A stretch of 54,913 bases of DNA from a virus, in the IMG/VR virus record IMGVR_UViG_3300045988_075804. One strand, written 5' to 3'. Shown piece after piece: positions 1 to 54,913 of this stretch. The notes beneath the pieces are model-generated. The model was not told the origin of the DNA. It did no database searches and saw nothing but the letters and a program-made list of their open reading frames with translations. Numbering within the stretch: the stretch's first letter is position 1; each line of letters starts with the position of its first letter. The position numbers were made by a program, and so were the translations under genes.

Positions 1-119
1 GATTACCGGCGATGATGCTGGAGTGGATGTCTTTGCAGTCTCTCCGGATCCTGAATATCTCCGGGAGAGAATGAGAGAGGAAGCGGAGGAGCTGTTGGCT
101 GGGTTCCAAAACAGCGGCA
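1..119. repeat. Terminal overlap of the contig, identical to 54795-54913 (circular-assembly redundancy)
   Basis: Read base by base. 1-119 (gattaccggcgatgatg...aaaacagcggca) equals 54795-54913 over the full length. Confidence 0.95.
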
Positions 120-280
120 CAACCTTTGAAGTGGAAAACATCGAGGAAACCGGTACAAAGTACGAAGTAGAGGGTAAGTACGGCGATATGGTAAAGCTGT
201 ACATAACAGAACACGAGGTAGAGGGAGGCAAAAAGAGTGGTAAGCAACATTTTATACCTGAGAATGAAAAAGGCTGTTAA
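1..280 (+). CDS. 3' part of the LexA-DNA-binding-domain protein that starts at 54499 (the gene spans the contig junction)
   Basis: The frame of ORF 23..280 is continuous with the open frame 54499..54913 through the 119-bp overlap. Position 1 is the third base of a codon. Stop TAA at 278-280. Confidence 0.75.
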   Translation, partial: ITGDDAGVDVFAVSPDPEYLRERMREEAEELLAGFQNSGTTFEVENIEETGTKYEVEGKYGDMVKLYITEHEVEGGKKSGKQHFIPENEKGC

Positions 281-575
281 AAGGCTGAATAGAAGCCTTG
301 ACGAGAAGAAAAGGCTCATAAGGATTTACAAGAGGAGAACTGCAGACCTCCGGAGGAGGCTGGCAAAGGTCAGCCGGGAAAAGGCAGTCCTGGAGGATGG
401 ATATGTGGTGGAGTGGTGCTTGCACTGTGAACGCCAGGTAGTCATGCTCTGGAATGTAAAAGAAGATGGTATGGTGGCATATTGCCCGTATTGCAGCCAG
501 AGAATGATGCTTTGCGAAAAGTGTTCAGGCGAGTGCGATTATAACTACGGGAATGATATTTGCAAAGAAATGTAG
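237..575 (+). CDS. Small Cys-rich (zinc-ribbon-like) protein, function unknown
   Basis: GTG 237 lies 8 nt after GGAGG (alternative ATG 264). Paired-Cys motifs CLHCER, CPYCSQ and CEKCSGEC. Confidence 0.55.
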   Translation: MVSNILYLRMKKAVKRLNRSLDEKKRLIRIYKRRTADLRRRLAKVSREKAVLEDGYVVEWCLHCERQVVMLWNVKEDGMVAYCPYCSQRMMLCEKCSGECDYNYGNDICKEM

Positions 576-598
576 AAAAAGGAATAGGAGGTATTGCA

Positions 599-1333
599 AT
601 GTGGTACGATGAAGATTTTTACAGTGAGCCGTCTGAATTTGACATGCAGATAGAAGAGTTCAAAGAAAGCCTCTCAAAGTCTGTGAAGAAAGAATACCTG
701 GAGGAAATGGAGAAGTTGAGAAAAGAGAATCAAGCCCTCTGGGAAGTTAAGAAGAATTTTGAACAGATAAAGAGAGAGTACGAAAACAAGAAGCATAAGC
801 TGGAAATAGCTGTCCGTGATGCAGAGAATAAAGCAAAAAGAATGAGAGCAGAAGAAATCATGGAGAATTACAAAGTTTTCTTCTGGAGACAGTCTTTTGA
901 ATATAAATACGGCCCCAAGTGCGATAAATGCGATAAAAATAGGCAGATTGAAGTAAGTCTGCCGTCCGGGAGAAAAGTTAATGATGATTGCGAGTGCAGG
1001 AAAACACAAGCGAAAGTAGCCGTTCCAGAGAGAATGGTACGCTATGAACTGGCAGACAGACAGGGAAAGATTGTTGCATGGTATAAATCCTGCGGAAAAG
1101 AGGGGGAAAGATACTACTGTATTGATTATGCGTCAACCGTATATGCGGATAGTGCAATAGTAGAACCGGGTACGAGCTTCGATGCACTGTTAAAGAAAGA
1201 GAGCCAAGAAATTTTATTCCAATCCAAGGAAGAGTGCATGGCGTATTGCGAGTATCTGAATGAGATAAACCAAGTTCCCTATGATGCTGTTTACAAATGT
1301 AATGGCGAGAGGTACACGGAAAAAGAGGAATAG
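599..1333 (+). CDS. Hypothetical protein with a coiled-coil N-terminal half and a Cys-rich C-terminal half
   Basis: ATG 599 lies 7 nt after AGGAGG. Track ORF 560..1333 trimmed to the RBS-backed start. Confidence 0.6.
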   Translation: MWYDEDFYSEPSEFDMQIEEFKESLSKSVKKEYLEEMEKLRKENQALWEVKKNFEQIKREYENKKHKLEIAVRDAENKAKRMRAEEIMENYKVFFWRQSFEYKYGPKCDKCDKNRQIEVSLPSGRKVNDDCECRKTQAKVAVPERMVRYELADRQGKIVAWYKSCGKEGERYYCIDYASTVYADSAIVEPGTSFDALLKKESQEILFQSKEECMAYCEYLNEINQVPYDAVYKCNGERYTEKEE

Positions 1334-1471
1334 CCTGGAAATCAGGCAGAAATACGGCAAGATGCAGAGTGTCAGCGTTTTATGGAATAATAGGCGGATT
1401 TGCGATGATCGGATTGGCAAAGTTTTTGTTATGGCTAATAGATAAAGATTAACTTTTAGGAGGAAAACTGG

Positions 1472-2062
1472 ATGGCAAAGAGTATATCAACAGCAGAAAA
1501 GTTAGGGAAAGAGCTGAGGGATAGATACGAACGCTGGAACCATATTCTGCAGAATGGTGCCGGTGATCCGTTTTGGGAAGATGGTTCGAATATGAACCTG
1601 GTACGTAATCATATCATTTACTACAAAAGGCAGTGCGAAGCAGAACTACTTCCTGATGAATACCCGGAGGAGTATTTCTGGGAGCTTCCGACAGAGGTGG
1701 ACAATAAATATATGGCACTCCCGGAAGAAATCCGGAAACACGCCATAGGAAGTCTGGCGGCATACGAAGCGAATGAAGATTACCAGTATTTGAAAGAGGC
1801 TGTAAATAAGCTCACAGAGAAGCAGAAAAGCCAGATCAGCATCATGAACGTAATTAACTATGTTACCGGTCTTAAAAGTTTTATAAAAAAAGATTCTCTG
1901 GTGGAAATGAGGAGGCACGAGCATCCGGAGCGGTATCTGGAATCGTTCCAGGACTGCCGGAAAAAGGCGGAAGATATTCTGAACCAGGAACCGGAGGAAA
2001 AGCCGCTTCCTACCGGCCAGCTGTCTTTGTTCGATTTGTTCGGATTGACAATGGGAGGATAA
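1472..2062 (+). CDS. Hypothetical protein (196 aa)
   Basis: ATG preceded by TAGGAGGAAAACTGG. No competing ORF. Confidence 0.65.
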   Translation: MAKSISTAEKLGKELRDRYERWNHILQNGAGDPFWEDGSNMNLVRNHIIYYKRQCEAELLPDEYPEEYFWELPTEVDNKYMALPEEIRKHAIGSLAAYEANEDYQYLKEAVNKLTEKQKSQISIMNVINYVTGLKSFIKKDSLVEMRRHEHPERYLESFQDCRKKAEDILNQEPEEKPLPTGQLSLFDLFGLTMGG

Positions 2063-2098
2063 CTGCGATAGCATAAAGAAAAACCAGGAGGTAAAAAG

Positions 2099-2422
2099 GT
2101 GAAAGCGGTAGATTTTATTGTAAAACATATAGACGAAAACGGAATGACACAATCAGAAGCGGCGGCGGTTGCCGGAATGAGCCGTCAGAATTTCTGGGAC
2201 AAGCTGAATAACAGAAACCCACGGTTTAACACCATGACACGTATTTTAGATGCTTTTGGGTACCAGATCCATGTTGCCAGGAAAGACGGGGAGCTGTTAA
2301 AGTTCTGCGAGGCGGATTTCTTTGCAGCAGCGGAAAAAGAAAATCTGTACTACGATTCCCTGGAGGCAATCCTGGTTTCTATGGGGTACTTGTTGGAAAT
2401 CAGCAAAAAGGCTGAGAAATAA
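2099..2422 (+). CDS. Helix-turn-helix DNA-binding protein
   Basis: GTG lies 7 nt after AGGAGG. MTQSEAAAVAGMSRQNFWDKLN resembles an XRE-type HTH. Confidence 0.55.
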   Translation: MKAVDFIVKHIDENGMTQSEAAAVAGMSRQNFWDKLNNRNPRFNTMTRILDAFGYQIHVARKDGELLKFCEADFFAAAEKENLYYDSLEAILVSMGYLLEISKKAEK

Positions 2423-2438
2423 AGCATTTTGATGAAAT

Positions 2439-2471
2439 GGAACGTCCTGAAAAATGGGCGTTCTTTTTTAT
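2439..2471 (+). terminator. Intrinsic terminator after the HTH gene
   Basis: Stem ggaacgtcc / gggcgttc with one G-U pair, 8-nt loop, then TTTTTTATT. Confidence 0.6.
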
Positions 2472-2487
2472 TGCAAAAATAATTTCT

Positions 2488-2583
2488 AAAAAATGAAAAA
2501 ATAGGCTTGACACAACGCACCATGGTACGCTAAAGTCTAAGCATAGAAACACACCAAAAGAAAACGAACGCACGAAACGGAGG
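2488..2583 (+). repeat. 96-nt promoter-plus-leader cassette, copy 1 (copy 2 at 51460-51555)
   Basis: Aligned by eye. 92 of 96 positions are identical to 51460-51555. Confidence 0.9.
2507..2536 (+). promoter_or_regulatory. Early promoter TTGACA-18-TAAAGT with dyad CGCACCATGGTACG in the spacer
   Basis: TTGACA 2507-2512, TAAAGT 2531-2536. The dyad at 2516-2529 is 12/14 self-complementary. The same architecture occurs at 12843 and 51479. Confidence 0.6.
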
Positions 2584-2591
2584 GTATAAAG

Positions 2592-3224
2592 ATGGCAAAC
2601 AGACATTTTAGAGAAAAAAGTGCAGAGGAAGCATGGAACAGGGTAAATGAGATTTTCCCAACAGATTACGCAAAGGACGAGGACAGTAGCCAGAGAGCCG
2701 GCTACCCGATTTTCAGAAGCACCGCTGACGGTCATTTTTACGATTATATTTGCGACCTGAACGACAGGCTGGAAGTTAATCTCAGCACTGGAGAAACAGT
2801 AAATATCTGGATTGAGCAGGAGACAGAACTGGAGGTTGCACCCGAAAAAATGGAAGCCTTGAAGAAAATGTCAACACGTATTCAGAAGTTAGGCTTCTGG
2901 TTTGCCGGAGAGATGCTTGACGAGGAGGAAAAAGGAAAGGAGAACCGTAGAAACTTTGAAAAGGCAAAAGCCGAGAATCCAGACACGATGGTTGTGGCGG
3001 TTGACTGTTCAGAAAATAATGTGCGTGTTATGAAAGATTGTTTGAAATCTTGTCAGCGAGCATACAAGTACATTCAGAAGAATCGGAAAGAAATCGAGGA
3101 GTGGCAGATAGCAGGAATTAACGCTATGTTCGACCAGGCAAACAAAGAGGGAATCGTTCCGTATGATTTACCGTATGCGATAGAGGGTATTTTGTTAATT
3201 CTCGACCAGGAAGTTAACAAATAG
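2592..3224 (+). CDS. Hypothetical protein (210 aa)
   Basis: ATG after GGAGGG. First gene downstream of the promoter cassette. Confidence 0.65.
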   Translation: MANRHFREKSAEEAWNRVNEIFPTDYAKDEDSSQRAGYPIFRSTADGHFYDYICDLNDRLEVNLSTGETVNIWIEQETELEVAPEKMEALKKMSTRIQKLGFWFAGEMLDEEEKGKENRRNFEKAKAENPDTMVVAVDCSENNVRVMKDCLKSCQRAYKYIQKNRKEIEEWQIAGINAMFDQANKEGIVPYDLPYAIEGILLILDQEVNK

Positions 3225-3235
3225 GAGGTAGCACC

Positions 3236-3757
3236 ATGAAAGAAAGCAGTATTTTAGCGATTATCCGGGCAATAGACCCGGACAACGCACCATACATCAT
3301 CCAGGACAGCGAAATCGTAAGACACTTTCAGAGAGCCGCTGAGCATCTGAAAAACGGAAATAGAAAACTTGCTGGTTTCTGCTTCCGGGGAGCTAAAGAA
3401 AAGGTTACACAGTTCGGAGAGTATTATTTGACACCGGCAAGCATCCAGGTGGGCGATGGTGTTACCGTGAACCTCTGGAGTGACAGATACGCCGCAACCG
3501 TTATAAAGGTTACAAAGAGTACCGCCACTGTTCGCAGAGACAAGGCAACGCTGAATCCGGATTTTAAGCCAGAGTGGATTCCTGGAGGATTCGCCGCACA
3601 TTGTACAAACCAGGACGAGCAGACATACACCTACCAGCCGGACGAAAACGGTACGGAGTACACGTTCCACTGGTCCAGAAAATACCAGAGATACGGTCAG
3701 CCAGGAAACCTGTCACTGAGCAAAGGTCGCCATGAGTTTTATGATTACAATTTTTAG
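3236..3757 (+). CDS. Hypothetical protein (173 aa)
   Basis: ATG after TAGGAGGTAGCACC. Tight operon packing. Confidence 0.65.
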   Translation: MKESSILAIIRAIDPDNAPYIIQDSEIVRHFQRAAEHLKNGNRKLAGFCFRGAKEKVTQFGEYYLTPASIQVGDGVTVNLWSDRYAATVIKVTKSTATVRRDKATLNPDFKPEWIPGGFAAHCTNQDEQTYTYQPDENGTEYTFHWSRKYQRYGQPGNLSLSKGRHEFYDYNF

Positions 3758-3768
3758 GAGGTAGAGAA

Positions 3769-4041
3769 ATGAGCAAAGAGAAAAAAATCAGCGAAATGGA
3801 AAACAAGAAAGAGCAGTTCGTAGCACTGGCAAAAGAGGTATATCCTCTAATCGAACAGATCAGGGAGGCACTGGCAAAAAGTCCATTCGGGGAATCTGCC
3901 AGTATCAGCATCAGCACTGACGGTTACATGGAGTTCCGCCCGTATGATAGCGGCTGGAGGCTGAACAGATACCGCTGTGATAGCACACCGGTAGCGCAGT
4001 ATGAGTACCAGGAGAAGATCGTTCTGGAGGAGGAAAAGTAG
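3769..4041 (+). CDS. Hypothetical protein (90 aa)
   Basis: ATG after TAGGAGGTAGAGAA. Confidence 0.6.
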   Translation: MSKEKKISEMENKKEQFVALAKEVYPLIEQIREALAKSPFGESASISISTDGYMEFRPYDSGWRLNRYRCDSTPVAQYEYQEKIVLEEEK

Positions 4042-4212
4042 ATGGCAGATAGAGGAAATCATCGCTTAAATGCGGAAATCGAGAGACACATCAATCAGTG
4101 GTACGGCACTGTTCACGGTCAGGTTATTAAGAACATGTACGAGAATGGTTCGGATTATGAGAGCATTTGTGAAGCGGCGAACATTGACTATGAAGATTAT
4201 GAGGAGGAGTGA
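4042..4212 (+). CDS. Hypothetical small protein (56 aa, MADRGNHRLNAEIERH...)
   Basis: Not in the track (under 60 aa). ATG 4042 lies after GGAGGAGGAAAAG and abuts the previous stop. It fills the gap up to TGA 4210-4212. Confidence 0.45.
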   Translation: MADRGNHRLNAEIERHINQWYGTVHGQVIKNMYENGSDYESICEAANIDYEDYEEE

Positions 4213-4216
4213 ACCT

Positions 4217-4423
4217 ATGACAGTGCAAGAAGCTGAAAAAGCTGGAATGAGTGACATTGATATTGCCCTGGGTATCGTGACTGGAGAGTTAGAGGATGAA
4301 TCGGAACCGGTTGAATACCGGGATCCGGTTCATGGAAGAATCACAAAGACCAGGCTTGACCCGTACCATGATGTAAAGGTGTACGAGGATGGCTACGAGG
4401 AGCGGTACTACATAGGAGATTAG
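4217..4423 (+). CDS. Hypothetical small protein (68 aa)
   Basis: Track ORF 4070..4423 trimmed to ATG 4217, which follows GAGGAGGAG. The upstream part overlaps the 4042 ORF. Confidence 0.5.
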   Translation: MTVQEAEKAGMSDIDIALGIVTGELEDESEPVEYRDPVHGRITKTRLDPYHDVKVYEDGYEERYYIGD

Positions 4424-4433
4424 GAGGAAAACC

Positions 4434-4802
4434 ATGGTAAAAACAGTAAAAATCACTACTGACAACAAAATATCGGTTGAGGAGCTTCCGAACTGGAGCC
4501 TTGGCTCCTGGGGAAAGGCAATCGGGGCTGATTGCACAGAGACTGTAAAAACCCAGATCATGTATGACCTGTTTCGTGAGCCGGTTGTAATGATTGTTGA
4601 TGAATCCGGACTTGTGAAAAACAGAGAGGTAAACGCTGTCGGTTCGTTCCTTTATGGCATCCAGAACCACGGAACGCCGATTGTTGGAGACATCATTTTC
4701 GGACTGCAGAACGGTCCGGATATTCTGCCACTCGCAGATGCGGAGCTGGTGAAATTCTTTTTGAAAGATCATTTTCCGTTACTGGAGGAGGTACAGAAGT
4801 GA
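4434..4802 (+). CDS. DUF3846-like protein
   Basis: ATG after TAGGAGGAAAACC. The pattern ...VMIVDESGLVKNREVN...IVGDIIF resembles DUF3846 as I remember it. Confidence 0.5.
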   Translation: MVKTVKITTDNKISVEELPNWSLGSWGKAIGADCTETVKTQIMYDLFREPVVMIVDESGLVKNREVNAVGSFLYGIQNHGTPIVGDIIFGLQNGPDILPLADAELVKFFLKDHFPLLEEVQK

Positions 4803-4993
4803 CAATCAGAGAAGCAGGAAAAGGCGTGGCCGTGGGTGATACCGGCGCCCAGACCTACCGCATTGGTTTTAACGGTAACGATGAAACAGAGCTGGACGCA
4901 AAGAACATGAGCGAGCTGGAAGAATTGTGGCGGTCGTTGTGTCCAGAGTTCGGATGCAAGGCAAACAGCGTGGATTATGTGGAAAGGGTGTAG
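4799..4993 (+). CDS. Hypothetical small protein (64 aa)
   Basis: GTG after GGAGGAGGTACAGAA. 4-nt overlap with the previous gene. Confidence 0.45.
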   Translation: MTIREAGKGVAVGDTGAQTYRIGFNGNDETELDAKNMSELEELWRSLCPEFGCKANSVDYVERV

Positions 4994-4996
4994 GAA

Positions 4997-5785
4997 ATGA
5001 GCATAGCAGTAAAAGAATTAAACAAAGACCTGATTCACAGGGCGAATAGTAACAGCTTTGGCGGAAAGAGGGGCGATATATCCGAGCATGAATATCAGGT
5101 GTATGTGGAGAGAGTGCTGTCCTGGCCGATCTCAGAGGAGAAAAAGCAATCCATCCTGGATAAACTGCATGAGAAATGGAGTGAAATGCTGAAATATGAG
5201 GCACAGCATGTCAGCGTAATGGTGGCAGGCCCAGCAAAGTACAATTCCAGGAAGCTGGATAAGTCAGATAAAATCCTGGAGCTTTCCGCAGCTTTTTCGG
5301 AGTGGTTCAAAGACTTGGAAGATCAGATAAAAAGAGGACAGCAGAAAAACGATAAGGCGGAGAAATTGTTGAAGCTGATTGAGTTCTGCAGGAAGCCGGA
5401 CAATCCGTGTGATCCTACAAACCACCTGGCAGAATTGGCAATGTATGATAACGCCTCTTTCATCCGGATTTACGAGGAGTTGTACCCAGAATATAAGTGG
5501 CGTAAGAACAGCACTATTGCGAAGCTGTACCAGAAGTCGCTTGCCGGAGAAATTAAGGAAATCCGGAAAGAGGTATTTTTCGAGGATACAAACCTTACGG
5601 CATACAAAGAGGGCGACAGGGTTTATATAAAATTCCTGATGCGACCGAAACGGCAGCTGATTGTAGCACTGAAATCTCGTGGATGGTGGTGGAACAGCTA
5701 TAAGAACGCCTGGAGTACATACCCGGATAAGCTGGATCCGGAATGGGTGGCATCTATCAGTGAGAAATACGCAAAGTACATTTAG
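4997..5785 (+). CDS. Hypothetical protein (262 aa)
   Basis: Long ORF in operon context with a weak RBS. Confidence 0.6.
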   Translation: MSIAVKELNKDLIHRANSNSFGGKRGDISEHEYQVYVERVLSWPISEEKKQSILDKLHEKWSEMLKYEAQHVSVMVAGPAKYNSRKLDKSDKILELSAAFSEWFKDLEDQIKRGQQKNDKAEKLLKLIEFCRKPDNPCDPTNHLAELAMYDNASFIRIYEELYPEYKWRKNSTIAKLYQKSLAGEIKEIRKEVFFEDTNLTAYKEGDRVYIKFLMRPKRQLIVALKSRGWWWNSYKNAWSTYPDKLDPEWVASISEKYAKYI

Positions 5786-5795
5786 GAGGTCTGAA

Positions 5796-6245
5796 ATGAA
5801 TTATATTTGTTCGAAACAAGAAAAGATTGACAAGCTCTGGGGGCGTTTTATTAAGCACCTCCTGGAGCTGGAGGCGGCAGGAATCAAGGTGGAATATGTC
5901 CGGAAAGGCGAAGTGATCCTGAATGGGAAAAGATTCAAGCCTGTATACAAGGAAAATACAATGAGTTGGGAGCCGATGGGCTGGGGATATGAACCGTGGC
6001 AGAATTACATCACGTTTATAGGTTATGACATATCGCCGCTGATTAAGTATCTGACGAAAGACAGAGGCAAAAACGGTCTGCCTCTGGAGGGTGCCGTGGA
6101 GGAGTGCTTCGGTGCAAACACTCCGGAAAATTATGAGAAAGGTGTCCGGTTTGTGGCAAGCCTGGGGAAAATGGGAATCATTCCGTCATACGAGACAGAC
6201 AGGATTGTTTCCCAGATGGACGAAATCAGCAACCAGGAGGGGTAA
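5796..6245 (+). CDS. Hypothetical protein (149 aa)
   Basis: Track ORF 5679..6245 trimmed to ATG 5796, which follows TAGGAGGTCTGAA. Confidence 0.6.
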   Translation: MNYICSKQEKIDKLWGRFIKHLLELEAAGIKVEYVRKGEVILNGKRFKPVYKENTMSWEPMGWGYEPWQNYITFIGYDISPLIKYLTKDRGKNGLPLEGAVEECFGANTPENYEKGVRFVASLGKMGIIPSYETDRIVSQMDEISNQEG

Positions 6246-6248
6246 AGC

Positions 6249-6581
6249 ATGGAATTTCCAAGAGTATCAATAAAAAGGCAGAATGAGGCTATAACGCAGT
6301 CTGGAGGCATGGAAATGTTTTCTCCGGTAGAGGAATTTGCACAGCAGATAGCCAGGTCAACGGATGCGGCTATTACGTCATGCCTGGACAAAATAGTAGG
6401 TCCTGGGTGGGAGCTGGAAAAGGTGGAAATGGAACGCCTCCCGAATACCGACCCGACAAAGGCAGGAACCAGGTACAGAGTAAGCTATAATGGGAAACCG
6501 GTAGGGAAGATCAGGAGCATTATCGCAGTCCAGGAAAACAAGGCAATCGGTAATTTGTACGTAGAAATGATGGAGGAATAA
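6249..6581 (+). CDS. Hypothetical protein (110 aa)
   Basis: ATG after CAGGAGGGGTAAAGC. Confidence 0.55.
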   Translation: MEFPRVSIKRQNEAITQSGGMEMFSPVEEFAQQIARSTDAAITSCLDKIVGPGWELEKVEMERLPNTDPTKAGTRYRVSYNGKPVGKIRSIIAVQENKAIGNLYVEMMEE

Positions 6582-6587
6582 CAGGAC

Positions 6588-6881
6588 ATGAAAAAATATG
6601 AGTTGAATAGAAAGCAGTATGACCGCATCCGAAAAATGGATCACAATGGCATGAAAGAGTATCTGAATGCAGTATATGAGAACGGGTACAGAGCCGGAGA
6701 AAGAGCGGTATCTGAAAAAGCAGCAGAGGTTCCGGATCTGGCTGGTCTGGAGGAGGAAATGCAGAACATCCGTGGCATCGGGGGAGCAAAGGCAAGAGCG
6801 GTATGCGAGGTTGTAAAGAGTTTCTTTGAGAGAAAGGTGGCTGGTCCCGATGAAACCGGTTCTGAAATATCCGGGGAGTAA
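6588..6881 (+). CDS. Hypothetical protein (97 aa)
   Basis: ATG after GGAGGAATAACAGGAC. Confidence 0.55.
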   Translation: MKKYELNRKQYDRIRKMDHNGMKEYLNAVYENGYRAGERAVSEKAAEVPDLAGLEEEMQNIRGIGGAKARAVCEVVKSFFERKVAGPDETGSEISGE

Positions 6882-7665
6882 ATGGAGGATTGCCGGAGAG
6901 ATTGTAGCAAGGATTCCGGAACACCACACGTACCTGGAGCCGTTCTTTGGGAGCGGAGCTGTTTTCTTCTCAAAGGAGCCGAGCAGAATTGAAATGATAA
7001 ATGACCTTGACAACAACGTACCGAACCTATTCCGTTGCATACGGGATGATCCGGACAGACTGGCCAGAATTGTTGCGACAACGCCTTATTCCAGACATGA
7101 GTATGAGAGAGCGTTTACATCGAATGAGGAGCAGGACAATTTCCAGAGAGCGGCTGACTTTCTGACTACATGCTGGCAAGGTCATGGGTTCCGGACAAAT
7201 GGGTACCGGGTGGGCTGGAAAAACGATGTACACGGTCGGGAGAGTATGTACGCTCTCCGGAACTGGTACAATCTGCCGGAGGTTATCCTGGAGACCGCAG
7301 AACGCTTGCGGTGTGTCCAGATAGACAACAGGCCGGCACTGGAAATAATAAAGAGGTTCAATTATCCGGATGTTTTCATGTACATAGGCCCTCCGTATAT
7401 CCTGGGAACCAGGACAGCAAAACAGTACAAGCATGAAATGACGGATGCAGACCATGAGGAGTTACTGGGTGTCCTGAAAAACTCAGAGGCTATGGTAATG
7501 ATAAGCGGTTATGAATCGGAACTTTACGACAGCATGTTAAAAGGCTGGCACAAGGAGCAGTTCCGGTCAAATGCTGAATACGGAGGAAACAGGGTAGAAA
7601 CTGTCTGGATGAATTACGAGAGGCAGTTTACTATAAAAGATTTTCAACAGGAAAAATTATTTTAA
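6850..7665 (+). CDS. Dam-like (D12-class) N6-adenine DNA methyltransferase
   Basis: N-terminal KYPGSKWR...EPFFGSGAVFF (AdoMet-binding motif) and GPPY in place of DPPY. Start is ATG 6850 (alternative 6826). Confidence 0.8.
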   Translation: MKPVLKYPGSKWRIAGEIVARIPEHHTYLEPFFGSGAVFFSKEPSRIEMINDLDNNVPNLFRCIRDDPDRLARIVATTPYSRHEYERAFTSNEEQDNFQRAADFLTTCWQGHGFRTNGYRVGWKNDVHGRESMYALRNWYNLPEVILETAERLRCVQIDNRPALEIIKRFNYPDVFMYIGPPYILGTRTAKQYKHEMTDADHEELLGVLKNSEAMVMISGYESELYDSMLKGWHKEQFRSNAEYGGNRVETVWMNYERQFTIKDFQQEKLF

Positions 7666-7678
7666 GGAGGATTGCAAA

Positions 7679-8326
7679 ATGGCAACTATCAAAAGAACAG
7701 AAACGAGCAATGTCACATGGAAAGAGGTTCTGGAAATCATCAATTCCGGGAAAGCGACTGAGAAGCTGAAACCAGGAACGGAGATTACGGAAACCTTAAA
7801 GGATGGCAGTAGAGCCGTAATAGCGGTGGCAGCCGTAGACTTATACCAGAACGGTGAAGTTATTTTCTGCTTCCGCAACACTGTCGGGGAAGATCACCGG
7901 ATGAACAAGGAGTGGACGAACAAAGGAGGCTGGAAAGATTGCAAAATGAGAGAATACCTGAATAGCGAAATCTTGGCTCTGCTTCCGGATGAACTGGTAG
8001 AAATGCTTTCACCTAAGAAAACTATTCAGATTCAGAATGGTTCTACTTTGGAGTGTGAGGATCTTCTTTTTCTACCGTCCGAGTACGAGGTTCATGGAGA
8101 GGAGATTTATGCAAAATACAACGGGGTAGACAAACAGTTTCCGTTCTACAAGGAGAGAACGAACCGTATTGTTGTTGATGAAGATGGAGACACAACATGG
8201 AGGTGGTTGGCATCTCCGTACGCCAGCAACACCACCTACTTCTGCGATGTCTACTTCAGCGGCAATGCCACCGACAGCATACGCATCCACCTCGTTTGGC
8301 GTGGCCCCTGGCTTCGCAATCCGTAA
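7679..8326 (+). CDS. Second (remote) DGR target protein carrying VR2. The C-terminus is frameshifted relative to TR and VR1.
   Basis: ATG after AAGGAGGATTGCAAA. The last ~125 nt align to the TR at 45408-45520. The C-terminus reads ...GNATDSIRIHLVWRGPWLRNP instead of the ...SFGVAPGF-type end. Confidence 0.75.
   Translation: MATIKRTETSNVTWKEVLEIINSGKATEKLKPGTEITETLKDGSRAVIAVAAVDLYQNGEVIFCFRNTVGEDHRMNKEWTNKGGWKDCKMREYLNSEILALLPDELVEMLSPKKTIQIQNGSTLECEDLLFLPSEYEVHGEEIYAKYNGVDKQFPFYKERTNRIVVDEDGDTTWRWLASPYASNTTYFCDVYFSGNATDSIRIHLVWRGPWLRNP
8202..8315 (+). repeat. DGR variable repeat 2 (VR2)
   Basis: 114 nt versus TR 45408-45520 (113 nt). 13 substitutions, all at TR adenines, plus one extra T near 8280. 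Confidence 0.85.
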
Positions 8327-8331
8327 ATCTT

Positions 8332-8361
8332 AAAATCCTGCCCCCTAGTGGGGCAGATTTT
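8332..8361 (+). other. GC-core hairpin downstream of VR2 (DGR target-recognition-type stem-loop)
   Basis: Core ctgcccc (8338-8344) pairs with ggggcag (8350-8356) around loop ctagt. An AAAAT/ATTTT extension flanks it. Same geometry as 44688-44722. Confidence 0.65.
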
Positions 8362-8377
8362 CTATCAGGAGGTTAGT

Positions 8378-8986
8378 ATGGAATTATACAGAGGAAAATC
8401 AAAAAAGACGGGTTCCTGGATCATTGGAACGGTTGTTTGCATGGGAAACAGGGCTTTTGCCCTGGTTTCTCCGAATCTGGAGCCGGAGAGACCGGCGTAC
8501 AATGGCATGGCGATGGGGTGCGGTCTGGAGGATAAAGGACTGACGGAAAAAGCCTATCTCGCCATGGAATACGGCTGGGAGGAGGCTTTGGAGCGGTACG
8601 AGGAAGATTTCCCTATCTGGGAAGAATTAGAGCCGGAAACGGTCACCAGATGCTGTGACAGGCACGATATACCGGGGAACGTTCTGTTTGAGGGCGATGT
8701 GTACCGGAATCCGGACAATCTGTTGTTCGAGATTTGCTACGGGAAGTATATGGCATTTTGCCCGGCAGATAAGGCATGGATGGAAAGTGTCGGCTTCTTT
8801 GCAGTCTCTAGGGATGTAGAGGAACTTTACCAGGTAAAAGAACCTATGCCGCTGGGTACTACAGAGGATTACGCTTACCTGGTGGGGAATGTGTTTGATA
8901 ATCCGGAACTTTCCCAAGCTCACAAAGAAGCGGATTCGGGAGCGGCAAAGGGAGCAGCACAGCCCGTACTCATGCCGGCAACATAA
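8378..8986 (+). CDS. YopX-like protein
   Basis: ATG 8378 lies after GGAGGTTAGT. The C-terminal VGNVFDNPEL resembles the GNI(Y/H)ENPEL end of the YopX family. Confidence 0.5.
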   Translation: MELYRGKSKKTGSWIIGTVVCMGNRAFALVSPNLEPERPAYNGMAMGCGLEDKGLTEKAYLAMEYGWEEALERYEEDFPIWEELEPETVTRCCDRHDIPGNVLFEGDVYRNPDNLLFEICYGKYMAFCPADKAWMESVGFFAVSRDVEELYQVKEPMPLGTTEDYAYLVGNVFDNPELSQAHKEADSGAAKGAAQPVLMPAT

Positions 8987-9014
8987 AATCTTGCTATGCA
9001 AAAATAGGTTTGCA

Positions 9015-9023
9015 TGGTATAAT
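9015..9023 (+). promoter_or_regulatory. Extended -10 promoter (TGgTATAAT) for the lipoprotein gene
   Basis: TGG TATAAT at 9015-9023, about 33 nt upstream of ATG 9056. The -35 is weak. Confidence 0.45.
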
Positions 9024-9055
9024 CAACGAAAAACACGAAGCGGAGGAAATGAAGT

Positions 9056-9643
9056 ATGAAAAAAGTGGTTGTATGGTTAATGGTGGCTATGATGGCAGTA
9101 TCTGTTTGCGGATGCGGTTTCAGTGATGGTGTGAAAGATGGCATGGAGGCAGCGGCCAACAAAGAAACAGAGACAGAGGGAGCGACTGAGGAGCAGACCG
9201 AAGCAGAGGAGACCGAAGTTAAGGAACCTGAGAGCGTTCCGGAAACAGAAGCTGAATCGGAGGAGGAAACACCGGGAGTAAGCGTGGGACCGGAAAAGGC
9301 AGAGACCGCTCAGGTTGAGAGTATCAATGTTCTTATGACCGCACCGGTAACGGAGCATGAAGAAAAGAACGATACAAAGTGGGCTGAGGTTGTCGTGGAT
9401 AAAGAGCTTCTGAAAGCTACCACGAATGAAGAATTTGCTGAGTTCTGCAACAAGGTTGTAAAAGATTCCGGTTACAACTGGGTAACAATCTCATGCGGAG
9501 ACGGTACCGGCATCCAGTTCCAGGGTTCTCTTTCATACCTGGCTACGTATGGAACGATTGACACGGACGGTTGTATCGAGGAAGCTGCCGGCACGATTGT
9601 TCTCCAGGAGGACGGTACTTACAAATATTCTGAGAATGAGTAA
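9056..9643 (+). CDS. Secreted acidic lipoprotein (moron-like)
   Basis: MKKVVVWLMVAMMAVSVCGCG is a signal peptide with a lipobox-like Cys. It is followed by a Glu/Thr-rich linker. The gene has its own promoter. Confidence 0.65.
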   Translation: MKKVVVWLMVAMMAVSVCGCGFSDGVKDGMEAAANKETETEGATEEQTEAEETEVKEPESVPETEAESEEETPGVSVGPEKAETAQVESINVLMTAPVTEHEEKNDTKWAEVVVDKELLKATTNEEFAEFCNKVVKDSGYNWVTISCGDGTGIQFQGSLSYLATYGTIDTDGCIEEAAGTIVLQEDGTYKYSENE

Positions 9644-9777
9644 CCCATGTGGTACCGGATGTTGTTTACATTTGTAACATTATGGTTACAATCTTTCAAT
9701 ATCCGGGATGCCATGTTTATACAATGACACCGGAATGTTACAAACGTAAACTTTATAAAAAATCAGCAAAATAAGGT

Positions 9778-9806
9778 TTGACACAAGGTTTTCTGTACGC
9801 TAAAGT
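9778..9806 (+). promoter_or_regulatory. Promoter TTGACA-17-TAAAGT without the dyad operator
   Basis: TTGACA 9778-9783, TACGCTAAAGT ending at 9806. The spacer caaggttttctgtacgc lacks CGCACCATxGTACG. Confidence 0.55.
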
Positions 9807-9836
9807 TAAGTTATCAAAAGGAAAGGAGCTACGGAA

Positions 9837-10088
9837 ATGCCTGAAATATCAACGTTCTACGGTATCACAATTCGGATGTTCAATAAAGACCATCAGCCGC
9901 CACATTTCCACGCAGAATACGGCGGAAAGATGGAATCAATCGACATCAGAACAGGACGGGTACTTGTAGGTAATCTTCCCAAAAGAGCCCATAAGATGGC
10001 TATGGAATGGTGGGAGATACACCGAGACGAACTGTTGGAAATGTGGGAAACCAAACAACTAAACAAAAAGCTGCCTCCCCTCGAATAG
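9837..10088 (+). CDS. DUF4160 family protein
   Basis: MPEISTFYGITIRMFNKDHQPPHFHAEYGG... is the hallmark N-terminus of DUF4160. Confidence 0.75.
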   Translation: MPEISTFYGITIRMFNKDHQPPHFHAEYGGKMESIDIRTGRVLVGNLPKRAHKMAMEWWEIHRDELLEMWETKQLNKKLPPLE

Positions 10089-10125
10089 AGGGGCTGGTAG
10101 CCACAGCATAGATGGAGGTGGTATT

Positions 10126-10374
10126 GTGGATGGCGTACTGAAAAGAGTAACACCGCTGGAAGATTTCATACTGGAGGCAGAGTTCACGGGTGGAGTGGTA
10201 AAGCGGTACGATGTAAAACCTCTGTTTGATGAAATCCCGGAGTTTGAGAAAATGAGAGACAATCCAGAACTGTTCTGCAGAGCGGAAGTAAGCTGTTGCG
10301 GCTACGGCGTAGTCTGGGATGATACGCTGGATCTGGCAAGTGAGGAACTGTGGGATAATGGCATAACCGTATAG
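10126..10374 (+). CDS. DUF2442 family protein
   Basis: GTG after GGAGGTGG. The V.P..DF.L...F..G......D..P and W.D...DL..E.LW pattern matches DUF2442. It is the classic partner of DUF4160. Confidence 0.65.
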   Translation: MDGVLKRVTPLEDFILEAEFTGGVVKRYDVKPLFDEIPEFEKMRDNPELFCRAEVSCCGYGVVWDDTLDLASEELWDNGITV

Positions 10375-10383
10375 CGATAAAGA

Positions 10384-10418
10384 AACCGGCAAGAGCGAAA
10401 TGTTCCTGCCGGTTTTTT
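10384..10418. terminator. Bidirectional terminator or inverted repeat between the convergent DUF2442 and integrase genes
   Basis: aaccggca (10384-10391) pairs with tgccggtt (10407-10414), then TTTTTT. Confidence 0.55.
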
Positions 10419-10438
10419 GCTGCCGGAATTTACGCCGG

Positions 10439-12184
10439 TCACGATTTGTATTTGAATTTGTGGGTCAGACCGTTCCGGAACACGATGGAGGACACACGCC
10501 CGTCCACGAGCAGCACGGAATCCAGGACGGTTTCCATGTATGCTTTCAGAATTTCCGGGGAAACGTTCTGAGCCAGGTTTTTGAAATATATGTATTGCCT
10601 GTTTTGCAGCTCCCTGGAGATTAACAGGTGGCTTGCCTGGCGGACAAATTCCTCGTCCGATAGAGAGGGTTCACTGTTTTTGGCAACCATACCCAGCATG
10701 GCGTTGATCTCCTCCAGGCGTTTTGAAATTTCCGTTTTCCGGATGATGAAATCTTTTTCCGACATAGAGGTATCAGAGTACAGATAGAGGTCCTGGAGCC
10801 TTTTCATGGCACGTTCCTGTTTTTCTTTCTCTTTCCTCAGAGTCTCCACCTCCGGGTCAACCTCAGCTTTTTTCTTCCGGGACTTCTTGACGGAAAAGGT
10901 ATAGGAATCATCAGAGCCGTACCTGGAAAGAAGATTGAAATATTCATTCAGACCGTTGCCGTCTATATGTTCAACCTCTGAAAAGGTGTTCCCGTATAGG
11001 AGACAGCGTTCCAGGTCCTCCGGATTCTCGATCGTGGAGAACCTTTTCTTTGCTCTGAGCATATTAAGAATATAGTTTATGACAAATTCCCCTACCTGAG
11101 TATCTGACACAGTTGGGTTATCACATTCTTTGGTCTTTCGGTGCTTCGGACAGCTGTAATTTGTTGGACGATAACCGTTCGCATGAAGTCTGCCGGGGGT
11201 AGAAACCATCTTGCTTCCACATTTTCCACAGTAAGCAATGCCTCCGAAAATATGCACACGTTCGGTCTGGTGTTTCTGACCTACAGACCTATGGTTGCGT
11301 GAGTTCTCGTCCAGTATGGCCAGCATTTTCTCATGTTCCTCCAGGGAAAAGATTGCCGGGTGGTGGTTCTGGATCATAATCCATTCGTCCTCCGGATTTT
11401 CGACACGCCGCTCCGTTCCTTTATACCGGTTGTAACGGTATATACCGGCATAGAAAGGACTGGAGATAATGATCCAGACAGCAGTGGGAGACCATTCGGC
11501 ACCGGCTCTTGTTTTGTAACCGGAAGCATTGAGCATCCGGGAAGTGTGTACGAGCGACTTATGCTCCATGTAGTCATTCTTTATCATTTGGCAGACCTTT
11601 TCCTCGTCCTCCCGGATGGAAAACGCTGTTTTATCCGGATCATAATCATACCCGAAAGGGATGCGGCCGCCGTTCCACAGCCCACTGTTTGCCCTGGAGA
11701 TCATAGTGGCTGTGACACGCTCAGAGGTCATGTTACGTTCAAGTTCTGCAAATACCAGGATGATTTTCAACATGGCTTCCCCAATAGCGGTCGAAGTGTC
11801 AAACTGTTCGTTCTTGCTGACAAAAGTAACCCGGAGTTCCTGCAATTCCTCGTACATTTCCGCAAAGTCCAGAAGATTTCTGGAGATACGGTCTATCTTC
11901 CAGACGAGTACATGGGTAAATTCTCCCTTGCGGATCCTCTGCATCATTTCCTGAAAAGCCGGACGGTCGGTGTTCTTTCCAGAGTAGCCGGCATCCTCGA
12001 ATATCTCGTATTCCTCTATACCTAGAATCAGGCTGGCGTATGCGATCAGGTCTTTCCTCTGCATCGGCAGAGAATCACGGTCCACCTGGTACAGCGTTGA
12101 TACCCTGATATAGATTGCTACTTTTTGCTTTCTGGAAAGTCCGGATTTGGCTTTTCCAGGTCTTTTGTTCGTTGTCCTACTCAT
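10439..12184 (-). CDS. int: Large serine recombinase (integrase)
   Basis: N-terminal resolvase motif VAIYIRVSTLYQ...DSLPMQ. Recombinase domain, Zn ribbon (CGKCGSKM...CPKHRKTKEC) and a C-terminal coiled coil. 581 aa. Confidence 0.9.
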   Translation of the reverse strand: MSRTTNKRPGKAKSGLSRKQKVAIYIRVSTLYQVDRDSLPMQRKDLIAYASLILGIEEYEIFEDAGYSGKNTDRPAFQEMMQRIRKGEFTHVLVWKIDRISRNLLDFAEMYEELQELRVTFVSKNEQFDTSTAIGEAMLKIILVFAELERNMTSERVTATMISRANSGLWNGGRIPFGYDYDPDKTAFSIREDEEKVCQMIKNDYMEHKSLVHTSRMLNASGYKTRAGAEWSPTAVWIIISSPFYAGIYRYNRYKGTERRVENPEDEWIMIQNHHPAIFSLEEHEKMLAILDENSRNHRSVGQKHQTERVHIFGGIAYCGKCGSKMVSTPGRLHANGYRPTNYSCPKHRKTKECDNPTVSDTQVGEFVINYILNMLRAKKRFSTIENPEDLERCLLYGNTFSEVEHIDGNGLNEYFNLLSRYGSDDSYTFSVKKSRKKKAEVDPEVETLRKEKEKQERAMKRLQDLYLYSDTSMSEKDFIIRKTEISKRLEEINAMLGMVAKNSEPSLSDEEFVRQASHLLISRELQNRQYIYFKNLAQNVSPEILKAYMETVLDSVLLVDGRVSSIVFRNGLTHKFKYKS

Positions 12185-12209
12185 ATATTCCCTCCAACAG
12201 AAAAAGCCC

Positions 12210-12392
12210 CTATTCGGGGCTAATCTTATCTACCTGAGCAGCATATTTGTTTAGAGCCGCCCATACCACATTTCTATCTTCCCGACTGGCTACTTGGTAG
12301 CACATCAGGAGACGTTGCAATTCAAAGACAAAGGTTTCCGGATCCTCGTCTCTTTTCAATAGCAGCTCTATTACGGGCTTATTGCTCTCCAT
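12210..12392 (-). CDS. Hypothetical small protein (60 aa) between the integrase and the repressor
   Basis: Track ORF trimmed to the ATG that follows GGAGGTGTGTTT on the minus strand. Confidence 0.45.
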   Translation of the reverse strand: MESNKPVIELLLKRDEDPETFVFELQRLLMCYQVASREDRNVVWAALNKYAAQVDKISPE

Positions 12393-12458
12393 AAACACAC
12401 CTCCGTCATTTCTGTATTTTCTTGTTATTCCTGAACCATTCAAAATATTCGTTGGTTA

Positions 12459-12800
12459 TTATCCCCTTTTACGGTCGGCATATTTCTCCGGGACTACCAT
12501 GTGGGTACGGAGGAAATCTTTGCACATTTTCTGCTTTTCCTCCGGAATATGGGCGATGATGTCCAGCCATTCTCTGTCTGAATCAGACAACGCACTATCA
12601 GAAGCCGGCCCATCGAGTGTAATCAGATAATCCAGAGATACGTTGAGCTTCCTGGCAATAGCTAAGCACATTTCGATATTGGGAACAGAGCCGTTTTTCC
12701 ACTTGCTGACGTTCCCGGAACTGAAACCAAGCTCTTTCAAAACGGTAGTGGGTGTTGTCCCTTTATCGTTGCATATTTTGTAAATGTTGTCGTAAAACAT
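12459..12800 (-). CDS. CI-like XRE-family repressor (HTH only, no S24 peptidase domain)
   Basis: ATG 12800 lies after GGAGGTGCGT on the minus strand. TTVLKELGFSSGNVSKWKNG is an HTH. The gene is divergent from the Cro-like gene. Confidence 0.75.
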   Translation of the reverse strand: MFYDNIYKICNDKGTTPTTVLKELGFSSGNVSKWKNGSVPNIEMCLAIARKLNVSLDYLITLDGPASDSALSDSDREWLDIIAHIPEEKQKMCKDFLRTHMVVPEKYADRKRG

Positions 12801-12842
12801 ACGCACCTCCAAAAAAATAACGCACCAAAAGAAAAATTCTGC

Positions 12843-12872
12843 TTGACAGAACGCACCATAGTACGCTAAAGT
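12843..12872 (+). promoter_or_regulatory. Rightward early promoter (PR-like) TTGACA-18-TAAAGT with dyad operator CGCACCATAGTACG
   Basis: TTGACA 12843-12848, dyad 12852-12865, TAAAGT 12867-12872. Extra AACGCAC half-site-like words lie at 12819 and 12897. Confidence 0.6.
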
Positions 12873-12929
12873 AAAAAATGTAAAATGAATTTGAGAACGA
12901 AAAACAAACGCAAAAACATAATCTCTTTC

Positions 12930-12958
12930 ATTTTAATCGAAAACCGCACAAATGTAAA
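12930..12958 (-). promoter_or_regulatory. Candidate leftward promoter for the repressor (TTTACA-17-TAAAAT on the minus strand)
   Basis: Reverse complement of 12953-12958 is TTTACA. Reverse complement of 12930-12935 is TAAAAT. Spacer is 17 nt. It faces the PR-like promoter. Confidence 0.4.
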
Positions 12959-12976
12959 GAAAAGGAGGGTATCTGG

Positions 12977-13177
12977 ATGGCAAAAAAGTTGTCTCCCTGG
13001 TGTAAGGAAGCAAAAAAGAAGATGATCGACATGGATTTAGAGGTCAACGAACTGGCAAGCAGCCTCGGATTGACCAGACCATACGTTTCTTCGGTCCTTA
13101 ATGGCAGGGTATACAGCCCAGTTGCCGTAAAAAAGATTAGTGACTATCTGCAAATACCGGATGCAGATAGCGAATAA
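12977..13177 (+). CDS. Cro-like small HTH protein
   Basis: ATG after AAGGAGGGTATCTGG. 66 aa. NELASSLGLTRPYVSSVLNG is an HTH. First gene of the rightward operon. Confidence 0.65.
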   Translation: MAKKLSPWCKEAKKKMIDMDLEVNELASSLGLTRPYVSSVLNGRVYSPVAVKKISDYLQIPDADSE

Positions 13178-13218
13178 CAAGTCTAAGGATATTATACGGT
13201 AACGGAGGTTTAGGGAAC

Positions 13219-13713
13219 ATGGAGAGTAACTGTACAAACTGTAATGAAAACGTTTACTTCGCCTGTAGGAAAAAGGCGGCATCGTACAACGAAAAACTGA
13301 ATAGTAGGGAAAGTGCTGCGGAGCTTTTAGGGATTTCCCCGTCCACACTGGCAAACCATGAGTTGGGGATAACCAAGAGCGTACCGGTTGATACGGTGGT
13401 TATGATGGCTGACCTTTACAAAGCTCCGGAACTGAAGAACATGTATTGCAAGAAAGAATGTCCTATAGGAAAAGGCTTACCGGTATCAACCAACATAGAC
13501 AGTCTGCAAGGAATCACGGTGCGGCTTCTGAACGGGCTGGATGATGAAGAAATCCACGCAATGAAAAAGAGGCTTATTTCCATAGCGGCGGATGGAAATA
13601 TTGATGCCGAGGAAAGAAAAGACCTGGATGCAATACTTGAATCGTTGGACAACCTGGCAAAGACAATATCAGAGCTTAGGATGCTTGCAGAAAAATTCAC
13701 AGAAAGGGGGTAA
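13219..13713 (+). CDS. XRE-family HTH protein with a C-terminal helical extension
   Basis: RESAAELLGISPSTLANHELG is an HTH. ATG after ACGGAGGTTTAGGGAAC. Confidence 0.65.
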   Translation: MESNCTNCNENVYFACRKKAASYNEKLNSRESAAELLGISPSTLANHELGITKSVPVDTVVMMADLYKAPELKNMYCKKECPIGKGLPVSTNIDSLQGITVRLLNGLDDEEIHAMKKRLISIAADGNIDAEERKDLDAILESLDNLAKTISELRMLAEKFTERG

Positions 13714-13718
13714 CGGTT

Positions 13719-13871
13719 ATGGAGCTTATTGACAGACTGAGGGAGGTTATGAAAAAAGAATTTGGCATTGAAACAGATGCCGACCTGTTAGAAGCGGTTA
13801 AGAACCAGCCGGAGCTTGATCTGGGAATTTTCGTTACTCCGCTGAAAGTAGGTGTTGATAATGCTTCGTAA
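13719..13871 (+). CDS. Hypothetical small protein (50 aa, MELIDRLREVMKKEFG...)
   Basis: Not in the track. ATG 13719 follows AGGGGGTAACGGTT. It fills the gap and its stop overlaps the next start. Confidence 0.4.
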   Translation: MELIDRLREVMKKEFGIETDADLLEAVKNQPELDLGIFVTPLKVGVDNAS

Positions 13872-14436
13872 AGGAACACTGAAAATTCTGGCGGTTGAGG
13901 CTTCCATGATATTTCTGGCAATTACCGTAAAAGGAATAACTGCCGAGAATGAAACGGCACACGCTCAAAGGATAGTTGTTATTTCGGAAAACACAATAGC
14001 AACCGATACCAAGGAACCGGCCACACCGGAAACAATCACAGCGGATGAAACAGACAGCCTTATTTATAGCCGGGACTGGGATGCAGACGAGGAAGAAATT
14101 CTCCTGAAAGTCGCTATGGCGGAAGCAGAGGGAGAAAGCACAGAGGGGAAAGCTCTTGTAATGCTGGTGGTACTCAACCGTGTATTGAGCAATGATTTCC
14201 CGGACAGTATCGAGGATGTTGTTTTCCAGGAAAGTCAATTTTCGGTAACTATGGACGGCGGAAGATACTACACCACAACGCCGAATGAAGATTGTTATGA
14301 GGCACTGGAGCTTGTGAAATATGGCTGGGATGAAAGCCAGGGAGCATTGTTCTTTGAGAGTTGCGACCGGGCAAGCTGGCATAGTAGAAATCTGGAATTT
14401 CTTTACCAGGTGGGGAACCACAGGTTTTACAGATAG
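13861..14436 (+). CDS. Secreted cell-wall hydrolase, SleB/CwlJ-like (Hydrolase_2)
   Basis: N-terminal hydrophobic segment, then EEILLKVAMAEAEGES.EGKALVMLVVLNRV....FPDSI.DVV.Q..QF. Alternative GTG start at 13852. Confidence 0.7.
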   Translation: MLRKGTLKILAVEASMIFLAITVKGITAENETAHAQRIVVISENTIATDTKEPATPETITADETDSLIYSRDWDADEEEILLKVAMAEAEGESTEGKALVMLVVLNRVLSNDFPDSIEDVVFQESQFSVTMDGGRYYTTTPNEDCYEALELVKYGWDESQGALFFESCDRASWHSRNLEFLYQVGNHRFYR

Positions 14437-14446
14437 GAGGCAGGAC

Positions 14447-14635
14447 ATGAAGTGGATCATTAAAAACTGGCTTATACTGGCAGCCGGAATAATCTTGACA
14501 GCACTGGCAGTCAGATACGCTTATCACGAAAGAGGCTACATAGCGGTAGGAAGTGAATGGACGGTTTTACCGTTCATGTTTCTTATCAGGGCATTGTGCC
14601 GGGAGATTAAGGAGGAAGTAAAGCAATGGCTGTAG
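14447..14635 (+). CDS. Small membrane protein (62 aa)
   Basis: ATG 14447 lies after TAGGAGGCAGGAC. It has two hydrophobic stretches. Confidence 0.5.
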   Translation: MKWIIKNWLILAAGIILTALAVRYAYHERGYIAVGSEWTVLPFMFLIRALCREIKEEVKQWL

Positions 14636-14940
14636 AATACCAGGAAATGCGGACAGAGCTGGAGGCGGATGGATTCCGGCTGGATGATGAAGAATACACA
14701 GAGGCTGTGAACTACGCCAGAAGAAAAGCAAAATCTTCCGGAAAAGACGAAAGCTATATGCCCTATCTATTACCGGATGTAATCCGTGAATGGATTACAA
14801 GAAAAGCTATCAACTCCGTTATCCTTGCAGCGATGGAGATAGAAAAAATATTCAGACAGGAGGAAAAAGAGCATGGCACAAGCAACAACGAGAGACTGGC
14901 TGGACGGCATCCAGAAAGGATTGCTACAGCAGCTCACTGA
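14626..14940 (+). CDS. Hypothetical protein (104 aa)
   Basis: ATG after AAGGAGGAAGTAAAGCA. The 3' end overlaps the recT start by 68 nt, so the end is uncertain. Confidence 0.45.
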   Translation: MAVEYQEMRTELEADGFRLDDEEYTEAVNYARRKAKSSGKDESYMPYLLPDVIREWITRKAINSVILAAMEIEKIFRQEEKEHGTSNNERLAGRHPERIATAAH

Positions 14941-15808
14941 AAACAAAGGGGCACTTCCCAAGGGTTTCAACCAGGACAGATTTATCCTGAACAGTATTAC
15001 CGTGATCCGGGATATGCTCCGGGACAGTAAAAAGAAAAAGCAGTTGCAGGAAATTGATTATACGTCAATCCCTATCTGCTTGGCAAAGGGAGCGTTCCTG
15101 GGGCTGGATTTCTTCAATGGGGAATGTTACGCAATCCCGTATGGCGGAGAAATGAAGTTCCAGACGGACTACAAAGGTGAAATCAAACTTTGTAAGAGAT
15201 ACAGCAAGAATGAGATCAAGGACATTTTTGCAAAGGTGGTACGTGAGGGAGATTTCTTCGAGGAATCGGTAGATTCTGGAGTACAGAATGTTATTTACAA
15301 ACCACTCCCGTTCTCCAATAAGCCAATGGTCGGAGCTTTTGCGATTGTGGTATTTAAGGACGGTTCCATGTTGTATGACACCATGGGAAAGGAAGAAATC
15401 GAGAATGTCAGAAATACGTACTCAAAGGCGGCAAACAGCCAGGCGTGGGTAAGTTCCACCGGAGAAATGTACAAGAAAACAGTGCTGAGACGGTTGTGTA
15501 AACTGATTGACCTCGATTTTGACAATATCGAGCAGATGCGAGCATACGAGGACGGCGGCGATGCAGAGTTCAGAAATACGGCACTTCCTGGAAACACGCA
15601 GGCAGCACTTCCGGACAATGGAACACCGGTTGATGTGTTCGCCCAGGTTAGAGATGCACGGGAAAAAGAGCCGGTACCTGCCGGAAATATCCCGGAGAGC
15701 AATCTGGAAGATTTTCGCAAGTTTGAGGAACAGCAGTACGGACAGCCACCCGTAGGGGAAGATTTTATGATACCGGATGATATTGAGGACGAGTTACCGT
15801 TCAGATAG
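14873..15808 (+). CDS. recT: RecT-family single-strand annealing recombinase
   Basis: GECYAIPYGGEMKFQTDYKGEIKL and YKKTVLRRLCK are typical of RecT. Acidic C-terminal tail. Confidence 0.8.
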   Translation: MAQATTRDWLDGIQKGLLQQLTENKGALPKGFNQDRFILNSITVIRDMLRDSKKKKQLQEIDYTSIPICLAKGAFLGLDFFNGECYAIPYGGEMKFQTDYKGEIKLCKRYSKNEIKDIFAKVVREGDFFEESVDSGVQNVIYKPLPFSNKPMVGAFAIVVFKDGSMLYDTMGKEEIENVRNTYSKAANSQAWVSSTGEMYKKTVLRRLCKLIDLDFDNIEQMRAYEDGGDAEFRNTALPGNTQAALPDNGTPVDVFAQVRDAREKEPVPAGNIPESNLEDFRKFEEQQYGQPPVGEDFMIPDDIEDELPFR

Positions 15809-15820
15809 GAGGAAATGAGC

Positions 15821-16768
15821 ATGAATGAGATTAGCGTAAACGTTAAACAGGAACCGGGAAAGATTACATGGAATTTTGAGGAGATCAAAACAAACCTGGA
15901 GGCGGCACTTGCTGAGTATACCGGTATGGTCTATGACGATGATTCCATCAAGTCTGCAAAAACCGATGTAGCCACCCTGAGAGCATTGGCAAAAACCATT
16001 GAGGACAGACGTAAAGAAGTGAAAGAGAAATGCCTGGAGCCGTATGGAGTTATCGAGAAACAGGCAAAAGAGCTGGTTGCCCTGATTGATAAGCCTATTG
16101 CAGCTATCAACACACAGGTCCAGGATTACGAGAAACGCCGTAAGGAAAAGGCGAGAGCCGAGATTGATGCCTACTGGAAACAGAAAGTAGTTGTCCTCCC
16201 GGAATGTATCTGGGAAAAAGCCCACGAGCATATCTATGACAGCAGATGGGAAAATGCGACAGCCACCAAAAAGAGCTGGAAAGAGGGAATTGACAACGGT
16301 ATTCAGCTGATTGTAGGAGACATTGAGACGATCAAGAGCTTTGCGAGCAAATATGAGAACGATATGCTCCAGGTATTTTATAAGTCACTCACTCTCCAGG
16401 ATGCAATCCGCAAAATGAATGAGCTGAACGCCCAGGAGCAGAGAATCCTCGAACAGCAGAAACGTGAACAGGAAGAAAAGGAAGCAGCAGAAAAAGCAGC
16501 TGCAGAACAGGCGGCCAGAGAGCAGACTGCACCAACTCCGGAAAATACCCAGGAAATGATACAGCCGGAAAGCGTTGAAAAAACGGCAGTTTCCGCCCAG
16601 AAAATCCCAACTTCTCCAGCACCGGCAGAAATGGGACAGGCACAAGTTTCGGAACGTGCGTACCCTGGAGGTCAGATTGCGACACTGAGAATTACAGGAA
16701 CACCGCAGCAGGTCGCAAAGATTAAAGATTATATCAGATTTACCGGCGCTTCTTTTGAGGAGGTGTAA
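15821..16768 (+). CDS. DUF1351-like protein (a common RecT neighbour)
   Basis: The N-terminus ...ITWNFEEIKTNLEAALAEYTGMVYDDDSIKSAKTDVATLRAL is DUF1351-like. Start ATG 15821 (alternative 15815). Confidence 0.6.
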   Translation: MNEISVNVKQEPGKITWNFEEIKTNLEAALAEYTGMVYDDDSIKSAKTDVATLRALAKTIEDRRKEVKEKCLEPYGVIEKQAKELVALIDKPIAAINTQVQDYEKRRKEKARAEIDAYWKQKVVVLPECIWEKAHEHIYDSRWENATATKKSWKEGIDNGIQLIVGDIETIKSFASKYENDMLQVFYKSLTLQDAIRKMNELNAQEQRILEQQKREQEEKEAAEKAAAEQAAREQTAPTPENTQEMIQPESVEKTAVSAQKIPTSPAPAEMGQAQVSERAYPGGQIATLRITGTPQQVAKIKDYIRFTGASFEEV

Positions 16769-16771
16769 GCC

Positions 16772-17575
16772 GTGGTTCTGACACCTGAAAATTATTATTC
16801 TCCGGAAGCTAATTTTGAATATATGTCGGTTTCCCAGTTCAAGGACTTTTCGGGTACATACGGACAGGTCGGATGTGAAGCAAGAGCCATGGCGAAGCTC
16901 CGTGGAGAATACCAGGAGGAAAAAACAACCGCTCTGCTGGTCGGGAGCTATGTGGACAGTTATTTTGAGGGTCCGGAAAGTCTGGAGAGATTCAAGAGTG
17001 AAAACCCGGAAATCTTCACTCAGAAAGGCGAGTTGAGGGCAGAGTACAAGAAAGCAGATACTATCATTCAGAGAATCGAGAGTGACGAGTATTTCATGCA
17101 GTGCATGTCCGGTGAGAAACAGGTCATTATGACTGCTGAGATTTTTGGTATACCGTGGAAAATCAAGATAGATTCCTACGTGAAAGATATTGTTATCACT
17201 GATTTGAAAATCGTGGAGAGTATTAAAAAAATGAAATGGGTACGGGATCTGGGCTATCTGGATTTTATCCGCTTCTGGGGGTATGACACCCAGGGAGCAA
17301 TTTACCAGGAAACGGTTCGGCAGAACACCGGAAAGAGGCTTCCGTTCTACATAGCGGCAGCCTCCAAGGAACCAACAACCGACATCGAGGTTATCCATGT
17401 GCAGGAGAATTTCCTCCGGGAAGCTATGCACACGGTACAGTATCACATTGACCGGATTAAGCAAGTAAAAAGTGGAAAGGTAGAACCGGAGAGATGCGGA
17501 GTTTGCGACTACTGCCTCAGAACAAAGAAGTTGCGGCATCCTATCGGCATCCTGGATTTAACGGCAGGCATTTAG
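16772..17575 (+). CDS. PD-(D/E)XK (Cas4/YqaJ-like) exonuclease, partner of RecT
   Basis: GTG after GGAGGTGTAAGCC. D...ITDLKIV core and a C-terminal CGVCDYC Cys cluster. Confidence 0.6.
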   Translation: MVLTPENYYSPEANFEYMSVSQFKDFSGTYGQVGCEARAMAKLRGEYQEEKTTALLVGSYVDSYFEGPESLERFKSENPEIFTQKGELRAEYKKADTIIQRIESDEYFMQCMSGEKQVIMTAEIFGIPWKIKIDSYVKDIVITDLKIVESIKKMKWVRDLGYLDFIRFWGYDTQGAIYQETVRQNTGKRLPFYIAAASKEPTTDIEVIHVQENFLREAMHTVQYHIDRIKQVKSGKVEPERCGVCDYCLRTKKLRHPIGILDLTAGI

Positions 17576-17608
17576 CCGGATTACAGAAAGAATGGTGGTG
17601 GAAACAAG

Positions 17609-18403
17609 GTGGCATGGATTAGCGTAGACCAGAAATTGATAGGCGGAAAACTGAGAAGCCTCTACAAGTCAATCGGATGTTCGCAGAATGAAGCAATGGG
17701 GATTTTGGTGTTCCTTTGGCTCTGGGGTATCGACAACGCCGGCATGGACGGGTTAATAGTAAGTGCTGATCGGAGCGACATAGCGGATGTGTTAAAACCT
17801 GGGCTGGCTCCGGGTTTGGATGCTGAAACGGTTGTTGAAACCCTCATTCAGAATCACTGGATTGATGAAGTGGACGGGGAGCTGTACTTCCACGACTGGA
17901 GCGAATGGCGGTCTTATTACAACAAGTACATCGGTGAAAAAAAGAAACATGCCGAGCGTATGAGGAGATACAGAAGTAAAAATTCAGAAAGTGACGGGAG
18001 ATGTGACGTAGAAAGTGACATAACAAGTGACATAACAAGTGATGTCACGCCTAACAATACGCCAGAACAAGAAACTCCTCCGGAAGCAGAGAAGAAAACA
18101 CCGAAGTATGATAAGGATTTTGAGACATTCTGGGCGGCATATCCGAGAAAGGCAGATAAGGGGCAGTGCTATAAGAAGTATAAAGCCCGTATCAAGGACG
18201 GATATTCTCCGGAGGAGCTTCTGACAGCAGCCATGAATTATGCAGAACAGTGCAGACGGCAGAAAACAGAGCAACAGTATATCAAACACGGAAAGACGTT
18301 CCTGGGAGATTCGGTTCCTTTTGCCGATTTTCTCCCGAAAATGAACGAACAGCCGGTTGAAACGAAAAGACCTGAAACCGGAGGTAATCCGTTCAGAAGA
18401 TAG
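17609..18403 (+). CDS. Phage replisome organizer / DnaD-like replication initiator
   Basis: N-terminus MAWISVDQKL...GILVFLWLWGIDNA. C-terminus WAAYPRKADKG..YKKY......Y. An internal iteron array is present. Confidence 0.65.
   Translation: MAWISVDQKLIGGKLRSLYKSIGCSQNEAMGILVFLWLWGIDNAGMDGLIVSADRSDIADVLKPGLAPGLDAETVVETLIQNHWIDEVDGELYFHDWSEWRSYYNKYIGEKKKHAERMRRYRSKNSESDGRCDVESDITSDITSDVTPNNTPEQETPPEAEKKTPKYDKDFETFWAAYPRKADKGQCYKKYKARIKDGYSPEELLTAAMNYAEQCRRQKTEQQYIKHGKTFLGDSVPFADFLPKMNEQPVETKRPETGGNPFRR
17991..18050 (+). repeat. Five GTGA(C/T)-headed iterons at an exact 12-nt period (candidate ori inside the organizer gene)
   Basis: GTGAC or GTGAT at 17991, 18003, 18015, 18027 and 18039. The two central units are identical (gtgacataacaa). 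Confidence 0.6.
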
Positions 18404-18414
18404 GAGGTAATAAG

Positions 18415-19284
18415 GTGGAAGAAATCAGTAAAACCGTATCGGACTGCATGAACGGGTTAATACCAAGTGGAAGTCCGGAGCTGGAAGATGGAGACTACAT
18501 AGGGCAGGACGGGCTTGTGTATTGCGGAAAGTGCCATACACCGAAGCAGAAAAGGTTAAATATACCGGCTGGAATATTCGGTGACGGTGGAGAAAAAATT
18601 GTATCATGCCTGTGTAAATGCCGGAATGAGGCTGAGAACAGGAGAAAAGAGCAGGAAAAGTACCAACAGGAAATGATGCGGCTCCAGAGAATGAGGGATG
18701 CTTCCCTGATGGACAGTAAATACCGGGATGCAAGGTTTTCTAATTACCGGGTAAACAGCCACAACCAGAAAGCATACCGTCTGGCAGTGAATTACTCAAA
18801 ACGGTTCGACCGTATGTACTCTGAGAACCAGGGGCTTATCTTCCATGGTCCGGTAGGTACCGGAAAGAGTTTTACATCAGCCTGCATCGCAAATGAGCTT
18901 CTGGACAGCAGCACTTCCGTCATAATGACATCGTTCGTAAAGATACTGCAGAACATCCAGAAGCAGGACGAAGCTGAGTATATCGCAATGCTGAACAGCG
19001 CAAAGCTCCTGATCCTGGACGATCTGGGTACTGAGAGAAACACGGACTACGCTCTGGAAAAGGTTTATAACATCATCGACAGCCGTTCCAGGGTATCAAA
19101 GCCGATGGTTCTGACAACGAATCTGTCTCTGAATGAAATGATGGATGCTACAGACATCCGGTACAAGCGTATTTATGACAGGATTCTGGAAACGTGCTAC
19201 CCGGTGGAAATATCCGGAGATTCGTTCCGGATGCAGTCGGCGGCACAGAGGTTTGACAGAATGGCAGAATTTATGGAGGGATAA
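18415..19284 (+). CDS. DnaC/IstB-like AAA+ helicase loader
   Basis: Walker A is GPVGTGKS. Walker B is LLILDDLGTE. The N-terminus is Cys-rich. Confidence 0.85.
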   Translation: MEEISKTVSDCMNGLIPSGSPELEDGDYIGQDGLVYCGKCHTPKQKRLNIPAGIFGDGGEKIVSCLCKCRNEAENRRKEQEKYQQEMMRLQRMRDASLMDSKYRDARFSNYRVNSHNQKAYRLAVNYSKRFDRMYSENQGLIFHGPVGTGKSFTSACIANELLDSSTSVIMTSFVKILQNIQKQDEAEYIAMLNSAKLLILDDLGTERNTDYALEKVYNIIDSRSRVSKPMVLTTNLSLNEMMDATDIRYKRIYDRILETCYPVEISGDSFRMQSAAQRFDRMAEFMEG

Positions 19285-19285
19285 A

Positions 19286-19471
19286 ATGGCGAAAAGCGAA
19301 ACGGAGTTAAGAATTTACAATCAGGAGGACAGGCTGAACGTAGCCCAGATCCTGATTAAGAACGGGTACGCTGTGAGGCAGACCAAAAGAAAACGCACAG
19401 AGACGGGAAAGACCCTGGATTATTACCTGGTAGTTTCCGAGTGTGATGAAACAGCTGATACAAGCAGATAG
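19286..19471 (+). CDS. Hypothetical small protein (61 aa)
   Basis: Track ORF 19145.. trimmed to ATG 19286, which follows GGAGGGATAAA. Confidence 0.5.
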   Translation: MAKSETELRIYNQEDRLNVAQILIKNGYAVRQTKRKRTETGKTLDYYLVVSECDETADTSR

Positions 19472-19482
19472 GAGGGAAGCAC

Positions 19483-19626
19483 ATGAGTAAGTCGAGATAT
19501 TCAAAGACCAAGGCGGCAGGAGAAGCCGTTGGAATGAACCGGTACGGTAAGCAGTTCAATCAAAGCTCTCGTCTGGTACCGTCAAAAAACAGACAGATGC
19601 GGAGAACGGAAAGCAGAGGGAGGTAA
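19483..19626 (+). CDS. Hypothetical basic small protein (47 aa)
   Basis: Not in the track. ATG 19483 follows TAGGAGGGAAGCAC. Confidence 0.4.
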   Translation: MSKSRYSKTKAAGEAVGMNRYGKQFNQSSRLVPSKNRQMRRTESRGR

Positions 19627-19630
19627 TTAA

Positions 19631-20122
19631 GTGGACGAGGTAAAATTTGTTGTCCCTGGAGAACCTACCGGGAAAGGCAGACCGCAGACAAAGGTTATGT
19701 ACAACCCGAACGGCTTCAAAGACAAAAAGACCGGGAAAGTCCGTAACACCATGGTAAACAATGTTACACCGAAAAAGACGGTTATCTATGAGAACCTGGT
19801 GAAATGTATCTACCATGAGCAATGCCAGGACTTCCGGTTCCCGGATGGTGCGATGCTGGATATGCGGATTTTGGCTTATTACGGCATTCCGAAAAGCAAG
19901 TCAAAGAAGATTAAGGAGCAGATGGCAAAAGGCTTGCTACGGCCCATAAAGAAGCCTGATATGGACAACGTGGTTAAGGTTATCGCTGACAGTCTGAACA
20001 CGATAGCGTACCGGGATGATACCCAGATCGTGGACTGCCAGTGCAGAAAATTCTACTCGGAGAATCCGAGGGTGGAAGTGATTATTAAGATGGTGGAGGT
20101 AAAAAGTGAAGCTCATGGATAA
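19631..20122 (+). CDS. rusA: RusA-family Holliday junction resolvase
   Basis: GKGRP...PDMDNVVKVIADSLNTIAYRDDTQIVD is the RusA signature. Confidence 0.8.
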   Translation: MDEVKFVVPGEPTGKGRPQTKVMYNPNGFKDKKTGKVRNTMVNNVTPKKTVIYENLVKCIYHEQCQDFRFPDGAMLDMRILAYYGIPKSKSKKIKEQMAKGLLRPIKKPDMDNVVKVIADSLNTIAYRDDTQIVDCQCRKFYSENPRVEVIIKMVEVKSEAHG

Positions 20123-20645
20123 ATTAAAAGAGTTTTTCGGAAAAAGTGGCAAAGCTCCGGATTCCGGAAATAGTAAGGAACAGAGACAGAGAGAGGCTGA
20201 GCTGGTGGAGAAGATGCAGAATCCGCCGGTTGCCAGTTATACAAACCCGAATGCACCCATGACATACCAGGAATTGGCGTTGCTGGTACCTCGTGACATG
20301 TGGTTACCGAAGCATCCGAAACACCGGGCGGTATTCGGGTTGCTCCAGAATATGACAAGGTTCCTGGAAGAAAGCCGCATAATTTCCAAACAGGCAGTAG
20401 ACCGATACAAGAATCTTCCGGCGGAAGTGCCGCAGCAGATCAGAATCCGTGGAATCCAGGAACAAATGTCGGCTATCCGTTTCCGGCTGGATTGTTCGGA
20501 TTATGAGAATGTCCTGGAAATGGAAATTTTGAAAAACAGGCTGCATGGGCTATACCAGGTAGCGAAAGAGATTGATCCGGAGGGAACGGCACGTTATGAA
20601 CGCCACATTGACAAGCAGATGCGGAAAGCGAGGACGAGAGCATGA
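20106..20645 (+). CDS. Hypothetical protein (179 aa)
   Basis: GTG after GGAGGTAAAAA. Confidence 0.55.
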   Translation: MKLMDKLKEFFGKSGKAPDSGNSKEQRQREAELVEKMQNPPVASYTNPNAPMTYQELALLVPRDMWLPKHPKHRAVFGLLQNMTRFLEESRIISKQAVDRYKNLPAEVPQQIRIRGIQEQMSAIRFRLDCSDYENVLEMEILKNRLHGLYQVAKEIDPEGTARYERHIDKQMRKARTRA

Positions 20646-20887
20646 GTATTCCAAAGCCGAAGTCAAACCTGGAAAAACTCCAGGAGGAGGGCGTACTGCC
20701 GGAGAGTATGACGCTGGATGAAGCGGTGGAGGAGCTGACAGACGAGCTGAATTGTGTGGAATGTATTGCCCTGGAGCAGTGTGCAGACTGTTTCGGAGAG
20801 GACACCAGGGACAATGAAAACCCACGGTGCCGAGAGGTTGTAAGAGCGTATTTGAATCAGGATTACAAGAAAAAGGAGGACAAGTAA
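20642..20887 (+). CDS. Hypothetical acidic small protein (81 aa)
   Basis: ATGA overlap with the previous gene. Confidence 0.5.
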   Translation: MSIPKPKSNLEKLQEEGVLPESMTLDEAVEELTDELNCVECIALEQCADCFGEDTRDNENPRCREVVRAYLNQDYKKKEDK

Positions 20888-20889
20888 AA

Positions 20890-21591
20890 ATGAGCATGGA
20901 AAATATCAGAGAGCTGTTCCTGGAGGATGAAACCTTTGAGGATGCCAGGCAGAAATTTAACACGGTATTACAGAGACTGTTCCGCAGCATGATTGACACA
21001 GAATCAAATGATGGTTCTATCACGCTGAAAATGGATGTTTCAATGCAGACGGAGTACATACCAAACCATGACCCAGATATTAAGGGAGAGAGCCGGTGCA
21101 TAAGACTTCCGCAGTTTGCATACAAGGTTTCTTCGTCCATCACGGTAAAGGACGAGCAGAAAGGTAATAAAAATCCTCAGATGGAGCTTGTCTGGGATGA
21201 AAAGCAGCAGAAATACGTACTCCAGTATGTCGCTAATACAGAGCAGAGAAGTATTTTCGATAAAGATTTCCAGGAAGAAATGAACGGCGGTTCCGATCAG
21301 GAGGGCATCGAGACATCGCCGGAGCGTGATTACCTGAACGTGAAGCAGATTGCCGGTCCGGTAGCGGACGAGGGTGCGCTTCCTGGGGATGTGACAGACC
21401 AGGACAGTGATGCGATTGACGGAGACTACAGAGAAGTAGGCACTGGAGAAGCCGAGACGGGCGATTTCGCCGGGGATGCAGATACGGACGGAGAAACACC
21501 GGACGTAGACCAGGGAACGCTCCCTGATGGCGATAATGAAGCTGATAACGCCGGATATGACTACGAGGATCCGGAAGAACCGGAGGAATAA
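20890..21591 (+). CDS. Hypothetical protein with a highly acidic C-terminal tail (233 aa)
   Basis: Track ORF trimmed to ATG 20890, which follows AAGGAGGACAAGTAAAA. Confidence 0.55.
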   Translation: MSMENIRELFLEDETFEDARQKFNTVLQRLFRSMIDTESNDGSITLKMDVSMQTEYIPNHDPDIKGESRCIRLPQFAYKVSSSITVKDEQKGNKNPQMELVWDEKQQKYVLQYVANTEQRSIFDKDFQEEMNGGSDQEGIETSPERDYLNVKQIAGPVADEGALPGDVTDQDSDAIDGDYREVGTGEAETGDFAGDADTDGETPDVDQGTLPDGDNEADNAGYDYEDPEEPEE

Positions 21592-21611
21592 GCAGAGAGG
21601 ATGGCTGTAAT

Positions 21612-21878
21612 ATGGCAAACGGAAGTTACGGGAAATGTGCCGGATGTGGTGCGATGGTGATCTGGGTAAAAACTCAGGCAGGAAAGAATATGCCGTGCGA
21701 TCCTACGTTGCATAATTACAAGATCGACCCGACCGGAAAAGAGAAAATTGTTACTCAGACCGGAAAGGTTGTGACCGGGGTAACCGGAATAGATGCACAG
21801 TCGGCGGACGGATTCGGTTACATATCGCATTTTGCCACATGCAAAAGTGCAAATAATTTTCGGAGGGGTAGAAAGTAA
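21612..21878 (+). CDS. Small Cys-containing protein (88 aa)
   Basis: CAGCG...C...C pattern. Operon packing. Confidence 0.5.
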   Translation: MANGSYGKCAGCGAMVIWVKTQAGKNMPCDPTLHNYKIDPTGKEKIVTQTGKVVTGVTGIDAQSADGFGYISHFATCKSANNFRRGRK

Positions 21879-22468
21879 TGGTTGTAGATATTTTCAACAC
21901 AGACAGAAAATACCAGACCATATACGCAGACCCTCCGTGGTGGGAAACAGGCGGTGGAAAGATAAAGAGAGGAGCAGACCGGCATTATCAGCTGATGAAA
22001 ATACCGGAGATCATCGCTCTGCCTGTTCCGGAGTTAATAGCCCCGGACGGGTGCCACCTTTACCTGTGGGCTACGAATAACCACCTGAAAGATGCCTTTG
22101 CAGTCATGGAGGCTTGGGGCTTCCAGTATGTAACGACAATTACCTGGCAGAAAGACAGGGCTGGTCTGGGGCAGTATTACCGTGGAATGACGGAACACTG
22201 TCTGTTCGGAACCACAAAAAAGAGACTGCCGTATAAGATTGTAGACGGGAAACGCCAGCAAGGAGTGACCGGATTCCTGGAAGCTCGCAGAGAACACAGC
22301 CAGAAACCGGAACGTATGCGGCAAATGATAGAGACTGTAAGCTATGGTCCCATGATTGAACTATTCGCAAGAGAACAGAGAAGCGGCTGGGATGCCTGGG
22401 ACTTGGAAGTCCAGGGGGGGGGTAATTCTATTACTTCTCTGCCTGGGAAAAGAATTGAAAAGGAGTAA
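21878..22468 (+). CDS. MT-A70-family N6-adenine DNA methyltransferase
   Basis: YADPPWW (DPPW motif), ...LYLWATN..., and HSQKPE near the C-terminus. Confidence 0.8.
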   Translation: MVVDIFNTDRKYQTIYADPPWWETGGGKIKRGADRHYQLMKIPEIIALPVPELIAPDGCHLYLWATNNHLKDAFAVMEAWGFQYVTTITWQKDRAGLGQYYRGMTEHCLFGTTKKRLPYKIVDGKRQQGVTGFLEARREHSQKPERMRQMIETVSYGPMIELFAREQRSGWDAWDLEVQGGGNSITSLPGKRIEKE

Positions 22469-22999
22469 ATGAGCATGGATTATAAGAAAATGTGGTACAT
22501 GATGAAAGAAAACCTGCTGAGAGAATCACAGCGTAGAGAACTTGGAACGATCAGAATGGATGCGGTAGAGCGGCATCTTAAAATTATGGACGACATCGAA
22601 GTTAAGGCGATGAAAGAAAGCCAGCACGTATGCGAGTGCGGAGGAGAGAAAACTCCTTGCAATCCGAAGCCGGAAAAGGAAACCGGAAATAAACGGGAAC
22701 CGTGGGGAAAAACCGCATCAGGAAAATGCAAAGACACGGAAAAGCCGGAAGATGGCAAGGACATCCTGAGAAAGATTTTCGGTGATGATTTTGTAAGTGA
22801 CCTGGAAACCTTGGAAAAGAAAATTGTAGAGGGAAAAGAGCCGGTAATCATGGTGGATGGTGATCTGGAAATTCCGGACAACCTGGAAAGAGCTGCCAGA
22901 GAAAAGAATATCTCTATCGCACATGTTCACTGTGGAGCGTTTGAAGTAGGAGCCGGGATTCCATTTCCGTTCCCGTTTCCTCCTGGATTTCTGAAATAA
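22469..22999 (+). CDS. Hypothetical protein (176 aa; the start may be ATG 22475)
   Basis: Abuts the methyltransferase stop. RBS spacing favours 22475. Confidence 0.5.
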   Translation: MSMDYKKMWYMMKENLLRESQRRELGTIRMDAVERHLKIMDDIEVKAMKESQHVCECGGEKTPCNPKPEKETGNKREPWGKTASGKCKDTEKPEDGKDILRKIFGDDFVSDLETLEKKIVEGKEPVIMVDGDLEIPDNLERAAREKNISIAHVHCGAFEVGAGIPFPFPFPPGFLK

Positions 23000-23124
23000 A
23001 ACTGAATAAAAAACGAGAGCCCAACTCATGCCACCAGGACACTTGTTGAACTCCACGAAACGGTTGAGACTATTGTAAGTCTCTAAGTGGAAATTGTCAA
23101 GAGTGAAATGGGAGGTATAGCAAG

Positions 23125-23712
23125 ATGGCGAAAAACGGTAAAACATACAGCATTACAGAAGCTCAGCTGGAGGATATGATAAAAAAGGCATCCGAGGCCG
23201 GGGCGGAGGCATACAAGAAAGAGCAGAGCCAGTCTACCAGGAGGAAAGTAGACCGGATGCTCTACAAGACCAAGGTTCTCCTGGAGAAATACACATGGCT
23301 CAAAGCGTATGCTAAAAATTCTGTATACACACTGGAACAGGCGGAAAAGGTCAATGACGGTATGGCAGACATCGAGGTTCTGACAAAGTTCGGTATCTTT
23401 GATAATGATAAAACACTGCACAATCTGAAAAGGGGCGTTATTACTGTCAATATGTTAATGACCCATGTGGACAATATGCTGGAGGTTTACCGTGAGAATT
23501 GTGAAAGCTCCGCCTCCAAGACAAAGCAACGCCAGTACAGAGTAGTTTATAACATGTATCTGGCAGAGGAGAAAAAGACCACAAAGGAAATTGCTGAAAT
23601 GGAGTGTGAGGAGGTACGCACGATTCAGAATGATGCGAAAGCAGCCAGGGAGGACTTGACAGCCCTTATTTTTGGGTTAGATGGTATTCTGGTAAGAATA
23701 CTCAGGGAGTAG
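23125..23712 (+). CDS. Candidate late-gene regulator (C-terminal HTH / sigma region-4-like), in a Q-like position
   Basis: ATG after GGGAGGTATAGCAAG. C-terminal KKTTKEIAEMECEEVRTIQNDAKAAREDL. It is the last gene before the structured late leader. Confidence 0.35.
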   Translation: MAKNGKTYSITEAQLEDMIKKASEAGAEAYKKEQSQSTRRKVDRMLYKTKVLLEKYTWLKAYAKNSVYTLEQAEKVNDGMADIEVLTKFGIFDNDKTLHNLKRGVITVNMLMTHVDNMLEVYRENCESSASKTKQRQYRVVYNMYLAEEKKTTKEIAEMECEEVRTIQNDAKAAREDLTALIFGLDGILVRILRE

Positions 23713-23777
23713 TGGAGAAAAGGCTACATGAGGCTATAACAAAGCGAGAAAGGTATACCATTTACGTTTTATTTACG

Positions 23778-23806
23778 TTGAAACTGTTTTAAGCAAATGT
23801 TATCTT
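23778..23806 (+). promoter_or_regulatory. Candidate promoter TTGAAA-17-TATCTT feeding the structured late leader
   Basis: TTGAAA 23778-23783, TATCTT 23801-23806, 17-nt spacer. Confidence 0.4.
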
Positions 23807-23837
23807 GTAAAAAGCAAGTTTCTACTTGCTGGCTGTT

Positions 23838-23870
23838 CGTAATCTGATCCGGTAAACAGATTACGTTTTC
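23838..23870 (+). terminator. Intrinsic terminator 1 in the late leader
   Basis: cgtaatctg pairs with cagattacg (9 bp). 10-nt loop, then TTTTCTCATTT. Confidence 0.65.
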
Positions 23871-23977
23871 TCATTTATTCCCTCCGGTGGGGCGGCTTCA
23901 GCTTCCCCACCCTGGATATAGAGAACAGCTGAAAGCATGTAGTACAGCTACTCCTACAAAATAAAGTTCCCACAAAA

Positions 23978-24012
23978 GGGCTGTGCCTGGTCGGCATGGT
24001 CCTTTTTGTTTT
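23978..24012 (+). terminator. Intrinsic terminator 2, 25 nt upstream of the first late gene
   Basis: gggctgtgcc pairs with ggcatggtcc (10 bp including 3 G-U). Loop tggtc, then TTTTTGTTTT. Confidence 0.55.
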
Positions 24013-24036
24013 ATCCAGAAAGAGGTGAGAAATTAA

Positions 24037-24651
24037 ATGAGCGAATTTGAAAACCCTAATTTACCGGAAAACTTGCCGGAAAAAAGAATTGAAGTTGTCA
24101 CAATGAGGGTAGGAGACATCAAAACCGGTTTCGGTAATCCGAGAAAAATCGGAAAGAAGAAACGAGAGGAGCTGAAACGCTCACTGGAGCAGTTCGGGGA
24201 TTTTGGTCTTTTTCTGATTGATGAACAGGACAACGTAATCGCCGGAAACATGAGACACGCTATCCTAAATGAGATTAACCCGGATCAGGAAGTCACATGT
24301 AAACGCCTGGTAGGATATACAGAGGCGGAGCTGAGGGCGATTAACATTAAGGACAACACCCACGCCGGGGAGTGGGATATGGACTTGCTGGCAGACTGGA
24401 CAGCTGATTTGAACATGGATTTAGGTCTGGACTTGCAGGAGGGCAGCCCAGGGGAGCGGAAGATTAAGGAAATGGAGCTTCTGAATTACGAGAAGTATGA
24501 TTACGTGATGATCGTCTGCAAGAATGAAATGGATTATAACGAGCTGACCCGTAGGCTGGGAATTGACGGTGCAAAGGTTAAGATCAACGATAAGAAGAAA
24601 ATCAAAGCAAGGGCGGTGTGGTACCATGAATCAGGATTATCAAGCATGTAA
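24037..24651 (+). CDS. ParB-like nuclease-domain protein
   Basis: VGDIKTGFGNPRKI....EELKRSLEQFG.......D..NVIAGNMRH is a ParB/Srx N-terminal motif. Confidence 0.7.
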   Translation: MSEFENPNLPENLPEKRIEVVTMRVGDIKTGFGNPRKIGKKKREELKRSLEQFGDFGLFLIDEQDNVIAGNMRHAILNEINPDQEVTCKRLVGYTEAELRAINIKDNTHAGEWDMDLLADWTADLNMDLGLDLQEGSPGERKIKEMELLNYEKYDYVMIVCKNEMDYNELTRRLGIDGAKVKINDKKKIKARAVWYHESGLSSM

Positions 24652-25357
24652 AACCGTTGGGATATATGTTCCATCGTACAAACGCAGCGACCGGATCATG
24701 ACCTGGAACGTTCTGAATGATTGCACCTATGTAGTCAGGGAATCAGAGGAAGCGGCATACCGGGAAGCCGGTATAACGAAAATTCTTACAGCTCCGGATG
24801 AAGAAATCAACAGCCTGGCAAAAGTAAGGCAGTGGATTATTGACAATACGCCGGAGGACATCGTAATCCAGTGCGATGATGATATTTCCCGGATGATCTA
24901 CAAGGGCAAGAACAACAAAGTTGAAATCGCCGACAAGGACGTTATCGACATGGAGTTTGAGAGAGTAGCACAGATTCTGAGCGATTTAAGGCTTGGGTTT
25001 GCTTCCTGCACCATGACCGGGGATGTCCGGAAGTTCAATGCAGAGTTCCTGTTCAAAGGAATTACCGGAGGAATCTGCTGGTTCAATAAGGAGTGTCTGA
25101 AAAGCCGGTTCGATAATATGACCTACATAAAAGAGGACACGGATTTTGTTCTCCAGGAACTGTTGCAGAATCGGATCATCATCATTCCGGATTACTTCGG
25201 TATGCAGAATGAGTACGACAAGAACGCCGGCGGCAATAATGAGAATAAGAACTCCAGGGCGTTAAACCAGACGGTTGAGTATATGAAAAATAAGTGGGGT
25301 AAGTATTACGATCACAATTTCAAAACAAACCAGAGCCGCATAAATGTCAAAAGATAA
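24626..25357 (+). CDS. GT-A-fold glycosyltransferase-like protein (TET-associated-GT-like), substrate unknown
   Basis: Track ORF trimmed to ATG 24626. VGIYVPSYKRSD...IVIQCDDDISRM resembles the beta1-PSY.R ... DDD layout of TAGT-type enzymes. Assignment is from memory only. Confidence 0.35.
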   Translation: MNQDYQACKTVGIYVPSYKRSDRIMTWNVLNDCTYVVRESEEAAYREAGITKILTAPDEEINSLAKVRQWIIDNTPEDIVIQCDDDISRMIYKGKNNKVEIADKDVIDMEFERVAQILSDLRLGFASCTMTGDVRKFNAEFLFKGITGGICWFNKECLKSRFDNMTYIKEDTDFVLQELLQNRIIIIPDYFGMQNEYDKNAGGNNENKNSRALNQTVEYMKNKWGKYYDHNFKTNQSRINVKR

Positions 25358-25429
25358 GTTACCGGAAAGTACAGGAAGTGTACAAGATGCTGAAAAGGCA
25401 GATTTGACGAAAAATCGGTTGTTTTCGCC

Positions 25430-25457
25430 TTGAAATCATGTGAAAAACTGCTAAAGT
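25430..25457 (+). promoter_or_regulatory. Promoter TTGAAA-16-TAAAGT (operator-less member of the GCTAAAGT family)
   Basis: TTGAAA 25430-25435. ctGCTAAAGT ends at 25457. Confidence 0.45.
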
Positions 25458-25515
25458 TAAGCTCAAGTTAAGGGAAAACCAAGGCTTGACAATCATTTTG
25501 TAGGAGGAATGAGAT

Positions 25516-26145
25516 ATGGCATACAATCAGTTAATCACAAAGAGCGGACATTCATTATTCACGATGTCCAGCCTCTACCAGAAAGCAATCCGGAGATGCG
25601 ATGTAAAGGCGGCAGGTTACGCAGCAAATGAGCTGTTCGACCGTTATGAGCATTATCTCTGGAAAAGAACCCTGGTAATCTCAGCAGAGGATTGTTACGG
25701 GGAATGTACCCAGGAAATCTTAGCTCTGTACTGGGCGAGCCAGGAAGTGAACAAAGGAAAGAAAGGAAATGACCGGACAAAGATTTTCATAGCAAAGGCA
25801 ATTACCATTTTGCTGTATCACGCAAAGAGCAGAGATTCCGATTTCTTTGCATGTGAGGCTATGGACGATAAGAACCGGTCAGCCGGAGATTTGAAAAAGT
25901 ATTTTACCGAGAGAGAGCTTTACGATCTGAACCATGGTATTGATAAGCAAATCAACCTGGAGGAGTTTCAGGAGCTGGACGGCGGTAAGATACCGAAATA
26001 TGTTTACGACTGCCACACCCTGGAGGGCAAGAGGGCAGGAAAAACAAAAGAGGACTTCATGCGAGAGGAGGAGGCAGACTTACAGTACAAACAGTTGTCT
26101 TTCTTCGACCTGGAGGGAATCAAAGGAAATTTTAGTTACGCCTGA
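25516..26145 (+). CDS. Stand-alone MgsA/RarA C-terminal-domain-like protein (no AAA+ module)
   Basis: SLYQKAIRRCDVKAAGYAANEL......LWKRTLVISAEDCYG and IPKYVYDCHTLEGKRAGKTKEDF parallel the MgsA_C motifs (SA.QKSIRGSD.DAA.YW..R......I.RRL...ASEDIG; vP.hLrd.h). Confidence 0.5.
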   Translation: MAYNQLITKSGHSLFTMSSLYQKAIRRCDVKAAGYAANELFDRYEHYLWKRTLVISAEDCYGECTQEILALYWASQEVNKGKKGNDRTKIFIAKAITILLYHAKSRDSDFFACEAMDDKNRSAGDLKKYFTERELYDLNHGIDKQINLEEFQELDGGKIPKYVYDCHTLEGKRAGKTKEDFMREEEADLQYKQLSFFDLEGIKGNFSYA

Positions 26146-26170
26146 GTAAAGGCAGAGAGGAGGAGCCAGC

Positions 26171-26401
26171 ATGATAAAGAAAACAGATCAGGTACGTAGC
26201 CTGGTAAGACAGGGGCGTTATAAAGATGCCCTGAGAATTGCAAAAGGTTTCCGGTTAGGAATAACCAGAGAGCAGAGCGACACGATGGTACGTGCGTATG
26301 AGTGCATGGTTCATCCTGATTTCTACCGGAGCATAGGCAAAAACACACAGGAGTGCATAGACGGAGGGGTAGCCGTTTTATGTCGGATATTTGGTTCCTG
26401 A
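26171..26401 (+). CDS. Hypothetical small protein (76 aa)
   Basis: ATG after GAGGAGGAGCCAGC. Confidence 0.5.
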   Translation: MIKKTDQVRSLVRQGRYKDALRIAKGFRLGITREQSDTMVRAYECMVHPDFYRSIGKNTQECIDGGVAVLCRIFGS

Positions 26402-26428
26402 CCGCATAACAAAATAAAGCGAGCATGA

Positions 26429-26462
26429 AAGCATCTTCTCACACACGGGAGGATGCTTTTTT
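26429..26462 (+). terminator. Intrinsic terminator closing the 25.4-26.4 kb cassette
   Basis: aagcatc pairs with gatgctt around a 16-nt loop, then TTTTTT. Confidence 0.55.
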
Positions 26463-26486
26463 CGTAGTAAATTGGTAGGTGGTGAG

Positions 26487-26927
26487 ATGGCAAATGAACA
26501 GAACTTAAAGAAGTTCGGAAGCGAGAGGGAACCGAGTGAGGCAGGTCGGAAAGGCGGCAAGGCATCCGGAGTGGCAAGGCGGCGGAAAAGAGACATGAAA
26601 AACGCTGCAAAGTTGCTTCTGAATATGCCGGTTACTGGCGAAAACACAATCAAGAATCTGGAAACGCTTGGCTTCGAGGAGGAGGACATGACAAACCAGA
26701 TGGCCCTCATGGTACGAGTTTTTCAAAAGGCTATGCAGACAGGGGATGTCCGGGCGGCTGAGTTTCTAAGAGATACAGCTGGTTACAATCCGGAAACGAA
26801 CCTGAAAGAACGGCAGTTCAAGTATGAAAAGGACAAGGCAAATGGTATGAACCAGGAAATAGAAGATACAAGCGATGTGGATGATCTGATATATGGCGGT
26901 AAAGAAGAAAAAGACGATACCGTTTAA
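26487..26927 (+). CDS. terS: Terminase small subunit
   Basis: N-terminus MANEQNLKKFGSEREPSEAGRKGGKASGVARRRK is typical of Firmicute-phage TerS. It lies immediately upstream of TerL and overlaps it. Confidence 0.65.
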   Translation: MANEQNLKKFGSEREPSEAGRKGGKASGVARRRKRDMKNAAKLLLNMPVTGENTIKNLETLGFEEEDMTNQMALMVRVFQKAMQTGDVRAAEFLRDTAGYNPETNLKERQFKYEKDKANGMNQEIEDTSDVDDLIYGGKEEKDDTV

Positions 26928-28260
26928 GTTCGGTCAGAAACACATGGATTATATCTATGCCTGTCAGTTTAATACTTACAACATCCTGGAGGGAGCTGTT
27001 CGTTCCGGAAAGACCATTGATAACGTATACGCTTTCGCACATGAGCTTAAAACCTGCCCCGATAAAATCCACCTTGCCACCGGTTCCACCATGGCGAACG
27101 CAAAGCTGAATATCGGCGATGCGAACGGCTTCGGCCTGGAGTATATCTTCCGAGGTCAGTGCCGATGGAGCAAATATAAAGACAACGACTGTCTGAGGAT
27201 TAAAGGTCCGAGTACGGGCTACAAAGAAAAGATAGTCATTTTTGCCGGAGGAAAATCTTCCGACAGTTACAAGAAAATTCGTGGTAACTCCTACGGTATG
27301 TGGATAGCCACGGAGATCAATCTGCATCACGACAACACAATAAAAGAGGCTTTCAACCGTCAGCTGGCAGCAAAACGCCGTAAAATCTTCTGGGATTTGA
27401 ACCCAGAGCATCCAAAAGCACCGATTTACGCAAATTACCTGGATGTCTACGAGGCGAAAGCTAAAAAGGGAGAGCTGCTGGGAGGTTATAACTACCAGCA
27501 TTTTAATATCTTCGAGAATGTGAACATCACAAAAGAGCGTTTACGAGAGATTGTCAGCCAGTACGACCAGAACAGTATCTGGTATATCCGGGATATAGAG
27601 GGTAAAAGAAGTATTGCTGAGGGTCTTATTTACGTCAAATTGGCTACTTCCATAGCGGCAAGCGATAATAAATACCTGATACCCGTAGAGGCTGTAAAAA
27701 AGCTGGAAAAGGAAAATCAGTTATTAGATATTAACATAGGCGTTGACTTCGGAGGGAATGGATCCGGTCATGCTTTTGTTGCTTCTACCGCAACCAGAGG
27801 ATATGAGAAGTTGATAGCCCTGGCTTCTGAGTGGCACGATGCAGATGGAACAGACCCTGACGATCTGGCCAGAATGTTCGTTGAATTTGTCAAGAAGATA
27901 AAAGCCACTTATGGTAGGGTCACACATGTATATTGTGATTCTGCAGAACAGGTTTTGAAACAGGGACTACGTTCTGCCCTGATTAAAAACCAGATGGGAG
28001 ATATTAAGGTTGACAACTCCCGGAAAGAGCAGATCACAAACCGTATTTTCACACTGACAACGCTAACGGCTCAGGATCGGTTTTACTACACCGAGCAGTG
28101 CGAATCACTCCAGGAAGCTCTCAGCATGGCAGTATGGAATCCTAAGAATACTGAGCTGGAACGTCTGGACGATGGCACGAGCGACATCGACAGCCTGGAT
28201 GCTTTCGAGTATTCGTATGAGCATGACTGGAAGAAATTCATAAAAACAAAAGCCGGATAG
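26893..28260 (+). CDS. terL: Terminase large subunit (PBSX-like)
   Basis: Walker A-like EGAVRSGKT. 455 aa. A nuclease half with acidic motifs (GVDFGG.GS, DSAE). Confidence 0.85.
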   Translation: MAVKKKKTIPFKFGQKHMDYIYACQFNTYNILEGAVRSGKTIDNVYAFAHELKTCPDKIHLATGSTMANAKLNIGDANGFGLEYIFRGQCRWSKYKDNDCLRIKGPSTGYKEKIVIFAGGKSSDSYKKIRGNSYGMWIATEINLHHDNTIKEAFNRQLAAKRRKIFWDLNPEHPKAPIYANYLDVYEAKAKKGELLGGYNYQHFNIFENVNITKERLREIVSQYDQNSIWYIRDIEGKRSIAEGLIYVKLATSIAASDNKYLIPVEAVKKLEKENQLLDINIGVDFGGNGSGHAFVASTATRGYEKLIALASEWHDADGTDPDDLARMFVEFVKKIKATYGRVTHVYCDSAEQVLKQGLRSALIKNQMGDIKVDNSRKEQITNRIFTLTTLTAQDRFYYTEQCESLQEALSMAVWNPKNTELERLDDGTSDIDSLDAFEYSYEHDWKKFIKTKAG

Positions 28261-28273
28261 GAGGTGTGCAGCA

Positions 28274-29707
28274 TTGGCAGTAATAGATTTTTTCAGAAAG
28301 GCGTTAAGTAAAATGATACCTAAATCAAACATCGAGAAGCAGTTGAATATTTCAATCGCTACATCGGCAGTCATGGACAGAGGCATAGAGCTGTGGTCCA
28401 TGATGTACGAAAACAATCCACCCTGGAGAGGCGGAGATGCTGGTGTTATACCGCTTAATCTTCCGGCGGCAATTTCAGAGGAAATGGCACGGCTTGTACT
28501 CACGGAGTTCAGTATAGAGCTGACGGGAAGTGCAAGGGCTGATTACCTGAATAAACAGCTGAAGAATAACCTGGTAAACCTCAGCGATCACATGGAGCTT
28601 TTCTGTGCGAAAGGCGGCATCTGCTTAAAGCCGTTCATTTCCACAGGAGGAACTATTGATATTGATTTCACGCAGGCAGACAGGTTTTTTCCTACTGCCT
28701 ACAACAGCAACAAAGAAATTACCGGAGCTGTATTCGTGGACAGCAAGAGACAAGGCGACTACGTATACACACGGTTAGAGAGCCACAACCTAAACGGAAC
28801 GGACTACACCATCGTAAACAAGGCTTTCCGTTCCGAGAGATTGACGGGTCAGGCTCCGGATGATGATTTTATCAGCGTACAGTACCCGTATCAAACGCCT
28901 GTTCCCCTGAGTGAAGTTGAGGAATGGGCTTCTCTATCCGAGGAACCGGTGGTAATCAACAACGTTGAAAAGCCGTTGTTCGTTTATATCAAGATGCCAA
29001 GAGCAAATAACCTGGATCCGAACTCTCCGTTAGGAACTTCGGTTTATTCCAGGGCTACAGAGGTAATCGAACAGGCAGACAGACAGTTCTCCCGGATTCT
29101 CTGGGAATACGATGCTACAGAGGCAGCAATCCACGCATCAGCTGATATGTTCGACAGCGATAAGAGCGGTAAACCAATCCTACCGGCTGGTAGAGAGAGG
29201 CTGTACCGTGCTTTTGACTTTGAAAGCAAGGAATCTTTCCTGAAAGAGTATGCTCCGGAGATAAGGTCAGACCCATTGTTTAAGGGACTGAATAAATACT
29301 TCCAGCGTATCGAGTTCCTGGTTGGATTGTCATACGGTACAATTTCTGATCCGCAGGACATTGAAAAGACGGCTGAGGAGATAAGGACATCGAAACAGCG
29401 GTCATATACCGTAGTCTCCAGAATACAGAGTGCATGGGATAATGGTTTTGATGCCCTCATATACGCCATGGACGTCTTATGTACACTCTACAACCTGGCT
29501 ACAGCCGGAGGCACGGAAAAGGCTACCACATGGGGAGACGGGGTTCTGGAGGACACCGACAAAGAGTATCAGAGACGGTGGGCTATGGTGCTGGCTGGCA
29601 AGTACAAGCTGGAAAAGTTTTATGCGTGGTATTTCGGATGCTCCGAGGAGGAAGCAAAAGAAATGATACCGGAAGCACCAGCTGGGAATTATCCTCCTGA
29701 AGAATAG
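28274..29707 (+). CDS. Portal protein (SPP1 gp6-like)
   Basis: 477 aa, directly after TerL. TTG start 9 nt after AGGAGG. Confidence 0.75.
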   Translation: MAVIDFFRKALSKMIPKSNIEKQLNISIATSAVMDRGIELWSMMYENNPPWRGGDAGVIPLNLPAAISEEMARLVLTEFSIELTGSARADYLNKQLKNNLVNLSDHMELFCAKGGICLKPFISTGGTIDIDFTQADRFFPTAYNSNKEITGAVFVDSKRQGDYVYTRLESHNLNGTDYTIVNKAFRSERLTGQAPDDDFISVQYPYQTPVPLSEVEEWASLSEEPVVINNVEKPLFVYIKMPRANNLDPNSPLGTSVYSRATEVIEQADRQFSRILWEYDATEAAIHASADMFDSDKSGKPILPAGRERLYRAFDFESKESFLKEYAPEIRSDPLFKGLNKYFQRIEFLVGLSYGTISDPQDIEKTAEEIRTSKQRSYTVVSRIQSAWDNGFDALIYAMDVLCTLYNLATAGGTEKATTWGDGVLEDTDKEYQRRWAMVLAGKYKLEKFYAWYFGCSEEEAKEMIPEAPAGNYPPEE

Positions 29708-29718
29708 GAGGTGCTGCC

Positions 29719-30984
29719 ATGCTGACACCTGAATATCTGGAGGCGTGTGCTGACAGCGTTCTGGGTATCTATGATGAACTCAATATTAAGATTGTTGAGG
29801 ACATCGCCCGTAGGATTGCGAAAACCGGAACCGTGACCGATTCTGCAAAATGGCAGATTAAACAGGTCCAGGAAGCTGGAAAGCTCGTGGACGAGATCAC
29901 ACATGAGGTTGCAAGCATAACAGGTTTCTCGGATGCCTACGTGAAAGAGCTTTTCAATGATGCCGGGGTAGCTTCCCTGGAATATGAGAGCAAATTCGTT
30001 ACCGAGGCAGGATTAACTCCGGTAACGATGAATACATCCCCGGCCATGATGCAGACATTGGCGGCGGCAATCGAGAAAACCCAAGGTAACCTGAACAACC
30101 TAACCGGAACAACGGCTGTTGCATCACAGAGTTTGTACCTGGAATCTACCAACATGGCATACATGCAGGTAACTTCCGGGGCTTTTTCATATCAGGAAGC
30201 CATAAAACAGGCAGTCAGAGCGGCAGCAATCGAGGGAAGCAAGGTTTATTATTCCAATGGACACAGCTCAAAACTGGATGTCGCTATTCGCCGGTCCTTA
30301 TTAACCGGAGTAAACCAGACGGCCGGACAGCTTACGGAAATGTACGCCGATGATATAGGCTGTGATTATTACGAAACATCCGCTCATGTGGGAGCCAGAA
30401 ATACCGGAGCCGGTTATCTGAATCACGAGAGCTGGCAAGGACAGGTTTTCTGCATATCTGGGGAAGACCATAGGTACCGGCAATTTGAGGAGGCTACCGG
30501 GTACGGAACCGGAGGAGGCTTGTGCGGATGGAATTGCAGACACAGCTTTCACATGTTCTTTCCTGGCCTTTCAAAGCCGGCATACAGTGAATCTACATTG
30601 TCCGGGTACTCGAACAGAAAGCACACCTACAAAACACCATCAGGAGAAAAGCAGATCCTGGACGAGTACAAATGCACTCAGAAACAGAGAGCTTACGAAA
30701 GGTCAATCCGGGAATCAAAGACGATTCTGGCTGGATATGATGCTGCTATAAAGGCGGCTCCGAACGCTACTCTCGAAAACTCCATGAAAGAGGAATTTGC
30801 TGCAGAGAGTGTAAAACTGAAAAAGATAGAAGCGGAAATGAAAGATTTCTGCAAACAGACCGGGAGACCGGTCGATTCTGCCAGAACCCAGGTGTATGCC
30901 GTAAAGGATGATTCCGGCAGAATTGTTAATTTTGGTAGATCAGTCAGCCAGAAAGCTGTCTGGGCTAATAAAAAATCAAGATAG
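29719..30984 (+). CDS. Head morphogenesis protein (SPP1 gp7 / Mu F-like)
   Basis: GARNTGAGYLNHESWQGQVF...GGGLCGWNCRHSF is the gp7/F-family signature. Confidence 0.8.
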   Translation: MLTPEYLEACADSVLGIYDELNIKIVEDIARRIAKTGTVTDSAKWQIKQVQEAGKLVDEITHEVASITGFSDAYVKELFNDAGVASLEYESKFVTEAGLTPVTMNTSPAMMQTLAAAIEKTQGNLNNLTGTTAVASQSLYLESTNMAYMQVTSGAFSYQEAIKQAVRAAAIEGSKVYYSNGHSSKLDVAIRRSLLTGVNQTAGQLTEMYADDIGCDYYETSAHVGARNTGAGYLNHESWQGQVFCISGEDHRYRQFEEATGYGTGGGLCGWNCRHSFHMFFPGLSKPAYSESTLSGYSNRKHTYKTPSGEKQILDEYKCTQKQRAYERSIRESKTILAGYDAAIKAAPNATLENSMKEEFAAESVKLKKIEAEMKDFCKQTGRPVDSARTQVYAVKDDSGRIVNFGRSVSQKAVWANKKSR

Positions 30985-31024
30985 GAGGTAAAGCCAAAAT
31001 GAAGAAACTGTTTATTCACAGCCC

Positions 31025-31309
31025 ATGAGAGGCAAAACGGATGAAGAAATCCTTGCTGAGAGAAAAAAGGCTATTGAAAGTGCAGAGAGAAGCCTCGGAG
31101 AACCGGTTGAAGTGATTGATTCATTCTTCCAGAACGCTCCGGCGGATGCGAGACCGCTCTGGTTCCTGGGAAAATCCCTGGAGCTGCTGTCTACAGCTGA
31201 TATTGCATACTTCGCCAAAGGATGGGAAGATGCAAGAGGTTGTAGAATTGAAAACCAGTGCGCTATCGAGTACGGCATTGAGGTTATCGAGGATTACACA
31301 GAGAAGTAG
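31025..31309 (+). CDS. DUF4406 / nucleoside-deoxyribosyltransferase-like protein. The N-terminal strand is apparently split off into a 9-codon mini-ORF at 30999-31028.
   Basis: C-terminal LLSTADIAYFAKGWEDARGCRIENQCAIEYGIEV fits the family. The strong RBS serves ATG 30999 (MKKLFIHSP*), whose stop overlaps ATG 31025 (ccATGA). Confidence 0.5.
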   Translation: MRGKTDEEILAERKKAIESAERSLGEPVEVIDSFFQNAPADARPLWFLGKSLELLSTADIAYFAKGWEDARGCRIENQCAIEYGIEVIEDYTEK

Positions 31310-31363
31310 GGAGGAGGTGATCCTGCTATCTCCCAGTCATGGGTTAAATGACAGGCTCATTCA

Positions 31364-31468
31364 GGCATTTTGCCTGGTTTAAGTAACAAATTATCACGGA
31401 AGCGGAAATAAAGCCTCCACGGGCTTATCACGCATCCACAAAGCAACCTACAACAAAATATTTCACAG
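31364..31468 (+). repeat. Tripartite conserved non-coding element, copy A (copy B at 48625-48720)
   Basis: Shared blocks are GGCATTTTGCCT, AAGCCTCCACGrGCyTATmACGC and AATATTTCAmA. Block 1 to block 2 spacing is 47 nt versus 46 nt. Confidence 0.75.
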
Positions 31469-31666
31469 TTAAAACCGGGTGGTTTCCTTTTCTGGAGACT
31501 TCCCGTTTTTATTCGCCCTGGAGGAATGGCATATAAACTACTCGGCTTGCCCTGGACACGGCACATAAACTGTTCAAATTTCCGGTCATGGGCGGATATA
31601 TCCCATGATAGCAGAGCCGGAGTGAACCGGCATATAAACAAAATCAGCGAATTAAGGAGGTACACC

Positions 31667-32350
31667 ATGTACGAATTTTTGAAGAAACTTTTTGGAACTG
31701 TAGACGGACAGCCGGAGGCACTGACCTATGAACAGCTGGAGGAGAAGATCAAAGGCGATAAAAACCTGAAAATCGTAAACCTGGCGGATGGTGGTTACGT
31801 TGCCGAGGATAAGTTCAGAGCAAAAGAGACGGAGCTTACCGGAGTGAAACAGCAGCTCACGGATGCCAATACCACAATTCAGTCCCTCAAAGATAAGGGA
31901 GCTGATGTGGATAAGGTCACAAAGGAATGGGAGGACAAGTACAACAAGGACACCCAGGACTTGAAAGACAAGCTGACAGCCCAGGAACGCTCCCATCAGA
32001 CGGATATGTTCTTATCTGGCTACAATTACACTTCCAAAGCGGCACAGGCCGGTATCAGAGCAGAGTTTGAGAAAAAGAACTACGCACTGGAAAACGGTCA
32101 GTTCGGAGCGGATGCTACTGCCTACATGAAATCGCTCATGGAGAGCGACGATTACAAGGGTGCGTTCGTTATCGAGGACAACAACAATGGCGGTCAGGGA
32201 GGCCAGGGAGGAAGCGGAGCCGGAGGACAGGGTACTCAGCCTCATTTCGCATCCGGAACCAACGGAGGCACCGGTGGTGCTGGTGGAAATCAGAATCCGT
32301 TCCTGAACATGGGCTTTACCCGTTTAAGACAGCCGGAAAACAACAAATAA
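31667..32350 (+). CDS. Scaffolding protein (GP20-like)
   Basis: Track ORF trimmed to ATG 31667, which follows AAGGAGGTACACC. Coiled-coil region, Gly/Gln-rich C-terminus, and a position just before the capsid gene. Confidence 0.7.
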   Translation: MYEFLKKLFGTVDGQPEALTYEQLEEKIKGDKNLKIVNLADGGYVAEDKFRAKETELTGVKQQLTDANTTIQSLKDKGADVDKVTKEWEDKYNKDTQDLKDKLTAQERSHQTDMFLSGYNYTSKAAQAGIRAEFEKKNYALENGQFGADATAYMKSLMESDDYKGAFVIEDNNNGGQGGQGGSGAGGQGTQPHFASGTNGGTGGAGGNQNPFLNMGFTRLRQPENNK

Positions 32351-32364
32351 GGAGGATCTAAAGA

Positions 32365-33264
32365 ATGGCAGCATTAAACTACGCAAAGCAGTATCAGCAG
32401 GCACTGGAGCAGGAGTTCCCTTATGTTCTCTACTTCGGAGCCCTTTTCAACACACCTAACAACGGCCGTTACCGCTGGGTAAACTCCAACGTGATCGAGA
32501 TTCCTACAATCACAACGACCGGACGTACCGATGGTAACAGAGATACTATCGGCGAGAAGAAACGTAACTACAACAACTCCTGGACACCTCTGCAGGTTAC
32601 CAACCACAGAACATGGTCCACTCTGGTACATCCTCGTGACATCCAGGAGACCAACCAGGTAGCGAGCATCGCAAACATTACCAGGGTATTCAACGAGGAG
32701 CAGAAATTTCCTGAAATGAACTGTTACCTGATTTCCAAGCTGTATGCGGACTACACAGGAGCCGGAAAAACAGCAGACAAGACCGTTCTTACCACAGACA
32801 ACGTTCTGGAGGTATTCGATGCCATGATGACCTACATGGACAACAAGAGAGTTCCGAGAGCTGGTCGTATTCTCTACGTAACACCTGATACCAGAACCCT
32901 CATTACCAACGCAAAGCAGATTGTCAAGACCCTTGACGTAAGCAAGCGTTCCGAGGCAGTTAAAAGAGCAATCACTTCCATTGACGAGGTAGAAATCCCT
33001 GACAGCGTACCGTCCGACATGATGAAAACGGCGTATGACTTCACGGAGGGATGGAAGGTAGACACTGCCGCAGACCAGATCAACATGTGTCTGGTTCATC
33101 CTCTGGCAGTCATTACTCCTATCAACTACGAGTTCGCACAGCTGGATCCGCCTTCCGCTGGTTCCGAGGGAAAGTGGGACTACTTCGAGGAATCTTTCGA
33201 GGATGTGTTCCTGCTTCCCAACAAGGTTGATGCAATCGCATTCAACATCACACCTCATGCGTAA
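32365..33264 (+). CDS. Major capsid protein
   Basis: 299 aa after the scaffold gene, with a strong RBS. The N-terminus MAALNYAKQYQQALEQEFPYVLYFG is typical of this capsid family. Confidence 0.8.
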   Translation: MAALNYAKQYQQALEQEFPYVLYFGALFNTPNNGRYRWVNSNVIEIPTITTTGRTDGNRDTIGEKKRNYNNSWTPLQVTNHRTWSTLVHPRDIQETNQVASIANITRVFNEEQKFPEMNCYLISKLYADYTGAGKTADKTVLTTDNVLEVFDAMMTYMDNKRVPRAGRILYVTPDTRTLITNAKQIVKTLDVSKRSEAVKRAITSIDEVEIPDSVPSDMMKTAYDFTEGWKVDTAADQINMCLVHPLAVITPINYEFAQLDPPSAGSEGKWDYFEESFEDVFLLPNKVDAIAFNITPHA

Positions 33265-33334
33265 GAGCTGGTAAATAATGATTAAAGTGACGGGAGCCTG
33301 TTATGGCTCCCTTTGTCACGGAATGGAGGAAAAT

Positions 33335-33715
33335 ATGTTAAAAGCAAGAAAAGCAAACAGAGTTATCCGCATCCCTGATGAAAAAAAGGATGCTTATATC
33401 GCACTTGGTTACAAGATTACCGATATGAATGACAAGGTTGTGGCTGAGCCTCACAATGCGGAAAAAGAGGCTGAAACATTAAAGGCCCAGGTTACCGACC
33501 TGGAAACAAAGCTGAAAGAGGCTACTGAGTACGCAGAGAACGCCGACAAGAAGATTGAGGCTATGGAGGCGGAAAACGCAAAGCTGAAAGAACAGGTTAC
33601 CGACCTGGAGGCTAAGCTGAAAGAGGCTACTGCAAAGACCAAGGAAACCAAACAGGCAACCGGAGGTTCTGAGGCTGGCAAACAGGCTGATTCCGGTAAA
33701 CAGGCAACCAAATAA
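33335..33715 (+). CDS. Coiled-coil head-associated protein with an internal 35-aa repeat
   Basis: ATG 33335 lies after GGAGGAAAAT. QVTDLE(T/A)KLKEAT occurs twice (nt 33488-33527 and 33593-33632). Confidence 0.55.
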   Translation: MLKARKANRVIRIPDEKKDAYIALGYKITDMNDKVVAEPHNAEKEAETLKAQVTDLETKLKEATEYAENADKKIEAMEAENAKLKEQVTDLEAKLKEATAKTKETKQATGGSEAGKQADSGKQATK

Positions 33716-33733
33716 TAGGGAGAGTGATTTAAG

Positions 33734-34138
33734 ATGCTCCAAGAGGCTATAACAAGTCCATACGTGGACTACAACTACTACTCTGAAACATACGGCGGTA
33801 ATAAAATACCACAGGACAGCTTCGATGCGTGTGAAAAACGTGCCGAGGCTGTTTTGCATAGAATCTCTTTTGACAGGGTTAAGAGGCTCCCTGAAATCCC
33901 GGATATGGTAAAGGATGCTATCTGTGCGATGGCTGAAATTGATTACCAGGAGGAGAAAAAAACGCCTGGAGTTAAGTCGGAAAATTCAGATGGGTACGCT
34001 GTCACCTACGCAGATTCCGGAAATACAACCGGAGCATCTGGCAGAGTGGCTTTAATGTATCAAGAGGCCAGCATTTACCTGGGAAATACCGGCTTATTAT
34101 ACAAAGGAGTATCGAGAAAGTATGATCGTGAACAGTGA
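33734..34138 (+). CDS. Head-tail connector (gp6-like adaptor)
   Basis: Position and size. The N-terminus ...YVDYNYYSETYGG..IP...F is typical of such adaptors. Confidence 0.5.
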   Translation: MLQEAITSPYVDYNYYSETYGGNKIPQDSFDACEKRAEAVLHRISFDRVKRLPEIPDMVKDAICAMAEIDYQEEKKTPGVKSENSDGYAVTYADSGNTTGASGRVALMYQEASIYLGNTGLLYKGVSRKYDREQ

Positions 34139-34544
34139 CATTACCGTTTTCAATAAGCGTTATGACAGAACCGAACGCACAGAAAGGTTCTATGGTACAC
34201 AAATCAGAGGGGTTAGCTTTTATTCCAGGAAAGGTACATCATCCGGAAGCAAGGAGCTGTCGAAAAGCGATGCCTACACAATCCGGATTCCGGCAGATGC
34301 TGATACATCCGGGAAGAAATACACAGATCAGAAAGCGTATTCGGAACTGGATGATAAGGTTTTCTCCGGTTACTGGACGTTGCAGCCTGGAGCAATCATT
34401 GTCCAAGGGCTGGTTGACCTGGAGACAGCAACAGAAACGGAGCTGAGACAGTCATATCCGGAAGTGATTTTTGTTAGGAATTTTACAGACAACCGGAGCA
34501 GAGGCTCTTCGAGCATGAAGCACTGGAGAGTAGGTGGTGAGTAG
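34122..34544 (+). CDS. Head-tail joining / head closure protein
   Basis: Position in the module. 140 aa. Confidence 0.45.
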   Translation: MIVNSDITVFNKRYDRTERTERFYGTQIRGVSFYSRKGTSSGSKELSKSDAYTIRIPADADTSGKKYTDQKAYSELDDKVFSGYWTLQPGAIIVQGLVDLETATETELRQSYPEVIFVRNFTDNRSRGSSSMKHWRVGGE

Positions 34545-34933
34545 TGGCAATCACGGTGACAACACCGAGAGGGCAGATTATACGGACAACCACGAAAAGC
34601 GGAGCTGTAAAGGCAGAGCTTAGCTGGAATCCGAACTTTGCACCTCAGAAATCACAGAACTTCACAAGGGCTCAGAAGTTTGTTGACAGCGAGGTACTGA
34701 GGTACTGTAGTGCCATGGTTCCTTTTCAGACCGGTATGCTGGACAAATCCGGAAAGCTGGGGACGGTAATTGGGAGCGGAAATGTTCAATACATCGCCCC
34801 ATACGCCAGAACACAGTATTATGATACGGCAACGAGCAGACCGTATGATGCAAACAGGGGAGCCAAATGGTTCGAGAGAATGAAAGTTGCCTACAAGAAA
34901 GAAATACTCTCCGGGGCAAAGAAACTCATGTAA
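34544..34933 (+). CDS. Minor capsid / tail-terminator-like protein (HK97 gp10-like)
   Basis: GTG after GGTGGTGAGTA. ...VPFQTGMLDKSG....G.G.V.Y..PYAR.QYY. Confidence 0.5.
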   Translation: MAITVTTPRGQIIRTTTKSGAVKAELSWNPNFAPQKSQNFTRAQKFVDSEVLRYCSAMVPFQTGMLDKSGKLGTVIGSGNVQYIAPYARTQYYDTATSRPYDANRGAKWFERMKVAYKKEILSGAKKLM

Positions 34934-34945
34934 CGGAGGTTTTAT

Positions 34946-35377
34946 ATGGCAAAAGCAGATTCTATTATTGATGCACTGGAGAAGTATTTCATAGGGTGCG
35001 AATTGTTGAAAGACGGGGCTTTAAGGGTTGACTACCTGGGGGAAAAGCCGGTGGAATATACCATTGAGGTCCTGCCTTGCGATCCAGTTGTAAAGAGGTA
35101 TCTCGGAGGAAGTACCGTCCGGCAATACCTTTTCACATTCGGATCCAGGGAATTTTACAGCCAGGAACGCCTGCAGAACATCCAGAACAGTGCATTTTAT
35201 GAGCGACTTGCAGACTGGGTGGAAACCAGGAGCATGTCCGGGGTTCTCCCGGAACTTCCGGACGGAATGGAAGCTCAGCAACTCGAAGTGGTATCATCCG
35301 GGTATTTGTTTGATGGATCAATGACAAACGCCCGGTATCAGATACAGTTAAGATTATTATATTTTAAGGAGGCATGA
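34946..35377 (+). CDS. Tail completion protein
   Basis: Lies immediately upstream of the major tail gene. 143 aa. Confidence 0.45.
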   Translation: MAKADSIIDALEKYFIGCELLKDGALRVDYLGEKPVEYTIEVLPCDPVVKRYLGGSTVRQYLFTFGSREFYSQERLQNIQNSAFYERLADWVETRSMSGVLPELPDGMEAQQLEVVSSGYLFDGSMTNARYQIQLRLLYFKEA

Positions 35378-35379
35378 AC

Positions 35380-35901
35380 ATGGACACAAGCAGAAATGTT
35401 GTCAAAAGACACCAGTTTGCTGATTACCTGAACACTCAGTCGGCAGACAAACCTAACTATTGTCTCATGGGTGTAGGTTTCACATCGCTGAATGAGGAAC
35501 CTGGAGCCCAGACAGAATCCAAGAAGTACGTCAATGAAAAGGCATCGTCCAAATCCGTGACCGGATATGAGACGGTGTTCCCGTTTGAATCCGACCTGAT
35601 CCCGGAACAGGAGCCTATCCTGGCGTTGTACAATGTAGGTAGAAACCACTGCACAGGTTCCGAGGCAGAATTTGAGTATGTCAGAGTTGAACTCTGGGAG
35701 CCGGTAGCAAGCAAAGAGAACGAATTTGCAGCAAGAAAGTTTATTGTTTCCGCAGAAATCTCCGAAGTGTCTGGAGATACAGACATTCAGGTTTCCGGAA
35801 ACCTCAATGCAGTAGGCGATCCGATTGACGGTACTTTCAACACACAGACAAAGACCTTTACTGCCGCAACAGAAAGTGCGGGAGCAGGAACAGGAGTATA
35901 A
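35380..35901 (+). CDS. Major tail protein
   Basis: ATG 35380 lies 7 nt after GGAGG. 173 aa. Followed by a strong terminator and the chaperone genes. Confidence 0.65.
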   Translation: MDTSRNVVKRHQFADYLNTQSADKPNYCLMGVGFTSLNEEPGAQTESKKYVNEKASSKSVTGYETVFPFESDLIPEQEPILALYNVGRNHCTGSEAEFEYVRVELWEPVASKENEFAARKFIVSAEISEVSGDTDIQVSGNLNAVGDPIDGTFNTQTKTFTAATESAGAGTGV

Positions 35902-35904
35902 CAC

Positions 35905-35935
35905 GAGACCGCCTAAAAAAGCGGTCTTTTGTTTT
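35905..35935 (+). terminator. Intrinsic terminator after the major tail gene
   Basis: gaccgc pairs with gcggtc around loop ctaaaaaa, then TTTTGTTTT. Confidence 0.65.
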
Positions 35936-35969
35936 ATTATTAGCATTTAATCCATAGGAGGTACGATTT

Positions 35970-36389
35970 ATGAGAATAGTGGTATTAGGAAAAGAGCTGG
36001 AGTATGATTTCTTCGATGCTGATCTTCTGGAGAAGTACGAAAAAGAAAACCTCAGAGTAAAGGAAAGAATCCAGGAACCTACACAGTACGCAGGAAAGAC
36101 AACAGCTGATTCACTGAGAATCCAGTGCGGCATTGTGAATGATTTCTTCGATGAAGTCTTTGGTAAAGGAATGTCTGAGGAGCTTTTTGGTGGCAAAAAC
36201 AATATCAAAGACCACATGGAGGCTTTTGCTTCTGTGGCTGATGCTGCCATGAACTGTAACAGCGAGCTTAACGCTCTCACGGAGAAGTACAGCCCGAACA
36301 GAGCTGAACGGAGGTCGGCTGAGAAGCAGAACAGCAAGAATTTCAACAGAAACGCCGCATACCACGGTAACAAAGGCAAACACCACTAA
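35970..36389 (+). CDS. Tail assembly chaperone
   Basis: Lies between the major tail and tape measure genes. 139 aa. Confidence 0.55.
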   Translation: MRIVVLGKELEYDFFDADLLEKYEKENLRVKERIQEPTQYAGKTTADSLRIQCGIVNDFFDEVFGKGMSEELFGGKNNIKDHMEAFASVADAAMNCNSELNALTEKYSPNRAERRSAEKQNSKNFNRNAAYHGNKGKHH

Positions 36390-36988
36390 TGAACATTCTG
36401 GTTGATACCTTACCGGAGAGCGTTGCAGTATGCGGAGAGAAGTACGAGATACGTACTGACTTCCGCATAGCCATCCTGTTTGAAATGCTTATGCAGGATG
36501 CAAGCATAGACCCAAAGGATAAGGCAGCGAAAGCCCTGAATCTGTTTTTTCCGGTTATTCCTGGGAATCTCCAGGAAGCAACAAAGGCTATGCTGTGGTT
36601 TTACAAATGCGGCAAAGAGGAGAACCCACAGCGTAAGAAGCTGAGTGCAAAAAAAGGAAAGACCAGGGTTTACTCATTCGAGTATGACGATGATTATATC
36701 TATGCCGCTTTTATGACACAGTACAGCATTGACCTCCAGGACATAGAGTACATGCACTGGTGGAAATTCAGAGCCATGTTTAACTCCCTGACAAATCAGA
36801 ATGAATTTGTCAAGATCATGGAGTACCGGAGCATCGAGATAAAGAGTGACATGCCGAAAGAACAGCAGTCGTTCTACCGGAAAATGAAAAGGCTGTACGC
36901 TTTGCCGAATCCTGGAAACGAGGACGAAAAGCTGGCAGAGATCGAAAAAGCTCTCCTGAAAGGCGGAGACCTTAGAGGTGTGCTGTAG
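36389..36988 (+). CDS. Phage Gp15-like protein
   Basis: MNILVDTLPESV.V.G..YEIRTDFRIAILFE.L is the Gp15-family N-terminus. Confidence 0.6.
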   Translation: MNILVDTLPESVAVCGEKYEIRTDFRIAILFEMLMQDASIDPKDKAAKALNLFFPVIPGNLQEATKAMLWFYKCGKEENPQRKKLSAKKGKTRVYSFEYDDDYIYAAFMTQYSIDLQDIEYMHWWKFRAMFNSLTNQNEFVKIMEYRSIEIKSDMPKEQQSFYRKMKRLYALPNPGNEDEKLAEIEKALLKGGDLRGVL

Positions 36989-37028
36989 TAGGGAGGCGGT
37001 AACTATTGAGAAAATAGAAAAAAATAAA

Positions 37029-37181
37029 ATGAACCGGGTAGAGTGCCCGGACTGCAATTACAAGATGCCTATTTTCTTTTCGGATAAGGCAGAATGTACC
37101 GGAGTGATGGTTTCCTGCAAAGGGAGAAACTGTCACTCCATTTTTGAAGTAAAAATTAAACACGGAAAACAGATCAAGTAG
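37029..37181 (+). CDS. Com-like zinc-ribbon small protein (50 aa)
   Basis: ECPDCNYKM...(17)...VSCKGRNCHSIF follows the Mu Com CxxC...C.xxC layout. Track ORF trimmed to ATG 37029. Confidence 0.4.
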   Translation: MNRVECPDCNYKMPIFFSDKAECTGVMVSCKGRNCHSIFEVKIKHGKQIK

Positions 37182-37219
37182 TGCCATTATGAGCCGATGA
37201 TTTCAAGCCCGAAAGAGAG

Positions 37220-40200
37220 GTGAGAACGTTGGCTTATGATGGCACACTAAAATTTGATACAAGTATTGACAGTAAAGGCTTTCAATCCGGGATAGACGGA
37301 ATAGGAAGCATAGCCGAAAAGGGCTTAAAGGCGACAGGTGCCATCCTTGCCGGAACCGCAACTGCAATAGGAGCTATCGGTGCAGCCTCAGTAAAGGTTG
37401 GCTCTGATTTCGAGGCTTCCATGTCAAAAGTAGCGGCAATCTCAGGAGCTACGGGCGATGATCTGAAAGCATTAACCGACAAGGCAAAGGAAATGGGTGC
37501 AACTACAAAGTTCAGTGCTTCCGAATCGGCGGATGCTTTGCAGTACATGGCTATGGCTGGCTGGAAAACAGAAGATATGCTGAACGGCTTAGAGGGTATT
37601 ATGAACCTGGCAGCCGCATCCGGCGAGGACTTGGCGACCACCTCAGATATTGTTACCGATGCCTTGACGGCGTTCGGGTTATCCGCAGAGGATTCCACAC
37701 ACTTTGCGGATGTATTGGCACAGGCATCCTCTAACGCAAATACTAACGTTGGAATGATGGGAGAGACGTTCAAATACGTAGCTCCGGTAGCTGGTGCTTT
37801 AGGATATACAGCGGAAGATACAGCCCTTGCAATCGGGCTTATGGCAAACTCCGGAATTAAGGCAAGCCAGGCAGGTACTTCTTTGCGTTCCATCATGTCA
37901 CGTATGGCAAAACCGACCAAAGAGGTCCAGGGAGCCATGGACAAGCTGGGAGTATCACTAACAGACAGCAACGGCAACATGAAATCACTTAATGAAGTGA
38001 TGGGAGATCTGAGAAATGGTTTCGCTGGTCTGTCAGAGGCTGAGGCGGCAGAAATGGCAGCCGCTCTTGGCGGACAAGAAGCGATGTCCGGCCTACTTGC
38101 TATTGTAAATGCTTCCGATGATGATTTTGATAAACTGTCCGATGCTATTTATTCATGTGACGGCGCAGCAAAGAGAATGGCTGACACCATGAACGACAAC
38201 CTGCAAGGTCAGATCACAATCCTAAAATCAGGATTAGAGGGGCTTGGTATCTCTCTGTATGAGAACATGGAAGCTCCGCTGAAAGAGGTTGTAAAAGAAG
38301 CCCAGAACATGGTACAGCAACTCCAGGATGCGTTTAATAACGGCGGACTGGATGAAGTTGTTTCTACGGTCGGGGATATTTTCGCCCAGATCGTAGAGAA
38401 AGCCGCATCGGCAGCCCCGGATTTGATAGACGTAGCTTCCGACATGATCCAGTCGTTCTTGACTGGCATAAATAACAATCTACCGAATATTGCTTCTGCA
38501 GGAGTAGATATAGTAACATCCCTTGGCTCAGCCCTGATTGAAAACACAGGATTACTCTGGAGTACCGGAGTAGCGTTGCTGGCTGAGGTTCTTTCCGGAT
38601 TGGCGGACAACATGCCACAGCTGGTAGAATCAGCGAAAGATGCGTTGTCGCAATTTGGTTCCGCCCTCGTAGAATACGCTCCGTCCATCGGAGAATCGGC
38701 GGCAAAAATAGTATCATACCTGGCAAGTGCGGTCATTGAAAATCTGCCTCAGCTCATCGAGGTAGGAAAGCAGATTGTCCAGGGATTTATAACAGGAATT
38801 GAACAGGAGTTCCCAGGTCTGGGAGCTTTTTTAAGTGGATTATTTGATGGTTTCGCATCCACACTGGCACCGATAGCTCAGACTGTCGTAGATGCCCTGA
38901 GTAATATTTTCTCTGCTCTTGATGGAGCAGATCCGGAAACCATGGAGGCACTTGGCAAAGCGATCGGAACTATAGCCGCATCCATAGCAGCACTGAAAGT
39001 AGCTTCTGAGGTAGTCGGAGGAGTTAAGAGCCTCATGAGCGTACTTGGTGGTTTTGGAAAAACTGCCAGAAGTATCATAGGCATAGTACCGAAAGTGGTA
39101 GAGGGATTCCAGTTATTATCCGGAGGAGCCGGAACATTCAGTGAAGTTCTTGCCCTAGAGTTCCCGAAACTCGCCGGAATCGTAACAAAGGTAACCGGTT
39201 CATTCGGTACGCTTGTAAGCGCCATATCTGGAATATTTACAAAGATAGGTGCGGTTGTAGGTCCGGCTATTTCAAAAATAGCAAGTCTGATCGCCAGCAT
39301 AGGTCCTACCATAGCCGGAATAGGAGCCGTAATTGGCGGAGCCGTCATGGCGGTAACGAACTTCTTTGGTATGCTCAAAGACGGTTTCAGCTGGGTAAAA
39401 GAAGCTCTGATGGTGATCGGAATTGCCATAGCTGCCGTAGGTGCTGTGATTCTAGGCGCACCTGCTTTGGTAGCCGCAGTCGTAGCCGGAATCGTAGCCG
39501 CAGTCGCTACCCTGGTTGTGGCAATTAAAGACCACTGGACACAAATCGTCGATTTCTTCAAGGGAATACCTGACAAAATCGGTGAGGTAGTGGATTCTAT
39601 CGTAGCCTGGTTCCAGGAACTTCCTGGGCGAATTTCAACCTGGCTGACAAATACAATAACGGCGATTACTGAGTGGGGTTCAGAACTCTACACAAATATC
39701 ACAACTTTTGTGAGCGAAGCTATATCGGCGGTCGGAGACTGGTTTTCTCAGCTGCCTTATAAAATCGGGTACGCACTCGGTACAGCCATAGGCACGATTA
39801 TCCAGTGGGGTATCAATGTAAAAGACTGGGTAACAACCGAACTTCCAAAAATCATACAAAGCGTTGTAGACTGGTTCGCCCAACTTCCAGGAAGAATCTG
39901 GACTTGGCTCGTAGGCGTGGTAAATAATATCATCGCCTGGGGTCAGAATATGTACACCACGATAACCACGGCTGCCACAAACGCCGTTAATTCGGTTATA
40001 AACTGGTTTTCACAACTTCCGGGACGTATCTGGACTTGGCTGGTAAATACCGTCAATAACGTAATTCAGTGGGGGCAGAACTTATACTCCACAATGACCA
40101 CGGCTGCCACAAATGCAATTAACAGCGTAACGAGCTGGTTCCAGCAATTACCGGGTAAAATCTGGACTTGGCTGGTAAACACGGTAACGAAAGTCGGGCA

Positions 40201-40774
40201 GTGGGCGATCGACCTGAAGAATAAAGGTGTCGAGGCGGCTCAATCCCTCGTGAACGCCGTAATTGATGGGGTTTCTTCTTTACCAGAAAAAATGAAAGAA
40301 GTCGGAGTGAACATCGTGAACGGTGTCTGGAGCGGAATTTGCAGTGCAAAGGATAAATTCGTAAGCGATGTCAAGAGTTTCTTCTCCGGAATCGTAGACG
40401 GTGTAAAGGATGCCCTGGACATCAATTCCCCGTCAAGGGTAATGAAAAAAGAGGTAGGTCGCTGGATTCCTCCTGGTGTTGGAGAGGGCATTGAGGAAGA
40501 AATGCCCGAACTGTACGACCAGACAGACGAGGAAATGGCGAAGCTGGCGGAACACATGCAGGCGGCAGTCGATGTGGAAACCGGAAAAATAACGGTTCGC
40601 TCCAAAGCTCAGGCAGAGCATACAGCTGATACCGAGATGCCGACAGGTGGAGATACCTATATTGACGAGCATATCGAGCAGGAAAATAACTACCATACAC
40701 CGGTGGCAACGCCGAGTGAGGTATCAAAGGCTCAGAGAGAAGCAGCAAGGAAATTGTTAGGAGGTGTGAAATAG
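37220..40774 (+). CDS. Tail tape measure protein
   Basis: 1184 aa. TP901-type core (ASESADALQYMAMAGW...DIVTDALTAFG), hydrophobic Gly/Ala-rich segments and tandem repeats. Confidence 0.9.
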   Translation: MRTLAYDGTLKFDTSIDSKGFQSGIDGIGSIAEKGLKATGAILAGTATAIGAIGAASVKVGSDFEASMSKVAAISGATGDDLKALTDKAKEMGATTKFSASESADALQYMAMAGWKTEDMLNGLEGIMNLAAASGEDLATTSDIVTDALTAFGLSAEDSTHFADVLAQASSNANTNVGMMGETFKYVAPVAGALGYTAEDTALAIGLMANSGIKASQAGTSLRSIMSRMAKPTKEVQGAMDKLGVSLTDSNGNMKSLNEVMGDLRNGFAGLSEAEAAEMAAALGGQEAMSGLLAIVNASDDDFDKLSDAIYSCDGAAKRMADTMNDNLQGQITILKSGLEGLGISLYENMEAPLKEVVKEAQNMVQQLQDAFNNGGLDEVVSTVGDIFAQIVEKAASAAPDLIDVASDMIQSFLTGINNNLPNIASAGVDIVTSLGSALIENTGLLWSTGVALLAEVLSGLADNMPQLVESAKDALSQFGSALVEYAPSIGESAAKIVSYLASAVIENLPQLIEVGKQIVQGFITGIEQEFPGLGAFLSGLFDGFASTLAPIAQTVVDALSNIFSALDGADPETMEALGKAIGTIAASIAALKVASEVVGGVKSLMSVLGGFGKTARSIIGIVPKVVEGFQLLSGGAGTFSEVLALEFPKLAGIVTKVTGSFGTLVSAISGIFTKIGAVVGPAISKIASLIASIGPTIAGIGAVIGGAVMAVTNFFGMLKDGFSWVKEALMVIGIAIAAVGAVILGAPALVAAVVAGIVAAVATLVVAIKDHWTQIVDFFKGIPDKIGEVVDSIVAWFQELPGRISTWLTNTITAITEWGSELYTNITTFVSEAISAVGDWFSQLPYKIGYALGTAIGTIIQWGINVKDWVTTELPKIIQSVVDWFAQLPGRIWTWLVGVVNNIIAWGQNMYTTITTAATNAVNSVINWFSQLPGRIWTWLVNTVNNVIQWGQNLYSTMTTAATNAINSVTSWFQQLPGKIWTWLVNTVTKVGQWAIDLKNKGVEAAQSLVNAVIDGVSSLPEKMKEVGVNIVNGVWSGICSAKDKFVSDVKSFFSGIVDGVKDALDINSPSRVMKKEVGRWIPPGVGEGIEEEMPELYDQTDEEMAKLAEHMQAAVDVETGKITVRSKAQAEHTADTEMPTGGDTYIDEHIEQENNYHTPVATPSEVSKAQREAARKLLGGVK
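39608..40267 (+). repeat. Five tandem 132-nt (44-aa) repeats inside the tape measure gene
   Basis: WF(S/A/Q)QLPG(R/K)IWTWLV... units start at 39608, 39740, 39872, 40004 and 40136. Confidence 0.85.
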
Positions 40775-41706
40775 TGGCAAATTATATAGACTTTACTCTC
40801 GAATGTAACGGAATGGCTCTTACTTTTGGTAAGTCCGGATCCGGAGAGAAAAGAGAGTTCGGTATAACCAAAATTACCGGTCTGGAAGCATCAGAGCTTG
40901 AAATCAGCACCACAGACAACGCACTTGTTGACGGTTCCTCAGTGGATGGAAAGCGTATAAAAAAACGCCCCATCCACATAGAGGCAACTCTGAGAGACGA
41001 CCGGAATAACGAGACAAACCGGCAGCGGATTATTAAGTTTTTCAATCCAAAATACACCGGGAAAATGACAATAGACCATAGCGGCACAAAAAGAAATATC
41101 GAGTACGAACTGGAGGGCTGGGATTTCGTTGCAAAAAGTAACGTATTTAACCAGCTCTCTATCGTTGTAGATCTCATGTGCCCGGATCCGATGATGAAAA
41201 ATATTGACAACTTCGGCCAGAACATGGCGAACATCAGTAAATTGATAGCTTTCCCGTGGCGGTGCCTGAAGAAGAAAGTAGTAGTTCCGGATCCATACAA
41301 AGGACTGTGCCTCGGTGGGAACATTACCGGGTATAGAACGCTTTCAAAAGAGGTTCTGCTTCCGAATGATGGACACGTGCCGACCGGATTGCAGATACAA
41401 TTTATTGCCGAAAGAGGCCCGGTCACAAACCCTAAAATTACGCTGGTACGGACAAAGAGTGGGGAAAACGGCAAGTTTATGAGAGTTAAGGTAGCCATGA
41501 ACCAGGGAGACATTCTTCTGGTTGATACGAACACCAGACACCAGGTTATTGAGCTGAATGGCGTAAACGTATACCAGAAAATCGACAGATTATCAACGCC
41601 GTTCCTGCTTGAAGTAGGAAATAACTATCTGGAGTACGATGCTGATGAAAACTACACAAACCTGGACGTTAAGCTGTTCTATACTCCGTTCTATCTGGGG
41701 GTGTGA
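40774..41706 (+). CDS. Distal tail protein (Dit-like)
   Basis: GTG after TAGGAGGTGTGAAATA. Lies directly after the tape measure gene. 310 aa. Confidence 0.6.
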   Translation: MANYIDFTLECNGMALTFGKSGSGEKREFGITKITGLEASELEISTTDNALVDGSSVDGKRIKKRPIHIEATLRDDRNNETNRQRIIKFFNPKYTGKMTIDHSGTKRNIEYELEGWDFVAKSNVFNQLSIVVDLMCPDPMMKNIDNFGQNMANISKLIAFPWRCLKKKVVVPDPYKGLCLGGNITGYRTLSKEVLLPNDGHVPTGLQIQFIAERGPVTNPKITLVRTKSGENGKFMRVKVAMNQGDILLVDTNTRHQVIELNGVNVYQKIDRLSTPFLLEVGNNYLEYDADENYTNLDVKLFYTPFYLGV

Positions 41707-41708
41707 TT

Positions 41709-42800
41709 ATGCAACTTATTGTTTTGGACAAAGATTTTGAAACCCTGGGTAGCATACCTCTTTTCCGGACATTGATCTGGGCGAGACGGTATGAAAAGCT
41801 GGGGTGTTTTGAACTTTATACGTCAAAAGATTATTTTCCACTTCTGAACGCAGGACAATATCTGTACCGGAACGATGCAAAGGAGCTGGGCGTGATTGAT
41901 GAAGTAAATTACTCCCAGGATGAAAACGGAGCCAGGGAAGCCTATGCAAAAGGCAATTTCGCAGAAAAGCTCCTGACAGACAGAGTAATAGCCGGAACAA
42001 TAACCCTAAGCGGAAACGTTGAGGAAGCCATGAGGAGGCTTGCTGATACTTCGGCTATAAATCCTACCGATGCAGACAGAAAAGTGGCTCATTTGAAGCT
42101 GGGAAGCCTCACAGGCATATCCGGGAATATCAATATGCAGGCTACCGGGGACAACGTAAGCGAGAAGCTGTATGAAATAGGCAACACAAAGGAAATTAGC
42201 CACAGGATAAGGTACGATTTCCTAACGAATGACCTCGCATTTGAGGTATGGCAAGGCGTTGACAGGAGAGATAGCCAGGAGGAAAACAGCTGGGCTATCT
42301 TTTCCAACTCTTTCTACAATATCCGGAATGTGGTTTACAACCGCAACAGCAGCTCTTACAAGAATTTCGCCTATGTTGCCGGAGCCGGGGAGGGTTCCGA
42401 CCGGATCATTATCACGGTAGATGCCAGGTTGCCCGGAGAAGAAAGAAAAGAAATCTGGGTTGATGCTAGGGATTTGCAGCAAAAGGACGAGGACGGTAAC
42501 GAGATTCCTCTGGAGACCTACAAGCAGCAACTCGACCAGAGGGGCAGAGAAAAACTGGCAGAGTACCGGATGGTAGAGACCATAAACAGTGGTGTAGATT
42601 ACCAGGCGAACCTTGTCTATAAAAAGGATTTTGACCTGGGAGACTACTGCACCTATATAAACACAGAAGTCAATATTGCAACGGATAAACGTATCACGGA
42701 GGTAATGGAGACTTACGAGGGAGCGGCTACTGAGTTGGCTGTGACCTTTGGAACTGATGAAGTATCAACAGTACAACAGCTTATCAAAAGGGAGGTGTAA
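41709..42800 (+). CDS. Siphovirus Gp37-like tail protein
   Basis: The N-terminus LIVLDKDFE.LG.I....LIW.RRY...G.FEL matches ReqiPepy6 Gp37-like proteins. Alternative GTG start at 41703. Confidence 0.55.
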   Translation: MQLIVLDKDFETLGSIPLFRTLIWARRYEKLGCFELYTSKDYFPLLNAGQYLYRNDAKELGVIDEVNYSQDENGAREAYAKGNFAEKLLTDRVIAGTITLSGNVEEAMRRLADTSAINPTDADRKVAHLKLGSLTGISGNINMQATGDNVSEKLYEIGNTKEISHRIRYDFLTNDLAFEVWQGVDRRDSQEENSWAIFSNSFYNIRNVVYNRNSSSYKNFAYVAGAGEGSDRIIITVDARLPGEERKEIWVDARDLQQKDEDGNEIPLETYKQQLDQRGREKLAEYRMVETINSGVDYQANLVYKKDFDLGDYCTYINTEVNIATDKRITEVMETYEGAATELAVTFGTDEVSTVQQLIKREV

Positions 42801-42803
42801 AGA

Positions 42804-43745
42804 GTGTCACTGAGATACGGTTATTTTGATTCTGAAATAAACGGCTATGACGAGGAGGGTATGCCTATCTTTGATAGAGCTGAATCCTCCGATTTTTTGG
42901 CGATGTTTATTTCAAAAATTATTAGCGATGGTGTCCTGGCAGATCCGGCAGACTGTTTCCAGGTAGTAGCCGGGGATGGGATGAACCTGATAGTCCGCCC
43001 TGGATTTGGCATAATTCGAGGTAGATTTGCGGCAGACACACAAGAATACACAATTACGCTTTCAAAAGCTCCTACAAGCTATAAACGCATTGACAGGGTA
43101 GTTTTGAGAGCAAACTATCTACTCAGATTGTGTGAAATCATCGTAAAAGAGGGAACACCAGATGCGAACCCGGTACCGCCGGAGCTTTTACAGCCGGCAT
43201 CCGGGGATTATTACGAGTTATGCTTGGCAACGGTTCTGATAAATTCAAACCAGACTGTTATCACACAGGCAAATATCACAGATACCAGATATGACAGTAG
43301 CGTATGCGGAGTTGTTACCCAGGTTATCGACCACCTGGACACCTCCGTATTTTTTAAGCAGTTGTATCGGTTTTATGACGAATTTGTTGACCGGTCCAAT
43401 ACCTCTTACGAGGAATTTGTTAAGCAGATGGAAGCATACCTGGCAAAACTCGAAACTTCCGGGAATAATCAGCTCCTGGACATTGTGAATCAGCTTACGG
43501 CGTTTGAAAAAAGCTCTGAAGAACAGTTCCGGGAATGGTTCGACAACGTAAAAAACCAGCTTTCAGAGGATGTTGCCGGGCATCTGCAACTCCAGCTGGA
43601 CAATCACGAGGAAAGAATCCAGCGTTTGGAGCAGATTGTAGAAAGCGGTGAAATGGAAACTGCACTTGCAACGGCAGGAGGCGAGGAGCTTGCTACCGAT
43701 GCTGGTGAAGTTATAGCTGCCTTTTGGCGGTATCAAATCATTTAA
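42804..43745 (+). CDS. Tail fibre / baseplate-associated protein
   Basis: GTG after GGAGGTGTAAAGA. Position, and a C-terminal coiled coil. Confidence 0.45.
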   Translation: MSLRYGYFDSEINGYDEEGMPIFDRAESSDFLAMFISKIISDGVLADPADCFQVVAGDGMNLIVRPGFGIIRGRFAADTQEYTITLSKAPTSYKRIDRVVLRANYLLRLCEIIVKEGTPDANPVPPELLQPASGDYYELCLATVLINSNQTVITQANITDTRYDSSVCGVVTQVIDHLDTSVFFKQLYRFYDEFVDRSNTSYEEFVKQMEAYLAKLETSGNNQLLDIVNQLTAFEKSSEEQFREWFDNVKNQLSEDVAGHLQLQLDNHEERIQRLEQIVESGEMETALATAGGEELATDAGEVIAAFWRYQII

Positions 43746-43756
43746 GGAGGTACACA

Positions 43757-44686
43757 ATGAAAAAAATCGGTGAATTACCTGCAATCACAGACGTCCCGGC
43801 CGGGAGCTTGCTGATTGTAAACACGGAAAACGGCACAAAAAAAATCACTTATGAGGATTTGTGCCAGGCGGTTAAAGCAACACTCGGCATACCTACGGTG
43901 GTGCAGAGTATCGACATCACAGAACCTGGGAATATCCCTGATGGTCCGGTTATTAAAGCGGCCTTTGATTCTGTGAATGATCTTCTTCTCGGAGCGGCTA
44001 CGTACAGTGCTGGAAAAGAGATCGAAATGTCCTGGGCGGAACTCCGGGCAAAGATCAAGACAGAGGATTTTTCCGGATTGCATATCGGGGATTATAAAGA
44101 CATCGTTCTGTCAACCGGAGAGGAAGCAAGGGTTGATCTGTCCGGATTCAATACGTACATGAATGTAGGGGATACGGCTATTCTTACAGAACCGCATCTC
44201 TATTTTACGTTCAGGGATTGCCTAAAGACTACGTATCAGATGAACTCAAGCAATACGAATACCGGAGGTACAGCGGCAGCGGCTCTTACGGCTACAGTAA
44301 ACACGACCATTTATAACACACTCCCGGCAGATCTGAGAGCTGTTATGAAAGAGGTACGCCGACTGGAAAACAATAAAGGAACCTGGGCGTGGGCTTCGAG
44401 AAAACTGTGGCTGCTCCAGGAAACAGAGGTGTTCGGAAGAAATAACTGGTCCGATGGCTATGATGGCGGAGGCATCCAGCTTCCTATTTTTGCTCACTCA
44501 TACAGACACATTGTTAAGGGACTTGGCAAAGGAGCAGCGGAGCGTGGTTCTCGTACGAACTGGTGGTTGGCATCTCCGGACGCCAGCAACACCGCCTCCT
44601 TCTGCCTTGTCAACGACAACGGCGATGCCACCAGCGCCGGCGCATCCTACTCGTTTGGCGTAGCCCCTGGCTTCATAATCTCTTAA
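43757..44686 (+). CDS. DGR target protein 1 (tail-fibre-like N-terminus, C-type-lectin-type variable C-terminus with VR1)
   Basis: ATG 43757 lies after AAGGAGGTACACA. The C-terminal 44 codons align to the TR. The protein ends ...SFGVAPGFIIS. Confidence 0.85.
   Translation: MKKIGELPAITDVPAGSLLIVNTENGTKKITYEDLCQAVKATLGIPTVVQSIDITEPGNIPDGPVIKAAFDSVNDLLLGAATYSAGKEIEMSWAELRAKIKTEDFSGLHIGDYKDIVLSTGEEARVDLSGFNTYMNVGDTAILTEPHLYFTFRDCLKTTYQMNSSNTNTGGTAAAALTATVNTTIYNTLPADLRAVMKEVRRLENNKGTWAWASRKLWLLQETEVFGRNNWSDGYDGGGIQLPIFAHSYRHIVKGLGKGAAERGSRTNWWLASPDASNTASFCLVNDNGDATSAGASYSFGVAPGFIIS
44543..44674 (+). repeat. DGR variable repeat 1 (VR1)
   Basis: 132 nt, gap-free against TR 45389-45520. 16 mismatches, all at TR adenines. 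Confidence 0.9.
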
Positions 44687-44687
44687 T

Positions 44688-44722
44688 CTTCCAATCTCGC
44701 CCCCTTGTGGGGCGGTTGGAAG
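44688..44722 (+). other. GC-core hairpin downstream of VR1 (DGR target-recognition-type stem-loop)
   Basis: Core cgcccc (44698-44703) pairs with ggggcg (44709-44714) around loop cttgt. A cttccaa/ttggaag extension flanks it. Confidence 0.65.
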
Positions 44723-44742
44723 ATGGAGGAGGAATAAAGTAA

Positions 44743-45360
44743 ATGAGCGTATTGAAAAATAATAGAGGTACGTCAGAGCTGGAATTTTACCATACAGCGA
44801 TAAAGTTACGTAAAGAGATTACCCAGAACCTATTACGGGATTTTGGTGTAAAAAATAGGGATGCAGTCAGATCAAAGAATTTCCCGGATGATGAATTGCG
44901 AGTAAAGATAGTCCAGGAGTACCCGAAAATGGAATTGTTTTTCAACAAGTACACACGGATGCAGGAAGAAATCCGCACTCGTGACGTTGTATCGGAATAT
45001 CCATACTGGCTGGTTTTCCGGTTCCGGGATGAAATGATGGATTTGCTGAAACAGCTTATTGATAATATCACGGATGCAAACAGTATTTACCCGATAAATC
45101 TGCATGAGCTGGAAGTGAGGCGAGACTATCAGACAGCAGCAATCGGAGCATGTGAAAAGATGCTCCAGGAATTACAGTATATCATCGAGGTACTGCCGAC
45201 CGATGCAAATAAACTACTCCGGTATGTGGATATGATAGACAAAGAGGTTGCCCTTTTGAAAGGATGGAGAAAGGCGAATGGTAAAATTGCTAAACGCCTG
45301 GACAAACAACAGGAGGGAAACCAAAAACAAAAACCATCAAAGTGCAAAAACCAGCCGTAA
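44743..45360 (+). CDS. avd: Accessory variability determinant (Avd-like four-helix-bundle protein) with a basic tail
   Basis: Lies between VR1 and the TR. Helical, with ...DANSIYP....E.E.RRDYQ..A...C. Lys/Gln-rich C-terminus. Confidence 0.6.
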   Translation: MSVLKNNRGTSELEFYHTAIKLRKEITQNLLRDFGVKNRDAVRSKNFPDDELRVKIVQEYPKMELFFNKYTRMQEEIRTRDVVSEYPYWLVFRFRDEMMDLLKQLIDNITDANSIYPINLHELEVRRDYQTAAIGACEKMLQELQYIIEVLPTDANKLLRYVDMIDKEVALLKGWRKANGKIAKRLDKQQEGNQKQKPSKCKNQP

Positions 45361-45388
45361 CAGGCTGTTTTTGAGGTTATTTTCTGTA

Positions 45389-45520
45389 CGTGGTTCTCGT
45401 ACGAACTGGTGGTTGGCATCTCCGAACGCCAGCAACACCACCAACTTCTGCAATGTCAACAACAACGGCAATGCCAACAACAACAACGCATCCAACTCGT
45501 TTGGCGTAGCCCCTGGATTC
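45389..45520 (+). repeat. DGR template repeat (TR)
   Basis: AAC-rich (14 AAC codons in the VR frame). Donor of both VR1 and VR2. Non-coding position between avd and the RT. Confidence 0.9.
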
Positions 45521-45778
45521 TGTGACGGCTGACTATGATTAGGTTTGTGAACCGTTCCGCTGTATCTCGGAAGGAGAAAATAACCGTCCCGAAAGGGTGA
45601 ATTTGCTCAGCTGTTCTCTTATGCCCGGAGAATGGCTCTTGCTTGATATAAGCAGTCGGACGCTGCTTGCATGGCATGAGGTCTGTGCTTATCCTCATGT
45701 TTCATGGCTGGTCTTATTACGCAGATAGAGTAAGCACACAATCTGTACAAGGAGGTTAGGGCATATTTTTAAGACAAT
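45389..45778 (+). ncRNA. DGR RNA (TR plus the 258-nt spacer preceding the RT gene)
   Basis: By analogy with BPP-1 TR-Sp RNA. No credible ORF lies in 45521-45778. Confidence 0.5.
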
Positions 45779-46936
45779 ATGACAAGTGAAGAAAGAAAAG
45801 AAGCTCGATACCAGAGGAGAAAAGCATCGAGACAGAAGAGACGTGAGGAACGGTTAAAGGAATATGACGATTTTGACCGGGTTAAGGATGCGAACAACCT
45901 CATAACTGCCTTTAAGAAATCAAAATCCGGAGTTGACTGGAAAGCATCCGTACAGCGGTATGAAATGAATCTGCTCAGGAATATCAACAACACCGTAAAG
46001 GCGTTGGAATCCGGAGAGAATGTGTCGCAAGGGTTTATTGTTTTCTGGTTGTGCGAAAGAGGAAAACTACGTCTGATAAAGAGTGTTCATATCTGGGAAA
46101 GGGTAATACAGCGTTCCCTATGCACCAATGCATTGGTTCCGGTTCTGCAGACTGGTTTAATCTACGATAACGGAGCCAGCATGGAGGGAAAAGGTATTCA
46201 TTTTGCCCTGAACAGGCTGGATGCACACTTGCACAGGTTTTACCGCCGGAATGGTTTCTCAAATGATGGCTACATACTGGTTATTGATTTTTCTAAGTAT
46301 TTCGACAACATACTGCACGAGCCTGTTTATCAGGATTTGCAGAAAAATTTCACAGACGAGCGGATCATCAACCTTGCGGCACAGTTGATCCGCCCTTTTT
46401 GTGCTGATAGGAAAGATGGCAAAGAGATTTCGCTAGGAATTGGCAGTCAAATATCACAAATCCTGGCGGTGCGTTTCCCAAATGGCATAGATCATTTTAT
46501 AGAGCAGGAGCTTGACGTACATGAACACGGCAGGTATATGGATGATTCCTACCTGATACATGAAAGCAAGGAGTATTTACAATACTGCTTAGAAGCCCTG
46601 AAAGAGAAATTTGCTGAAAAAGGTATCATAGTCAATACAAAGAAAACGCAGATCATCAAATTGTCGTCCTGGTTTACTTTTCTAAAATTCAGGTACAAAC
46701 TGACCGAGACCGGCAGAGTGGTTGTTAAGCCATGCAAAGATTCCGTTACCAGAGAACGTAGAAAGCTGCATAAGCTAAAACCTAAATTTGATAATGGAGA
46801 GCTGAACTTCGGGGATTTGAGAACGCAGTATGCTTCCTGGAGAGGGTACATAGAGTACGCCGATTCCTACCGCACAATCTGTAACATGGACAATATTTTT
46901 AATCAGCTGTATGTACCGGCTGGAGAATGGAGGTAA
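45779..46936 (+). CDS. DGR reverse transcriptase
   Basis: ERVIQRSL, LGIGSQISQ (DGR-type I/LGxxxSQ) and YMDD motifs. 385 aa. Confidence 0.9.
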   Translation: MTSEERKEARYQRRKASRQKRREERLKEYDDFDRVKDANNLITAFKKSKSGVDWKASVQRYEMNLLRNINNTVKALESGENVSQGFIVFWLCERGKLRLIKSVHIWERVIQRSLCTNALVPVLQTGLIYDNGASMEGKGIHFALNRLDAHLHRFYRRNGFSNDGYILVIDFSKYFDNILHEPVYQDLQKNFTDERIINLAAQLIRPFCADRKDGKEISLGIGSQISQILAVRFPNGIDHFIEQELDVHEHGRYMDDSYLIHESKEYLQYCLEALKEKFAEKGIIVNTKKTQIIKLSSWFTFLKFRYKLTETGRVVVKPCKDSVTRERRKLHKLKPKFDNGELNFGDLRTQYASWRGYIEYADSYRTICNMDNIFNQLYVPAGEWR

Positions 46937-46939
46937 AAA

Positions 46940-47626
46940 ATGAATCGCTTAAAATTCAAAGGCAGCGACCAGTTTTATACTGGAGAGGTAACGCCCATCG
47001 GAAGAAATAAGGTCTCCATCGAATTTGTTGGAGGCATACCGAAAGGCATTGATACCTCTTTGATTGAGGCTTTTACTCCTGGAGGGGTGAAGTTCCTGGA
47101 ATTAACAGGGTTCACAACAGAGTACAGACGAGTGGATGCAAGTCTGGTTCTCTCAAATGATGGCTCTGTTTTTGTGGGTGAAATCATCCAGGAGATCGAC
47201 CAGGAAAAAGCTCTGGAGGATGCAAAAGCATCCAAGAAAAACGAAATGTGCAGTATTTGCAACGCTACAATTATTGCCGGATGTGATGTCACGGTTTCCG
47301 GTTCCCTGGAACATTTCCGACTGACAACTGACGATCAGCTGAATTTGTTCGGAAAGCAGATCCAGCTCATGACAGGTTCTGAGAGGTTCGAGTACCACGA
47401 GGACGGTAACCCTTGCAGATACTTCTCTGCTGAGGAAATGCAGAAAATCATCACAGCCACCATGGCATATAAAACGTACCACACAACGTATTGCAATGCT
47501 CTGAATATGTGGATCAAGAACGCAGAAACCCTGGAGGAAGTAAATTCTATCTACTACGGGGTTGAAATTCCGGAAGCCTACCAGAACGAAGTCCTTAAAG
47601 ACCTCATTGTGAAGATGGGCTCATGA
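46940..47626 (+). CDS. DUF4376-like (tail-fibre-associated) protein
   Basis: ATG after GGAGGTAAAAA. The C-terminal half ...FRLTTDDQLNLFG...Y.. is DUF4376-like. Confidence 0.4.
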   Translation: MNRLKFKGSDQFYTGEVTPIGRNKVSIEFVGGIPKGIDTSLIEAFTPGGVKFLELTGFTTEYRRVDASLVLSNDGSVFVGEIIQEIDQEKALEDAKASKKNEMCSICNATIIAGCDVTVSGSLEHFRLTTDDQLNLFGKQIQLMTGSERFEYHEDGNPCRYFSAEEMQKIITATMAYKTYHTTYCNALNMWIKNAETLEEVNSIYYGVEIPEAYQNEVLKDLIVKMGS

Positions 47627-48051
47627 GGAAGCTGGTTAAATTCTTGATCTTGCTGTCGTCCGGAGGATTGATATACGTTTTGATAGAGTTTCTTTACAGA
47701 GGGAGAAGCCACTGGAGCATGTTCCTGGTAGGTGGGATATGCTTCGTTCTGATTGGAGGTCTCAATAACTGGTTCCCCTGGAACTGGTCCATCCTCCGAC
47801 AGATGGGTATATCAGCCGCCATTGTGACGGCGGTAGAATTTGTTTCTGGCATACTGCTGAACATGGTCCTGAACTTGGACGTATGGGATTACAGCAATAT
47901 GCCTTTTAATATTTACGGTCAGATATGCCTGCCGTTTACGGTGATCTGGTTCTTTCTTTCGTTCCTGGCTATTGTGGCGGATGATTTTCTCCGCTGGCTA
48001 TGGTTCGGGGAGAGATTCCCTGAATACCACCTTTTCACAAAGGAGGAGTAG
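47623..48051 (+). CDS. Multi-pass membrane protein (DUF1113 / putative ABC-transporter type IV family)
   Basis: Four hydrophobic segments. ...VWDYSNMPFN..GQICL.F...W. Confidence 0.55.
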   Translation: MRKLVKFLILLSSGGLIYVLIEFLYRGRSHWSMFLVGGICFVLIGGLNNWFPWNWSILRQMGISAAIVTAVEFVSGILLNMVLNLDVWDYSNMPFNIYGQICLPFTVIWFFLSFLAIVADDFLRWLWFGERFPEYHLFTKEE

Positions 48052-48055
48052 GGCT

Positions 48056-48229
48056 TTGGAGGAAAAAGAACTTTTAGAGCTTCAATGTAGCATCATCGAA
48101 TGGCAGAAAAATATCATAGGGGAGCTTATGAGACTGTACAGCACAGAACCGGAGTTTCACATACCGGAGGAATTGCAGCAGCAAATCCACGAGGTAAAAG
48201 AAATGTACCGGAAGCTGAACACACTATAA
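48056..48229 (+). CDS. Hypothetical small protein (57 aa, TTG start)
   Basis: TTG lies 8 nt after AGGAGG. It fills the gap. Confidence 0.3.
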   Translation: MEEKELLELQCSIIEWQKNIIGELMRLYSTEPEFHIPEELQQQIHEVKEMYRKLNTL

Positions 48230-48248
48230 CCGGAGAAAGGAGGTCGTC

Positions 48249-48620
48249 ATGGATGAAGTAGTGGTTCTTTCAATACCGCAGATCATTATTGCTTTCGTGG
48301 CAGCCATGGGGATTCCGTCAGCATTGACGAGTTACATGCTCAGCCGCCATGAAAAACGCCTGGAGAAGCGTGACGAGCAGAGGGAAAAAGAGAGAGCAAA
48401 GAAAGAAAAGGACATGGACACGCACCAGAAGTTACTCCTGGAGACAATCAATGCATCTCTCGCCCTCGGAGAAGCCACGGCAAGGGCTGTTCAGCGCATT
48501 CCGGATGCGAAATGCAACGGTGATATGCACGCAGCCCTGGAGTATGCTCAGAAAGTAAAACACGAGCAGAAAGATTTCCTCCGGGAACAGGCACTCGAAA
48601 ATCTACATGAGGTGCCTTAA
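48249..48620 (+). CDS. Single-pass membrane protein (holin/antiholin candidate)
   Basis: ATG after AAGGAGGTCGTC. N-terminal transmembrane segment, then a charged coiled coil. Confidence 0.5.
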   Translation: MDEVVVLSIPQIIIAFVAAMGIPSALTSYMLSRHEKRLEKRDEQREKERAKKEKDMDTHQKLLLETINASLALGEATARAVQRIPDAKCNGDMHAALEYAQKVKHEQKDFLREQALENLHEVP

Positions 48621-48624
48621 ATTT

Positions 48625-48720
48625 GGCATTTTGCCTTGTGAGTGAATATTTCCTCACATAAACACACCAAAAGCCTCCACGAGCCTATAACGCTTTCAGA
48701 GGCACCAATATTTCAAACAG
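48625..48720 (+). repeat. Tripartite conserved non-coding element, copy B
   Basis: See 31364-31468. It ends in the shared AGGAGGTACA ribosome-binding site of the holin gene. Confidence 0.75.
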
Positions 48721-48733
48721 GAGGTACATAGAA

Positions 48734-49060
48734 ATGGCAACCAATGTAATTTTAATCTTTGTTATCGTAGTCGGTGTTATCCTTGTAGGAACCGGATTGT
48801 ATGTTTACTTACGCAACCGCTCCATGGAGGAGATCAGAGCGGATGTTTACCATCTGTTCCTTGTTGCAGAGCATACGTTCACAGAATCCGGATCTGGTAA
48901 ACAGAAAATGGAGTGGGTTATCAGTAAGGCGAGAGGCCTCTTGCCTGGCTGGCTCCAGACCTTTGTAACCGATGAAGTGATTCTCCGGATTATTCAGGGC
49001 TGGTTTACAGCAGTCAAGGATTTACTGGACGATGGTAAATATAATAATTCGGTAAAATAA
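48734..49060 (+). CDS. Holin, LL-H family
   Basis: N-terminal transmembrane segment plus ...GSGKQKMEWVISKARGLLP.W........I...IQ resembles phage_holin_6 (LL-H). Confidence 0.65.
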   Translation: MATNVILIFVIVVGVILVGTGLYVYLRNRSMEEIRADVYHLFLVAEHTFTESGSGKQKMEWVISKARGLLPGWLQTFVTDEVILRIIQGWFTAVKDLLDDGKYNNSVK

Positions 49061-49073
49061 AGCAGAATGAGAG

Positions 49074-49100
49074 AGCCTGGGCGAAAAGCCTGGGCTTTTT
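49074..49100 (+). terminator. Intrinsic terminator after the holin gene
   Basis: agcctgggc pairs with gcctgggct (9 bp including 2 G-U). Loop gaaaa, then TTTTT. Confidence 0.55.
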
Positions 49101-49122
49101 CATATCCGGAAAGGAGCAGAGA

Positions 49123-50619
49123 ATGACAGAAAAACAAATGTTTGATTTTCTGGTGACTGGCGGACTGTCAGAACATGGAGCGGCGGTTCTCCTGGGACAT
49201 TTCCAGGCTGAAAGCGGTCTGAACTCCAGAAACCTGCAGAACAGCTTCCAGAAAAAGCTCGGTCATACGGACGATTCGTACACAGAGGCTGTGGACAATG
49301 GAACGTATGGCAATTTTGACCGGGATGGAGCCGGCTATGGTCTGGCTCAGTGGACTTACTGGAGCAGAAAGGCGAATCTTCGTAATTTTGCAGAACAGGC
49401 AGGAAAGAGCATCGGGGATCCGGAAATGCAGCTTTCTTTCGCACTGCATGAGCTGAGCGGTTACAAGACTGTTATTCAGGCTTTGAAAACAGCAACGTCA
49501 ATCCGGGAAGCATCGGACATTGTTCTGGAGCAGTACGAGAAGCCGGCAGACCAGTCCAAGGCAGTAAAAGTAAAAAGAGCCGGGTATGGCCAGGAAATTT
49601 ACAATCGCTGTACCGGCAGAAATGAGGAGGAAAAAGAATTGAAAACGAGAAGTGAAGTAGTGAACCTGGCAAACAGCTGGTTGGGAAAGAATGAGGCAGA
49701 CGGCTCATATAAGAGTATCATCGACATTTACAACAGTTTTACCGGAAGTTTTCCGAGAGGAACCAAGATGCAGTATTCATGGCCTTGGTGTGCTTGTACA
49801 TGGTCTGCCCTGGCTATCAAGCTGGGATATACAGACATTATGCCTATCGAGATCAGCTGTTATTACCTGATCGAGAGAGCAAAAGCCATGGGTATTTGGA
49901 TTGAGCAGGATAACCGGGTACCTAAAATCGGTGAGGCTGTTCTGTATGACTGGAGCGATGGTACAGATTACGCCACCACGGACAACACAGGTACTCCGGA
50001 TCATGTCGGCGTAATCGTGGAGGTACACGAATCAGCCGGCTATTTTGTTGTTGTCGAGGGTAATTACTCCAACGCCGTGAAAAAGCGTACTCTTTCCATC
50101 AACGGCAGATATATCCGTGGCTTTATCAGTCCTAAGTATGATGCTGATGGAGGTACAGTACGGTTTCAGACACCAGGAAAGAGTGTTGAGACAGTAGCGA
50201 GAGAAGTTATTGCTGGTACCTGGGGAAATGATCCGGAACGCAGCAAGAAGCTGAAAGCAAACGGTTACGATCCTGTCGCAGTCCAGGCGAAAGTAAATGA
50301 GATTCTGAATGGCTCTGCTGTGAAGCCATCCGGAACTACTCCGGAGGAAAGTGCTACAAAATCCGTTACAGCTTCCGACTACGCCCAGAAAGGTCCGGAT
50401 TCTTCCGTGGCTGGTACCTACAAAACAACAGCTGATCTCTACATGAGACACGGAGCCGGAAAGAATAAGAAAGCCATGGTTGTGATTCCAAATGGAACAC
50501 CTGTCAGCTGTTACGGCTATTACAGCATTTCCAGAGGCGTGAAGTGGCTGTATATCCAGGTTGTTCTTGACGGGGTAAAGTACACCGGCTTCAGCTCCGG
50601 AGCATATTTGAAAAAATAA
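49123..50619 (+). CDS. Endolysin with lysozyme-like, CHAP and C-terminal SH3-like domains
   Basis: GHFQAESGLN...YGLAQWTYWSRK (phage tail lysozyme type). WPWCACTW...DHVGVIVE...GNYSN (CHAP Cys/His). C-terminal YKTTADLYMRHGAG... Confidence 0.85.
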   Translation: MTEKQMFDFLVTGGLSEHGAAVLLGHFQAESGLNSRNLQNSFQKKLGHTDDSYTEAVDNGTYGNFDRDGAGYGLAQWTYWSRKANLRNFAEQAGKSIGDPEMQLSFALHELSGYKTVIQALKTATSIREASDIVLEQYEKPADQSKAVKVKRAGYGQEIYNRCTGRNEEEKELKTRSEVVNLANSWLGKNEADGSYKSIIDIYNSFTGSFPRGTKMQYSWPWCACTWSALAIKLGYTDIMPIEISCYYLIERAKAMGIWIEQDNRVPKIGEAVLYDWSDGTDYATTDNTGTPDHVGVIVEVHESAGYFVVVEGNYSNAVKKRTLSINGRYIRGFISPKYDADGGTVRFQTPGKSVETVAREVIAGTWGNDPERSKKLKANGYDPVAVQAKVNEILNGSAVKPSGTTPEESATKSVTASDYAQKGPDSSVAGTYKTTADLYMRHGAGKNKKAMVVIPNGTPVSCYGYYSISRGVKWLYIQVVLDGVKYTGFSSGAYLKK

Positions 50620-50641
50620 TTGTTTCCAGGAGGTGTGAGCC

Positions 50642-50758
50642 ATGTGTTTTGCAAAACTACTTGCAGTTATCTCCATAGTGGCTGTTGCTGTGGTTCTGCT
50701 GGCTGTCACAGATTCTGCACTGGCAATTCGCATAGCAGGACACTATATGTCGGAATGA
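50642..50758 (+). CDS. Small hydrophobic peptide (38 aa)
   Basis: ATG after GGAGGTGTGAGCC. One transmembrane segment. Confidence 0.35.
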   Translation: MCFAKLLAVISIVAVAVVLLAVTDSALAIRIAGHYMSE

Positions 50759-51459
50759 TTGTTAGAGAGCAGTAAAATGTAACATGTAAATGAAAGTCAT
50801 GTAAACCACCTGTGGTTACTGGCAAAGCAAGGAAAAACATATCACGAATCACGAGCAGGAACCGGGCTGTAAGCTATATCATCTGTTATAACATTTGTTA
50901 TAGCATTACACCCGGAAGTCCTGTTTTTCTATACCATTTCTGTTGAACAAAGTTTCTGAAAAGAGCAATATCAAAAATGCACAAATCGGTAAGTTGCCGT
51001 TTGGGTAAAATTTCAAATCGGTGCGAAAACAATTTCTTTGATATAATTATCATCCGTGGCTTAAAAGGCAAATTCAGGCATTTTAGGCACTGTCTCGCAG
51101 GTTGTCATTTTCGTGGGTTCACGAAAAAGGTCGGCAACTGTCACAATGCACAATCCCAGGTTTTCAAAATGTAATATATGCACAATGCAAGAAAAAACGT
51201 CACTGTGTACGTCACTTGTGAAGTTTCAAGTAAAATTTCCCGTTGAAATTTATCAGCAAAACCATACGCAAAAATCACAAAAAAAGAATTACTTCCTATT
51301 TATATTAAATTGTAAAAAAACATATACAGTTTCATATACCGTATATGCTACATAAACCGTCACAATATAAAAAAGAAAATAGAATTTATAATATTTATAA
51401 AAATATACTTCCAAAATTCACAGAAACGTCACTGTTACATATACAAAAAAACTTTATCA

Positions 51460-51555
51460 AAAAAATGAAAAAATAGGCTTGACACAACGCACCATAGTAC
51501 GCTAAAGTCTAAGCATAGAAACACACCAAAGGAAAACAAACACACGAAACGGAGG
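51460..51555 (+). repeat. 96-nt promoter-plus-leader cassette, copy 2
   Basis: 92 of 96 positions are identical to 2488-2583. Confidence 0.9.
51479..51508 (+). promoter_or_regulatory. Early promoter TTGACA-18-TAAAGT with dyad CGCACCATAGTACG
   Basis: TTGACA 51479-51484, dyad 51488-51501, TAAAGT 51503-51508. Confidence 0.6.
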
Positions 51556-51562
51556 AATCGAG

Positions 51563-51766
51563 ATGCTGAAACAGCTTGCAAATATGACTACAGAAAAACT
51601 CATTGAATTATTTGAGCTTACAACAAATATGAACGATGAAAACATCCCGACAGTCAGAGGCTGGCTGATGGATGAAATCGAGAAAAGAAACCCGGACGGA
51701 TTCGACAAATGGTTAGACAGTGAAGATCCGGAAGATAACACCCTGAGAAAATACATTCTGGTATAG
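51563..51766 (+). CDS. Hypothetical small protein (67 aa)
   Basis: ATG after ACGGAGGAATCGAG. Confidence 0.55.
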   Translation: MLKQLANMTTEKLIELFELTTNMNDENIPTVRGWLMDEIEKRNPDGFDKWLDSEDPEDNTLRKYILV

Positions 51767-51780
51767 AGGAGGTCGTAAAG

Positions 51781-52290
51781 ATGGCAAAAATTATTCAGTT
51801 TCCGGTAAAGAGCAGCAACACATATACAAATTTGGAACAGCTGATTGCAGTTTCTGACAGCACAGCTTCCCTTGAACAATATTTCGAGGTTATGGCAGTT
51901 TGTGATGAAGCCGGTTATTTTCTTCCTGGTGAAATCGAAAAGTTGACCGAACAGGTAAGACAGAAACGCCTTGACCTTGCAAAACCGGAGTTGAAACCGG
52001 CGGTTAATGCGGATACTCCTGGATTATATATCTACTGTCCGGAAATGGGCGAACAGAAACCTCAGTGCCAGATTGAGGCAGCCAGAAGCTACTACGGCAG
52101 ACATTACCACATCAGCACACCTTTAGAGCTGAAAGGTCGTGGTATCACATTTGACAGAGTTCTGGAAGCAAAGAACCTGACAGAAAGATACCAGTACAAG
52201 GCTGGCTGGAATGAATACACAGTAACTGAGAGAGCGTTCGATATGCTCCAGCAGAAATACAGTATATCCCAGGAAAGTCTCCTGGATTGA
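51781..52290 (+). CDS. Hypothetical protein (169 aa)
   Basis: ATG after GAGGAGGTCGTAAAG. Confidence 0.6.
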   Translation: MAKIIQFPVKSSNTYTNLEQLIAVSDSTASLEQYFEVMAVCDEAGYFLPGEIEKLTEQVRQKRLDLAKPELKPAVNADTPGLYIYCPEMGEQKPQCQIEAARSYYGRHYHISTPLELKGRGITFDRVLEAKNLTERYQYKAGWNEYTVTERAFDMLQQKYSISQESLLD

Positions 52291-52306
52291 GAAAGGCGGA
52301 AAAGAT

Positions 52307-52618
52307 ATGAAAAATGTAATCATCAAAGATGGAAAAATTTATAGCGAGAGCTTTGGTAAGGTTGATGTATTTGAGATAGTGGACAAGATCCCGACCGGGT
52401 TCTTTGTCTGGAATATCGGCGACAATATGGGTCACGATGAATATATACCGGTCTGCCAGGATTTACGGCCAGGAGATAAAGACAGTTTCGAGATCAACGC
52501 ACGTACACTAAAGGCTATTAAGCTCAGCATGGAGGAAGTACAGCTGTTAAGAAAAGCTGCCGGCTATGGAGTTAATTCAAAGGAAACAGCTGAAAAAAGC
52601 GTTGAGGAGCAAACGTAA
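52307..52618 (+). CDS. Hypothetical protein (103 aa)
   Basis: ATG after GAAAGGCGGAAAAGAT. Confidence 0.5.
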   Translation: MKNVIIKDGKIYSESFGKVDVFEIVDKIPTGFFVWNIGDNMGHDEYIPVCQDLRPGDKDSFEINARTLKAIKLSMEEVQLLRKAAGYGVNSKETAEKSVEEQT

Positions 52619-52718
52619 AGGTCGCATGAGTGATATTAAGAGAGTTCATGCAGAAAAAACGATAGATATTTTTAACAGAATTTCAAAGTAGAACACTGGA
52701 AGAAAGGCGGTTTTGAGC

Positions 52719-52922
52719 ATGAACAGAAATGAAATCATCGAGAAAATGCGTAAAGACGGTTACCCGTATAAGATTGTCGGAAACGGTGGATATGAAGCCA
52801 CTCTTTCTGGAATACAGCCACTTTCCGGCGGAGATTACATGGCAATCTACAGATACCCAGGCGGAGAGTGCTGTCACTGCCTGGAAGAAATAAAGGCTTG
52901 TTTCACGGTGGTAGAACAGTAG
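52719..52922 (+). CDS. Hypothetical small protein (67 aa)
   Basis: Track ORF trimmed to ATG 52719. Confidence 0.45.
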   Translation: MNRNEIIEKMRKDGYPYKIVGNGGYEATLSGIQPLSGGDYMAIYRYPGGECCHCLEEIKACFTVVEQ

Positions 52923-52933
52923 GAGGTTTTTGT

Positions 52934-53095
52934 ATGAGACAGAGAAAAAGAAAGACCGTATGGGCTTACCTGGATGGTAAGAAATTGGTAAATGTTGTTC
53001 AGGCAGCTCTTGACAATAACATGATGGCGGATGATCTGAAAGCACAGCTGGTAAAAGAAAATCTAGGTCATGAAGTGGTGTTCAAAGTAGAGTAG
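52934..53095 (+). CDS. Hypothetical small protein (53 aa)
   Basis: ATG 52934 lies after TAGGAGGTTTTTGT. Confidence 0.45.
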   Translation: MRQRKRKTVWAYLDGKKLVNVVQAALDNNMMADDLKAQLVKENLGHEVVFKVE

Positions 53096-53107
53096 GAGGA
53101 AAAGGTC

Positions 53108-53641
53108 ATGAAGTTGGAAATCGAAGTAAAACGCCGCAGGTTCAGCGTTACCCAGGGGCAAGCGGATGTGTACGTGAATGGGGAAATGGTAATTTCTTTC
53201 GGCGATACAATAGAGATCATCAATGACGGCCAGCCGTACTACAGTGAAAAAATTGGTAATTGGGCGAGTATCGTTCCGGATTCTAAGTTTATCGGAGGGC
53301 TGTTGTTCCATCCATACGACGATGTGTACCACTACAGCGAAAAAGTAAAAAGAATCCTGGATGCGGAGGCGGAAAGGTTGGAGGCTATGAATTGGCATAT
53401 TGAAACATCGGACGGCATCAAACAGGAGATGCAGATCCGGGAGGGATTCGAGGAGTTTCTTTCAATGGCTGTTCTTCGGTTCATGACAAAGCAGTGGGGA
53501 GAGGTGGAACCGGAGGAGGTAGAACATAACAACAAGAACCCACAGGCAGCAACCGGAGCTTATATATTCCAGGATGAAATAAAGGTGTATGTAAAGGCAG
53601 AAAACGGAGCGGTCAGAGTGTTTCTTCCGGAAGAATGGTAG
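53108..53641 (+). CDS. Hypothetical protein (177 aa). The C-terminus resembles plasmid/ICE-borne proteins ending ...ILLPSEY.
   Basis: ATG after TAGGAGGAAAAGGTC. The C-terminus reads ...KQWGEV.PEE...N......GAY......I.V..E....RVFLPEEW. Confidence 0.55.
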   Translation: MKLEIEVKRRRFSVTQGQADVYVNGEMVISFGDTIEIINDGQPYYSEKIGNWASIVPDSKFIGGLLFHPYDDVYHYSEKVKRILDAEAERLEAMNWHIETSDGIKQEMQIREGFEEFLSMAVLRFMTKQWGEVEPEEVEHNNKNPQAATGAYIFQDEIKVYVKAENGAVRVFLPEEW

Positions 53642-53644
53642 GTG

Positions 53645-53929
53645 ATGGCTGTGTGGCTGATACCGAATGAGGATGAATACTGGGAGCATGTTCGTGAGAG
53701 CTTGGAAGCACCCAGAAAAAACGAGGAGCCATATCTGGAGGAGGGTACGCTGTTCCTGGATGATGAAATAGAGGAACTGGAGAAAAAGTACGGTTGTTCC
53801 ATCGAGGAGTTGTACGAGGGCGATCTGGAGGAAATCGTTCTGGAAAAAGAGGGCATCGTTCCGGAATCTGCCAGGTACGACCCTCAATTTGACTGTATAG
53901 TATTCAAATATTACGAGGAGGCTTGTTAA
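53645..53929 (+). CDS. Hypothetical acidic small protein
   Basis: ATG 53645 (alternative GTG 53642). Confidence 0.45.
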   Translation: MAVWLIPNEDEYWEHVRESLEAPRKNEEPYLEEGTLFLDDEIEELEKKYGCSIEELYEGDLEEIVLEKEGIVPESARYDPQFDCIVFKYYEEAC

Positions 53930-53931
53930 TC

Positions 53932-54486
53932 ATGAACAGAAAAGAGACAACGGAGTTTCTGGGGAGGCTACTCAAAAAAGAGAGGTTCGGAGGAATTGGG
54001 AAGTATTGGGCGAGTGAAGTCAGCATTGATCCATGGTCCACAAAAGGTAAAGGGAAACGAGTGGACTACATGCAGTTTATCCCGGACAATCAATGTGCTA
54101 TATCAGCATTGGAAAAAGGGATTTTCGTATGCTACGAGGTAAAGAGTTGCAAAGAGGATGTATACAGTGGAAACGGTTTGAATTTCCTGGGGGAAAAGAA
54201 TTACATAGTTACAACGATGCAGTGTTATAAGGACATTCTCCCGGACATGAGGAGCGGTAAGTTCTGGAAACACTTGCAGGAGGTTTTCCCGGAATCCTCA
54301 GCCCATATCGGTATCATGGTTGCAATACCGTATATGTCAGAGGCTACAGACGAGTTCGAGAACCCTACGCCCATTGACGGGGAAGTAAACAGGTGGAAGC
54401 TGGCTGTTATAAAGCCGTGCAATATAGGATTGAGAAAAAGGTCCATGACAGAGCTGTTATTCTGTATGCTCAGGAGCGGACAATGA
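53932..54486 (+). CDS. PD-(D/E)XK nuclease-like protein (MmcB-like)
   Basis: RVDYMQF...(~20)...FVCYEVKSCKED gives a D...E.K arrangement. Track ORF trimmed to ATG 53932. Confidence 0.45.
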   Translation: MNRKETTEFLGRLLKKERFGGIGKYWASEVSIDPWSTKGKGKRVDYMQFIPDNQCAISALEKGIFVCYEVKSCKEDVYSGNGLNFLGEKNYIVTTMQCYKDILPDMRSGKFWKHLQEVFPESSAHIGIMVAIPYMSEATDEFENPTPIDGEVNRWKLAVIKPCNIGLRKRSMTELLFCMLRSGQ

Positions 54487-54498
54487 AAGGAGCAGCAC

Positions 54499-54913
54499 AT
54501 GAAAGAAAGACACGCACAAATTTTGGAAGCTATTAAGAGCTTCTACCAGGAGAACGGTTTCTGTCCGACTATCCGCCAGATCGGGGATATGGTAGGGCTG
54601 AAATCCACGTCAACCGCGATAACGCACCTGAAAGCGATGGAGAAAGCCGGTCTGATTATCCGGAACGAATTTTCGCCACGTTCAATCATAATTCCGGGTT
54701 TTAATGACAGAAAACCCGAAAATGATAACGTTTTCGGTAAAATTGAAACGGAAAACACCGGTTTTGAACCGGTTTTCGTACTGCATGGATTCTGGATTAC
54801 CGGCGATGATGCTGGAGTGGATGTCTTTGCAGTCTCTCCGGATCCTGAATATCTCCGGGAGAGAATGAGAGAGGAAGCGGAGGAGCTGTTGGCTGGGTTC
54901 CAAAACAGCGGCA
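54499..54913 (+). CDS. 5' part of a LexA-N-terminal (winged-helix) DNA-binding protein without an S24 peptidase domain. It continues at position 120 through the junction (191 aa in total).
   Basis: ATG after AAAGGAGCAGCAC. MKERHAQILEAIKSFYQENGFCPTIRQIGDMVGLKSTSTAITHLKAMEKAGLI mirrors LexA residues 1-65. Confidence 0.75.
   Translation, partial: MKERHAQILEAIKSFYQENGFCPTIRQIGDMVGLKSTSTAITHLKAMEKAGLIIRNEFSPRSIIIPGFNDRKPENDNVFGKIETENTGFEPVFVLHGFWITGDDAGVDVFAVSPDPEYLRERMREEAEELLAGFQNSG
54795..54913. repeat. Terminal overlap, identical to 1-119
   Basis: See feature 1-119. Confidence 0.95.

Follow-up and report, generated by a model that had tools for sequence, protein, structure and literature searches.

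A remote second DGR target in a human-gut temperate phage carries a frameshifting one-base insertion

Phages in which a DGR serves a second target at a distance from the RT have been reported from several gut bacteria. Roseburia phage Shimadzu (LR596903; bioRxiv 10.1101/575076) has VR1 in a tail gene by the RT and VR2 in orf43, and analysis of virion reads established that both VRs are diversified (bioRxiv 10.1101/575076). Faecalibacterium phages Lelie and CP11 carry what have been called 'large and small' DUF6273 targets (PMC11792537), and in FP_Toutatis a second VR gene is located in the core genome, 17,480 nt from the TR (bioRxiv 10.1101/2024.10.15.618418; PMC11792537). With respect to the fidelity of the copying step, the bRT-Avd cDNA of Bordetella phage BPP-1 contains rare single-base insertions and deletions (0.1%; PMC6182149), and slippage on the template has been proposed for AAC repeats (PMC12875486). 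An earlier note, made from the DNA analyzed here, had presented a remote small target with a one-base insertion as unusual, which is an overstatement, since remote small DUF6273 targets and rare 1-bp indels in DGR cDNA were already published.

The window, that is, the whole stretch of DNA that we analyzed (54,913 nt; IMG/VR record IMGVR_UViG_3300045988_075804), was assembled as a circle: its ends overlap by 119 bp, leaving a unit of 54,794 bp. The second target, here target 2, lies in the following genomic setting:

6826-7665, plus strand: D12-class N6-adenine DNA methyltransferase (Dam-type; Pfam MethyltransfD12, E 1.4e-22)
7679-8326, plus strand: target 2, the small DGR target, as a frameshifted allele of 215 aa (intact form 217 aa; from the ORF list; Pfam DUF6273)
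9715-9725 (approximate), no strand: attP crossover, which becomes the right end of the prophage (attR) on integration; placed where homology ends in integrated copies
10439-12184, minus strand: serine integrase
12459-12812, minus strand: repressor
13.2-26 kb, divergent from the repressor: early/replication operon (RecT, exonuclease, replication initiator, DnaC, RusA)
from 26893: terminase, then head and tail genes
37220-40774: tape-measure protein
49123-50619: endolysin
from the endolysin across the cut point to ~9.7 kb, plus strand: post-lysis block of ~14.5 kb, mostly unknown plus-strand genes

Integrated copies, including the one at locus L050, match the window only up to ~9715-9725 and then run on into host genes (PilZ, VanZ, prephenate dehydrogenase), which places attP at ~9720. 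In the prophage, target 2 is therefore the third gene from the attR end, ~1.4 kb away. The methyltransferase stops 14 nt before the start of target 2, and given this gap the two genes are probably co-transcribed. The earlier note had assigned target 2 to a repressor-controlled early or accessory operon; the accessory character holds, while the early assignment does not, as the gene belongs to the post-lysis block and the early operon occupies 13.2-26 kb. Similarly, the DGR is indeed remote, and the 37 kb originally given reflects the point at which the circle had been opened, VR2 starting ~17.5 kb after the end of the TR on the circle.

This setting does not resemble that of a virion receptor-binding protein: target 2 is post-lysis, adjacent to a methyltransferase, near attR and without an N-terminal extension like that of target 1, the large target in the tail module. 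The missing part, already recognized from the letters alone as a tail-fibre-like N-terminus, amounts to ~110 aa. Homologues of target 2 in five other elements are likewise found outside structural modules. A distant relative, the myovirus L048, carries a large DUF6273 target, an Avd-like gene, a TR, an RT, lysis genes, an N6 methyltransferase, a small DUF6273 gene and a serine integrase. That a methyltransferase always precedes the small target is no more than a lead: it is true for the window, L048 and Shimadzu, in L047 a methylase lies ~0.8 kb upstream, and inspection by eye recognized none among the upstream ORFs in L012 and L038-L043. Neither the locus (6800-9700) nor the 24-kb structural/DGR region had a useful megablast match among GenBank phages, which left no described close relative to align, and a search with the N-terminal part of target 2 returned only relatives of 24-38% identity from Clostridia/Oscillospiraceae MAGs.

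The phage has a single DGR, whose Avd, TR and RT (44.7-46.9 kb) are all intact:

43757-44686, plus strand: target 1, the large DGR target and last gene of the tail module (Pfam DUF6273)
44543-44674, plus strand: VR1 (by alignment to TR 45389-45520)
44686-44724, plus strand: hairpin of VR1 (z-score -5.6)
44743-45360, plus strand: Avd-like accessory protein (PHROG 3206 'Avd protein of DGR', E 1e-6)
45389-45520, plus strand: TR (by alignment; invariant in 10 related loci), of which VR2 uses 45408-45520
45779-46936, plus strand: DGR reverse transcriptase (Pfam RVT_1; PHROG 1423, E 2e-73)

VR1 differs from TR 45389-45520 by 16 mismatches, all at A, and across the 10 related loci the TR is constant while VR1 differs at A sites. 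The RT is 47.9% identical to the DGR RT of Shimadzu, with Bordetella phage records also matched, and the index of the assembly collection lists the RT protein in 314 blocks. Over its residues 118-308, target 1 shares 31% identity with target 2.

Local alignment of VR2 to the same TR reproduced the pairing that had been proposed for it, with the following elements in and around the repeat:

8202-8315, plus strand: VR2, 114 nt, with 13 A-site substitutions and a 1-nt insertion relative to TR 45408-45520
8280, plus strand: the inserted T (by alignment; its removal restores the conserved C-terminus)
8281-8333, plus strand: out-of-frame remnant coding the conserved ...ASTSFGVAPGFAIRKS* end (+1-frame ORF 8169-8333)
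8292-8315, plus strand: conserved 3' end of VR2 with the VR-type GGCTTC, by direct reading, where the TR has GGATTC (IMH-like versus IMH*-like)
8332-8361, plus strand: GC-rich hairpin 3' of VR2, core CTGCCCC-CTAGT-GGGGCAG at 8338-8356 (DNA fold; also called as terminator-like)

All 13 substitutions in VR2 fall on TR adenines, with no mismatch at any other base; as adenine occupies 33 of the 113 positions of the TR span, this would have a probability of ~1.5e-8 if mismatches were random. The VR2 of 114 nt exceeds the 113 nt of the TR by one T at 8280, the sole difference between the two other than A-site substitutions. It falls between the A's of TR 45485/45486, in the fourth unit of the (AAC)x4 run of the TR, with its placement ambiguous within 8279-8281, and it duplicates neither neighbouring base. 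TR-like 5' and 3' ends occur in exactly three copies in the window (TR, VR1 and VR2), where ~0 are expected by chance. The base that distinguishes GGCTTC from GGATTC is C in every VR1 and VR2 allele and A in every TR. Stable hairpins stand 22-23 nt past the ends of VR1 and VR2 (z-scores -5.6 and -3.5, with 0 of 200 shuffles equally stable), and the two VRs share a homologous 3' flank that extends through the hairpin; the flank of the TR lacks that homology and gave no such hairpin when folded.

To assess VR2 as a DGR target beyond one genome, we drew relatives from IMG/VR and metagenome contigs, ten of which have a complete, in-register VR2 of 113 nt. Against the TR, these in-frame alleles together show 130 A-site substitutions and a single non-A change (T to C, on a contig of 2.6x coverage), and 29 of the 33 A positions of the TR vary among them, while the DNA flanking VR2 is 94-99% identical. 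At the protein level, the target 2 cluster at 90% identity holds 2546 distinct sequences, and differences among 14 sampled members lie almost entirely at VR-encoded positions. The population also includes a length variant, P0012, with an in-frame 3-nt deletion in VR2. In L018, VR2 matches the TR exactly, perhaps because a mixed population of VRs collapsed into one consensus; non-mutagenic homing is another possible reading, and the two would look alike. VR2 is an active DGR target at the population level. The claim to this effect, made originally from one sequence, is borne out by A-restricted polymorphism confined to the region corresponding to 8202-8315 across metagenome and IMG/VR relatives and by the cassette at 44.7-46.9 kb. 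Present together are the features by which a DGR target is recognized, namely an A-only TR/VR pair, an RT with Avd, a VR-type 3' end followed by a hairpin, and A-site variation in the population. The intact product of the small target is a single, stand-alone DUF6273 domain of 217 aa, probably ligand-binding, the last ~40 residues of which are rewritten by the DGR.

One extra base puts the final 17 codons of the 215-aa ORF out of frame, and the ORF ends ...NATDSIRIHLVWRGPWLRNP. When T8280 is deleted, a 217-aa ORF results that ends ...NATDSNASTSFGVAPGFAIRKS with a stop at 8331-8333, at the foot of the hairpin as in VR1 and just as first reported. Both forms score above the gathering cutoff of Pfam DUF6273 (PF19789; 23.5 bits), with the VR at the C-terminus of the domain. 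The match of the frameshifted form (E 1.3e-13, 51.6 bits) stops at profile position 153 of 172, and that of the repaired form (58.6 bits) covers positions 16-170 of 172. Among 35 aligned family members, the most distant at 35% identity, the motif A-S-x-S-x-G-V-A-P-G-F-x-I holds several of the most conserved columns, and G207, V208, F212 and I214 are invariant or nearly so. Alignment, ORFs, family conservation and in silico repair therefore agree with the reported disruption of the conserved C-terminal strand. In an AF2 model of an in-frame target 2 allele (pLDDT 95.5, pTM 0.91), the strands at 197-201 and 211-215 are the part replaced by the frameshift. Because the lost C-terminal residues are conserved and the last two strands of the model are replaced, the frameshifted product is almost certainly a null allele, as judged from sequence conservation and the predicted structure.

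With respect to the fold, Foldseek with the model of the intact protein found the DUF6273 domain of PDB 9qa6 as the only significant solved structure (E 1.6e-5, query TM 0.63), and classical C-type lectin domains were weak matches; a profile search against PDB sequences gave a marginal match to 9qa6 (E 0.067). The predicted viral structures that match the model are DUF6273 proteins, some of them fused into tail-fibre/receptor-binding proteins. A C-type-lectin fold has been stated for relatives of target 2 (PMC10743442), and for target 2 itself such a fold is plausible, with only the weak matches above pointing to it.

A sequencing or assembly artefact, with a true VR2 of 113 nt, has to be weighed first, since VR regions are heterogeneous and contain repeats, so that chimeric assembler paths are possible, and the VR2 of L018 may be a consensus collapse. 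Pure sequencing error is also capable of producing indels in long-read-like assemblies: contig L021 has a 1-nt deletion in VR2 together with 94 gap openings relative to the window, and was rejected as a second frameshift allele because it shows a long-read-type assembly error profile. However, the exact 215-aa frameshifted product is present on 26 contigs from JGI/IMG, ENA and Logan, from at least three sequencing runs. Five loci that we fetched (runs SRR2250853, SRR2221421 and SRR2221442, and sample SAMN02334124) are 100% identical to the window at the DNA level over up to 12.6 kb, flanks included, and MEGAHIT (k127), a scaffold pipeline, Logan and JGI/IMG all yielded the 114-nt VR2. Moreover, the T does not lie in a homopolymer, and slipping by one AAC unit would have added 3 nt rather than 1. 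With different pipelines in agreement and these two properties of the site, an artefact is very unlikely, and the assembly error that the earlier note had offered as one option is effectively excluded. The frameshift is real in the assemblies and is a clone-specific allele.

The contigs with the insertion all belong to one clone and one cohort (FijiCOMP, PRJNA217052), a human cohort cited in Fiji islander studies; its carriers may be one person or a few related people. As one clone accounts for all of them, the contigs represent one mutational event seen many times, and the multiple assemblies are not independent origins. Every other lineage is in frame (10 of 10 other DNA alleles and 13 of 14 sampled cluster proteins), with T8280 absent from all other Illumina-based alleles. 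Within the clone, the VR1 and VR2 alleles are both unchanged across runs.

The arrangement of the locus suggests how the extra base may have arisen. The TR transcript would be reverse-transcribed with misincorporation at adenines and the resulting cDNA would replace VR2, which would be targeted through the VR-type 3' end and the downstream GC hairpin, both common to VR1. The most recent retrohoming event may have left one extra base in the copy of the (AAC)x4 run, a later replication error being less likely. The extra base swaps the conserved C-terminal strands (ASxSFGVAPGF-I) for 17 unrelated residues, and the null allele would persist because the gene is an accessory one near attR, whereas a virion gene would be needed for propagation. 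At the next retrohoming, a 113-nt copy would take the place of the 114-nt VR and so restore the frame. We regard this account as a whole (a second target of a single DGR, an insertion at the cDNA step, a tolerated null allele and a reversible lesion) as likely.

We are less sure of the step at which the base was gained, and we lean only slightly toward an error of the RT during cDNA synthesis, by slippage in the AAC run. The principal competing origin is an ordinary error of replication or repair outside the DGR cDNA step, as a first step of pseudogenisation under relaxed selection. One lesion is not assignable to a mechanism, VR1 and VR2 are frozen across the runs that carry the clone, and other apparent null alleles lie outside the VR: the start codon is lost in L049/P0118 (ATG to ACG in L049, a putative null allele) and in P0113, which suggests relaxed or conditional selection on the gene. 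The inserted T itself fits less well with such an origin, as it stands between two A's, without the homopolymer or neighbour-duplication signature usual for polymerase slippage, exactly in the A-rich AAC run where errors of the DGR RT concentrate, and is the only VR2/TR difference of a kind other than A-site substitution. The cis elements and DGR genes are also intact, so that the lesion need not be permanent. We therefore consider a spontaneous mutation possible though rather unlikely, and favour an RT origin over an unrelated replication error, two origins that sequence alone cannot separate.

Whichever step introduced the base, the locus carries none of the marks of a decaying pseudogene (several lesions, non-A drift, or loss of the IMH or hairpin). 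The earlier note had listed a decaying target among its options; the single 1-nt lesion, the lack of any non-A mismatch and the intact 3' end and hairpin speak against it. Since the DGR parts and the cis elements of VR2 are intact, the lesion is in principle self-healing, and 'decaying target' is not the best description. The start-codon-loss alleles, along with the presence of the frameshift clone in several runs, suggest that the phage can do without the protein, at least for a short time. From these data we infer a loss of target 2 function, its dispensability to the phage and the reversibility of the lesion.

The frameshift could also be functional, either through programmed +1 ribosomal frameshifting or with the truncated isoform as the product of a DGR-driven on/off switch. 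The downstream frame is open to the normal stop, and a DGR could in principle both make and erase an 'off' state. However, no relative has the insertion, given the in-frame DNA alleles and proteins counted above, and the frameshift replaces the family's most conserved residues. The other alleles do not conserve the sequence around 8280, which indicates that there is no conserved frameshift signal there; neither a frameshift nor such a signal is shared by relatives. A functional frameshift is accordingly extremely improbable, and loss of function by a single, probably RT-made insertion is the reading that we retain. If it is correct, the clone provides a natural example of a cost of retrohoming, in which a frameshifted, probably null allele has become fixed in a circulating clone. 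The persistence of null alleles further suggests that the small target is not needed for propagation, and functions proposed for it must fit that.

One such function, which we put forward as speculative and on present evidence doubtful, is that small DUF6273 proteins are intracellular hypervariable binders in a counter-defence or immunity block, with DGR-made frameshifts as reversible 'off' states. Small stand-alone DUF6273 proteins have no signal peptide and are always outside structural modules, their genes repeatedly adjoin DNA methyltransferases of different classes, and in one relative an anti-defence-type gene is located ~2 kb downstream of the small DUF6273 gene. If this were true, the DGR would tune an intracellular phage-host interaction, and the next retrohoming would switch an 'off' allele back on.

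Compared with known systems, the locus shares individual features with several and its overall design with a few. The Thomasclavelia ramosa IgA peptidase, whose N-terminal domain was annotated as DUF6273 by its depositors (PDB 9qa6; PMC12402451), offers a structural likeness only, as the domain belongs to a bacterial protease that is secreted and anchored in the cell wall, and no DGR targets it. Bordetella phage BPP-1 (Mtd, bRT, Avd) resembles the phage here in its A-specific transfer from TR to VR, an Avd-like protein, a VR at the 3' end of the ORF, the difference between VR and TR 3' ends and a GC hairpin past the VR. Its single, adjacent target is a tail-fibre tip with the Mtd fold, whereas here the targets are DUF6273 proteins and the second is remote.

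Faecalibacterium phages FP_Toutatis, Lelie and CP11 pair a large DUF6273 target with a small one, as here, and the VR occupies the C-terminal end of the domain; the 17,480 nt between the TR and second VR of FP_Toutatis compare with the ~17.5 kb circular distance in our phage, and the integrase is a serine enzyme both here and in Lelie (phiC31-type). The gene order around the cassette differs between these phages and ours, and the large target of FP_Toutatis is a tentaclin-like Ig-domain protein, unlike the one here. The small targets of the three have diverged too far for tblastn to detect them at E < 1e-5.

Shimadzu is the closest described relative in both DGR components, with the nearest RT and, in orf43, the nearest small target (32.5% identity over 93% of the query). 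It is a 45-kb myovirus without nucleotide similarity to the phage here, its orf43 is in the early/replication operon rather than in a post-lysis block near attR, and no frameshifted allele of orf43 has been reported. Shimadzu nevertheless has, like our phage, one TR and two VRs, and a small target of ~210 aa in a non-structural region, ~12 kb from the RT and directly 3' of a DNA methyltransferase, as is target 2. Taken together, DGRs with two DUF6273 targets, a large one and a small one encoded outside the virion module, are an already described kind, and with this locus the DGR of a very widespread but undescribed temperate phage of the human gut joins those in which one template serves two targets.

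An exact 119-bp direct repeat occupies the two ends of the window (1-119 = 54795-54913), which marks the assembly as circular (or terminally redundant), with a phage genome unit of 54,794 bp. Linear distances that span the cut point are artefacts. In the integrated copies, homology to the window stops at about 9715-9725 (12020-12040 in the related locus L050), and host genes follow, encoding PilZ, VanZ, prephenate dehydrogenase and a formate/nitrite transporter. The attP/attR crossover point of the serine integrase probably lies here, at about 9715-9725. The final gene ahead of attR is the following:

9056-9643 (window): lipoprotein-like ORF, 195 aa

Its position is typical of lysogenic conversion, and among the PHROGs it weakly matches superinfection exclusion (E 3.6e-4).

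Relatives of the small diversification target (window 7679-8326) carry several kinds of sequence variant, both inside VR2 and at the start of the gene. In one relative (L018; OLFV01010648.1), VR2 is the unmutated template repeat, with a VR-type C at the 3' end as the sole difference, and is either a product of non-mutagenic homing or a consensus that collapses a highly heterogeneous population of VRs. Within the otherwise constant 3' segment GGCGTAGCCCC of VR2, A is replaced by G at window 8303 (TR 45508); this change is common to the window clone and the relative L049, and is absent in the 10 in-frame alleles analyzed. Among the protein cluster members, P0012 shows a 3-nt in-frame deletion within VR2 (NTAFC vs NTTxFC), and P0007 and P0014 end in GFIIS, as target 1 does, an ending that corresponds either to the loss of 6 nt from the 3' flank or to exchange of that flank with the one of VR1. 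At the other end of the gene, the start codon is changed from ATG to ACG in L049 (1279-1281, corresponding to window 7679-7681), and the proteins P0113 and P0118 likewise show loss of the start codon. The start-mutated gene is called as a 143-aa protein beginning at an internal Met, with both the remaining ORF and the diversified VR2 intact, and represents a putative null allele of a second kind.

In the window, the relative L048 and Roseburia phage Shimadzu (L045), DNA methyltransferases of differing classes lie directly upstream of the small stand-alone DUF6273 genes, and a further methylase is found nearby in the relative L047:

6826-7665 (window): D12 methyltransferase
9243-9971 (L048): N6_Mtase methyltransferase
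11622-11963 (Shimadzu): methyltransferase
7562-9216 (L047): C5 methylase, ending about 0.8 kb upstream of the small DUF6273 gene, with two ORFs intervening

Inspection by eye, without a Pfam scan, recognized no upstream methyltransferase in the more distant relatives L012 and L038-L043. One of these, a Clostridia MAG contig (L038, 12-1083), has a tandem pair of small DUF6273 genes.

DUF6273 homologues also occur in other elements and in a cellular protein. A 54% identical homologue (P0035), one identical 217-aa sequence indexed in 245 blocks, is surrounded in loci L034-L037 by genes for a Y-family polymerase, HNH, PARG-like and PDDEXK proteins and a transposase. The fetched flanks of these loci (6-10 kb upstream, 6.7-10 kb downstream) yielded no RT call, and the gene is apparently a frozen, non-diversifying copy within another mobile element. 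In a Eubacteriales MAG (L044, 2020-4062), domains read by eye from the translation of a 680-aa fusion suggest a Ser/Thr-kinase-like N-terminus, a hydrophobic, transmembrane-like stretch and, at the C-terminus, a DUF6273 domain, a predicted cellular signalling architecture that includes DUF6273. In the relative L046 (12652-13023 and 6557-7258), the small DUF6273 gene is located in an early region that also encodes an Acb2/Tad1-hairpin protein, a SAM synthetase and a metallo-beta-lactamase-fold protein with a weak match to the anti-Pycsar protein Apyc1, a neighbourhood rich in anti-defence genes.

Follow-up and report, generated by a model that had tools for sequence, protein, structure and literature searches.

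The diversity-generating retroelement (DGR) of Bordetella phage BPP-1 is laid out in the order mtd, avd, template repeat (TR) and brt, with a variable repeat (VR) that ends a lectin-fold target in the tail region. Its mutagenesis is restricted to adenines, its TR is rich in AAC codons, and a GC hairpin follows its VR; a GC-rich inverted repeat 3' of the IMH is a described DGR feature (PMC5758913). In the BPP-1 spacer (Sp) RNA, A56 is followed by 2 nt and then by a duplex strand (bioRxiv 10.1101/2023.10.23.563531). This spacer corresponds to RT-10, the only one of the RT motifs that has been tied to a DGR, a role for the others having merely been speculated on; the RT-2 motif (Rfam RF03077; Weinberg et al. 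2017) was published without an assigned function (PMC5737381). DGRs with two DUF6273 targets in phages of gut Firmicutes have been published before (nd4/nd12; Faecalibacterium phages Lelie, CP11, Roos and Pioen), and bacterial receptors, or intestinal or immune cells, were suggested as ligands (PMC10743442; PMC11792537).

The window analysed here, a stretch of 54,913 nt of viral DNA, is a 54.8-kb temperate gut phage with a complete DGR that diversifies two lectin-like proteins at their tips; its host is probably a Gram-positive member of the Lachnospiraceae. An earlier note on this DNA had called a DGR, and the target, Avd-like ORF, TR, RT and VR repeats were all found, with the three ORFs located as it had given them (Table 1). 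The element is a clear instance of a well-known system and no new kind. It matches BPP-1 in gene order and strand and differs from it in its DUF6273 target in place of Mtd, in its additional remote target and in its probable host. Because each defining component is present and populations show continuing adenine-specific diversification, we consider it very probable that the DGR is functional and phage-encoded, with the BPP-1 architecture and an added second target. The cassette is not appended to the tail-fibre module, as had been proposed, but embedded inside the tail/lysis region, since a DUF4376 tail-fibre-like ORF (46940-47626) and then lysis genes lie 3' of the RT gene.

Table 1. Coordinates of the DGR features in the window.
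Feature	Position	Strand	Basis or remark
Target gene 2, small stand-alone DUF6273 protein	7679-8326	+	Pfam DUF6273, E 1e-13
VR2, remote variable repeat	8202-8315	+	13 substitutions, all at TR adenines
GC hairpin after VR2, TGCCCC-CTAGT-GGGGCA	8339-8355	+	Spacing equal to that of the VR1 hairpin
Target gene 1, 309 aa	43757-44686	+	AGGAGG upstream; Pfam DUF6273 C-terminal
VR1, variable repeat, predicted recipient of mutagenised cDNA	44543-44674	+	16/16 mismatches at TR adenines
GC-rich inverted repeat after VR1	44689-44721	+	Read from sequence; candidate target-recognition hairpin
Accessory gene, long Avd homologue, 205 aa, pI 9.2	44743-45360	+	PHROG 3206, hhalign, position
Upstream duplex arm GGUUAUUUUCU	45375-45385	+	Long-range RNA duplex bracketing TR
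TR, invariant template repeat	45389-45520	+	36 adenines
Predicted template strand UUCUGUGACG	45518-45527	+	Pairs with 45563-45572
Structured spacer RNA, TR to RT	45550-45775	+	Rfam RF03077 (RT-2 RNA)
Predicted primer strand UAUCUCGGAA	45563-45572	+	A45572 = predicted cis-priming adenosine
Predicted cPRT-Stop-like element	45575-45601	+	Arm 45575-45585, hairpin, unpaired adenosines
DGR reverse transcriptase, 385 aa	45779-46936	+	RVT_1, bRT match, motifs

Formal alignment of the TR with VR1 was gap-free over 132 nt and held no mismatch outside TR adenines, in agreement with the earlier note, whose quoted translations of both repeats also match. Relative to the TR, VR1 carries eight A>G, five A>C and three A>T changes; 16 random mismatches would all fall on A with a probability of 4.6e-11 (hypergeometric). 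VR1 is in frame with its ORF from its first base. The TR holds 12 AAC and two AAT codons, and 32 of its 36 adenines occupy the first or second position of a codon. Scanned degenerately on both strands, the window has only three TR/VR copies, with none expected by chance. The mismatch pattern (p about 5e-11) already refutes the reading of TR and VR as an ordinary duplicated gene fragment under normal mutation, lying beside an unrelated retron or group II intron RT. To this reading we give virtually no credence: it can draw on NCBIfam matches of the RT to group II intron, retron and Drt RT models, but these are sub-threshold and score far under the cut-offs (e.g. 78 vs 300 bits), and Rfam finds RT-2 only and no intron RNA family.

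The RT itself further argues against an unrelated enzyme. It matches Pfam RVT_1 (E 1e-16) and PHROG 1423 (E 2e-73), and its best solved-structure relative is bRT of BPP-1 (8ub7, E 1.3e-18); group II intron RTs rank behind it (E 4e-7), although identity to bRT is low (E 1e-18 only). It carries IGxxxSQ instead of QGxxxSP. The motifs noted earlier are present as SLGIGSQISQ and RYMDDS, and the catalytic motifs are intact. IGSQISQ corresponds to IGSLTSQ of bRT, KLRLI to KPRLI and YMDD to YMDD, so that the equivalents of I181 and R74, whose roles in bRT have been described (PMC7826257), are both kept.

Activity of the element in nature has indirect but strong support from comparison with related phages. 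L002/L019 and L004/L017, phages 98-99% identical over 9-13 kb, have an identical TR, while 13 and 17 differences, respectively, separate their VR1 from it, every one at a TR adenine. Between L004 and the window, 16 differences lie inside VR1 and none inside the TR. Eight further in-frame VR alleles of relatives showed no non-adenine difference, and the TR of L003/L021 has one non-adenine change (G to A). At the protein level, the target 1 cluster at 90% identity comprises 2,075 sequences. We compared 14 full-length (309-aa) sequences, namely 13 cluster members and the window's own, and found 14 different VRs in which a single TR-encoded N codon takes up to nine different residues; among the 262 non-VR residues there were only 11 biallelic columns. 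Two substitutions at non-adenine codons among these VR1 alleles, W270R and S299T, could reflect ordinary mutation or rare non-A misincorporation.

These data bear on whether the cassette is an intact-looking but inactive relic whose VR differences were left by earlier activity or by recombination among phages with different VR alleles. Recombination does occur in the region, as the comparison of L004 with the window shows by its SNP clusters (41779-42528 and 46529-47778); in addition, VR2 is frameshifted in this genome and activity is read from sequence comparison. Nevertheless, the ORFs and catalytic motifs are all intact, most relatives have the identical TR whereas the VR alleles examined are all different, with changes confined to adenine sites, in genomes 98-99% identical, and one cluster at 90% identity comprises 2,075 distinct sequences of the target. 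Adenine-restricted differences are beyond what recombination alone can make, and we regard an inactive relic as highly improbable.

The 3' boundary of the repeats also has the properties expected of a DGR, with both an IMH/IMH* asymmetry and a GC-rich inverted repeat 3' of the VR. A45517 of the TR is C in all nine alleles tabulated (8/8 in-frame VR alleles and the window's VR2), which makes it the sole fixed TR/VR difference, and homology stops 3 nt further on. The hairpin after VR1 has the core CGCCCC-CTTGT-GGGGCG (44698-44714) and outer arms TTCCAA/TTGGAA. That after VR2 is the same structure with a compensatory change, and both begin exactly 23 nt past the end of their VR; they may function in homing.

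The second VR near 8.2 kb, which the earlier note had matched to the same TR, is real, with the caveat that it is frameshifted in this genome. All 13 of its substitutions fall on TR adenines (p = 1.5e-8), and its distance from the TR is 37 kb along the linear map, or about 17.6 kb over the circular junction. A 1-nt insertion near 8279-8281 causes a +1 frameshift that alters the end of the target 2 ORF. The frameshift was seen in this genome only: the four relatives with the whole gene encode an intact protein of 217 aa with the C-terminus SFGVAPGF(A/I/V)IRKS, and the in-frame VR2 alleles of five related contigs depart from the TR at 10-17 sites, each of them an adenine. With its frameshifted VR2, this isolate may have one defective target out of two. 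The published two-target DUF6273 phages have RTs only 30-35% identical to that of the window. In the tentaclin target of nd4 and nd12, an N-terminal lectin domain is followed by Ig domains, whereas both VRs of the window are C-terminal; with no Ig or Fn3 Pfam domain either, assignment to the tentaclins was rejected.

For target 1 we propose a role in receptor binding, based on gene position and on a lectin-like fold, with gene order as the one ground for placing it in the tail. DUF6273 covers residues 181-308 (Pfam, E 7e-12), and the last 44 codons of this domain are VR1. The AF2 model (pLDDT 79) shows a single C-terminal globular domain preceded by about 80 N-terminal residues of low confidence. 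Its best Foldseek match was the DUF6273 N-terminal domain of the T. ramosa IgA peptidase (9qa6, E 2e-4), followed by the C-terminal domain of Legionella Lcl and C-type lectins, in line with the C-type-lectin fold anticipated from the primary sequence. As in other DGR targets, the VR thus stands at the gene end in a variation-tolerant lectin-type fold. An alternative is that the DGR is active and diversifies an accessory adhesin, for instance one for decoration or for binding of mucus or glycans as has been put forward for other DUF6273 targets, rather than a tail fibre that contacts the entry receptor. One PHROG match of target 1 is to a Hoc-like head decoration family (weak, E 1e-4), a bacterial IgA peptidase likewise has DUF6273 as its N-terminal domain, the studies of two-target DUF6273 phages leave function open (PMC10743442; PMC11792537), and target 2, which has a D12 adenine methylase as its neighbour, belongs with the early genes and not with the structural ones. 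Target 1, however, directly follows genes for the tape measure, Dit, a Gp37-like protein and a virion structural protein, and the DUF4376 ORF comes after the cassette. Its Shimadzu counterpart is a Phage_tail_fib N-terminus fused to DUF6273. In addition, homologues of target 1 keep the C-terminal ~240 residues and differ at the N-terminus (coverage 70-78%), which fits an exchangeable tail adaptor. On this evidence an accessory adhesin appears possible but rather unlikely, and we prefer the tail receptor-binding protein.

The closest named phage is Roseburia phage Shimadzu (LR596903.1), whose RT is 47.9% identical to that of the window and which has the order tail fibre with DUF6273 C-terminus, Avd, TR, RT-2 RNA and RT. 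It differs in its myovirus-type baseplate (Baseplate J, P2_I) and in the N-terminus of its target, and it is without nucleotide similarity to the window. The cassette order is likewise kept in other loci at ~47% RT identity: of the 11 loci L005-L015, all but L013, which gave no match, have a gene for an Avd-like protein located between the target and RT genes.

The ORF that had been placed at the Avd position encodes an Avd homologue, which is unusually long: 205 aa compared with 128 aa in BPP-1 and 136 aa in Shimadzu. It consists of a conserved N-terminal helix, a variable insert of ~50 aa (about residues 36-85) and a conserved three-helix core. The ORF matches PHROG 3206, which is annotated 'Avd protein of DGR', at E 1e-6, and the family profile aligns with the annotated Avd of Shimadzu (hhalign probability 98.2%, E 4.6e-14). 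Searches for a Pfam family at E 0.01 or better, and of the family profile against PDB sequences at E 10 or better, returned nothing. The AF2 model (pLDDT 72) has four long helices; its top-probability Foldseek matches are the PF05635-type bundles 2gsc and 2rld (probability 0.97-0.99, target TM 0.65-0.77), with E-values that are not significant (0.7 or worse). More than 620 homologues are essentially without a Pfam domain, PF13728 occurring on one of the 120 listed.

The spacer between TR and RT matches the RT-2 RNA over the full model (1-222 of 222; 96.9 bits vs a gathering score of 40; E 3e-23), upstream of the RT gene as in the motif, and thus belongs to another class than the RT-10 spacer of BPP-1. 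RT-2 RNA was also found at the equivalent position in Shimadzu (144.9 bits) and in L024, a locus in a Lachnospiraceae MAG (94.5 bits). The first helix of the RT-2 model is partly non-canonical in the window sequence, and the 5' part of the RNA appears to have its pairing partner upstream of the TR, beyond the reach of the Rfam model. There, an arm that stops 3 nt before the TR forms 11 Watson-Crick pairs with 45575-45585, a duplex analogous to the avd:Sp 'cPRT Stop' duplex of BPP-1. It is kept in Shimadzu with a compensatory change (GGGUUAUUUGCU/AGCAAAUAACCC). Among RT-2-core loci we found 30 distinct arm pairs, each of at least 10 bp, and a duplex of at least 12 bp occurred in 28 of 95 loci vs 7 of 475 shuffles, pairing statistics that are inflated since the arms were located partly by complementarity. 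The downstream arm begins 54 nt past the TR end; this distance is mostly 50-59 nt in relatives with a GGTT-type duplex.

A second, shorter duplex between the TR 3' edge and the spacer is suggested by covariation. In 17 RT-2-class loci, 4.65 of 6 template:primer pairs formed between matched partners vs 3.10 between swapped ones, and none of 20,000 permutations attained the matched value. The strands of this duplex, too, were located partly by complementarity, which inflates such figures; a naive energy scan did not single it out, and the TR-spacer region, taken whole, had no folding advantage over shuffled sequence (z = 0.77). By positional analogy with Sp A56 of BPP-1, its 2 nt and its duplex strand, A45572, which is followed by GG and the arm at 45575, is predicted to be the priming adenosine; 'AA' and then 'GG' precede the arm in 18 of the 19 loci listed. 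A45517, directly 5' of the template strand, would be the first templated base. The arm is followed by the hairpin CCC-GAAA-GGG (45588-45597) and the unpaired adenosines 45600-45601, and most of 10 folded loci similarly have a short stem-loop of varying sequence within a few nt of the arm and then an A-rich stretch. The window thereby reproduces the element order of the BPP-1 spacer RNA, from the template:primer duplex through the Stop duplex to hairpin and adenosines, in agreement with the structure of the BPP-1 ribonucleoprotein. The covariation seen among related loci lends support to cis-priming on the BPP-1 plan, while A45572 as priming nucleotide and the stop mechanism are proposed by analogy.

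Taking spacer, accessory gene and VR2 together, we lean, with moderate confidence, towards a joint reading in which the orphan RT-2 motif serves for cis-priming, as the spacer RNA of a large lineage of DGRs carried by phages that infect Lachnospiraceae and related gut bacteria. To build its functional 5' helix, the RNA would pair with a segment upstream of the TR and not, as modelled, within the motif, giving a BPP-1-like Stop duplex and priming from A45572. The lineage would have a distinct subfamily of long Avd proteins (about 160-205 aa, >620 members, essentially without Pfam annotation), and the +1 frameshift in VR2 would trace back to faulty retrohoming and not to the assembly.

In our working model, a transcript of the avd end, TR and RT-2 spacer would fold by pairing of its bracketing arms, looping out the TR, while the spacer pairs with the TR 3' edge. 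The RT, aided by the Avd-like protein, would prime cDNA from A45572 and copy toward the TR 5' end, misincorporating opposite adenines alone as it copies, until synthesis halts at the bracketing duplex. The cDNA would then replace VR1 in target 1, and VR2 in target 2 would be served in trans; replacement may be guided by the shared GC-rich 3' end of the repeat and by the GC hairpin downstream. Up to 14 AAC/AAT codons and four other adenine-containing codons could be recoded on the lectin-like surface of DUF6273, for an estimated repertoire of about 7e18 protein variants.

The earlier note had read the region downstream of the tail genes as a diversity-generating retroelement (DGR). Our analysis confirms that it is a real, complete and active DGR, a member of the DGR family that works like the reference element of Bordetella phage BPP-1 (mtd/avd/TR/brt), and every DGR-defining feature that can be tested in silico was found. 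The gap-free alignment of the template repeat (TR, 45389-45520) with the first variable repeat (VR1, 44543-44674) was reproduced over 132 nt with exact coordinates, and all 16 mismatches (8 A>G, 5 A>C and 3 A>T) fall on TR adenines, of which there are 36; the chance of 16 random mismatches all hitting adenines is 4.6e-11 (hypergeometric). VR1 starts at a codon boundary of target 1 (ORF 43757-44686), and in this frame the TR reads RGSRTNWWLASPNASNTTNFCNVNNNGNANNNNASNSFGVAPGF, with 12 AAC and 2 AAT codons. Because 32 of the 36 TR adenines occupy codon positions 1 or 2, stop codons cannot arise from the AAY codons, and the theoretical repertoire computed from the TR is ~7e18 peptides. A degenerate search of both strands returned exactly three repeat copies in the window, with 0 expected by chance: TR, VR1 and the suspected second VR near 8.2 kb (VR2, 8202-8315); no third VR was found on either strand. 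A45517 of the TR is replaced by C in all eight in-frame VR alleles tabulated and also in the window's VR2, and since TR/VR homology ends 3 nt later, the 3' limit of information transfer lies at this position.

Target 2 (ORF 7679-8326), which carries VR2, is a small stand-alone DUF6273 protein of the early region, and the gene just ahead of it encodes a D12 adenine methylase. A perfect 119-nt terminal direct repeat (1-119 and 54795-54913) implies a circular genome of 54,794 bp, which gives a distance of ~17.6 kb between VR2 and the TR by way of the junction. Both VRs are followed by a GC-rich hairpin (see the table) whose stem difference is compensated, and both hairpins lie where an inverted repeat downstream of the IMH is expected for DGRs (PMC5758913). 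The window's VR2 has a 1-nt insertion near 8279-8281 that is seen neither in the TR nor in any of the five related VR2 alleles. It puts the last 15 codons out of frame, and the C-terminus reads IRIHLVWRGPWLRNP instead of the conserved SFGVAPGF.IRKS. The insertion could have come from misassembly of a hypervariable region, or it could be a genuine defective retrohoming product; the gene is covered in full in four relatives, among them locus L020 with flanks 99.4% identical, and all four encode an intact target 2 (217 aa). The window's VR2 also has G at TR site A45508, which is unchanged in eight other VR alleles tabulated. We count the frameshifted allele among the modestly new features of this element, and it bears on how frequently retrohoming damages its own targets.

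Coordinates of features in and around the DGR
Feature	Position	Strand	Description
D12-class N6-adenine DNA methyltransferase	6826-7665		immediately upstream of target 2
Hairpin after VR2	8339-8355		TGCCCC-CTAGT-GGGGCA; GC-rich inverted repeat, starts exactly 23 nt past VR2
Large serine recombinase	10439-12184	minus	
Hairpin after VR1	44698-44714		CGCCCC-CTTGT-GGGGCG; GC-rich inverted repeat, starts exactly 23 nt past VR1
Bracketing duplex	45375-45385 : 45575-45585		upstream arm GGUUAUUUUCU; 11 Watson-Crick pairs
Predicted template:primer duplex	10 nt ending A45572 : 45518-45527		UAUCUCGGAA : UUCUGUGACG; 8 standard/wobble pairs and 2 mismatches
Predicted priming adenosine	A45572		two nt (GG) upstream of the downstream arm
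Short hairpin	45588-45597		CCC-GAAA-GGG; after the downstream arm
DUF4376 / PHROG 1348 'tail fiber protein' ORF	46940-47626		starts 4 nt past the RT stop

VR heterogeneity, which the earlier note had proposed as a check, is present across related phages: VR1 and VR2 are hypervariable at TR adenines while the TR is identical. Four IMG/VR contigs encode a 99%-identical reverse transcriptase (RT). The two with the whole cassette share the window's TR and match the window at 98.2-98.6% identity over 9-13 kb; in their VR1, 13 and 17 TR positions are changed, every one of them an adenine. Between the related locus L004 and the window, 16 differences lie within VR1, all at TR-adenine sites, and 0 in the TR. 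A pattern scan of related contigs yielded five VR2 alleles, each distinct, with 10-17 differences from the TR, again all at adenines. For the protein comparison we used 14 full-length (309-aa) target 1 sequences, namely the window's own and 13 members of its 90%-identity cluster (2,075 member sequences). The VR is unique in each, a single N-encoding TR codon can take up to nine residues, and only two VR substitutions (W270R and S299T) affect non-adenine codons; outside the VR, only 11 biallelic columns occur among 262 residues. Judged by this population-level evidence, mutagenic retrohoming is continuing at both targets, and the invariant TR with its many VR1 and VR2 alleles provides a clean natural data set for one TR serving an adjacent and a remote target. 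The SNPs between the window and L004 (98.5% identical) concentrate at 41779-42528, in the Gp37-like gene, and at 46529-47778, from the RT C-terminus into the DUF4376 ORF, which suggests mosaic recombination around the cassette.

The RT motifs noticed in ORF 45779-46936, an RVT_1 protein according to Pfam, are intact: IGSQISQ and YMDD align with IGSLTSQ and YMDD of the BPP-1 enzyme (bRT). Its best solved-structure match is bRT itself (8ub7, E 1.3e-18), with group II intron RTs ranking lower, and identities as a group II intron, retron or Drt RT were ruled out by NCBIfam scores far under the curated cut-offs. Residues R74 and I181 of bRT, the latter being the first residue of [I/V/L]GxxxSQ, were shown experimentally to promote adenine mutagenesis (PMC7826257). 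The alignment of KLRLI with KPRLI of bRT and of IGSQISQ with IGSLTSQ implies that their equivalents are conserved in the window's RT.

The assignment of ORF 44743-45360 (205 aa) as Avd, previously based on its position, held as regards homology but not as regards a Pfam family, none of which matched. Four lines of evidence point to an Avd homologue. First, PHROG 3206 ('Avd protein of DGR') matches the ORF with E 1e-6. Second, a 39-sequence family profile matches the annotated 136-aa Avd of Roseburia phage Shimadzu (LR596903.1) with 98.2% probability and E 4.6e-14, the motifs NI..AN.IY and LKGWRK being common to both. Third, the AlphaFold model (pLDDT 72, core >85) has four long helices, and Foldseek gave PF05635-type bundles (2gsc, 2rld) the top probability, a pointer resting on probability and TM ranking with E-values that are not significant. 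Fourth, the protein is basic (pI 9.2). Neither the single sequence nor the 39-sequence profile found a meaningful PDB relative, and an NCBIfam search returned noise only. The more than 620 homologues are essentially without Pfam annotation, PF13728 appearing on one of 120 listed. In their alignment, a conserved N-terminal helix comes first, then a variable insert (approximately residues 36-85), which is nearly missing from Treponema members, and then a conserved three-helix core. The recognition of a long Avd subfamily missed by Pfam-based annotation is a modestly new result.

The lectin-like C-terminal domain expected for target 1 was borne out by modeling. DUF6273 spans residues 181-308 (Pfam), and in the predicted structure (pLDDT 79) this end of the protein is mostly >88. 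The best structural match is the DUF6273 N-terminal domain of a T. ramosa IgA peptidase (E 2e-4); classical C-type lectins and the C-terminal domain of Legionella Lcl match more weakly. A published account describes DUF6273 as C-lectin-like and puts the VR on a hairpin at the surface (PMC10743442). Membership of the tentaclins was ruled out, as Ig domains are absent and the VR is C-terminal.

The spacer between TR and RT (45550-45775) matches the Rfam motif RT-2 (RF03077), and Shimadzu (144.9 bits) as well as a Lachnospiraceae MAG (94.5 bits) has this motif at the equivalent position. In its original description, RT-2 belongs to a set of 19 motifs associated with RTs and was given no function; the one DGR link made there, to BPP-1, concerned RT-10, and a similar role of other motifs was speculated (PMC5737381). 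We found no paper connecting RT-2 with DGRs in the searchable literature. When this region is set against the RT-Avd-RNA particle of BPP-1 as described by cryo-EM (bioRxiv 10.1101/2023.10.23.563531), RNA elements resembling those of the particle recur in the window in identical order. The upstream arm of a bracketing duplex ends 3 nt before the TR and the downstream arm begins 54 nt after it, and the duplex would correspond to the avd:Sp 'cPRT Stop' duplex of BPP-1; Stop duplexes are conserved across DGRs (bioRxiv 10.1101/2023.10.23.563531). In Shimadzu, the two arms have changed in a compensatory manner (GGGUUAUUUGCU/AGCAAAUAACCC). We examined 95 non-redundant loci of IMG/VR that carry the RT-2 core GGACGCTGCTTGCATGGC; duplexes of 12 bp or more appear in the corresponding stretches of 28 loci, compared with 7 of 475 shuffles. 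Arm pairs of at least 10 bp are of 30 distinct kinds, with up to four to six pair types at central positions, and loci with GGTT-type duplexes show regular geometry (mostly 3-15 nt before and 50-59 nt after the TR).

In BPP-1, Sp A56 is followed by 2 nt and then the duplex, and the spacing at A45572 matches, which by analogy makes this the predicted priming adenosine. The partners of the predicted template:primer duplex covary across 17 loci, with 4.65 of 6 variable positions paired when matched versus 3.10 when swapped, and 0 of 20,000 permutations reached the matched value. The first template base would be A45517, coinciding with the fixed TR/VR difference. Most of the 10 loci folded have, a few nucleotides after the arm, a short hairpin of locus-specific sequence and then an A-rich stretch, which may be the counterparts of the BPP-1 stem-loop and A-minor adenosines. 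Unrestricted duplexfold pairing of upstream with downstream flanks was too permissive to inform. For 45361-45790, the global MFE fold was no stabler than that of shuffles (z = 0.77), and structure therefore gets no support from overall folding energy. Scanning the 3' end of the TR naively against the spacer with RNAduplex did not single out one position shared by three loci; the template:primer duplex came out only via positional analogy with BPP-1. For the last two reasons, and because the arms were located through complementarity with the TR-side register optimised locus by locus, we infer the priming nucleotide and the stop function rather than observe them.

When 45550-45590 is compared with the RT-2 model, the first helix of the model is partly non-canonical here, and its segment 45575-45585 instead pairs perfectly with 45375-45385; the Rfam structure may lack this long-range helix. 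A hairpin resembling a terminator (CAGCCGTAACAGGCTG, then TTTTT; 45352-45367) immediately precedes the upstream arm and overlaps the stop codon of avd; the 5' end of the DGR RNA could be defined or attenuated by it. RT-2 is not universal in the RT clade, since it was not found at gathering score in the loci with ~47%-identical RT (L005-L015, L025-L037), although the cassette is common to them. Their spacer RNA appears to be of a different, possibly undescribed family, and their TR/VR pairs are adenine-biased.

The DGR is not appended to the tail-fibre module, as had been proposed, but embedded: tape measure, Dit, Gp37-like and virion structural protein (42804-43745) genes precede it, and the DUF4376 ORF and lysis genes, comprising membrane proteins and an endolysin (49123-50619), follow. 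Since the cassettes L005-L015 have no homologue of the DUF4376 ORF at the equivalent position, this ORF probably belongs to the tail genes and not to the DGR. The large serine recombinase indicates a temperate lifestyle. RT relatives in isolate genomes and MAGs belong almost entirely to Lachnospiraceae or allied Clostridia (including Blautia, Waltera, Hungatella, Lachnobacterium and Clostridium, and one 77% identical in a Lachnospiraceae MAG), and the closest named phage by RT is Shimadzu; the host is therefore probably a member of the Lachnospiraceae.

Nucleotide comparison of the cassette with INPHARED phages (blastn, distant mode) gave no match, and only a search in protein mode brought up the phages Shimadzu, nd12 and nd4 and those of Faecalibacterium. 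The order target/avd-like/TR/RT is kept in 10 of 11 IMG/VR loci with ~47%-identical RT, L013 having no avd-like match, and these loci carry their own adenine-biased TR/VR pairs. Two-target DUF6273 DGRs have been described in gut Firmicutes phages (PMC10743442, PMC11792537), as have remote targets served in trans (PMC5758913). As a DGR, the element is textbook: a temperate phage from the gut, whose host is probably a member of the Lachnospiraceae, supplies one more well-documented, complete and active example. A modestly new result is the explicit assignment of Rfam RT-2 to the spacer of an active DGR, together with the prediction of a specific priming site drawn from BPP-1: this sets a motif without function within a working DGR, offers testable coordinates for the priming adenosine and Stop duplex, and would extend the BPP-1 ribonucleoprotein model to Gram-positive gut phages.

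Two further repeats were observed in the window. The tape-measure gene (37220-40774) contains diverged repeats at 39607-40187 with a period of 132 nt and 60-75% identity. A TTGACA-bearing 46-nt element occurs three times with 87-100% identity (2491-2536, 12827-12872 and 51463-51508), twice inside a 109-nt repeat (2475-2583 / 51447-51555), and may be a repeated promoter or operator of regulatory regions.
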